Positions 1 to 32,000 of a stretch of 32,000 nucleotides of DNA are shown here, one piece after another. The stretch lies in contig NZ_CP013011.1 of assembly GCF_001412615.1 (NCBI RefSeq), positions 1,110,001 through 1,142,000 of the forward strand. Reading direction: 5' to 3'. The DNA is from Pyrodictium delaneyi. GTDB lineage: Archaea > Thermoproteota > Thermoprotei_A > Sulfolobales > Pyrodictiaceae. Under the pieces are notes generated by a model. That model saw only the letters and a program-made list of their open reading frames with translations, was not told the origin of the DNA and did no database searches. Positions within the stretch are counted from its first letter, which is position 1. Each line of letters opens with the position of its first letter. Position numbers and translations under genes: made by a program.

Positions 1-291
1 GAGTCGTGCATACTTAGCGATGCTGACAAGCTTGACGCCCTAGGTGCAATAGGGATCTATAGGCTCGTAGAGACCTCAGCTCAGCGTAGTCGTAACATGC
101 ATGATACACTCGGCCACTATCACGAGAAGCTTTCAAAGCTTCCACAGCTCATGTGCACTGAGGAGGCACGTAGAGAGGCAGAAATACTTCTAGAGAGGCT
201 CAAGAGGTTCGTAAACTGGCTCTACGAGGAGACCAGAGAATATGCAGACCTAGTAAATGTGGTGGATAAGGCTTTTCCCCTACACGGGTAA
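1..291 (+). CDS. HD-domain metal-dependent phosphohydrolase, C-terminal fragment (5' end outside the window)
   Basis: Frame 1 is open from nt 1 ('ESCILSDADKLDALGAIGIYRLVE...') to TAA at 289-291. 'SDADKLDALGAIG' is a segment conserved in HD-superfamily hydrolases. Family call is from motif memory only. Confidence 0.55.
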   Translation, partial: ESCILSDADKLDALGAIGIYRLVETSAQRSRNMHDTLGHYHEKLSKLPQLMCTEEARREAEILLERLKRFVNWLYEETREYADLVNVVDKAFPLHG

Positions 292-337
292 CAGGAACAA
301 TGATTAGGAGTCATAGAGTAGGGCCTGGTGGGTAAGA

Positions 338-1624
338 GTGGCTAAACGTCTCATATTAATCATACTAGATGGTGCAGCAGATAGGCCAGTAGACGGTAAG
401 ACTCCACTCTCCGAGGCAGAGACGCCGGGTCTCGACCGGCTAGCTCGGAACGCGGTATGCGGGTTTCACTATCCAGTAGCTCCAGGCATAGCTCCCGAAA
501 GCGACCTTGCAACTATATCGCTGCTTGGTTACATGCCGGAAAAGTACTACACCGGGCGGGGACCTCTCGAAGCACTTGGCATAGGCCTAGCCCTCAAGCA
601 GGGGTACGAGGTAGCATTCCGTGCCAATTTCGCTACAATCGATCCAGCTACCCGGCGGATAATAGACCGTAGGGTTGGCAGGAGCCTAGCAAGCAATGAG
701 GCTAAAGAGCTGGCACGTGCGCTTGACGGGATGCAGCTCAGTAGTGACGGCTATGCTAGGGTTGAAGCGACAATAGGCCACCGAGCAGTAGTGATAATTG
801 GGAGCGAGAGTAGTAGACTAAGCGCAGCTGTATCAAACATTGATCCAGCGTACGTTCGCAAAGGGCTAATCTCGGAGGCTGTAAAGAATCCGGACATGAC
901 TTTGCCAAGGTGTAAACCCCTCGATGATTCCGAAGAGGCACGCAGAACATGTCGGATGGTTGATGAGTTCGTGGAGAAGGCTATAGAGATTCTCGATAAT
1001 CATCCAGTTAACATCGAACGTAGTAAAAAAGGTCTTTTGAAGGCTAACGCTATCCTCCTACGGGATGCTGGAGATAGGCTACCCGAGATGCCGCCTATTT
1101 CTGAGCAGCTAGGGCTATCGCCAGCGGCCGCAGTAGCCGAGATGCCGGTCGAAATAGGCATAGCTAAGGCAGCTGGCATGAAGGCTTACACCGTATCGCC
1201 TCCCTCAGGAGACCTAGCTCGCGATCTCCCTGAGAGGCTCGAGGCGGTGCTAAAGGCTCTTAGCGATGATAGCCGCTTCATATACGTGCATTTGAAGGGG
1301 CCTGACGAGCCTGGGCACGATGGCAGTTTCGAGGGCAAAAAGAGGGCGATAGAACTAATAGATAAGTATTTCATAGTACCGTTACTGGATAAAATAGACC
1401 TGGAAGAGACAGCAATACTAGTAACATCAGATCATGCTACACCATGGAGCCTCAAGAGCCACAGTGGTGATCCGGTGCCCTGGATGCTCAGCTGGGGTAA
1501 GATACCCGATGGGCCCAAAAAGTTTAGCGAAATAGCTTGCAAGGAGTATGGTGGACAAATACTTGAGCATGGCTGGCTGCTGCTCCCCTATGTGATTGAG
1601 TTTATCAAGAAGAGGGCTCAGTAG
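338..1624 (+). CDS. apgM: Archaeal-type cofactor-independent phosphoglycerate mutase (ApgM)
   Basis: 428-aa ORF with a GTG start. N-terminal 'LILIILDGAADRP' and C-terminal 'VTSDHATP' metal-site motifs are typical of the ApgM / alkaline-phosphatase-superfamily mutases. Confidence 0.85.
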   Translation: MAKRLILIILDGAADRPVDGKTPLSEAETPGLDRLARNAVCGFHYPVAPGIAPESDLATISLLGYMPEKYYTGRGPLEALGIGLALKQGYEVAFRANFATIDPATRRIIDRRVGRSLASNEAKELARALDGMQLSSDGYARVEATIGHRAVVIIGSESSRLSAAVSNIDPAYVRKGLISEAVKNPDMTLPRCKPLDDSEEARRTCRMVDEFVEKAIEILDNHPVNIERSKKGLLKANAILLRDAGDRLPEMPPISEQLGLSPAAAVAEMPVEIGIAKAAGMKAYTVSPPSGDLARDLPERLEAVLKALSDDSRFIYVHLKGPDEPGHDGSFEGKKRAIELIDKYFIVPLLDKIDLEETAILVTSDHATPWSLKSHSGDPVPWMLSWGKIPDGPKKFSEIACKEYGGQILEHGWLLLPYVIEFIKKRAQ

Positions 1625-1884
1625 CGCCCGAAGCGTCATCACCCTCACACACTAGAGGGCTATGCAGAACGCAGTAACCCCTTCTTTCAGCTCCGGTCCA
1701 CTTCAGCACGGCCCAAGAAGTTTAGAAGCCGTGCTAGAGGTAATAACTATCATTCTACGAACGCAGATCATGCAGAGGCCTAACATAATAGCCATATCAT
1801 GGCTTGTTTAATAGCTGGGCGATGAAGACCCCGAAGATAGGGGAGGAGCTTTGCCGATGGCCGGGGCCTTCCTAGCAGAGCCCC

Positions 1885-2634
1885 CTAGGCTACGCTAAAC
1901 TCAACTGTGCCAAGTCTAGCCATTTCCTGTAAACATGCTAGATAGTCTTCGTCGCTTGAAGCTCTCTTGATACATCTCGAAATCTCCTTCAACCTCCAGT
2001 AATCCTCCTCGCTAAATGGCCTCCGAAGCCTAGTCACCGACATACAGCTCCTTGAAACAATAAACTCCGCGATGCCACCCTGCGCTAGGAACTCAGCGGT
2101 AGATGTCGTGTCACGTGCAGAAGGATAACACGAGAGACCTGGGTGGGTGTGTGCAAAGACTACGGCAGGTATAAGTGGTAGATTCACTTCATATTCTTTT
2201 CCCGTACCATATGCTATTTCAGCGTTCCACCCGATAGCTAGGAAGTGTTCAACATTAGTTGTCGAGAGTTTGTGTAACGGTCTATAGAAGCTGTCGCGGA
2301 ACACGCTGGTAAGGCGCCGCGTTATCTCGTCGAAGTAGAAGCTCTCTGCATCAATGTCTTCGCTACACTCAACAGTATAGTCTATAAGTGGTGCACCAAG
2401 CATTCTCGGCAGGGTAGAGACAAGGACGTCGAGAGTTTCGTCTATACATCTATCCGCGTAGACTATGATGTGAGGCTCATTATTACTGCAGAGCGGCTTG
2501 ATGCGGGCTGAAAGCCCAGTATCTTCTTCGTAGTATGCTAGGATGTGGAAGGACAAGCCAAGACATGTGATAATCCGTGCTGTTTTCTTGGCTTCAATAG
2601 AGTCTAATAGTTTGACAGGGCCTCGGGCCGGCAT
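1885..2634 (-). CDS. JAMM/MPN(+) domain metalloprotease-like protein with an unrecognised N-terminal extension
   Basis: 249-aa ORF. It has an exact JAMM motif HxH-x7-S-x2-D in 'FAHTHPGLSCYPSARD', with a candidate upstream Glu ('NVEHFLAIGW'). The first ~120 aa match nothing I recognise. Confidence 0.7.
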   Translation of the reverse strand: MPARGPVKLLDSIEAKKTARIITCLGLSFHILAYYEEDTGLSARIKPLCSNNEPHIIVYADRCIDETLDVLVSTLPRMLGAPLIDYTVECSEDIDAESFYFDEITRRLTSVFRDSFYRPLHKLSTTNVEHFLAIGWNAEIAYGTGKEYEVNLPLIPAVVFAHTHPGLSCYPSARDTTSTAEFLAQGGIAEFIVSRSCMSVTRLRRPFSEEDYWRLKEISRCIKRASSDEDYLACLQEMARLGTVEFSVA

Positions 2635-2743
2635 CCCCTAGTCCTCATAATTCTCGGCTCCCTAGAGCCCGGAGCCTTCCTCACGGGCCAGTATCGAAGA
2701 AGGTGACTTCTTAGGGATGTTTAAAAACTACTTTCTAGCTGGG

Positions 2744-4135
2744 CTAGAGGTTGAAGTACATGTATACTTCCATTGGGTTGGGGTACTGGCGGAGTTCACC
2801 TGCTTCTGCGCGCTTGACCTCGATGTATGCTTCTATTATCTCCTTGGTGAATATTGGCTTTAGGAACTCGTTGTCGCTCTCTAGCTCGTCGAGGGCTTCA
2901 TCGAGGCTTCGTGGTAGCTGCTTTATGCCTAGTCTCCTCCTCTCCTCCTCCGTCATCTCGTATACATTGCGGTCTATCGGGTCGCCGGGGTCTATCTTCT
3001 TCTTTATACCATCGAGGCCTGCAGCGAGTATTGCTGCGAAGGCCAGGTAGGGGTTAGCTGATGGGTCTGGGCTGCGGAACTCTATACGCCTCGCCTTCTC
3101 TACGCCCTTCTCATAGAATGGTATACGTATTGCGGCGCTACGGTTTGCCTTAGCCCAGACTAGGTATACCGGAGCTTCGTAGCCGGGGACTAGACGCCTG
3201 TAGCTGTTGACGGTTGGTGCTACTAGGGCGGCTAGTGCCCTACCGTGCTCTATTAGACCGCCTATGAAGTACCTAGCTGTCTGGCTCAGCTCGGCGTATT
3301 CGTCACTCGGGTCGAAGAATAAGTTCCTATTGGCGTTCTTGTCCCATAGGCTCACGTGGACGTGCATACCGTTACCGTTGTCGCCGGCAACGAGCTTAGG
3401 CATGAATGTGACAGCTAGCCCGTACTTGGCTGCTATGTTTCGCGCTACATACTTCAAGGTTATAACACGGTCGGCGGTGGTCTTGAGGTCGCCGAATCTG
3501 AAGTCTATCTCAACCTGGCCGAGCGCAGCTACCTCGTGGTGGTGGGCTTCAACCTGGAAGCCGAAGTAGTCTTCGAGTACAGTGGCTATCTCGTAACGTA
3601 TATCGGCAGCCTTGTCTATAGGGGTGGGTGTATGGTATGCCTTCTTTATCCTCTGGAACCCTATGTCCTCATCGAAGTCAATGTACTCGCGGGAGGATAC
3701 ACGGTAACCTAGCCCTTTTGTAGGCGTTTCGATGTCGAGGAACAGCTCATCTACAATCATGAACTCTACTTCGGGACCGAAGTAGGCAGCAAGGCCTTGA
3801 GAATCTAGGTATTCGAGTGCACGGTCGGCTATGTAGCGGGGATCCTTAGGGAACCTTCCGCTGACGGAGAACACGTCAGCTATCATGCGTGCGGTGTCCT
3901 TCCTCCACGGGAGTACTGCAAATGTGTTAGGGTCGGGGCGGAGCCTATAGTCGCTCTCATGGATACCTGCGAATCCCTCGACACTGCTGCCGTCCAGTAG
4001 GCTTAGCCCTTGTTCAAAGGCTTTTTCGCCAACCTCTTTTGCTGGTACAGAGACGCTGCGTAGATAGCCAGCTACATCCACAAAGTGGAATTCTACCCAC
4101 CTAACCTTCTCGAGCAGCTTAACTATCTCCTGCAT
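2744..4135 (-). CDS. glnA: Glutamine synthetase, type I
   Basis: 463-aa ORF with GS-I hallmarks: 'FGPEVEFMIVD', 'NGNGMHVHVSLW', 'NSYRRLVPGYEAP', 'RIEFRSPDPSANPY'. Confidence 0.95.
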   Translation of the reverse strand: MQEIVKLLEKVRWVEFHFVDVAGYLRSVSVPAKEVGEKAFEQGLSLLDGSSVEGFAGIHESDYRLRPDPNTFAVLPWRKDTARMIADVFSVSGRFPKDPRYIADRALEYLDSQGLAAYFGPEVEFMIVDELFLDIETPTKGLGYRVSSREYIDFDEDIGFQRIKKAYHTPTPIDKAADIRYEIATVLEDYFGFQVEAHHHEVAALGQVEIDFRFGDLKTTADRVITLKYVARNIAAKYGLAVTFMPKLVAGDNGNGMHVHVSLWDKNANRNLFFDPSDEYAELSQTARYFIGGLIEHGRALAALVAPTVNSYRRLVPGYEAPVYLVWAKANRSAAIRIPFYEKGVEKARRIEFRSPDPSANPYLAFAAILAAGLDGIKKKIDPGDPIDRNVYEMTEEERRRLGIKQLPRSLDEALDELESDNEFLKPIFTKEIIEAYIEVKRAEAGELRQYPNPMEVYMYFNL

Positions 4136-4320
4136 AACTGTTCGCCCGCGTCTCCGCAGCTACCGAACACATAACTAAGTATTGCTATCTTAGCTCCCGT
4201 ACACTTATACTATGAATTAGGGGTTCTGTAGTGATAGAAAAGGGACGCCATCCTCGTAGAACTAGGGCTAGGGAAAACAAAGGGACAAGTTAGACAAAAA
4301 CTCTGCCTATTCAATACTAT

Positions 4321-5301
4321 TTGGACGGGTGTAGACTAGTGGCATGCAGCGTCAATATATACATAGATGCAGAGGCTAGTCAGGCAAGAGTAACCTATGA
4401 AACAACTTGCGAAGCAGTATATACATGTAGCAGTGGCGTAGAAGTTGTAGATGGTAATGTAGAGCTACATAAAGTTGGCAGCTGTATGGTAGCAAGAAGT
4501 AAGGGCGGCAGACTGGTGTTAAGCCTAAAGTATAATGGTAACCTGCGGGACCTGCTAAACTCTACACCAGTACACGCATCGTTGCCACAACCTTATCCAC
4601 CCTATACAGTAGTTGATGCAAGCATAATAATCGATTCGAAGCCGGGACTAGACGTCTACGGACTGCCACTCCGGAGAACAGGAGTCATCACTCTTACACA
4701 GCGCATATTGCTCGAGGGCCGCTCGATACTCCAGATAGCTCTGCCCGATGATATCATTGATGAGGTGACAGCTGTAGTGAGACAGCTGGACCCCATAGAG
4801 ACGTCTTACCCCTTACTATCGGGTATAGAAAGCGTGGATGAAGTAAAATATTGTGAAGCGAACAAGGGGTATGGATTAACAGCATGGGGTGAATGTATAA
4901 ACAGGCTAGGAGGCATAGAGGCTGGTAAGCGCTTAACAACACTTAGAAGCCTTCTCTCAAAGGGCATCGCGTTTGAAGCCTTTGCGTCGCGACTCTATGC
5001 AGGCACGGCGGTCAACTCTGCTATGGAGCCACTTTCTCTGGCGTCAATGCTACTAGAGAAAGGACAGCTAGCACCCATCATAGTAGATAAGCGTGACGGA
5101 GTACTAGAACTTGAGGGTTTAAGCGGCACAGTGGTATGGCTCAGACGCCATGAGGCGGCTGGGGTAGAGAGGATAGTAGGGGTTAGGATCGAGGACGAGT
5201 CGTTAATCCTCGACGAGGAATATGAAGAGATAGCTGTGGTGTGTAGAAGTTGCTGGGAGCCTATATCGAGATTCGAGAAATCTAGGCTAATGCGCGGCTA
5301 A
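4321..5301 (+). CDS. Hypothetical protein (ORFan-like, lower GC than its neighbours)
   Basis: 326-aa longest ORF with a TTG start; the first ATG is at 4486. No motif recognised. It is convergent with rad50 and overlaps its 3' end by 15 nt. Amino-acid composition is sensible, not an obvious shadow ORF. Confidence 0.45.
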   Translation: MDGCRLVACSVNIYIDAEASQARVTYETTCEAVYTCSSGVEVVDGNVELHKVGSCMVARSKGGRLVLSLKYNGNLRDLLNSTPVHASLPQPYPPYTVVDASIIIDSKPGLDVYGLPLRRTGVITLTQRILLEGRSILQIALPDDIIDEVTAVVRQLDPIETSYPLLSGIESVDEVKYCEANKGYGLTAWGECINRLGGIEAGKRLTTLRSLLSKGIAFEAFASRLYAGTAVNSAMEPLSLASMLLEKGQLAPIIVDKRDGVLELEGLSGTVVWLRRHEAAGVERIVGVRIEDESLILDEEYEEIAVVCRSCWEPISRFEKSRLMRG

Positions 5302-8037
5302 TCCGTATTCGGCTCGGATGCTGGTGGTCTCGTCGCCTGGAGAACGTATTCTCACAATGCTAGCACCGTCAACCTTCGTAACCTCTATTACTTTGTCGGC
5401 AGCATCTTCTATCTCCCTGTCGTGGGTCACAACTATCAGTTGTAACAGACCGCTAGCCTCCAATCCATACTTGATAATCTCTACTAGTTCGCGTCGCTTC
5501 TCCTCGTCAAGATGTATGGTAGGCTCATCCATTATCATGGACTCTATGCGCTCTCCGACGACTCGGGCAAGCGCAAGCCTATAAGCTATGGCAAGTGCTA
5601 TGCGCTCACCGCCGCTGAGCATAGACACAGTCTTCTCGCCCTCACGCGTCACTAGTACAACGCTATAATCATCTTCAAGCCTTACATCAAGGAAGTCAAT
5701 ATTGAACTTCATCAGTGTATCCCGTAGATGGTACTCGAGAATATTGCGCACAGCCTGCCTAATTATCCGTGGTACACCGTCAGGGCCTAGTGCACGACGT
5801 ATCTTCTCCAGGGCTTGAAGCGCCTCCTGGTACCGTTTGAGTTCCTCTCGTAGCTGTGATACCCGGCTCCGTAGAAGCTCAGTCTTCGCTGCCATGGCTT
5901 CAAGTTTCTCCCTCATACCCTCTAGCCGCGCGACTCTATCCCGGAGCTCTCTAAGCTCTTGTTCACGCTCTCTAAGTTCGACCTCTGTCTGCTCTAGAGC
6001 AGTATCTACATCGCCCATCTCCTCTAGCTCGGAGTCTATACTCTCCAGCTCGCTCCGGACCCTATCAATCTCAGCCTCTAGCTCGCGTAACTTTGCCTCA
6101 GCCCGGGGGAGTCTAGCAGCCTCGCTCTTCACGCCGGCAATGTATTCTCTGTAGTAGCTTATCCGCTTAGAGGCCTCCTCGAGCTCTTCAATGCTAAGCT
6201 TAATACTATCAAGTATCTCCTTGAGTTTTTGCTCGCGCTTGCTAATCTCGGCCTTGAGTCTAGTGGTCTCCGATTCGAGAGACTTGTATTCATCCATCCG
6301 TGCCCGGAGTTTTTGGTACTTACTTACCCATGCTTCCAGCTCGCGTAGTCTCTGTTTTGCCTCCTCGTACTCCTTATACTTCGCGAAAAGCTCGAGATAC
6401 TGTTGCTGGAGCCTCTGCTTCTGTTGTTCAGCGTCCTCGGCCTCTCGAAGCATTAACTCTATTCTCTTAGCGGCTCCCTGGGCATCCCTTGCGAGCCGCT
6501 CTATTAGCCGTTTTCGCGACTCTAGATCCCTAAGCTCGTTACGCAGCAGGGTTTCCTGACTCTCTAGCCTCCTTAGCTCAGCTTCTAGCCGCTTCTTCTG
6601 GGCACGTATCTTAGAGATAAGCTCCACACGATGCTCATCACTTAGCGGTCTACCGCATAGAGGGCATCTCCCCTGAGCCTCTGTAAGCTTCATAAGCTTG
6701 TCTTCAAGGTCACGTATCTCTGATCGCTTAGCCTCAACTTGTCCATGTACGTTCTCGAGCTTCGCCCTGGTAGTATCTATGGTCCTCTCTAGGCTAGCGA
6801 GCATTGATTCAAGCTTCTCGATAATCTTGTGTGGTTCACGGGGGAAGTCCAGAGGTATACTTGTCCTAAGCCTCTCGAGTAGTCTACTAGTCTCAGCCTC
6901 GGCCTTCGCTCTAAGAAGCTTTGCTCGAGCCTCTAGTTGTTCTAGCTGAGACTTAACTTGGTGATACTGCCTGCTGTCTTGCTCTAGCTCATCGAGAAGT
7001 GATCTGAGCCTCTCATACTCATTTGCCTTGCGTTCAGCCTCTGGAAAGTCTCGCAGCTCCTCCTTAATTCTCTCCATTCTTGATGCAAAGGACTCCAGGT
7101 GTTGCTTCTCCCGTCTAATCTCGTTTACGAGGTTTACAGCTTCCTCTATGAGTTGTAGATCCTTCTCGAGTCTCTCAAGTTCCTTCAGCTCCTCCTTCGC
7201 GTTAAGTGCTATTTCATATTCTCTCCTGGCCTCCTCATATTCGCGTTCTAACCTATTGAGCTCCCTTGCTAGCTCTTCCCTTTTTGCTCTTAGAAAGTCG
7301 AAACGCTGTTTTAGTCTCCGTAGCTCAATGGCCTGCTCTTGTAGACGGCTATACTCGTTCTCGGCCTTCTCGAGAGCAGGCCTCAGTTTCTCCAGCTCCT
7401 TAACTATCCTCTCGTACTCACGGGCACTTTCTTCAGCTTCACGAAGGCGTGCTTCCTCAGTGCGGTATAGTTCCTCCTTGTTCTCCTTGTCTCTACGCAG
7501 CATCCTAATTATAACCGCCAGGCGCTCATAGGCTTTCTCTATGGCTCGTAGTCGTAGGATAGTATTCATGACGTCTATGCGTCTATCCCGGTCTACGAGT
7601 ATTTCGTCTATCTCGCCCTGCCTTGTCACAAGCAGTAAGTCAGCTAGGAGCGGGTCTATCCCGATAATTCTCTTAAGCTCAGCTTTTACACTCTCGACGC
7701 CACGCGCCATGAGCTTGGCTGTTCCCCCGTCTATGAGGTATAGGAGGGCTTGGGTTGCTCCATTGCGCTGGATGGTCTTCTGTAGGCGATACTTGTGCCC
7801 GTTTGCTGTGAACTCTACACTGATACGTGCAATAGACGAGCCTAGCCGTATAAGCGCGTCCTTACGGCTACGAGTGCCGCGGCTGTGGGAGCCGAATAAT
7901 GCATAAGTTATAGCATCTATGATGCTTGTCTTGCCGGCCCCATTGGGGCCAACTATAGCTATTATTCCGCGGCCAAAGTCTATCCTTGTCCTCCTATGGC
8001 TCAACACGTTCTCCAATTCCACGCGCTCTATTATCAC
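5287..8037 (-). CDS. rad50: DNA double-strand break repair ATPase Rad50
   Basis: 916 aa with Walker A 'VGPNGAGKTSIID' and a very long E/K/R/L coiled coil. The central zinc hook 'GRCPLCGRPL' has its Cys codons at ~6655-6666. Signature 'MLSGGERIAL' and Walker B 'SMIMDEPTIHLD' are present. The GTG start lies 3 nt after the mre11 stop. Confidence 0.95.
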   Translation of the reverse strand: MIIERVELENVLSHRRTRIDFGRGIIAIVGPNGAGKTSIIDAITYALFGSHSRGTRSRKDALIRLGSSIARISVEFTANGHKYRLQKTIQRNGATQALLYLIDGGTAKLMARGVESVKAELKRIIGIDPLLADLLLVTRQGEIDEILVDRDRRIDVMNTILRLRAIEKAYERLAVIIRMLRRDKENKEELYRTEEARLREAEESAREYERIVKELEKLRPALEKAENEYSRLQEQAIELRRLKQRFDFLRAKREELARELNRLEREYEEARREYEIALNAKEELKELERLEKDLQLIEEAVNLVNEIRREKQHLESFASRMERIKEELRDFPEAERKANEYERLRSLLDELEQDSRQYHQVKSQLEQLEARAKLLRAKAEAETSRLLERLRTSIPLDFPREPHKIIEKLESMLASLERTIDTTRAKLENVHGQVEAKRSEIRDLEDKLMKLTEAQGRCPLCGRPLSDEHRVELISKIRAQKKRLEAELRRLESQETLLRNELRDLESRKRLIERLARDAQGAAKRIELMLREAEDAEQQKQRLQQQYLELFAKYKEYEEAKQRLRELEAWVSKYQKLRARMDEYKSLESETTRLKAEISKREQKLKEILDSIKLSIEELEEASKRISYYREYIAGVKSEAARLPRAEAKLRELEAEIDRVRSELESIDSELEEMGDVDTALEQTEVELREREQELRELRDRVARLEGMREKLEAMAAKTELLRSRVSQLREELKRYQEALQALEKIRRALGPDGVPRIIRQAVRNILEYHLRDTLMKFNIDFLDVRLEDDYSVVLVTREGEKTVSMLSGGERIALAIAYRLALARVVGERIESMIMDEPTIHLDEEKRRELVEIIKYGLEASGLLQLIVVTHDREIEDAADKVIEVTKVDGASIVRIRSPGDETTSIRAEYGLAAH

Positions 8038-8040
8038 TGG

Positions 8041-9243
8041 CTATCGCCTCCCTCTTAGCCCGAATACTTCCTCGACTAGTCGTGTCGCCTCTTGTACAGC
8101 ATGGCTCTGGGGATCGGAGCCCAGGACGTCGATTAGCCTCATTGCTAGGTGTGTCAGCTCCTCGTCCCTCAGTACGTCCCTCAACAGCTCTTCGAGCTTT
8201 ATGGACGAGGAGGCCTTCTGGATAGAGGGTGGTAGCTTTGTCTCAATAGTGTCTATCCTTAGACGGTATGAGAGAACATATCGTGACACAATGTTCTCGA
8301 CAAGCTTGTAGACAGAAGTCTTAATCCCTCTAGGTACGTTCGTCACTGTGAGGTGGAGGAGAGGCTTCCTATCCTCGGGGTACCGGGCTAGCCGGTCCCG
8401 GAGCTGGGTGAGACTCGAGCGCAGCGACTCTAGGCTGTTAAACACTAGCTCCTCGACTATCTGTGGTCTAGCACTCTGTAGTGCTATGCGGTCGAGCGAA
8501 ATAGTCCTACCAGTCTCTATCTCGGCGACTATGACGTATCTCTGTGGCTGGGCAGCCGCCTCATCTACACGTAGAGCTTCTATAGACCCTGGATAAGCGG
8601 CAACAGAATCTCCTAGGGCGAATCTACGGTAAAGGTGTATGTGGCCCATAGCGTAGTACGAGTAGCCCTTAGGTAGATCACCTAGTTCAAGCTCGTAATC
8701 CGGTGCAACCTCGTGGAGCGTCTGATGTAGAACCAGTACCGATGGTCGGTCAGGGTCTACGGGAAGTCTCGAAAGATGTTCACGGACGCGTTGTCGTGCT
8801 CCTATACCCTTCTCGTTACGCAATCCGGCTACTAGGAGCTTGAGCCCACTACGCACGCGGAGCTGCCGGTACTCGGGGCCCTTGAGTCCAAGCACTGTCA
8901 CGGATTCTACTACATCCTCTAATATGAGGAGTGGTGGAAGCATACGTCTCCGGGGTAGGTCGTGATCGCCTGGGACAACTATGAATGGGATGTCCACTTC
9001 GCTTAGCTTGCGAAGAGATCTTATCGCATAATGTATGGCCTGTGGCGGGGGCCGTGTTGAGTCGAAGAAGTCGCCGGAGTGAATTACGGCGTCAACCTTC
9101 TCTCTCAGCGCTGTCTCTATTACTTCGTCGAACACCTTGTAGATGTCCATCTCCCTGTCTATTAGCCCGTACTGTCTGTACCCTAGGTGGGTGTCTGATG
9201 TGTGAAGTATCTGGATAGATTCTCTCGTCATGTCTTTGTGCAC
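8041..9243 (-). CDS. mre11: DNA double-strand break repair nuclease Mre11
   Basis: 400 aa with phosphoesterase motifs 'ILHTSDTHLG', 'VIHSGDFFD', 'VVPGDHD' and 'YAMGHIHLY'. An alternative ATG start is at 9231. Confidence 0.9.
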   Translation of the reverse strand: MHKDMTRESIQILHTSDTHLGYRQYGLIDREMDIYKVFDEVIETALREKVDAVIHSGDFFDSTRPPPQAIHYAIRSLRKLSEVDIPFIVVPGDHDLPRRRMLPPLLILEDVVESVTVLGLKGPEYRQLRVRSGLKLLVAGLRNEKGIGARQRVREHLSRLPVDPDRPSVLVLHQTLHEVAPDYELELGDLPKGYSYYAMGHIHLYRRFALGDSVAAYPGSIEALRVDEAAAQPQRYVIVAEIETGRTISLDRIALQSARPQIVEELVFNSLESLRSSLTQLRDRLARYPEDRKPLLHLTVTNVPRGIKTSVYKLVENIVSRYVLSYRLRIDTIETKLPPSIQKASSSIKLEELLRDVLRDEELTHLAMRLIDVLGSDPQSHAVQEATRLVEEVFGLRGRR

Positions 9244-9284
9244 CTAGCAGGCCCCAGTTTATCCTTCCTCGCTATAGGGTGTTA

Positions 9285-10853
9285 CTACATGAACTCTGAG
9301 ACTAGATCATCTACACTCCCTGCCTCATCTAGCGTACGACTGAGTGACTGCCACTCGGCTACGACATCTATATCGGCCCCTCCTAGGCGGCCCTCATACT
9401 TGTCTATGCGGACGAGGGCTGGTATGCGTATAAACGGGCCTATAACAACAGCCTCTCCCGTGTTAAGAGAGGGTAGATGGGCTACGAGGTCGTCGCTTAG
9501 ACTCTCGCTAGCGGCTTGGATGTAGCGCTGATCGCTCGGCTCTACGATGCGTAGTACTACGAGGTTGTTAGCCTGGCTAAGTATATCCGGGTCGAGGCCC
9601 TTAGGCCTCTGGCTAACAAGCATGAGGCCCACGCCGAACTTACGTCCTTCACGGGCTATCCTGGCGAGCCAATACTTGGACAGTGTGTCCTCGTCCCTCG
9701 GAGCTAGTATGTGTGCCTCCTCCACTACTATGAGAACGGGGAACGGTACCTGGCTAGAACCGGTGAGCTTGTGTCGCTTCCTCTCAGCCAGGACTATACG
9801 TAGCATATGGCTCACTACTGCATCGGCGGCATCCCGGTCAACACGGCTCAAGTCAACTATGTTGGCGTAGCCGGGACGGATCCTCGATACCGGATCCACA
9901 GCATCGTCGCGTATTATCTCGCCGTAGCGCTCCCGGAGCGACTCAATCTTGTTAACAACCGCGGTTGCAGCGGTGGACTCCTCTCTCCTCCGGTGTGCCA
10001 TGTGCTCCACTATACTGGCTAATGTATCGAGGAAGCCGCCCTTCTCCTCAGATCCAGCCTCCTTTAGCTTCGCCAGCGCCTTGCGGAGCACGCGCTCCTG
10101 ATTATAGTAGCGCTGCTCTATCCCAAGTAGAACCATGAGTTCTGCTATGCTTAAGAGGCGGGGGTTGAGCAGCGGCTCTATTACGTTGACACGGCCGCCT
10201 AGGCTTGAGCCCACGTACTCGCCGTGGAAGTCGAATATCAGGACGGTGCCCCCATGCTTAACCAGCCTATCCACTATTACTGCGACGGTGTTGCTCTTGC
10301 CGGCCCCGGTTACGGCGAGTATTGCCGTGTGCCTAGTAACCAAGCGGTTAACATTAATGTAGACGGGTATATCGGGTCGTGAGGCTAGCACGCCTAAGCG
10401 TATCCAATACGGCTCCTTGCCGCCAAAGACGTGTTTGAGTAGATTACTGGGGGCGCGGTACACTCTGGCGCCGGGTAGGGGAGGTAGACGAGGCATACGT
10501 AATGTCTCAACGTCGCCTAGAAGCCTCGCAGTACACTCGAAGAATACGTCTTCATCACCCATCTCGGCACTAAGCTTCTCGACTATAGCGGGGTCGTATA
10601 CGCCGGGCAAAGCATTCAACGTTATACTCCTCGTGCCTACATGCTCGACCATCCCGAGCACAATGCCGTCGGGATGCTCTATTACCACATAGTCGCCGAC
10701 AGGCGGCGGGTTCGAGGACACAAACCTGGCTACGACCGGCGTCGAGTTGTCAACCACGAAGCCTAATGGTTTCTCTAAACCCGACAGCTCTATGGCGCCA
10801 GCCTTGCTGCCAGTGTCCTCTATCTCGTGCATTCTAGGGCAACCCCCAGACAC
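9285..10853 (-). CDS. herA: HerA-type DNA repair helicase/translocase (FtsK-HerA superfamily)
   Basis: 522 aa with an N-terminal HAS-barrel-like region ('GDYVVIEHPDGIVLGMV'). Walker A 'AILAVTGAGKSNT' and Walker B 'PVLIVVEEAHILAP' are present. It sits directly upstream of mre11-rad50. The ATG at 10832, preceded by GGGGG, is a likely true start. Confidence 0.9.
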   Translation of the reverse strand: MSGGCPRMHEIEDTGSKAGAIELSGLEKPLGFVVDNSTPVVARFVSSNPPPVGDYVVIEHPDGIVLGMVEHVGTRSITLNALPGVYDPAIVEKLSAEMGDEDVFFECTARLLGDVETLRMPRLPPLPGARVYRAPSNLLKHVFGGKEPYWIRLGVLASRPDIPVYINVNRLVTRHTAILAVTGAGKSNTVAVIVDRLVKHGGTVLIFDFHGEYVGSSLGGRVNVIEPLLNPRLLSIAELMVLLGIEQRYYNQERVLRKALAKLKEAGSEEKGGFLDTLASIVEHMAHRRREESTAATAVVNKIESLRERYGEIIRDDAVDPVSRIRPGYANIVDLSRVDRDAADAVVSHMLRIVLAERKRHKLTGSSQVPFPVLIVVEEAHILAPRDEDTLSKYWLARIAREGRKFGVGLMLVSQRPKGLDPDILSQANNLVVLRIVEPSDQRYIQAASESLSDDLVAHLPSLNTGEAVVIGPFIRIPALVRIDKYEGRLGGADIDVVAEWQSLSRTLDEAGSVDDLVSEFM

Positions 10854-10932
10854 TATGCTGCCTCAAGTATGGTATCGAGTTACATAGAGTTAGAGCAGTA
10901 ATCGAGGCCCCTATTACTCCTGGTGCTAGGAG

Positions 10933-11514
10933 CTATATGCAGACGCCTCGGCTGTGGTGTGCACGAGAATAGACAGCGCATGGCGGCGCAACCATGATTG
11001 CAGCGTAGCCTAGGGAGCGGTGCACACGTACAACCTTAACAAGCACTAGTAAATCGGGATTGTCTAAGTCCACCGGCAGCTCTATACCATCGGCTATAAT
11101 CTCTATCGCATCCCTCTTGTGTAGCAGTCTACCAGTCTCTCTATCATAGAGCCGACCCTCAAGCCTTATTGCGAAACGCGTGCTACGATCTGCCTTAGCG
11201 CTAAGCAGCTCCTTTGCAGTGCTAGCCACATAGTCTACGTATGGAGGCACTTCAAGATCGATGGGTATAGCTCTTAGTATGGCGCTATCCTCTGTAACCT
11301 CTCTCGCTATACGTCTTACAGCGTCATAGGGGTCGCTGACCTTTAGCAGAAGCAGTGAGCGTGGCGCATCAAATACCCTGGCGCGTCCAAGTATGCTCTC
11401 TATCTCGCGTAACGCTCTCCTCATAGAGTAGTAGCCGGGCTCGTGAGCCACTATTAAGTTGAAGAGTCTATAACGTGGCACCTCTTCGGCTCCCATAGTA
11501 CTAGCTCCTCCCAC
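10933..11514 (-). CDS. Small THUMP-domain protein (putative RNA-binding)
   Basis: 193-aa ORF (GTG start; alternative ATG at 11496). 'RFAIRLEGR' followed by 'VDLDNPDLLVLVKVVR' matches the 'VdL.nPd..v.vei' pattern of THUMP domains. Call is from family memory only. Confidence 0.55.
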   Translation of the reverse strand: MGGASTMGAEEVPRYRLFNLIVAHEPGYYSMRRALREIESILGRARVFDAPRSLLLLKVSDPYDAVRRIAREVTEDSAILRAIPIDLEVPPYVDYVASTAKELLSAKADRSTRFAIRLEGRLYDRETGRLLHKRDAIEIIADGIELPVDLDNPDLLVLVKVVRVHRSLGYAAIMVAPPCAVYSRAHHSRGVCI

Positions 11515-11610
11515 GTCGCCGAGAGTATGATGCGCTGACAGCCGGTCACACGCCTAGTGGTAGGGCTATGCCCCTTTTTCTGGGGCTCGGCTCTGCATGG
11601 GGTCTATTGC

Positions 11611-12762
11611 TCACGCCTTCAATGGTCTGGCAACCACCCTTATCTTAGCTACGGTCTCTATCCATACCGCGACCACGTCTACCAAGCGCTTATCACCTCT
11701 ACACTCTACATAGGCCATGTTGCGTGTAACCCTGGCCCGCGCTTTCCTGCATCCGAGAATCTCGGCAGCCTCTGCCACCTCATCGCTGCTAGGTGGCTTC
11801 GGGGCAGAGCCGCATGGCCCCCACCTGCATGCCCAGCACGCCAGCCCATGCGACACTATGTTGGCTGAGCAGCTGCTCGGCAGAACAGCTAGACCGTAGC
11901 GCCTAGCCACCTTCGCAGCAAGGTTCTTGAGGTCGGTTTCGCGTATAACCACCTGGTCGCGGCTATTCCGGGGCTGCCTCGGCAGCCTCCTCTCCATGAG
12001 GGATACGTCTACGACTCTCGATGCCCGGAGCCTACGTAAAATGCCGGGTGTAACCCTCAAGCTGCCAGGAACCATAGTCCGTATGCCTGCATCCCTAGCC
12101 CGCCGCATTATCTCGTCAAACTCCTTGTCGGTAACCCCGGGGATTATAGGTCGCAGGAACAATGTCACATGCATGCCTTTACGAGCTAGCTTGCTGGCGA
12201 AATCGAACCTCTCATCGGGGCTAGGAGCGCCAGGCTCAAGCACAGCGGCATAGTGTATAGTCGTTATCGATAATAGTACACTTATCCTGGGGTCAGCTTT
12301 TGACATGAATCTCTCTAGGTGCTCGCCGTCCAGCATCGATTTTGTAGAGATTTGCTGAGGGTTGCCTAGATAACGCCACGTGGCTTCTAAGTACTCTAGA
12401 GCCCTCTCTACAGTAGTCTTCATGAATGGTTCGGTGACAGATCCAAATGCCAGGAGGGTCCCCGGCTTGCCTGGCACAAAGTAGGGGTTGATGAGCAGAG
12501 CATAGACTAGCTGCAGGCCGGAGAGCGGATAAGGCTTGGGTCTTTGCGGGAATCCCATCTCAGGCACGTAGCAATAGAGGCAGCCAAAGTTACAGCCAAT
12601 ACCCGTATGAATGGTCATGCCGCAGGGTATAGGCCGGCGCCGTGCATGGTGATCCCTACGCGCTTCTTGCTGCTCTCTATCGCTTAGCTTGGACTCTAAT
12701 TCGGCTGTTAGCCTCCGTTTCTCAGCTATAAGCCTCTCTACGAGGCTCGTAAGCTTCTTCAA
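11611..12762 (-). CDS. Radical SAM protein, SplB-like ('DNA repair photolyase', COG1533-type)
   Basis: 383 aa. 'HTGIGCNFGCLYCYV' carries the CX3CX2C radical-SAM cluster motif. There is an extra C-terminal Cys cluster, 'CSANIVSHGLACWACRWGPC'. The longest ORF starts with TTG. Confidence 0.75.
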   Translation of the reverse strand: MKKLTSLVERLIAEKRRLTAELESKLSDREQQEARRDHHARRRPIPCGMTIHTGIGCNFGCLYCYVPEMGFPQRPKPYPLSGLQLVYALLINPYFVPGKPGTLLAFGSVTEPFMKTTVERALEYLEATWRYLGNPQQISTKSMLDGEHLERFMSKADPRISVLLSITTIHYAAVLEPGAPSPDERFDFASKLARKGMHVTLFLRPIIPGVTDKEFDEIMRRARDAGIRTMVPGSLRVTPGILRRLRASRVVDVSLMERRLPRQPRNSRDQVVIRETDLKNLAAKVARRYGLAVLPSSCSANIVSHGLACWACRWGPCGSAPKPPSSDEVAEAAEILGCRKARARVTRNMAYVECRGDKRLVDVVAVWIETVAKIRVVARPLKA

Positions 12763-12820
12763 CCACTTACCCCTAATGAGTCACTAGAGCCAGACACACA
12801 GCTATTAGGCCCGATGGGGG

Positions 12821-14302
12821 ATGGAAGTTATTGTGTCTCAAAGCTTCAGTATGATAAAATGGTCGGGCAAGCCGACGATACGTGTACGCAACACTATGGG
12901 CCAGCGACTGGAGGAGTTTAAGCCACTAAAGCCAGGCATAGTACGCATGTACGTATGTGGTCCTACAGTTTACGACTACACACACATTGGGCACGCGAGA
13001 ACATATGTGGCCTTCGATGCCATAAAACGGTATCTTGTGCTACGCGGTTACCATGTTATACACGTGCAGAACATAACAGACATAGATGATAAGATAATCA
13101 ATAGGGCACAGCGCGAGAACAGAGACTGGCGCGAAATAGTAGACGAGTATAGCCGCGACTACTTCGACATGCTGAAGAAGCTCAACATAAAGGTGCACAT
13201 ACACCCGCGCGTAACAGAACACATAAAGGAAATAATAGATTTCATACAAGGTCTGATAGACAAGGGTTATGCCTACGTAGCTCCGAGTGGTAGCGTATAC
13301 TTCAACGTCGATGCATACCCAGAGTATGGTAGCCTAAGTGGTCGCTTCCATCCAGAAGACTGGCGGCAGGAAGAAGACGTATTACGCGAAAAGAAGAACC
13401 CCTATGACTTCGCTCTATGGAAGGCCTGGAAGCCTGGCGAGCCCTACTGGGAGGCCCCCTGGGGGCGCGGAAGGCCGGGCTGGCACATAGAGTGCAGCGT
13501 GATGTCTTCGAGATATCTTGGCGAGCAGTTCGACATTCACGGCGGAGGCCAGGACCTAATATTTCCACATCACGAGAACGAAAAGGCACAGAGCGAGGCC
13601 TACTTCAGCAAGAAGCCTTGGGTCAAATACTGGCTCCATACCGGGTATCTGACTATACGCGGCGAGAAAATGAGCAAAAGCCTAGGAAACATAATACCGT
13701 TCCGTGAAGCAGCTAAGAAATGGAACCCCAGCGTGCTACGAATGTGGCTCCTCAGCGCGCATTACCGCACTCAGCTAGATTTCAGTGAGGAATCGCTAGC
13801 ACAAGCTGAAGCGAACCTACGCAGGATACGTGGCACAGTTTCAGAGCTTGCTAGAATGCTAGAGAGAGCCACACCTGAAGGTCGAATAAGCGACGACGAG
13901 CTAAAGGCTATCGAGGATACAAGTCACGCATACCTAGAATTCCATGAAGCTATGAGTAATGATTTCAATACAGCAGCAGCTCTAGCTTCCATACTCAAAC
14001 TCACGAGACTGGTAAACAGCACCATCATACCCGGCGAATACTACACGGCAGGTATGCTAGCACTACGACTCTACGAGGAATTCAATAGCGTGTTCAGCGT
14101 CATAGACGACGTGTTATATGGCTCGGCTGCGCCTGGCGGCGAGACTGTAGAAAAACTAATAGAATTGATAGTCTCAGTGAGGCAGGAGCTGAGGAAACGC
14201 AGGATATACGATATAGCGGACAGTATAAGGTCTGAGTTGTCGCAGCTGGGTATAAGGCTCTATGATCATCCAGGCGGTAAGACGACTTGGCGTATAGAAT
14301 AA
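12821..14302 (+). CDS. cysS: Cysteinyl-tRNA synthetase
   Basis: Contains '[24 protein letters not shown]' (HIGH) and 'KMSKSLGN' (KMSKS). The N-terminus '[17 protein letters not shown]' aligns with the usual CysRS start, so the ATG at 12851 may be the real start. Confidence 0.95.
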
Positions 14303-14346
14303 GCAGTTGATCCAATAGGGTAATATCGTTGGCAGCTCTTGAATTT

Positions 14347-14922
14347 TCAAACATTGTTGGAGGCTATTCCTTTTCTTATTCTCTCGAGGGCTTCGTGCAG
14401 AAGTTTATCTCTCTCGAGCGGCTCTAGGCTCTGGTCGGAAACACCTCTGACATAGATATAGAATGTTCTTTGCCATGAACGTTGAAGCTCGTATGTAACT
14501 ACGGGATTCCAGCCGGGGATAGGAAAGTCCAGCGATACTACTACTGTGCCTGGTTTCAGCTCGGCTTCGAGCTTGGGTCGGAGCTTCTGGTTAACGCTCG
14601 TAAGCAGGTACATGTATACTATATCAGCGTCTCTTAGTGGTACCTGGAAGAAATCAGCTTCAATAACCTCTACACGGTTTACGAGGTTGTGGTCTCTCAC
14701 AAGCTTGCGAGCCTTCTCAACAAGGTCTTTTCTAAGCTCAATACACTTTATGCGCGCATGTGGAAATGCCTCGGCAAGTGCTACAGCTACGCGGCCATCC
14801 CCGCAACCTATATCGTATATAATGTCTCCACTTCTGGGTTGTAGTATAGTTATGAGAGTCTTTATGACTTCTTCACGTGTAGGGACCCATGGTACAGAGG
14901 GCTGATACCCAAGCCCAATCAT
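14347..14922 (-). CDS. Small class I SAM-dependent methyltransferase
   Basis: 191 aa with motif I 'DIIYDIGCGDGRVAVALA' and a downstream acidic 'VIEADF'. Substrate is unknown. Confidence 0.75.
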   Translation of the reverse strand: MIGLGYQPSVPWVPTREEVIKTLITILQPRSGDIIYDIGCGDGRVAVALAEAFPHARIKCIELRKDLVEKARKLVRDHNLVNRVEVIEADFFQVPLRDADIVYMYLLTSVNQKLRPKLEAELKPGTVVVSLDFPIPGWNPVVTYELQRSWQRTFYIYVRGVSDQSLEPLERDKLLHEALERIRKGIASNNV

Positions 14923-15092
14923 GACTATATGCCTCCTACTGTCTCCAGCCTAGCTGGGCTCACATCGTGCGGGCTCCGAGAGGTTTAGAGACTCTGTACC
15001 TGCAATTATACCCGCTACGTCTAGTCCTCGTGTAAAAATTACCCTTATTAGCATCGCTTCAGACGTTACTATAGCACAGTCTCGGGGATACA

Positions 15093-15389
15093 ATGGATAC
15101 CCCGTCACTACACAATGGCGTCGCATCGAAACTCATACCGGCGGGTATAATCCTAGTATTCGTTGGTATATTGCTAGTGTTTGTAGGTGTATTCTACAGT
15201 ATAATGCGTAATGCTGGCAAGGGCGAGTACGGTGGAGTTGTAGTGATAGGACCGCTGCCCATAGTATTCGGTTCGAGTAGTGAAGCAGTCAAAATTGCAG
15301 TGATAGGTGCAATTGTAATTATGGTTCTGGCTTTAATTATAATGCTGTTGCCTTTGCTAGCTGGTAGGAGTATTATGCCAACTAGGTAG
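15093..15389 (+). CDS. Small membrane protein, DUF131/TIGR00304-like
   Basis: 98 aa. Hydrophobic helices flank 'GGVVVIGPLPIVFGSS', the signature I associate with archaeal DUF131 proteins. Confidence 0.6.
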   Translation: MDTPSLHNGVASKLIPAGIILVFVGILLVFVGVFYSIMRNAGKGEYGGVVVIGPLPIVFGSSSEAVKIAVIGAIVIMVLALIIMLLPLLAGRSIMPTR

Positions 15390-15498
15390 AGATTTACTCA
15401 GCATAGTACTGTATCGCACAGTTTATTACTACATTGTCTTATAAGGGGTATGTGTTTCGAGGATATTGTGGGTGCAGTTAGTCCACTAGGTGTAGGCG

Positions 15499-16062
15499 GT
15501 GGCGGGGACTAGTATAGATGTACATGTAGAGAAACTACTGATGAAGGCAGATAGACAAGTACTTAGGATATTATCGCCGCGAGCGAGATGCATTATACTA
15601 GCTCTCCGGATGATTAGAATGGAGGGTACAAATATCGAGGAGTTGTTAATGCAAATAGAGAGTTATGGATTTAAATGTAATAAACTGGAAGATGCATTAT
15701 ATATGCTCTCGTATCACGACATTATAGAATGTGACGATAATTTGTGCAGGCTTACTGACGCTGGTATAGAGTTGTCTACGGCCTTACGAGAGTTTCTTGA
15801 GAATATGAGATCTCTGGCATATAACGTGGTGGATGGTGTAGCTACTGAAGATGATATCCTTGCCAGTCTTGTTACAGCATTTGCTAGCACTGTTGGCCTA
15901 ATAGAATCGTATGCTGAGGAGCCCAGTTTAATGCCTCTATATCTATCTCTTCATATGTATATAACTGGATTGAGCACAGCTGTGCTTGCACAACTGGCTA
16001 GGGTGAGTGCCCAAGTTCTCGACACTGTGAAACGTTTCACCGAAGGATATGAAACTGAGTGA
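15499..16062 (+). CDS. Hypothetical protein with an N-terminal winged-helix-like region
   Basis: 187-aa ORF (GTG start; alternative ATG at 15541) in an A/T-rich islet. 'RQVLRILSPRARCIILAL...IEELLMQIESYG...LYMLSYHDIIECDD..CRLTDAGIEL' reads like a MarR/ArsR-type wHTH. The C-terminal half is helical and unassigned. Confidence 0.45.
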   Translation: MAGTSIDVHVEKLLMKADRQVLRILSPRARCIILALRMIRMEGTNIEELLMQIESYGFKCNKLEDALYMLSYHDIIECDDNLCRLTDAGIELSTALREFLENMRSLAYNVVDGVATEDDILASLVTAFASTVGLIESYAEEPSLMPLYLSLHMYITGLSTAVLAQLARVSAQVLDTVKRFTEGYETE

Positions 16063-16242
16063 AACAGTCCACACTATTGTCTTGCTGTGTAGGTGGAGCC
16101 GTTATTCAACTCTACAACTTGTTTATGTTTTGCTTACAGAAATGCATCTTTTCTATTATTGAAATTGTTAATTTATATGTGTAGTGTATAGAGTAATACT
16201 TATCAAGAACGAACATGAACACTTGTTAACGGGGAGTAAGTT

Positions 16243-16617
16243 ATGAGCCTAGACCTAAAGGTACTATACGAAGACGAAGAGCTAGTCTTAATGAAGGCAC
16301 CAACAGACGAAGAGTTAGTAGAACTAGTATACAAGTTCATACGTAGTAAGGGACGGCCAGTAACATGGAAAGAACTCCGTGATGCATTCAGCGGTACAGC
16401 TGGCGAGGACAGGCTACGCAAAGCGCTAAGCCGGCTACGCATGCGCGGCGATATAGTAGAGCTGCGTGGAGGAAGGTATGCTACACCTGACATGCCTGGA
16501 GTACTAGAGGAGCTTGAGGAAAGAAGGCGTAGGAGGATGCTCCGCGAAGCTCTCAGTCTCGAATGGAAGCTATATGGACCGCCAAGGCGTAAGAAGAGTG
16601 TAAGGGCAACAAATTAG
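16243..16617 (+). CDS. Hypothetical small protein, winged-helix-like with a basic tail
   Basis: 124 aa, with an ATG preceded by GGGGAG. 'LVELVYKFIRSKGRPVTWKELRDAFSGTAGEDRLRKALSRLRMRGDIVELRGGRY' resembles a wHTH. The C-terminus is Arg/Lys-rich. The antisense 96-aa ORF is a Ser/Arg low-complexity shadow. Confidence 0.5.
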   Translation: MSLDLKVLYEDEELVLMKAPTDEELVELVYKFIRSKGRPVTWKELRDAFSGTAGEDRLRKALSRLRMRGDIVELRGGRYATPDMPGVLEELEERRRRRMLREALSLEWKLYGPPRRKKSVRATN

Positions 16618-16833
16618 TATCAGCTAGATATATAGTGTGATAGAACTAAAAGCCACTGTCTCCGGTGTAGACGAGCATTTTTATGTAGAAATGTATGATT
16701 TATTTTCAAAGCCAACTTATACGGTTGTGTAGATGGACTATACTTAGAGCCAGAACTAGAAAAGCCATAGTTATCTAGCCTACAGACCTATAGATGCTAG
16801 CCAGTCTTTGTACCTCTGGGGTTGGGTGCATAG

Positions 16834-17052
16834 ATGCCAGCCCGTAGACAAAGGCAGACAAATATTTCAGAAGTAGTTTTGCTGGCAAGGCCCAAGAAGC
16901 CCATGAAATTCTATGCCGATAATAAGGGTGGTATAGTGATACTTCGTGGAGAAGATGGCGCAATAGCTGTAGTGCCTGAGGATGAAGTATGCCGATTAGC
17001 AGAAAGGTTAAATCTCATAATAGTTGGATATAATTGTAAAAAACGTGGATAA
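16834..17052 (+). CDS. Hypothetical small protein (weak call)
   Basis: 72-aa ORF with an internal ATG at 16903. No motif recognised. A competing 62-aa antisense ORF overlaps it. Confidence 0.3.
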   Translation: MPARRQRQTNISEVVLLARPKKPMKFYADNKGGIVILRGEDGAIAVVPEDEVCRLAERLNLIIVGYNCKKRG

Positions 17053-17205
17053 GGTTAAGCTGTAAGACCCTTTTCTAGCGTATAAGGAGAGAAACGTACC
17101 TGCTGTGCGTAAGAGTGAAAAACTGAGCGATGAGGGCCCCTCCCCTTGAGAGGTTCCACGCGTAAGGGGTTCGGCGTGGCTGAAGAATAGTGGGGTGTAA
17201 TAGCG

Positions 17206-17631
17206 ATGGAGGTAGTTAGGAGAGAGCTGCAGGGACACAGTGTAGCTGAAGACTTTATCGTAGGTAAGCATGTTTATGGAAATCTCTATGGTGTTGACCC
17301 GGAGAGACTCTGGGATGAAGAGAGTCTGAAGAAGATAGTAGTGGAGGCGGCAAAGGTAGCAAATATGCACCTAGTAGAGCTAAAGTCCTGGAAGTTTACC
17401 GGCTATCATGGTGGTGTTTCTATAATCGCCTTAGTACTTGAGAGTCATATAGCGATACATACGTGGCCGGATTATGGCTATGCGACGGTCGATGTTTATA
17501 CATGCGGAGCTCAAAGTGATCCTTGGAAAGCGTTCAACTACATAATAACTAGGCTGAAGCCTAAATACTACATAGTACACTATGCTGACCGTAGTAGTAT
17601 ACCTGGTGCAACGGAAAACGAGAGAAAGTAG
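17206..17631 (+). CDS. speH: Pyruvoyl-dependent S-adenosylmethionine decarboxylase proenzyme family (SpeH); could be the crenarchaeal arginine-decarboxylase paralog
   Basis: 141 aa. '[30 protein letters not shown]' contains the E|S self-cleavage site and the core of class 1b AdoMetDC. Confidence 0.85.
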
Positions 17632-17810
17632 AAAAGTGAAGTAAAACTAATGGGGTTTACTAAGAAGAAAGTGAATATAAAAGCAATTTCAATTAAATAT
17701 ACCCCGGCAAAAATACTCGTATTGTAGCAGCACTAATTGGATTAACAATTAATTAAAATTAGTTTCTGGTTAGGTTGCTCTTAAGCTTCTATGATCTTGA
17801 TACTGGGTAC

Positions 17811-17875
17811 TCCTCAGAGACGGCCGCGGCCTCTTCATCGCTCAAGTGCTCATTGAAACACGGCTCTTCATCGGA
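17811..17875 (-). ncRNA. Candidate C/D-box sRNA (variant boxes)
   Basis: The minus strand reads ucc-GAUGAAGA-gccguguuucaa-UGAG-cacuugagc-GAUGAAGA-ggccgcggccgucu-CUGA-gga. That gives C and C' boxes AUGAAGA (one mismatch to RUGAUGA) and a 12-nt first spacer. There is also a terminal D box CUGA and a UCC/GGA closing stem. Weaknesses are a non-canonical D' box and a 14-nt second spacer. Confidence 0.3.
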
Positions 17876-17977
17876 TTATGTAAGGGTTAGATAATGGTAT
17901 TCATCAACTAGTCTATATCATGTTGCTAACATACTGCAAAGCATCTAACAGTTCGTTGTTAACAATTTAAAGGGTTG

Positions 17978-18214
17978 CTATTCTAATCCAGCTTTGCGTG
18001 AGAACTCCATTATAGTCATTGTAAGTATCTTGTCGCCCTTTACACGGATTATAACGTCGTTTTCTGTTAATATGGCCTCGTCAGCCTCTTCATTTATATC
18101 TCCAAAGTGTATGTATAGTATATCACTTTGTCTATCGTATTCTAGCCATATTTTTTCGACATCCTCTATACAGAAGCTCTTTCTGCGGATTTCTCCCGAG
18201 TCCTTGTCTTGCAT
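17978..18214 (-). CDS. DUF2283-family small protein
   Basis: 78 aa. 'YDRQSDILYIHFGD...EAILTENDVIIRVKGDKILTMTI' matches the DUF2283 pattern. Confidence 0.6.
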   Translation of the reverse strand: MQDKDSGEIRRKSFCIEDVEKIWLEYDRQSDILYIHFGDINEEADEAILTENDVIIRVKGDKILTMTIMEFSRKAGLE

Positions 18215-18305
18215 GGCTGTTCTCCGCGGCTACAGAGAATCCGGCCGAGGATAATGAAGCTCGCTGCCATGATAGACAATATCGTTGAAGCAAGTTGAAG
18301 CTCGG

Positions 18306-19070
18306 TCAGCATTCCTTCTTGCCCAGATATGCTTCGACTAGATCACGCTCCGTTATAATTGCACGTGCTAATCTCTCTTTGTCAACCAGTAGTAGTGCTC
18401 TCTCCGTTACAGCCAGTATGACATCTGCAGCATCAGATACAAGTGCAGTCTCATACTCCAGCATGGGGGCTGGTACGGAGTATGAAGCTAATGGTTCCAG
18501 AAGGGTTTCCTCAGTAGGACGTCTAGCTATAGTCATAAGTATTGACGACATTGTAGCCATATAGTATTCATCATCGATGCTGAGGGGTAGCCGGCGGAAC
18601 CCTTTTTCATACATTGAACCAAGGGCTTCAATGAGAGGTTCGCTTGGATCGCCCATGACTATGTTGTGTGTTGCGTAGCATCGAGCGGGATCAAACCGCT
18701 CTACAAGTGATACAGCATAGTCTAGCTCTGTATAGGCCGTTACGAGCCGCCCCACTTCATCCACAACAGGTAAGAAGCCTATGTCGCGTTGTAGCATTAT
18801 CTCAGCAGCTTCCTCTGGAGGTATCGTCCTACTTACTACGTAAGGCGGCTTGCTCACTATGTCATGTATACTAGCTTCTAGGGCAGCGCTGAAGTCAAAC
18901 CTTTCCACAGTACCCGCTTCCTCGAATACATCTAATATGTGACGTGCTAGATCTTTTACAGACACTATGCCTACAAGCAGACCTTCATCATTTACTACAG
19001 CGGCGTGACTAATGCCTCGCGTGCCCATGAGACGGATTGCCTTTGCAATAGTAGTTGATGGGTCGAACAT
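18306..19070 (-). CDS. CBS-domain protein (two CBS pairs)
   Basis: 254 aa with four CBS-like repeats: 'ISHAAVVNDEGLLVGIVSVKDL', 'FLPVVDEVGRLVTAYTELD', 'FRRLPLSIDDEYYMATMSSIL', 'ALLLVDKERLARAIITERDL'. Confidence 0.8.
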   Translation of the reverse strand: MFDPSTTIAKAIRLMGTRGISHAAVVNDEGLLVGIVSVKDLARHILDVFEEAGTVERFDFSAALEASIHDIVSKPPYVVSRTIPPEEAAEIMLQRDIGFLPVVDEVGRLVTAYTELDYAVSLVERFDPARCYATHNIVMGDPSEPLIEALGSMYEKGFRRLPLSIDDEYYMATMSSILMTIARRPTEETLLEPLASYSVPAPMLEYETALVSDAADVILAVTERALLLVDKERLARAIITERDLVEAYLGKKEC

Positions 19071-19191
19071 CTCGTAGAAACGTAGTGTCAGGCCGGGTAC
19101 ACCCAGTACCCAGACAAGTATAGCGTGGGGTGATTAGAATCCTTTTTCTTTCAGTTGTCCTATACTTAGATTTAACGGAATCGGGTGAGGC

Positions 19192-19518
19192 GTGATGGAA
19201 GAGGTACTCAAAGCGCATATAACAGAGGGGAAAGGGTACATAGACATACAACTCCATGTCAAGCCAGAGGCAGCGTTCACAGGACTCCGTATGGAGGCTG
19301 GAGAGCTTGTATTCTACACGGAGGAACCGCCGGTAGGAGGCCGCGCTAATGCCAGTATTGTACGCTTCTTCTCGAGGCTCTTCGGTATTTCTCCATCGAT
19401 GGTTGATATAGTCTATGGAGCACGTAGCAGAACTAAACGTATACGCGTCAAGGGCGTAACGCTTGAGCAAGCCATGGAGAAGATTATCGAGGCTCTAAGA
19501 GAGGGTGAGAAGAGCTAG
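19192..19518 (+). CDS. DUF167 (YggU/UPF0235) family protein
   Basis: 108 aa. 'GGRANASIVRFFSRLFGISPSMVDIVYGARSRTKRIRVKG' fits the DUF167 signature. The likely start is the ATG at 19195, after GGTGAGG. Confidence 0.7.
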   Translation: MMEEVLKAHITEGKGYIDIQLHVKPEAAFTGLRMEAGELVFYTEEPPVGGRANASIVRFFSRLFGISPSMVDIVYGARSRTKRIRVKGVTLEQAMEKIIEALREGEKS

Positions 19519-21568
19519 AGCCTATATCCTGCGGTTTTTACCCCGCGTTCTAGCCAGGGGGCTACGCGTTTTGCCAGAGCAGCCGTCGAGGAATGTATAC
19601 GAGTCTGCGCCCCAGCGGGTGCTAAGCCGGGTAGTAGCAAGAGTACTCGAACAGCAAGGGGTTGAACTAGGACCCCGGGAGCGCCAAGAAATAGAGTATA
19701 TCGTCGCGGAGTCGCCGCGCCCAGAGCTGGGGGACTATGGAATACCAGCAGCAAGGTATGCTAAACGCTACGGTATAGATCTGGACATCTTCTTCAAGAA
19801 GGCAACTGCCCTGCTGCAGCAAGAGCCCGTAGTCGCCGAGGCTAAACGGGTAGGCGGCTACCTGAACATAACCATAGACGTGGGCTATGCTGCTAAACTT
19901 GTCTTTGAGGCGGTTCGGGCAGAGGGTTTCGAGTATGGTCGTGTGAAGACAGAGAAACCGGAAAGGATAGTAGTTGAGCATACAAGTGCTAACCCTGTAC
20001 ATCCCCTCCATATAGGCCATGCGAGAAACGCGAGCTTGGGTGATTCCCTGGCTAGACTGCTCCGTGCGCGGGGCCACGTAGTGCAGACACGGTTCTACAT
20101 AAACGACATGGGACGTCAAGTAGCGGTGCTAGCTTATGGCTACATAGCTGCGGGGCTGGACAAGCCGCCTAAGGATGTTAAGCCGGATCACTGGATAGGC
20201 CTAGTCTATGCGATAACACATACTTTGTCGGACATAGAGGAATTGAAGAAGCGGCTCGAGCAGTTGAAGCAGGAGGAGAAGTACGAGGAGTACCGCCAGC
20301 TCCTCCGTGAACTCGACGAGCTGGTGGCAACTGCGTCTAGGCTGCGGGAGCGCGACCCAGAGTTGTTCGAGCGAATAGCAGAGGCTCTAAAGGGTAAGGA
20401 TCCGAGCCAAGAGATATCAAAGCTGATGCAGGTCTACGAATACCGCCAAGATCCGGAGAAAGTGGAGCTCGTCCGCAAAGTGGTCCAACTATGCCTCCAG
20501 GGCTTCCGTGAAACGCTCTCAAGGCTCGGCATAGAGATAGAGAAATGGGACTGGGAAAGCGAGCTAGCGTGGACAAGCATGGTATCCAAGATACTTGAGC
20601 AAGCTCGTAGTAGTCCCTATGCCACAGTACACAAGGGCGCGCTCGCCCTAAACCTGCAGCCCCTCCTACGCGACCCCGTGGTCCGGGAGCGTCTAGGCCT
20701 ACCCGAGGATTACGAGATACCACCCCTAATACTCCAGAGGAGTGATGGCACAACACTATACACCACCAGAGACATAGCATACAGTATCAAGAAGTTCCGA
20801 GAGTTCAACGCCGATCGCGTATTCAATGTAATAGCCGCAGAGCAGAGACTAGAACAGCTACAAGTAAGGCTAGCACTCATAGCGCTCGGATACCGCCGTG
20901 AAGGACTAAACATGATACACTATGCCTACGAGATGGTGAACCTCCCCGGCCAGAAGATGAGCGGCCGGCGAGGACGCTACATAACCCTAGACGAGCTAAT
21001 AGACCAAGCAGTAGCTATAGCCCGCCAAGAGGTAGAGAAGCGGAGCCCGGGCCTACCTGAAGAAGAAAAACAGAAGATAGCTGAGGCTGTAGGCACAGCA
21101 GCTGTACGTTACACTCTAGTATCAGTCTCCGCGCCCAAACCTATGACCTTTAACATCAACGAGGCTCTTAACTTCGAGCGCAACAGTGCCCCTTACATAC
21201 TATACACACATGCTCGTGCAGCTAGCATCCTAGCAAAGGCCCGCGAGCGCGGCATACAGCTAGACTGGGACAGGATAGACTACAGTGCCGCCAACGAGAA
21301 CATGCTCCGCCGTAGCCTGGTAATTCAAGCACTAGTCTACCCCTATGTCTTCGCTAAGGCTGCGGACGAGCAGCGCCCAGAACTAATAGTCGCATATCTA
21401 AACCGTCTAGCAGATATCTTCAACAGATGGTATACAAGTGGCGATAGCGTTGTAAACGAACAAGATCAAGGTAAACAGATGTTCAAGTTAGCATTAGTAT
21501 ACGCAGTCAAACAAATACTAGCAAACGCTCTAGACCTGCTAGGCATAAAAGCAATAGACCGGATGTGA
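19505..21568 (+). CDS. argS: Arginyl-tRNA synthetase
   Basis: Has 'HTSANPVHPLHIGHARNA' (HIGH), 'GQKMSGRRG' and a DALR-type C-terminal domain ending in ...DRM. The longest ORF (GTG at 19505) overlaps DUF167 by 14 nt, so the true start may be a little downstream. Confidence 0.95.
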   Translation: MRRARAYILRFLPRVLARGLRVLPEQPSRNVYESAPQRVLSRVVARVLEQQGVELGPRERQEIEYIVAESPRPELGDYGIPAARYAKRYGIDLDIFFKKATALLQQEPVVAEAKRVGGYLNITIDVGYAAKLVFEAVRAEGFEYGRVKTEKPERIVVEHTSANPVHPLHIGHARNASLGDSLARLLRARGHVVQTRFYINDMGRQVAVLAYGYIAAGLDKPPKDVKPDHWIGLVYAITHTLSDIEELKKRLEQLKQEEKYEEYRQLLRELDELVATASRLRERDPELFERIAEALKGKDPSQEISKLMQVYEYRQDPEKVELVRKVVQLCLQGFRETLSRLGIEIEKWDWESELAWTSMVSKILEQARSSPYATVHKGALALNLQPLLRDPVVRERLGLPEDYEIPPLILQRSDGTTLYTTRDIAYSIKKFREFNADRVFNVIAAEQRLEQLQVRLALIALGYRREGLNMIHYAYEMVNLPGQKMSGRRGRYITLDELIDQAVAIARQEVEKRSPGLPEEEKQKIAEAVGTAAVRYTLVSVSAPKPMTFNINEALNFERNSAPYILYTHARAASILAKARERGIQLDWDRIDYSAANENMLRRSLVIQALVYPYVFAKAADEQRPELIVAYLNRLADIFNRWYTSGDSVVNEQDQGKQMFKLALVYAVKQILANALDLLGIKAIDRM

Positions 21569-21606
21569 TAAAGCAATCTAAACGGCTAACCCCGGCCGAG
21601 AAAGGC

Positions 21607-21684
21607 GGGCCCGTAGCCTAGCCAGGATAGGGCGCCGGCCTTCGGAGCCGGTGGTCCGGGGTTCAAATCCCCGCGGGCCCGCCA
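21607..21684 (+). tRNA. tRNA-Arg (anticodon UCG), CCA encoded
   Basis: I folded the cloverleaf by hand. The acceptor stem is GGGCCCG/CGGGCCC and the D stem is GCCT/GGGC. The anticodon stem is CCGGC/GCCGG with loop CTTCGGA, giving anticodon TCG. The variable loop is TGGTC, and the T arm is CGGGG-TTCAAAT-CCCCG. The discriminator is G, followed by CCA. No intron. Confidence 0.9.
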
Positions 21685-21880
21685 TGGCTACACATCTTCC
21701 CACAGATGGTTCTGCTCGGCATTGATTCTTCTCTTACAGATATCCGCGCATGGTTTTCGGGATAGTGTATAAGCTCTTGTTTCAGAGTTTTTGAAGATTA
21801 CACGGAAATTAGATCCTTAGCGTGCTGAAGGCCCGAAGATTTGTGGCACAGTACTAATTTATCATATGCGAGGGGCTGTG

Positions 21881-21887
21881 TTTAAAA
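21881..21887 (+). promoter_or_regulatory. Candidate TATA box (TTTAAAA) for the cytochrome gene
   Basis: TTTAAAA lies 41-47 nt upstream of the ATG at 21928. A GGTGAG Shine-Dalgarno-like element sits between them. Position-based guess only. Confidence 0.25.
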
Positions 21888-21927
21888 TTGGTAAATCAAG
21901 CAGAACGAGAAATGGTGAGACCTTACC

Positions 21928-22614
21928 ATGAAGCGGTTTCTACCTCTAGTTAGTGTATTTGCCCTTATAGTAGTAGGTATAGCGGCACTGCATGCCAGTT
22001 CAATGAGCAATGGTGCACCGCAGCTAAATTGTATTCAGTGCCACGTTGGTGCTGACAAGAACCCAGCTGATTTTGTCGTCGAAGGACTCCCCGACAAGTA
22101 TGAGCCCGGCAAGACATACAAGATAACAATCAAGATAACGAAAGGGCCTGACTGTAGTGGTGGAGTAGCATGTGGCGGTTTTGCGGTGCAAGTGAATGCT
22201 GGCGAGCTCATAGTAACTGATGACAAGAATACATTCATATCTACAACACCTACTGGTGAAAAGCTGCTAACTCATACAAAGGACGGCTCTATGAAACGTG
22301 AATGGTCATTTGAATGGAAGGCTCCTGATACGGCAGAGCCAGTAACGTTCAAGATAGCCGTGATAGCGGCTAACGGAGACGGCAGTTTCAACGGTGATGC
22401 ATACGCAGCTAAGGAGGTAACTGTTGAGCCTGCAGGAGGCCAGGCAGCGCCAACAACTACAACTAAGATAGTTACGGAAACAACGACAACTACAATGGTA
22501 ACTACAACACCGGTTGGTACTACTACCGAGCATAACACAACACTAGCGATTGGCATAGCTATAGTAGTGTTCATCATTGTGGTTGGTGGCTATATACTAC
22601 TGACAAGAAAGTAG
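21928..22614 (+). CDS. Exported monohaem c-type cytochrome-like protein: beta-rich domain, Thr-rich stalk and C-terminal membrane anchor
   Basis: 228 aa with an N-terminal signal peptide ('LPLVSVFALIVVGIAALHA'). The single haem-c motif 'CIQCH' is at nt 22030-22044. A beta-rich region follows ('GGFAVQVNAGEL', 'WSFEWKAP', 'AANGDGSFNGD'). The Thr-rich stretch spans 22453-22543, then a TM helix 'LAIGIAIVVFIIVVGGYILL' and 'TRK'. Confidence 0.65.
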   Translation: MKRFLPLVSVFALIVVGIAALHASSMSNGAPQLNCIQCHVGADKNPADFVVEGLPDKYEPGKTYKITIKITKGPDCSGGVACGGFAVQVNAGELIVTDDKNTFISTTPTGEKLLTHTKDGSMKREWSFEWKAPDTAEPVTFKIAVIAANGDGSFNGDAYAAKEVTVEPAGGQAAPTTTTKIVTETTTTTMVTTTPVGTTTEHNTTLAIGIAIVVFIIVVGGYILLTRK

Positions 22615-22655
22615 AGGAATTAAAACTAGCTATTACTGAGCTTGTCATGTTACTA

Positions 22656-22680
22656 TTTTTACTTGGGAATCAATGTTTTT
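22656..22680 (+). terminator. Oligo-T tracts downstream of the cytochrome gene (archaeal terminator candidates)
   Basis: T5 runs at 22656-22660 and 22676-22680, 40-65 nt after the stop codon. Confidence 0.3.
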
Positions 22681-22806
22681 GTAAAATGCAAATAATACTA
22701 GCTTCAGTCAAGTCGTCAGGGTTATTCTGTTAGGTTAAAGTTATGATTGGTACTATACTATTTTATAATACGATGATGATGGGGGCTTAAAATAATCCTA
22801 AGTTTA

Positions 22807-23856
22807 ATGTTAGGGTGGAGGAAGATCTTGCCGAATGGTAAGAACGATAATGCTGTTGAGATAGTTTGTACGGGTGGACTAGTGTCGGAGAAATGTACAA
22901 GAAGAGTTGAGGTTCAGCTAAGTGAGACAAGTAATGTGATAAACTTAATTGAGAATATTTGGGCGGACGAACCGTCTAAACCAATATTACTTGTGGTTAC
23001 TGCATTTAGCGGTTTTGGAAAGCTTATAAAGGAAATCAGCGAATCGGGAAGCAATCCGTTCCTTATCGAGGCTACTGGGATACCAGAAACTATGTTGTCC
23101 GGCTTACCGCTTGATACTGTAATTGAGTATTGGGCTGGCATGCTTACCGCGACTCTTACTGAGAGGAAAGGCGCAAAGCGGAGAAGCCCACGCGTCTCAC
23201 GTCGTGAAGTCTTGCGTCGACTTTTCCTGATACCTCCTAAATATGTTATGTTGCCTCGATTGCGTTCTGTGGCAGTAAATTGTAGGCGGGACGATGTGTG
23301 TCCATTCTCAGCTCTAGAAGCAGGCAGGTTTGATGAAGACAAATGCCAGGGCTGTATGTTATGTGCTTGGACGTGCCCGGAGGCCGTTGAGGCTCCTCTT
23401 TGGACAGGTCCTTTAGGCCTCCTCTATGCCTACAGATTTATTGATAAATACGGGCTTGATGGTATCCTATTCATATGTCATCATAAGCTCGAACAGTTAG
23501 ACAAATCGGCGGTAGAAGCTAGCCCAGCACGGCTACTCGCATTTCATGTGCCGTGTGTTAGTTGGCTTAGTCCCAGGCTGCTCGAGTCTCTAGTGAGTCT
23601 TGGCATCTACGTACAAGTGTATGCCGACAAAAATGTATGTGAAGAGTGTGGCTTGAAGCCTGCTGGGTTCAAGGCTATTGACATGCTTCGGGTTAATGGT
23701 GTTCATGTTAGTGAAAACTTAGCTGAGGCTGGTGCTGCAGCACTTACAGGATATATAAGACCTAAGAAGAGCCTTGAGGAAGTAATCGAACTAATGACAA
23801 AATCTCTCTACTCTGCTACATCATCGGAGAGTGCGACGAATCGAATTTCGTCGTGA
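22807..23856 (+). CDS. Fe-S protein: internal twin-arginine-like motif, ferredoxin-type Cys motif and an MvhD/FlpD-like C-terminal region
   Basis: 349 aa. 'RRSPRVSRREVLRRLF' is at nt 23179-23226. It is followed by 'NCRRDDVCPF' and a canonical 'CQGCMLCAWTCPE' (23344-23382). 'ILFICHH...RLLAFHVPCVSWLSPRLLESLVSLGIYVQVYADKNVCEEC' loosely follows the MvhD pattern. The N-terminal ~120 aa are unassigned. Confidence 0.55.
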   Translation: MLGWRKILPNGKNDNAVEIVCTGGLVSEKCTRRVEVQLSETSNVINLIENIWADEPSKPILLVVTAFSGFGKLIKEISESGSNPFLIEATGIPETMLSGLPLDTVIEYWAGMLTATLTERKGAKRRSPRVSRREVLRRLFLIPPKYVMLPRLRSVAVNCRRDDVCPFSALEAGRFDEDKCQGCMLCAWTCPEAVEAPLWTGPLGLLYAYRFIDKYGLDGILFICHHKLEQLDKSAVEASPARLLAFHVPCVSWLSPRLLESLVSLGIYVQVYADKNVCEECGLKPAGFKAIDMLRVNGVHVSENLAEAGAAALTGYIRPKKSLEEVIELMTKSLYSATSSESATNRISS

Positions 23857-24781
23857 TACGTATTTCTTCTAGACCTATCTCTCTGAGTGGAAGCAGTTTT
23901 GAGGCTTTACCGACGGCTAGTACACAGTCTTTAACGGGTTCTCCATGGCTACCTTCTTTACAATATACTATGAGTTCTCTGTCTCGTCGGTCAACATGGA
24001 TTATCTGAGGTTCGCCGGGGCCTAAGGTTTCGATCAGAGCTAACATACGTGAGTATTCGTGTTCCATGTTGTTAGCGTAGTCCTGGAGTATGTCTATAGC
24101 TTCTTTGCTATCATCTCCGAGGAGTGTAACTAGATTATCTCTACCTATTGCACTGAGCCTTTTCTCCAACAGCTCCCTTGGAGATCCAGGTCCCTCTACG
24201 AGAAAATGCAGGAGAGCAGCCAGTACTACTTCTTTGTTCGCGCCTAAGTGTGCTAGCCATGATACAGTCTCGCCGTAATGTAATCTGCCGTGACCATATT
24301 CATAGTTTGATGCAAGCGCTATTATCGGTGATAGTTTAGAGGCTCCTCTGGTTACTTGGAGTGACGCATAAAGACCGGTTAATCCTATTAAACCTTGTAT
24401 TGAAGGTCTTAGCTTATTCTTATTATGGTATAGCTGCTCTAATACATTGGTAGCCTCCTTTAGGGCTTCAAGTGGCTTCTTCATGTTGCGATAGACCAAG
24501 TGTGAAGCTAGCGCTAAGAGGCACTGGCTAGGGTTCTTACCACAAACAATTATTGACGGGTCTGAGTCAAGTAGTACAGCTGCTGTATAGAGGCCTACAA
24601 GGTCAGCTCTTTCAGTTATTATGCTCTCCGCGGCGACATCATAGCCTAGAAACACATAGTCCCCATATATGTCTGCATAAAATTCGTCAAATAGTAATAT
24701 TCTTCTACCAGGTTCAAGTATCTCGTCAAGGCCAGGCCCTACTATGAGTATATGATTGTTGTAGTGTGTTGTTCTAGGCAT
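23816..24781 (-). CDS. Hypothetical protein
   Basis: 321 aa with an ATG start. It is divergent from the napA-like gene (200-nt spacer), and its 3' end overlaps the Fe-S gene by 41 nt. No family recognised. 'IIVCGKNPSQC' resembles a phosphatase P-loop but lacks the Arg. Confidence 0.5.
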   Translation of the reverse strand: MPRTTHYNNHILIVGPGLDEILEPGRRILLFDEFYADIYGDYVFLGYDVAAESIITERADLVGLYTAAVLLDSDPSIIVCGKNPSQCLLALASHLVYRNMKKPLEALKEATNVLEQLYHNKNKLRPSIQGLIGLTGLYASLQVTRGASKLSPIIALASNYEYGHGRLHYGETVSWLAHLGANKEVVLAALLHFLVEGPGSPRELLEKRLSAIGRDNLVTLLGDDSKEAIDILQDYANNMEHEYSRMLALIETLGPGEPQIIHVDRRDRELIVYCKEGSHGEPVKDCVLAVGKASKLLPLREIGLEEIRITTKFDSSHSPMM

Positions 24782-24981
24782 TCCGACCTATACCCCACTA
24801 CGGTGTAATGCTAATTCCAGCCGATTAATGACAGCACGTTGTTATCCCCCTTATACTCTGGAGGCCCGAAACAATATGGGTGACCACTAAAATATTGGTT
24901 TGAATGTGCAGATTCCTATGGAGTCCTGAAGGGGTGTCTTTCTAGCGGCCCTTTCCACAAACTGCTAAGGGGGTTTGTATA

Positions 24982-25206
24982 TTGCCGGATGAGACTCGCA
25001 GGGATGTGCTCAAAGCTATAGCCCTTGGTGCAGCACTAGCTGCTGTAGGTGGAGCAGTCACCTATTATGGTACTGGCAGGGAGAAGACAATATACGAAAC
25101 TGTGACTAAGACACTCACAGAAACGTTGACGAAGACAGTAACCGAGACTGTAGCACCCGCCGAAACTACAACAAAGGCGGAAGAGACTAAGACAGCTAAA
25201 CCCAAG
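24982..25206 (+). other. Twin-arginine signal / possible signal-anchor plus a Thr/Glu/Lys-rich linker of the NapA-like protein
   Basis: 'MPDETRRDVLKAIALGAALAAVGGAVTYYG' is followed by 'TIYETVTKTLTETLTKTVTETVAPAETTTKAEETKTAKPK' (nt 25087-25206). Only then does the first Fe-S Cys appear (C84, nt 25231). Confidence 0.6.
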
Positions 25207-28200
25207 CTGGCGGTAGTCCCTGTAGGCCCCTGCAGGTTCTGTGGAACAGGATGTGGTGTTCAAGCACAAGTAGTGCTCGACCCGGAGACTGGTATGGCTA
25301 AGGATATCATCGCATTAATGGGTATACCTACTTACCCCGTTAACAGAGGTGCTCTCTGTACCAAGGCATTCTATATACACAAGGCTATTGGTCGTGGTGG
25401 AAACAAGGAAGCATTCGAGCAGAGGCTTAAGAGGCCACTTGTAATCAAGGATTGGATAATACCTGGTAAGAATAGGCCGCCAATCACGCCTGAGGAAATA
25501 CCAGAAGCTCCTAGGGTTAAGAATAAGCAGGTAAGCAAGAATGTTGACGCCACAGTGCCTACTGTGGAGCACATAAAGAAGAACTATGTTGAGGTAGACT
25601 GGGATACGGCTGTAAAATTCTTTACCGCTGTATTCAAGTATGCGCTACAGAAATATGGACCTCATAGTTTTGCCTACTACGGCAGCGGCCAGCTAGGTAC
25701 AGAGGAAAGTTATGTAATAAACAAGCTCACGAAGGGTGGTATCCACACTAACAACCTTGACGGAAATCCACGAATGTGTATGGTTAGCGCTGTAGGCGGC
25801 TTCATAACCAGCTTTGGAGCCGACGAACCGGAAGTAAGCTATGATCATATTGATATACCAGAGCCGGATACAGGAACACATGCTGAGACATTCCTGCTAA
25901 TAGGTACCAATACGGCAGAAGCGCATCCAATAGTCTTTGGTCGTATAGCTCAAGTCAAGCAGAAGAATCCAGACAAGATAAAGGTGATTCTAGCTGACCC
26001 ACGTAAGACAAGAAGCGGTAGCATAGCTGATCTATGGCTCCCACTGCGTTGGAGTATGGATGTAGCATTCCTCCATACGCTAGCTCACATAGTGGTATAC
26101 GACCTAGACGGTTGTAAGGTAGACGCTAAAACTGGTAAGGTTGAATGTAAGGGCGAGTACGTGGACATAAAGTGGTTGAAGCGCCATGCTGATTTTGCAA
26201 TACCGACTACTACAGCTAAGACGTGGGCTCTCAAGGAATACAACAATAAGTACAACAATATGGGAGAGTTGAACAGAGTCTGGGACATGGGTACCACAGC
26301 GAGCAGTGCTGCAAACTATAAACTCTATCCAAGTGTTGGTAAGGAGTATAAGAGTGAGGATGAAATAGAGAGGGATTGGTGGAAGGGCTTTGCCCTTTAC
26401 CTAAAGTTCCTCGAGCTGTACAAGCCAGAGATAATGGTAAAGATACTCTTTGGTGACGAAAAGCCGCTGATAAATAGGAAGACTGCAGAACAGCTCATCA
26501 AGGCTGGTGAACTCAGTCCAGAAAAAGTTAACATGGCTGGCAATGAACCGTTTGTCGAAATAGACCCTGTGGAAGCTATGAAGCTTGCTGCAAAGTGGAT
26601 GGCCAAGCAGCGTCTCCTAGTCTTATGGACAATGGGCGTTAACCAGAAGATACAGGGTGTGCATAGTGTAAATGCCATACTGAACTTCCTAGCACTCACT
26701 GGACAAATAGGCAAGTATGGTGCTGGTGCGCTTAGCCTCACTGGCCAGCCTAATGCGTGTGGCGGTATCCGCGACCAAGGCGGTCTGGCACATGTACTAC
26801 CCTATGGTAGACTCATAGCTCTCAAAGCTGCAAGAGAGCAAGTAGAGAACATCTGGAAGAAGCTAACCGAAGACTATCTCAGGGAACGCGGCTTCTCAGC
26901 CGACGCGATAAAGAAGGAGGTTGAAAAGGTCTACATTCATCCCGTGCCAGGTCCACACGTCGTAGAGATGTTCCGCCGTGTAAATGCTGGCCAGCTGAAG
27001 ATAGTCTGGATAGCCGAGACGAACCCAGGTCATAGCTTGCCAAACGTATTCAAGTTCCGTGCTGGTATGGCCAAGCCGCATGACGATGATCCGGCATTCC
27101 CATTCATAGTAGTCCAGGACATATATCCAACAAGAACCACCGACCTGGCTGACCTAATATTCCCGGCAGCTGCATGGGGCGAAGAAGAATTCAAGTACGG
27201 TTGTACAGAGCGTCGCTATAGTGTGGCTAGATACATCATACCGCCACCTGGCGAAGCTGTAGGCGACCACATGATATTCGCCATGATCGGTAAGGCGCTG
27301 GAAGACGAAGGTCTAGTACCTAAGGGTATTGTGAGTGGATTCTTCCCCGAGGACGTAGATAAGGCCGCCAAGGCTGCTGGCAAGAGCTGGGTACAGTACG
27401 TTGTTGAAAAGAGCCGCGACAAGAAGTGGCATGAAGAGTTCCTCAACAGACTATGGGATCGCGACATACTAAGTCTAGCTAAGAATACCTACTACGACTT
27501 CAGCTATGTGAAGCGTGAAATGTTTAGGAAGATGATTAATGGCTTCCGCTGGCCGTGGCCTGAGCAGTACGCTACAAACCCGAGTGTGAAGATGCGTTAC
27601 GACAAGTACGAGGCTGCTAGCAGGTATGCATACCCCTACGATCCATTAATGCCAGATCCCGAAGTGATCAAAAAGATGTACAATGATATAAAGGGTATGA
27701 ATAGTGCTGAGGAAACTGAAGCGTATGTAAAGAAGCTAGATCCCAATGTAGTACATCCGGTACATAAGGCTAAGTGGCTAGGCAAACTATCGCACAATCC
27801 TGTACTTATGAAGTGGGTGCTCAAGCAGATAGTTGAAGAGATAGATGACCAGGCCTACAAGAAGGCGAGTAGAGTACCGGCAGACTGGTACGTAGTCTTC
27901 TATGCTAAGCCAACTGGCAGAATGACCATCTGGGCTAGGCCGTGGCTGCCAGTAATAGTAGACCATGAGAGTGGCGAGATAAAGATCAACAAGGAAGTGA
28001 TAATTACTAAGGAGCAGCTAAGCGTAGATGATGTATTCAAGGGCAAGATATCGGTATTCAGCGAGCCCAAGGGACCATTCAAGATAATTGAGAAGCATAC
28101 TGCAGTGCCTGCCAGCGGCGATCCAGAGAGAGGCTTACAAGTACTTGCAACAAAGACTTGGAGTGAGGCACTAAAGAGCAATTATGGTGACATAGAGGCT

Positions 28201-28740
28201 ATCTTCGAAATAGCGTTAGCACCTGCAGAGGTGCCAGGCTTTGCCGTAAAATACAAACTTGATAACGGTCAAGTGGTAACTGTAAGAGACGCATCAGGCT
28301 ACGAGCTAGTGGCTACTACTGGCCGTGTGGTAGAGCATTGGCACTCTGGCACTATGACAGGTAGGGTGCCAGAACTACGGCGTGTAAAGCCGGCGGCATA
28401 CGTCGAGATACGCAAGGAGCTAGCTGAACAACTAGGTATTAAGGATGGTGACTGGGTGACGGTGGAAAGCCCACGTGGCAAGGTAACAGTCAAAGCGGTA
28501 GTACTGGACCCGAAGACAGGTCTAGGCGGCCCCAGGAAGGACTATGTATTCATACCATGGTTCGATGAAAACAAGCTAGTGAATGCACTAACGCTAGACA
28601 ACTATGATGTACAGCCGTACTTCTTCCAGCCAGACTACAAGACATGTGCTGCTAGGATAAGAAAGGCAACAGCAGACGAAATACCTAAGAGCGAGACTCA
28701 GCAAACCGGCAAGCCCAACTACAGCATAAAGGTTTACTAA
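24982..28740 (+). CDS. napA: NapA-type molybdopterin (bis-MGD) oxidoreductase catalytic subunit: giant, Tat-dependent, probable periplasmic-type nitrate reductase
   Basis: 1252 aa. The TTG start is preceded by AAGGGGG (24967-24973), and the Tat motif is 'TRRDVLK'. Conserved blocks follow bacterial NapA. These are 'GPCRFCGTGCGV', 'YPVNRGALCTKAFY', 'NNLDGNPRMCMVSAVGGFITSFGADEP' (Mo-ligand Cys, codon 25777-25779), 'GTNTAEAHPIVFGRI', 'WTMGVNQKIQGVHSVN', 'SLTGQPNACGG', 'TTGRVVEHWHSGTMTGRVPELRR' and 'FIPWFDENKLVNALTLD'. Confidence 0.85.
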   Translation: MPDETRRDVLKAIALGAALAAVGGAVTYYGTGREKTIYETVTKTLTETLTKTVTETVAPAETTTKAEETKTAKPKLAVVPVGPCRFCGTGCGVQAQVVLDPETGMAKDIIALMGIPTYPVNRGALCTKAFYIHKAIGRGGNKEAFEQRLKRPLVIKDWIIPGKNRPPITPEEIPEAPRVKNKQVSKNVDATVPTVEHIKKNYVEVDWDTAVKFFTAVFKYALQKYGPHSFAYYGSGQLGTEESYVINKLTKGGIHTNNLDGNPRMCMVSAVGGFITSFGADEPEVSYDHIDIPEPDTGTHAETFLLIGTNTAEAHPIVFGRIAQVKQKNPDKIKVILADPRKTRSGSIADLWLPLRWSMDVAFLHTLAHIVVYDLDGCKVDAKTGKVECKGEYVDIKWLKRHADFAIPTTTAKTWALKEYNNKYNNMGELNRVWDMGTTASSAANYKLYPSVGKEYKSEDEIERDWWKGFALYLKFLELYKPEIMVKILFGDEKPLINRKTAEQLIKAGELSPEKVNMAGNEPFVEIDPVEAMKLAAKWMAKQRLLVLWTMGVNQKIQGVHSVNAILNFLALTGQIGKYGAGALSLTGQPNACGGIRDQGGLAHVLPYGRLIALKAAREQVENIWKKLTEDYLRERGFSADAIKKEVEKVYIHPVPGPHVVEMFRRVNAGQLKIVWIAETNPGHSLPNVFKFRAGMAKPHDDDPAFPFIVVQDIYPTRTTDLADLIFPAAAWGEEEFKYGCTERRYSVARYIIPPPGEAVGDHMIFAMIGKALEDEGLVPKGIVSGFFPEDVDKAAKAAGKSWVQYVVEKSRDKKWHEEFLNRLWDRDILSLAKNTYYDFSYVKREMFRKMINGFRWPWPEQYATNPSVKMRYDKYEAASRYAYPYDPLMPDPEVIKKMYNDIKGMNSAEETEAYVKKLDPNVVHPVHKAKWLGKLSHNPVLMKWVLKQIVEEIDDQAYKKASRVPADWYVVFYAKPTGRMTIWARPWLPVIVDHESGEIKINKEVIITKEQLSVDDVFKGKISVFSEPKGPFKIIEKHTAVPASGDPERGLQVLATKTWSEALKSNYGDIEAIFEIALAPAEVPGFAVKYKLDNGQVVTVRDASGYELVATTGRVVEHWHSGTMTGRVPELRRVKPAAYVEIRKELAEQLGIKDGDWVTVESPRGKVTVKAVVLDPKTGLGGPRKDYVFIPWFDENKLVNALTLDNYDVQPYFFQPDYKTCAARIRKATADEIPKSETQQTGKPNYSIKVY

Positions 28741-28765
28741 AATATTTCCATCCAATATTTTTATA
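28739..28765 (+). terminator. A/T-only hairpin plus T-run at the napA-like stop codon
   Basis: AAAATATT (28739-28746) pairs with AATATTTT (28754-28761) around the loop TCCATCC, and runs into T5. An all-A/T stem is of doubtful stability at high temperature; the oligo-T itself may be the signal. Confidence 0.25.
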
Positions 28766-29144
28766 CTAATCTTTAACATTAATTGTTTTCTTGTAGGGCT
28801 ACTATATGCTTTCTTCAATTATCCTATCCTAAAAAGAAAGGCGCGAGAAATATCACTTTATACTCCATAATTATCTCTAGACTAGTCAGTATTGTAGTAT
28901 AGGTGTCTATTGAACTAAAGGAAGCAGATGGCAGTGTACGCAACATGGCATGTAGGGTTTGCCGAAAAATAGCGGTGAAGAGTTATTCGCTATACTCAAG
29001 AGTGCTTGCAACAGGGGGCTGAAGTATCTAGAAGTATGTTCATTAATGGTTTTGTAATAGTTTAGAAAATCGGATTGATTAGTCAGTTACACGCCAAAGG
29101 AACGTAATGGAGATGAGCTAAGTTCACATCCAAGAAGGCAGGTA

Positions 29145-30170
29145 ATGAATTCAAGGAGGAGAACCGAATTGTCTAGGAGATCAGAGAGATGTGGGTTGAC
29201 GCGAAGAGAATTCCTTCAAGCAGGCATACTGGTGGCGGCGGCTGCAGCGGTTTCTACTCCTAGGCTTGTTGCGGGTTTCGAGGCACCGCCGAGTCTAGAT
29301 AATAACGATTCATACTATGAACCATTTCTCCTTGAAGGTGATGAGGATCGTATAGCCTACTATGAAGCACTAGGCTTTGTAGTTGAAGAAAACGGTAAGA
29401 AGTGTGTTGCGAATCCATTACTTCCTAATAAGTGTATGGTTTATACTAAACCATATAGGGATGATAGATTTCCTCTCCTTCCACCAGGTGCAACGGAGGA
29501 CTTCTACAGGCGGTGTATACGTTGTGGTCTCTGCTACTTTGCGTGTAGCTACATGGGTTACCATGCCATACGTTTGGCGAGTTTGCGTGAGGGCCTCCAT
29601 AAACTTGGTAGCCCCGCTGTCGACAATATGATTACATACCCGTGTACACTTTGTATGGAGTGCACCAAGGTTTGTCCTACTGGTGCGCTAAAAGAGATAC
29701 CTAAGGAAGACGTGAAGATGGGCATAGCTTTGATAGATCCAGATCTCTGTTGGGCATGGAATAGTGGAGACTGTAAGAGCTGCGCTAAGGCTTGTCCCTT
29801 TGGCTCTGAGGTCTTTGAATTTACGTTCAATGAGTGGGGCGTGCATACAAGGGTCAACGCGGATAAGTGTAAGGGCTGTGGCCTATGTGTTCCGGCTTGT
29901 CCTATAGGCGGTTCGGCAATACATGTGCTCCCATTGGATGAATATGAACGAAGGATACGGAATTACAAGAATACGGGTATGAGTTATGATGACTACTTAA
30001 GGTTGATACTAGAGACAGAGCGGAATGACCCCTTCAAGGCCACTTGGAGGGCGGCTATAAACACAGATTATATTCAGAATGTGAGGGGAATCGAGGAAGA
30101 GAAAATAGCTACAGAACTAGGTGCAAGTGACATCAATGTAACTTCTGTGAGGAGGCATAAGGGGGATTAG
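29145..30170 (+). CDS. napG: NapG-like Tat-exported poly-ferredoxin (four [4Fe-4S] motifs)
   Basis: 341 aa with Tat motif 'LTRREFLQAG' and the NapG-type 'LLPPGATEDFYRRCIRCGLCYFAC'. Further cluster motifs are 'CTLCMECTKVCP', 'CWAWNSGDCKSCAKACP' and 'CKGCGLCVPACP'. Confidence 0.8.
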   Translation: MNSRRRTELSRRSERCGLTRREFLQAGILVAAAAAVSTPRLVAGFEAPPSLDNNDSYYEPFLLEGDEDRIAYYEALGFVVEENGKKCVANPLLPNKCMVYTKPYRDDRFPLLPPGATEDFYRRCIRCGLCYFACSYMGYHAIRLASLREGLHKLGSPAVDNMITYPCTLCMECTKVCPTGALKEIPKEDVKMGIALIDPDLCWAWNSGDCKSCAKACPFGSEVFEFTFNEWGVHTRVNADKCKGCGLCVPACPIGGSAIHVLPLDEYERRIRNYKNTGMSYDDYLRLILETERNDPFKATWRAAINTDYIQNVRGIEEEKIATELGASDINVTSVRRHKGD

Positions 30171-30191
30171 ACGCAACGTGAGAGGTGGGCA

Positions 30192-31124
30192 TTGATGCCT
30201 CCACGTAGTAAGCTTGGTCGTAAGCTCTGGCTCAGCATACGTGGTATACCGCCTCGCGGCAAATATACCATAGCAAGAAGATTGTTGCAGGTAATAGTGC
30301 TTGGCCTCTTTGCTACGCAAATGTTGGTATCAGGGGCAATTATAGAAGGAAGTCTTGCCTCAAGCAGGGTCTTCCGAGCAATACCTATGATGGATTTATT
30401 AGCCTGGCTAGAACAAGCAGCAGCAACTCATAGCCCAACAATAGAGTCTGTTATTGCGGTACTAGTGGTATTTGCACTGTATAGTGTACTAGGCCGCTTC
30501 TTTTGCGGCTGGGTCTGCCCGATGGATCTCATCTTCAGTTTATTTGAGCGTAAGTTGTCAAGCACGAGGGCGCCACCGCTTACAAGGCCTCACCGTGCTG
30601 GTCTCGTCGAAAAAATCGTACCGCTAATAATGGTGATCGTGTATCTTGGGTTGTCGGTAGTGCTGGGTCAGCCATTCTTTACAACCATATCGCCAGTAGC
30701 AGGTGCCACGAAGCTAGGCTCGGTGCTGGTTGGTGTATTATACAACATACCCGGCGCCACAATAGGTCTGGCAATGGCGTGGGCCACGGTTACGGGCTTT
30801 GCGCTCATAGTGAACATAATTGCAGAGTATGTGTTCGGGATAAAGAGGTTCTGGTGTAGGTTCGTCTGCCCAATAGGTAATATATATGGGTACGTGATGA
30901 ATCGCTACAGCCCGCTCCGTGTAAAGGTCATAAACAGGGAGAAGTGTCTTGGCTGCAACCTCTGTAGCATCTCTTGCCCTGTAAGCATAGATCTTCTAGA
31001 ATATATACATGCAGGAAAGGATGTGATAGACTATAGATGCTTCCATTGTGGCCGTTGCGTCGAGGTATGTCCGCATGGTGTGCTAAAGTTTGGCTTCCGC
31101 TTCGGAAAAACACGTAGAACCTAA
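30192..31124 (+). CDS. napH: NapH-like integral-membrane Fe-S quinol dehydrogenase subunit
   Basis: 310 aa with several hydrophobic helices. It carries the two NapH/MauN-type CxxCP motifs, 'RFFCGWVCPMDL' and 'RFWCRFVCPIGN'. Two C-terminal ferredoxin motifs are also present, 'CLGCNLCSISCP' and 'CFHCGRCVEVCP'. The ATG at 30195 after GAGGTGGG is the likely start. It lies 21 nt after napG. Confidence 0.8.
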   Translation: MMPPRSKLGRKLWLSIRGIPPRGKYTIARRLLQVIVLGLFATQMLVSGAIIEGSLASSRVFRAIPMMDLLAWLEQAAATHSPTIESVIAVLVVFALYSVLGRFFCGWVCPMDLIFSLFERKLSSTRAPPLTRPHRAGLVEKIVPLIMVIVYLGLSVVLGQPFFTTISPVAGATKLGSVLVGVLYNIPGATIGLAMAWATVTGFALIVNIIAEYVFGIKRFWCRFVCPIGNIYGYVMNRYSPLRVKVINREKCLGCNLCSISCPVSIDLLEYIHAGKDVIDYRCFHCGRCVEVCPHGVLKFGFRFGKTRRT

Positions 31125-31156
31125 ATATTAGAACTTAGAACGTAAATATCAGAAAC
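31115..31156. repeat. Imperfect 21-bp tandem duplication spanning the napH stop codon
   Basis: TAGAACCTAAATATTAGAACT (31115-31135) is followed directly by TAGAACGTAAATATCAGAAAC (31136-31156). They match at 17 of 21 positions. The stop TAA is at 31122-31124. Confidence 0.6.
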
Positions 31157-31272
31157 AATAGTATCTCTTACACCAGATATGTTTTAGACTCTCTACACCG
31201 TAAAAGAACGCTACATACCGTATAAGGGGCCAGTCGTGCATGTGTGTAAGTAGGAGTAGGCAGAGCTAGAAG

Positions 31273-31647
31273 GTGAGTGTTGCTTTGGCATTCGCTGCAG
31301 GCTTCTTCCTCATAGCTCCTCACTATCGAGAGGAACCCAAGAGAAGTGAAGTAAAACGACATCTAGAAGGTCTTGGCTTCGAACTTTACGAGGTGAATAA
31401 GTCGTCATTTATTGTCTTCTACATCGAAGCGCCTAGCCCTAAGGCTCTGGAAGACGTTATCAAAACTGCAGAACAACATGATGGTGTTGCAAAAGCCTAT
31501 ATAGCATTCGGCTTCATGGGAGACAATAGTGTTAAGGAATGGATTAATGATGCGCTAGCTAGGGGTGAGCTAGAGTTGGATCAGTCCACGAAAGACTACA
31601 TACGCGGCATACTGGCAAGGATAGCGCCCAATAGGGCTACAACATAG
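31273..31647 (+). CDS. Hypothetical small protein; possible NapD-like Tat-proofreading chaperone with a C-terminal extension
   Basis: 124 aa with a GTG start after GGAG-rich sequence. 'GFFLIAPHY..EVKRHLEGLGFELYEVNKSSFIVFYIEAPSPKALEDVIKTAEQHDGVAKAYIAFGF' has the beta-alpha-beta-beta-alpha-beta periodicity. It also has the 'hVVhEA....L...I..h....GV....hVY'-like pattern I associate with NapD. Position is directly after napGH. Confidence 0.4.
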   Translation: MSVALAFAAGFFLIAPHYREEPKRSEVKRHLEGLGFELYEVNKSSFIVFYIEAPSPKALEDVIKTAEQHDGVAKAYIAFGFMGDNSVKEWINDALARGELELDQSTKDYIRGILARIAPNRATT

Positions 31648-31849
31648 CTGTGAAAGCGATAGTAGATATGTCGAAGGTAACTAGACTAGAAAGGAATAGA
31701 GATTGGAGTATCCTAAACGCTTCTAAAGGCTGGTCTTAGTTCCATGAAGTCTGTGAGGTCAAGCTAGCACCTTATATTCGCAGATGTCTATGGGAGTATT
31801 CCTTTATTGGTTGTTGGTCTAGTCATGCTCTATAGCCTGGGGCGTTGTT

Positions 31850-32000
31850 ATGGGTGCTCTGCAGCAAATTCTCCAAGAGACTTCTGGGGTTGTTGACGGG
31901 CTTCGCGCTTTTGAACTGATCTCGCTCTTGTCGCGGTTCCACCGCGTCCAAGGTAGCAATGAAGTGACAGTTGCAGGTGAGCATGTTGCTCATATGCTAG
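31850..32000 (+). CDS. 5' fragment of an ORF running off the window; possibly an M28-type peptidase N-terminus
   Basis: An ATG at 31850 is followed by 50 open codons, 'MGALQQILQETSGVVDGLRAFELISLLSRFHRVQGSNEVTVAGEHVAHML'. The 'L..LS.F.R..GS.....A.E.V' pattern resembles the N-terminal motif of M28 aminopeptidases. It is too short to be sure. Confidence 0.3.
   Translation, partial: MGALQQILQETSGVVDGLRAFELISLLSRFHRVQGSNEVTVAGEHVAHML

Follow-up and report, generated by a model that had tools for sequence, protein, structure and literature searches.

The Nap-type gene cluster of Pyrodictium delaneyi belongs to a cross-domain long-NapA clade and includes an exported CxxCH protein that may be its redox partner

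Gene content of the cluster

The window (the whole 32,000-nt stretch of P. delaneyi DNA that was analyzed) carries a Nap-type nitrate reductase gene cluster that has already been published for P. delaneyi itself. Proteins encoded by the ORFs of the window match P. delaneyi proteins exactly (Pyrde_1152-1155; X is 100% identical to Pyrde_1151), and the whole cluster corresponds to Pyrde_1151-1157:

21928 to 22614, plus strand: X (Pyrde_1151), an exported Reeler-fold/"choice-of-anchor V" protein
22807 to 23856, plus strand: F-like protein (Pyrde_1152) of 349 aa, in which a single 4Fe-4S ferredoxin motif is clear
23816 to 24781, minus strand: Y (Pyrde_1153), 321 aa, cytoplasmic, divergently transcribed relative to napA
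24982 to 28740, plus strand: long NapA (Pyrde_1154), TTG start, 1252 aa, identified from profile, structure-sequence and motif evidence
28741 to 29144, no strand: napA-napG spacer, 404 nt, 36% G+C, AT-rich
29145 to 30170, plus strand: NapG-like ferredoxin (Pyrde_1155), 341 aa, Tat-exported, with four [4Fe-4S] motifs
30192 to 31124, plus strand: NapH-like protein (Pyrde_1156), 310 aa, by homology a membrane quinol-dehydrogenase subunit
31273 to 31647, plus strand: NapD-like protein (Pyrde_1157), a divergent NapD, 124 aa

A 2017 paper on P. delaneyi strain Hulk, a strain able to grow on nitrate, named the cluster "NapADFGH," and a Nap-like operon had already been noted in Ignicoccus hospitalis in 2008 (Podar et al., PMC2614490). 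The first-pass annotation had described this locus as a crenarchaeal A-G-H module of the Nap type, outward-facing and without NapB or NapC. That much stands, and every feature that it listed is present where it was placed; the novelty that it implied does not. It had named the prior description of identical archaeal operons as grounds for refutation, and the reports on P. delaneyi and Ignicoccus largely supply this. The finding as first stated therefore adds little, since it rediscovers a published annotation of the same organism. The region that it delimited ended at 31647, taking in a fourth ORF (31273-31647) left undescribed there; also missed were NapD as such, Pyrde_1153, protein X and the ~435 inserted residues of the long-NapA clade.

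The catalytic subunit opens with a Tat signal/anchor (residues 1 to 27; TIGR01409, 17.8 against a cutoff of 16.7) bearing the twin-arginine motif TRRDVLK at residues 5 to 11, followed by a T/E/K-rich linker (residues ~30 to 80), and it includes a C-terminal MGD-binding domain. All of the NapA blocks reported earlier were located: the Fe-S motif CRFCGTGC (residues 84 to 91; cluster cysteines Cys84, Cys87, Cys91 and, as the fourth, Cys126), the Mo-ligand stretch PRMCMVSAVGGF (residues 263 to 274, including Cys266-Met267), SLTGQPNACGG (ACGGIRDQ being residues 592 to 599) and GRVVEHWHSGTMTGRVPEL (residues 1114 to 1132). The Pfam domains Molybdop_Fe4S4, Molybdopterin and Molydop_binding each scored above gathering score, and the protein thus combines the twin-arginine signal, four-Cys [4Fe-4S] motif and Mo/W-bisMGD domains of a NapA. 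Relative to NapA proteins of ~775 aa, it carries insertions of ~435 residues.

Profile searches, which had been proposed as a check, returned NapA, NapG and NapH as the best families, all below curated cutoffs. For the catalytic subunit, the NapA match (E = 4.6e-113) is far beyond chance and NapA is the best profile (379 bits, compared to 297 for Fdh-alpha and 235 for NasC); the DMSO-reductase type II profile gave only 21.6 bits. With NapA still the best match, the equivalog cutoffs of NF010055 and TIGR01706 were missed (379/904 and 360/931 bits, respectively). The nitrate-induced NapA of D. alkaliphilus likewise misses the NapA cutoff (422/904 bits); the long clade as a whole therefore falls below the curated cutoffs, and the low scores reflect the clade. 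Among solved structures, the best match was the monomeric NapA of D. desulfuricans (401 bits, sequence E = 9.5e-119), followed by NapAB-type NapA (~272 bits) and FdhF (193 bits). In a phmmer alignment to 2JIO, six of six D. desulfuricans residues that, from established NapA structures, line the active site (Cys140, Met141, Asp155, Glu156, Met308, Arg354) were identical here (C266, M267, D281, E282, M551 and R597 in Pyrde_1154 numbering).

The A/T-rich spacer that follows napA has exactly the length first given, and its G+C content is 36%, compared to ~45 to 49% in the flanking genes. It had no Rfam match and no terminator-like site, and its longest ORFs are at most 40 aa. The spacer is probably non-coding and possibly harbors an internal promoter; a separate napG promoter would be consistent with a published proteome in which NapA is very abundant while NapG and NapH are barely or not detected. 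Beyond the spacer, the NapG-like protein has the expected architecture of Tat export (twin-arginine TRREFLQ), an LLPPGA motif, four Cys-cluster motifs (at 124, 167, 202 and 242) and an adjacent napH. Its best NCBIfam match is NapG (E = 3.3e-27), with 95 bits where the cutoff is 269 (70 against 179 for the MauM/NapG subfamily), and D. alkaliphilus NapG scores similarly low on the NapG profile (89/269 bits). The NapH-like protein has four to five hydrophobic/transmembrane segments, the two CxxCP motifs described earlier (CGWVCP and CRFVCP) and two C-terminal [4Fe-4S] ferredoxin motifs (at 252 and 283), as is typical of NapH. It matches NapH best over nearly the full model (E = 4.4e-44; 151 against a cutoff of 234, and 143 against 213 for the NapH/MauN subfamily), compared to 133/234 bits for D. 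alkaliphilus NapH, and it passes Pfam Fer4_5 (44.5 against 22). The Tat motifs on both NapA and NapG bear out an outward-facing module. When all six frames of the window were scanned for CxxCH-type motifs, no ORF had two or more, in agreement with the reported absence of NapB and NapC; one credible single-motif ORF came up, at 21928-22614, the rest being short antisense or alternative-frame ORFs.

Pyrde_1157 matches Pfam NapD at E = 0.0044, under the gathering score, as do all eight of eight archaeal orthologs, weakly. Compared with NapD of bacterial long-Nap operons it gave an hhalign probability of 95.5% (E = 1.4e-8), which places it with NapD; judging from sequence, it is likely a Tat-proofreading chaperone for NapA. 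In the published proteome its abundance on nitrate exceeded that on ferrihydrite (log2FC -2.85, padj 3.7e-4). The F-like ORF is probably the gene published as "NapF." Its matches are to generic Fer4 only, its exact P. delaneyi match is annotated "ferredoxin," and among the loci compared it is kept in Pyrodictium-type clusters only; in the published proteome it was detected at a low level. NapF is expected to be a cytoplasmic protein of ~160 aa with several [4Fe-4S] motifs; the label is not supported for Pyrde_1152, which at 349 aa and with one motif gave no TIGR00402 match at E ≤ 0.01. Protein Y, to which annotation gives no function, had no Pfam or NCBIfam match; its homologs number only 24, each annotated "hypothetical" and each from a Pyrodictiaceae-type archaeon. 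It accompanies NapA in archaeal loci and adjoins it even in Ignicoccus islandicus, whose NapA-like gene has no neighboring G or H. Its AF2 model (pLDDT 93) weakly matches a PTP fold in the N-terminal half, C80, C87, C274 and C286 are invariant, and Y was seen in nitrate-grown cells only (padj 3.8e-8, published proteome). A possible role is that of a maturation factor.

A long-NapA clade shared by archaea and bacteria

The P. delaneyi catalytic subunit falls into a "long NapA" clade that spans both domains and includes Desulfurivibrio, Nitrospirota and Kryptonia. In a neighbor-joining tree with one unrelated MopB protein as sole outgroup and with Fdh and Nas sequences not included, archaeal and bacterial long NapA formed one clade in 60/60 bootstraps, which joined the ~775-aa NapA proteins in 56/60; canonical NapA came next, lying outside the long clade with ~35% identity on shared columns. 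In published trees, the sister sequences from bacteria fall within Nap. Thorup et al. (2017, PMC5516251) described the napAGHD operon of D. alkaliphilus and D. dismutans as encoding a "novel type of NapA" and reported that what donates electrons to it was unknown; relatives occur in Nitrospirota and Ca. Kryptonia. In this bacterial sister clade napAGHD is nitrate-induced and NapA is upregulated on nitrate in the proteome, and genes for NrfA or octaheme cytochromes adjoin long napA in five of six loci.

Desulfurivibrio-type NapA is ~40% identical to P. delaneyi NapA over 92 to 99% of the length and has most of the ~435 inserted residues. Its operon likewise runs A-G-H-D with an X gene and without NapB or NapC, and its proteins return near-identical sub-threshold profile scores; the arrangement, which also occurs in Nitrospirota and Kryptonia, is no archaeal peculiarity. 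In contrast to this type, archaeal NapA has ~113 extra residues, including a 30- to 50-aa linker after an apparently uncleaved Tat signal, archaeal X has a Thr-rich stalk and transmembrane anchor whereas bacterial X looks soluble, and the archaeal forms of NapG (341 aa) and of the NapD-like protein (124 aa) exceed their bacterial counterparts (~255 and ~85 aa) in length. Archaeal clusters also add Y and, in Pyrodictium, the F-like gene. Closer to P. delaneyi are the NapA-like proteins of Ignicoccus, an archaeal relative with 69 to 71% identity to P. delaneyi NapA. The I. hospitalis operon (Igni1377-1380) was read as acquired from bacteria, in a host not found to respire nitrate (Podar et al. 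2008, PMC2614490); in I. islandicus, G and H are not adjacent to the NapA-like gene.

Of the characterized enzymes, the monomeric NapA of D. desulfuricans ATCC 27774 (PDB 2NAP/2JIO), the best structure match, works without NapB, and its system shares NapG, NapH and NapD with the P. delaneyi cluster as well as the six active-site residues. It is, however, a soluble periplasmic protein of 723 residues, compared to 1252 for the apparently membrane-tethered P. delaneyi NapA, and its operon, napCMADGH, has the tetraheme proteins NapC and NapM, neither of which is found in the P. delaneyi cluster. In Wolinella and Campylobacter (napAGHBFLD), NapGH replaces NapC as menaquinol dehydrogenase; as in P. 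delaneyi, NapGH is the sole quinol-oxidizing candidate, but these bacteria keep the diheme NapB, absent from the P. delaneyi cluster, which feeds electrons directly into a canonically sized NapA. Pyrobaculum aerophilum and haloarchaeal pNar are cell-surface nitrate reductases that, like P. delaneyi Nap, are outward-facing and Tat-dependent, but they belong to another MopB branch with NarG/NarH-type subunits.

Protein X beside long NapA

Protein X comprises a signal peptide, which would export it to the same compartment as NapA, a single CxxCH (residues 35 to 39, nt 22030 to 22044), a Thr-rich stalk and a C-terminal transmembrane anchor. It scores 105 bits on NCBIfam choice_anch_V (cutoff 42) and matches Pfam Reeler. 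Residues C35, C38, H39 and H116 are invariant in 40/40 aligned homologs, and His116 is a candidate distal His. The AF2 model is a Reeler/YcnI-like beta-sandwich (pLDDT 86) whose best Foldseek match is the F-spondin reeler domain; the nearest structures are a copper-binding protein and adhesion domains, with no cytochrome among the structural matches.

In D. alkaliphilus, the ORF immediately 5' of long napA shares 36% identity with X (E = 3e-31), and X lies directly upstream of napA in six of six bacterial long-NapA loci from several phyla. It is also co-located with NapA in Pyrodictiaceae-type archaeal clusters, with two genes between X and napA in the P. delaneyi window; in three archaeal loci (L003, L014, L019) it was not found within the flanks examined. 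All six shorter-NapA loci lacked X and carried di- or tetraheme cytochromes instead, so that X and NapB-like diheme genes were mutually exclusive in the loci compared; control loci of canonical NapA had a diheme ORF in 4/4 and a tetraheme ORF in 3/4 cases. CxxCH is present in 21 of the 23 members of the Nap-linked subfamily. Across 5,633 cluster representatives of the wider family, most have C-x-C-H, which is not a canonical heme c site, and heme binding by X is therefore unproven. X was detected in the published proteome at an abundance unchanged with nitrate. With a conserved, exported protein of invariant CxxCH belonging to the cluster, the earlier description of the chain as "cytochrome-poor" may be wrong, and X may be a redox partner of NapA in place of NapB.

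Substrate and electron path

We consider it likely that the region encodes a dissimilatory, outward-facing Nap-type nitrate reductase system (Pyrde_1151-1157) of the long-NapA clade. Homology, motifs and a conserved neighborhood point to this, together with published nitrate growth, enzyme activity and proteome, and from these we infer nitrate as the substrate of Pyrde_1154. In 2021, NapA was reported in the P. delaneyi proteome and nitrate reductase activity in its extracts (798 nmol/min/mg in crude extract), with NapA highly abundant and no different between nitrate- and ferrihydrite-grown cells. Such equal abundance would also suit a long NapA-like enzyme whose main substrate is not nitrate, or which serves as a general outward electron sink, its likeness to Nap being a matter of ancestry. 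Other points in its favor are the ~435 inserted residues, which might reshape the substrate funnel, Fdh-alpha as runner-up among the profiles, NapA scores under curated cutoffs, and homologous operons in Ignicoccus, which does not respire nitrate. We judge this alternative improbable, however, as the NapA-type active site is kept in full, with Cys-Met where formate dehydrogenases have Sec/Cys-His, and a NapD homolog lies in the cluster. P. delaneyi reduces nitrate, as does Pyrolobus fumarii. In the bacterial sister clade the genes are induced by nitrate and frequently lie beside nrfA, formate dehydrogenase activity was not detected in nitrate-grown extracts, and the genome description names Nap as the nitrate-reducing system identified in P. 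delaneyi. Counted against nitrate reductase were the sub-cutoff core scores, the flat NapA abundance, the Ignicoccus hosts and a crude-extract activity not assigned genetically. The first-pass caution that nitrate is not the proven substrate is fair, since relatives such as Ignicoccus have the operon but do not respire nitrate.

In the nitrate reductase that we favor, quinol would be oxidized by membrane-embedded NapH, which would pass electrons on to NapG, a four-cluster ferredoxin exported via Tat to the outside, and from there, directly or via the membrane-tethered CxxCH protein X, to the [4Fe-4S] cluster of NapA. Within NapA, electrons would reach Mo-bisMGD, where nitrate would be reduced to nitrite, and NapD would chaperone NapA for Tat export. 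The apparently uncleaved Tat signal and Thr/Glu/Lys-rich stalk of NapA, and the C-terminal anchor and Thr-rich stalk of X, could act as tethers: the cell has no outer membrane, and they would hold the "periplasmic" system at its surface.

How electrons would leave NapG is where two versions of this path part. We speculate that the donor missing from the long-NapA clade is X, which would be a new kind of redox protein with a single cofactor, either heme c on a beta-sandwich or another Cys/His center, replacing the diheme NapB, with the inserted NapA residues forming a docking surface; this role is possible but rather doubtful. Against this step we counted the fold without a cytochrome match, C-x-C-H in the wider family, the two-gene gap and the flat abundance. 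A true nitrate reductase in which NapG would reduce monomeric NapA directly, X being no redox partner but a surface or metal-binding, assembly or structural neighbor, has in our estimate not quite an even chance. The Reeler/YcnI-like fold and its copper-binding and adhesion relatives favor it, as do the prevalence of C-x-C-H, the lack of nitrate regulation of X and the archaeal loci where X was not found. It fits less well with the position of X directly 5' of napA in all bacterial long-NapA loci, exclusive of diheme genes, with a CxxCH and candidate distal His kept in the Nap-linked and aligned homologs, and with export of X and NapA to one compartment in an organism that makes c-type cytochromes.

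For the published cluster, the gene roles are corrected: NapD holds up as an assignment, "NapF" does not, and two conserved genes nearby had gone unnoticed. The cross-domain lineage is compatible with the transfer from bacteria that was suggested earlier, and after such a transfer membrane tethers on NapA and X would represent an adjustment to the lack of an outer membrane. X is a concrete, testable donor candidate for a nitrate reductase without NapB and NapC, an enzyme found in sulfide-oxidizing, nitrate-ammonifying bacteria as well as hyperthermophilic archaea. If X is the donor, it would answer the question raised for D. alkaliphilus in 2017 and some members of a functionally uncharacterized family of more than 5,000 clusters would gain a first function.

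Gene content of the nap region

The first-pass annotation described an archaeal NapA-NapG-NapH module, and its identification of the three open reading frames (ORFs) stands: all three lie where it placed them, every motif quoted for them is found in the sequences, and their profile matches are far above chance (NapA E = 4.6e-113, NapH 4.4e-44, NapG 3.3e-27). It did not mention a fourth ORF within the same interval (31273-31647) and also missed two upstream genes, here called X and Y, and a long-NapA clade that spans both domains. The NapA-like protein is Pyrde_1154 by exact-sequence match (ALL01202.1; identical in strain Hulk, OWJ55719.1), exact matches identify neighboring proteins as Pyrde_1152, Pyrde_1153, and Pyrde_1155 of Pyrodictium delaneyi, and the ORF encoding X is 100% identical to Pyrde_1151. 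The region comprises the following features.

21928-22614: protein X (Pyrde_1151)
22807-23856, + strand: F-like protein (Pyrde_1152), 349 aa
23816-24781, - strand: protein Y (Pyrde_1153), 321 aa
24982-28740: NapA-like catalytic subunit, 1252 aa
28741-29144: spacer between napA and napG
29145-30170: NapG-like protein, 341 aa
30192-31124: NapH-like protein, 310 aa
31273-31647: NapD-like protein

A six-frame scan of the 32 kb returned zero ORFs with two or more CxxCH motifs, and a NapB-like or NapC-like gene is therefore absent from the window, as claimed. The spacer, described as A/T-rich and 404 nt long, measures exactly 404 nt at 36% G+C. It had no Rfam match, contained no ORF longer than 40 aa that might be a hidden gene, and showed no terminator-like or sigma-70-like site in a scan that does not cover archaeal promoters. 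The idea of a hidden gene or RNA was dropped, and we take the spacer as plain intergenic DNA. A separate napGHD promoter may lie within it, which would fit a very abundant NapA alongside NapG and NapH that are barely or not detected.

The implied novelty of the operon did not hold: archaeal operons of this kind had largely been described before, and this one partly characterized. Demey et al. 2017 (PMC5556600) reported "NapADFGH" and growth on nitrate for P. delaneyi strain Hulk. A 2021 study of nitrate- and ferrihydrite-grown cells detected NapA in the P. delaneyi proteome, with no difference in abundance between the two conditions, and measured a nitrate reductase activity of 798 nmol/min/mg in extracts. 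In Ignicoccus hospitalis, Podar et al. 2008 (PMC2614490) described a four-gene Nap-like operon of probable bacterial origin, although this host does not respire nitrate. Published work on P. delaneyi covers the operon, proteome detection of NapA, and the activity of crude extracts.

Housekeeping genes occupy the remainder of the window (Rad50/Mre11/HerA, glutamine synthetase, CysRS, and ArgRS with tRNA-Arg after it). The DNA repair cluster (5287-12762, - strand) comprises Rad50 (5287-8037), an Mre11-like phosphoesterase (8041-9243), and HerA helicase (9285-10853); next come an ORF without a family match (10933-11514), which may encode NurA, and a gene for a radical-SAM protein. Between 15000 and 18000, G+C content is low (42 to 44%, against ~50% elsewhere) and GC skew is strongly positive; two ORFs without a Pfam match (15499-16062 and 16243-16617) adjoin an S-adenosylmethionine decarboxylase gene. 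The arginyl-tRNA synthetase gene (19505-21568) is followed after ~40 nt by tRNA-Arg (TCG; 21607-21684). In two of the bacterial loci fetched for comparison (L026 and L027), the nrfA-X-napA cluster likewise has an ArgRS gene upstream, probably by coincidence.

A long NapA shared by archaea and bacteria

The catalytic subunit matched the NapA profile best (379 bits, against a curated cutoff of 904), followed by those of the formate dehydrogenase alpha subunit (297) and NasC (235). Among solved structures, its best match was the monomeric NapA of Desulfovibrio desulfuricans (401 bits), ahead of NapAB-type NapA (~272) and FdhF (193). In alignment with the D. desulfuricans enzyme, the residues lining the active site (Cys140, Met141, Asp155, Glu156, Met308, and Arg354) are all kept, as C266, M267, D281, E282, M551, and R597. 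The first two of these positions hold Sec/Cys-His in formate dehydrogenases and Cys-Met in the window protein, which argues against a formate dehydrogenase; that identity was rejected on the active-site residues and the relative profile and structure scores.

Compared with NapA proteins of ~775 aa, the window protein carries ~435 extra residues at roughly 14 insertion sites, of which only ~113 are absent from a bacterial group of ~1100 aa. This group (Desulfurivibrio alkaliphilus, Nitrospirota/Thermodesulfovibrionales, Dissulfurispiraceae, and "Ca. Kryptonia") shares ~40% identity with it over 92 to 99% of the length. In a neighbor-joining tree, archaeal and bacterial long NapA formed one clade in 60/60 bootstraps and joined the ~775-aa NapA in 56/60, with canonical NapA further out. 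Because formate dehydrogenase and Nas sequences are not part of this tree, the position in the superfamily is taken from profile scores, active-site residues, and trees in the literature. A NapA scan of the genome collection returned almost only close archaeal relatives, and bacterial loci were therefore fetched one by one.

Thorup et al. 2017 (PMC5516251) called the D. alkaliphilus enzyme "a novel type of NapA," encoded in a nitrate-induced napAGHD operon without napB, and stated that "its electron donor is unknown." Against curated profiles, NapA, NapG, and NapH of D. alkaliphilus score 422/904, 89/269, and 133/234 bits, close to the window proteins. The subthreshold scores are therefore a property of the clade and no sign of different archaeal genes.

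Genomic neighbors tie the bacterial members of the clade to respiratory nitrate reduction. Genes for NrfA-type or octaheme cytochromes lie beside the operon in five of six bacterial long-NapA loci. The electron-input modules downstream of the operon vary: in the Kryptonia locus (L025, 11224-14438), it is followed by Rieske, cytochrome b, and octaheme cytochrome genes, and in L028 (8437-11742) by a NiFe hydrogenase with cytochrome b. In the Dissulfurispiraceae locus (L026, 9456-11816), genes for ResB (cytochrome c biogenesis) and for a rotamase separate napA from napG. On the archaeal side, the X-Y-napAGH cluster of Pyrolobus fumarii has beside it a gene (L001, 3219-5798, - strand) for a protein of 859 aa that contains eight CxxCH motifs and gives coiled-coil-like Pfam matches. 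Pyrolobus is reported to reduce nitrate to ammonium, and this protein could therefore be part of that pathway.

Accessory proteins and a putative electron path

Several features bear on how such an enzyme might work. NapA and NapG both carry Tat motifs, NapG has four Fe-S motifs, and NapH combines four to five transmembrane segments with a pair of CxxCP motifs and a pair of Fe-S motifs; a NapD homolog is encoded alongside, and NapA and X both show tether-like features. By analogy with bacterial NapGH, NapH would oxidize quinol and NapG would carry the electrons outside the membrane to NapA, either directly or via X, where nitrate would be reduced to nitrite. In archaeal NapA, a linker of 30 to 50 aa separates the Fe-S domain from the hydrophobic part of the Tat signal; in Pyrodictium and Pyrolobus this linker is enriched in Thr, Glu, and Lys, and bacterial long NapA has no such linker. 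This difference suggests that archaeal NapA retains an uncleaved signal anchor and a stalk, an arrangement that would suit a cell lacking an outer membrane.

Judged by its sequence, the ORF at 31273-31647 is a divergent NapD: profile-profile comparison with NapD of the bacterial long-Nap operons gave 95.5% probability (E = 1.4e-8), and Pfam NapD was matched weakly by 8/8 archaeal orthologs. From the locus-tag pattern, the F-like protein is probably the published "NapF"; it did not match the NapF profile, has one clear 4Fe-4S ferredoxin motif, and is conserved in Pyrodictium-type clusters only. At its 3' end, the gene shares 41 nt with the convergently transcribed Y gene.

Protein Y matched no family, and its 24 homologs are all hypothetical proteins of Pyrodictiaceae-type archaea, with none elsewhere. 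Its gene is transcribed divergently from napA and keeps its place beside the NapA-like gene in Ignicoccus islandicus too, although napG and napH are not adjacent there. The AlphaFold2 model of Y is confident (pLDDT 93), and four cysteines are invariant. A fold search weakly matched the protein tyrosine phosphatase (PTP) fold over the N-terminal half only (E = 2.6e-3); the C-X5-R signature is absent, and a phosphatase or sulfurtransferase role found no support. Y might serve as a maturation factor for NapA. Supplementary tables of the 2021 study list Y for nitrate-grown cells only (padj 3.8e-8) and show a higher abundance of the NapD-like protein on nitrate (log2FC -2.85, padj 3.7e-4); X and the F-like protein are also listed, neither changing significantly. 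None of the four is mentioned in its main text.

Protein X as a candidate electron donor

Sequence and predicted structure show a signal peptide, a beta-sandwich domain, and one CxxCH motif in X, along with a stalk rich in Thr and a C-terminal transmembrane anchor. It matches the NCBIfam family "choice-of-anchor V" (105 bits, cutoff 42) and Pfam Reeler. In D. alkaliphilus, an ortholog (36% identity, E = 3e-31) is encoded directly upstream of the long napA, and the same position is occupied, with one CxxCH each, in the other five bacterial long-NapA loci, which span several phyla. Among archaea, X lies within the cluster in Pyrodictium-type loci and Pyrolobus and directly upstream of napA in a Hyperthermus metagenome-assembled genome; at some archaeal loci it was not found within the fetched flanks. 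Control loci lack X, in support of specificity: two encoding ~775-aa NapA have a 2-heme or 4-heme cytochrome directly downstream of napA, and four encoding canonical NapA have a diheme ORF (4/4) and a tetraheme ORF (3/4). Taxa matching X parallel those matching long NapA, and more than 20 cluster pairs of the two agree in the length of their longest contig, a proxy for a shared contig. Co-location, control loci, and parallel taxa together make X a candidate replacement for NapB. That X donates electrons to the NapB-less long NapA enzymes is a tentative hypothesis that we consider somewhat unlikely.

The nature of its conserved site bears on this role. C35, C38, H39, and H116 are invariant among 40 homologs. 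A fold search matched reeler domains and YcnI, which binds copper, with no cytochrome among the matches, and a sequence-profile search of the PDB gave nonsignificant matches only (a spondin reeler domain at E = 0.018; short alignments between the CxxCH region and heme sites of cytochromes at E = 0.02 to 0.15). An exhaustive profile search recovered 5,633 family representatives at 50% identity clustering, with a Nap-linked top group of 23. Family members beyond this group mostly have G-C-x-C-H at the motif, with CxxCH in 27/127, which weakens the case for a classical cytochrome c. C38 and H39 (127/127) and H116 (115/127) persist there, W126 and W130 are still conserved, and this pattern of residues suggests that the site may hold something other than heme c. 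The abundance of X in the published proteome was not nitrate regulated.

Across the wider family, an invariant Cys-His pair is accompanied by an upstream Cys at variable spacing (mostly C-x-C-H); one His, within an LTHT-like motif, and a pair of Trp are conserved as well. No literature was found on "choice-of-anchor V" or on "Reelin domain" with NapA; coverage was incomplete, so the link may have been reported. The conserved residues point to an uncharacterized metal or cofactor site in the large choice-of-anchor V/Reeler-like family of surface proteins. For the long-NapA enzymes, the remaining value of the finding is X as a candidate for the donor reported as unknown.
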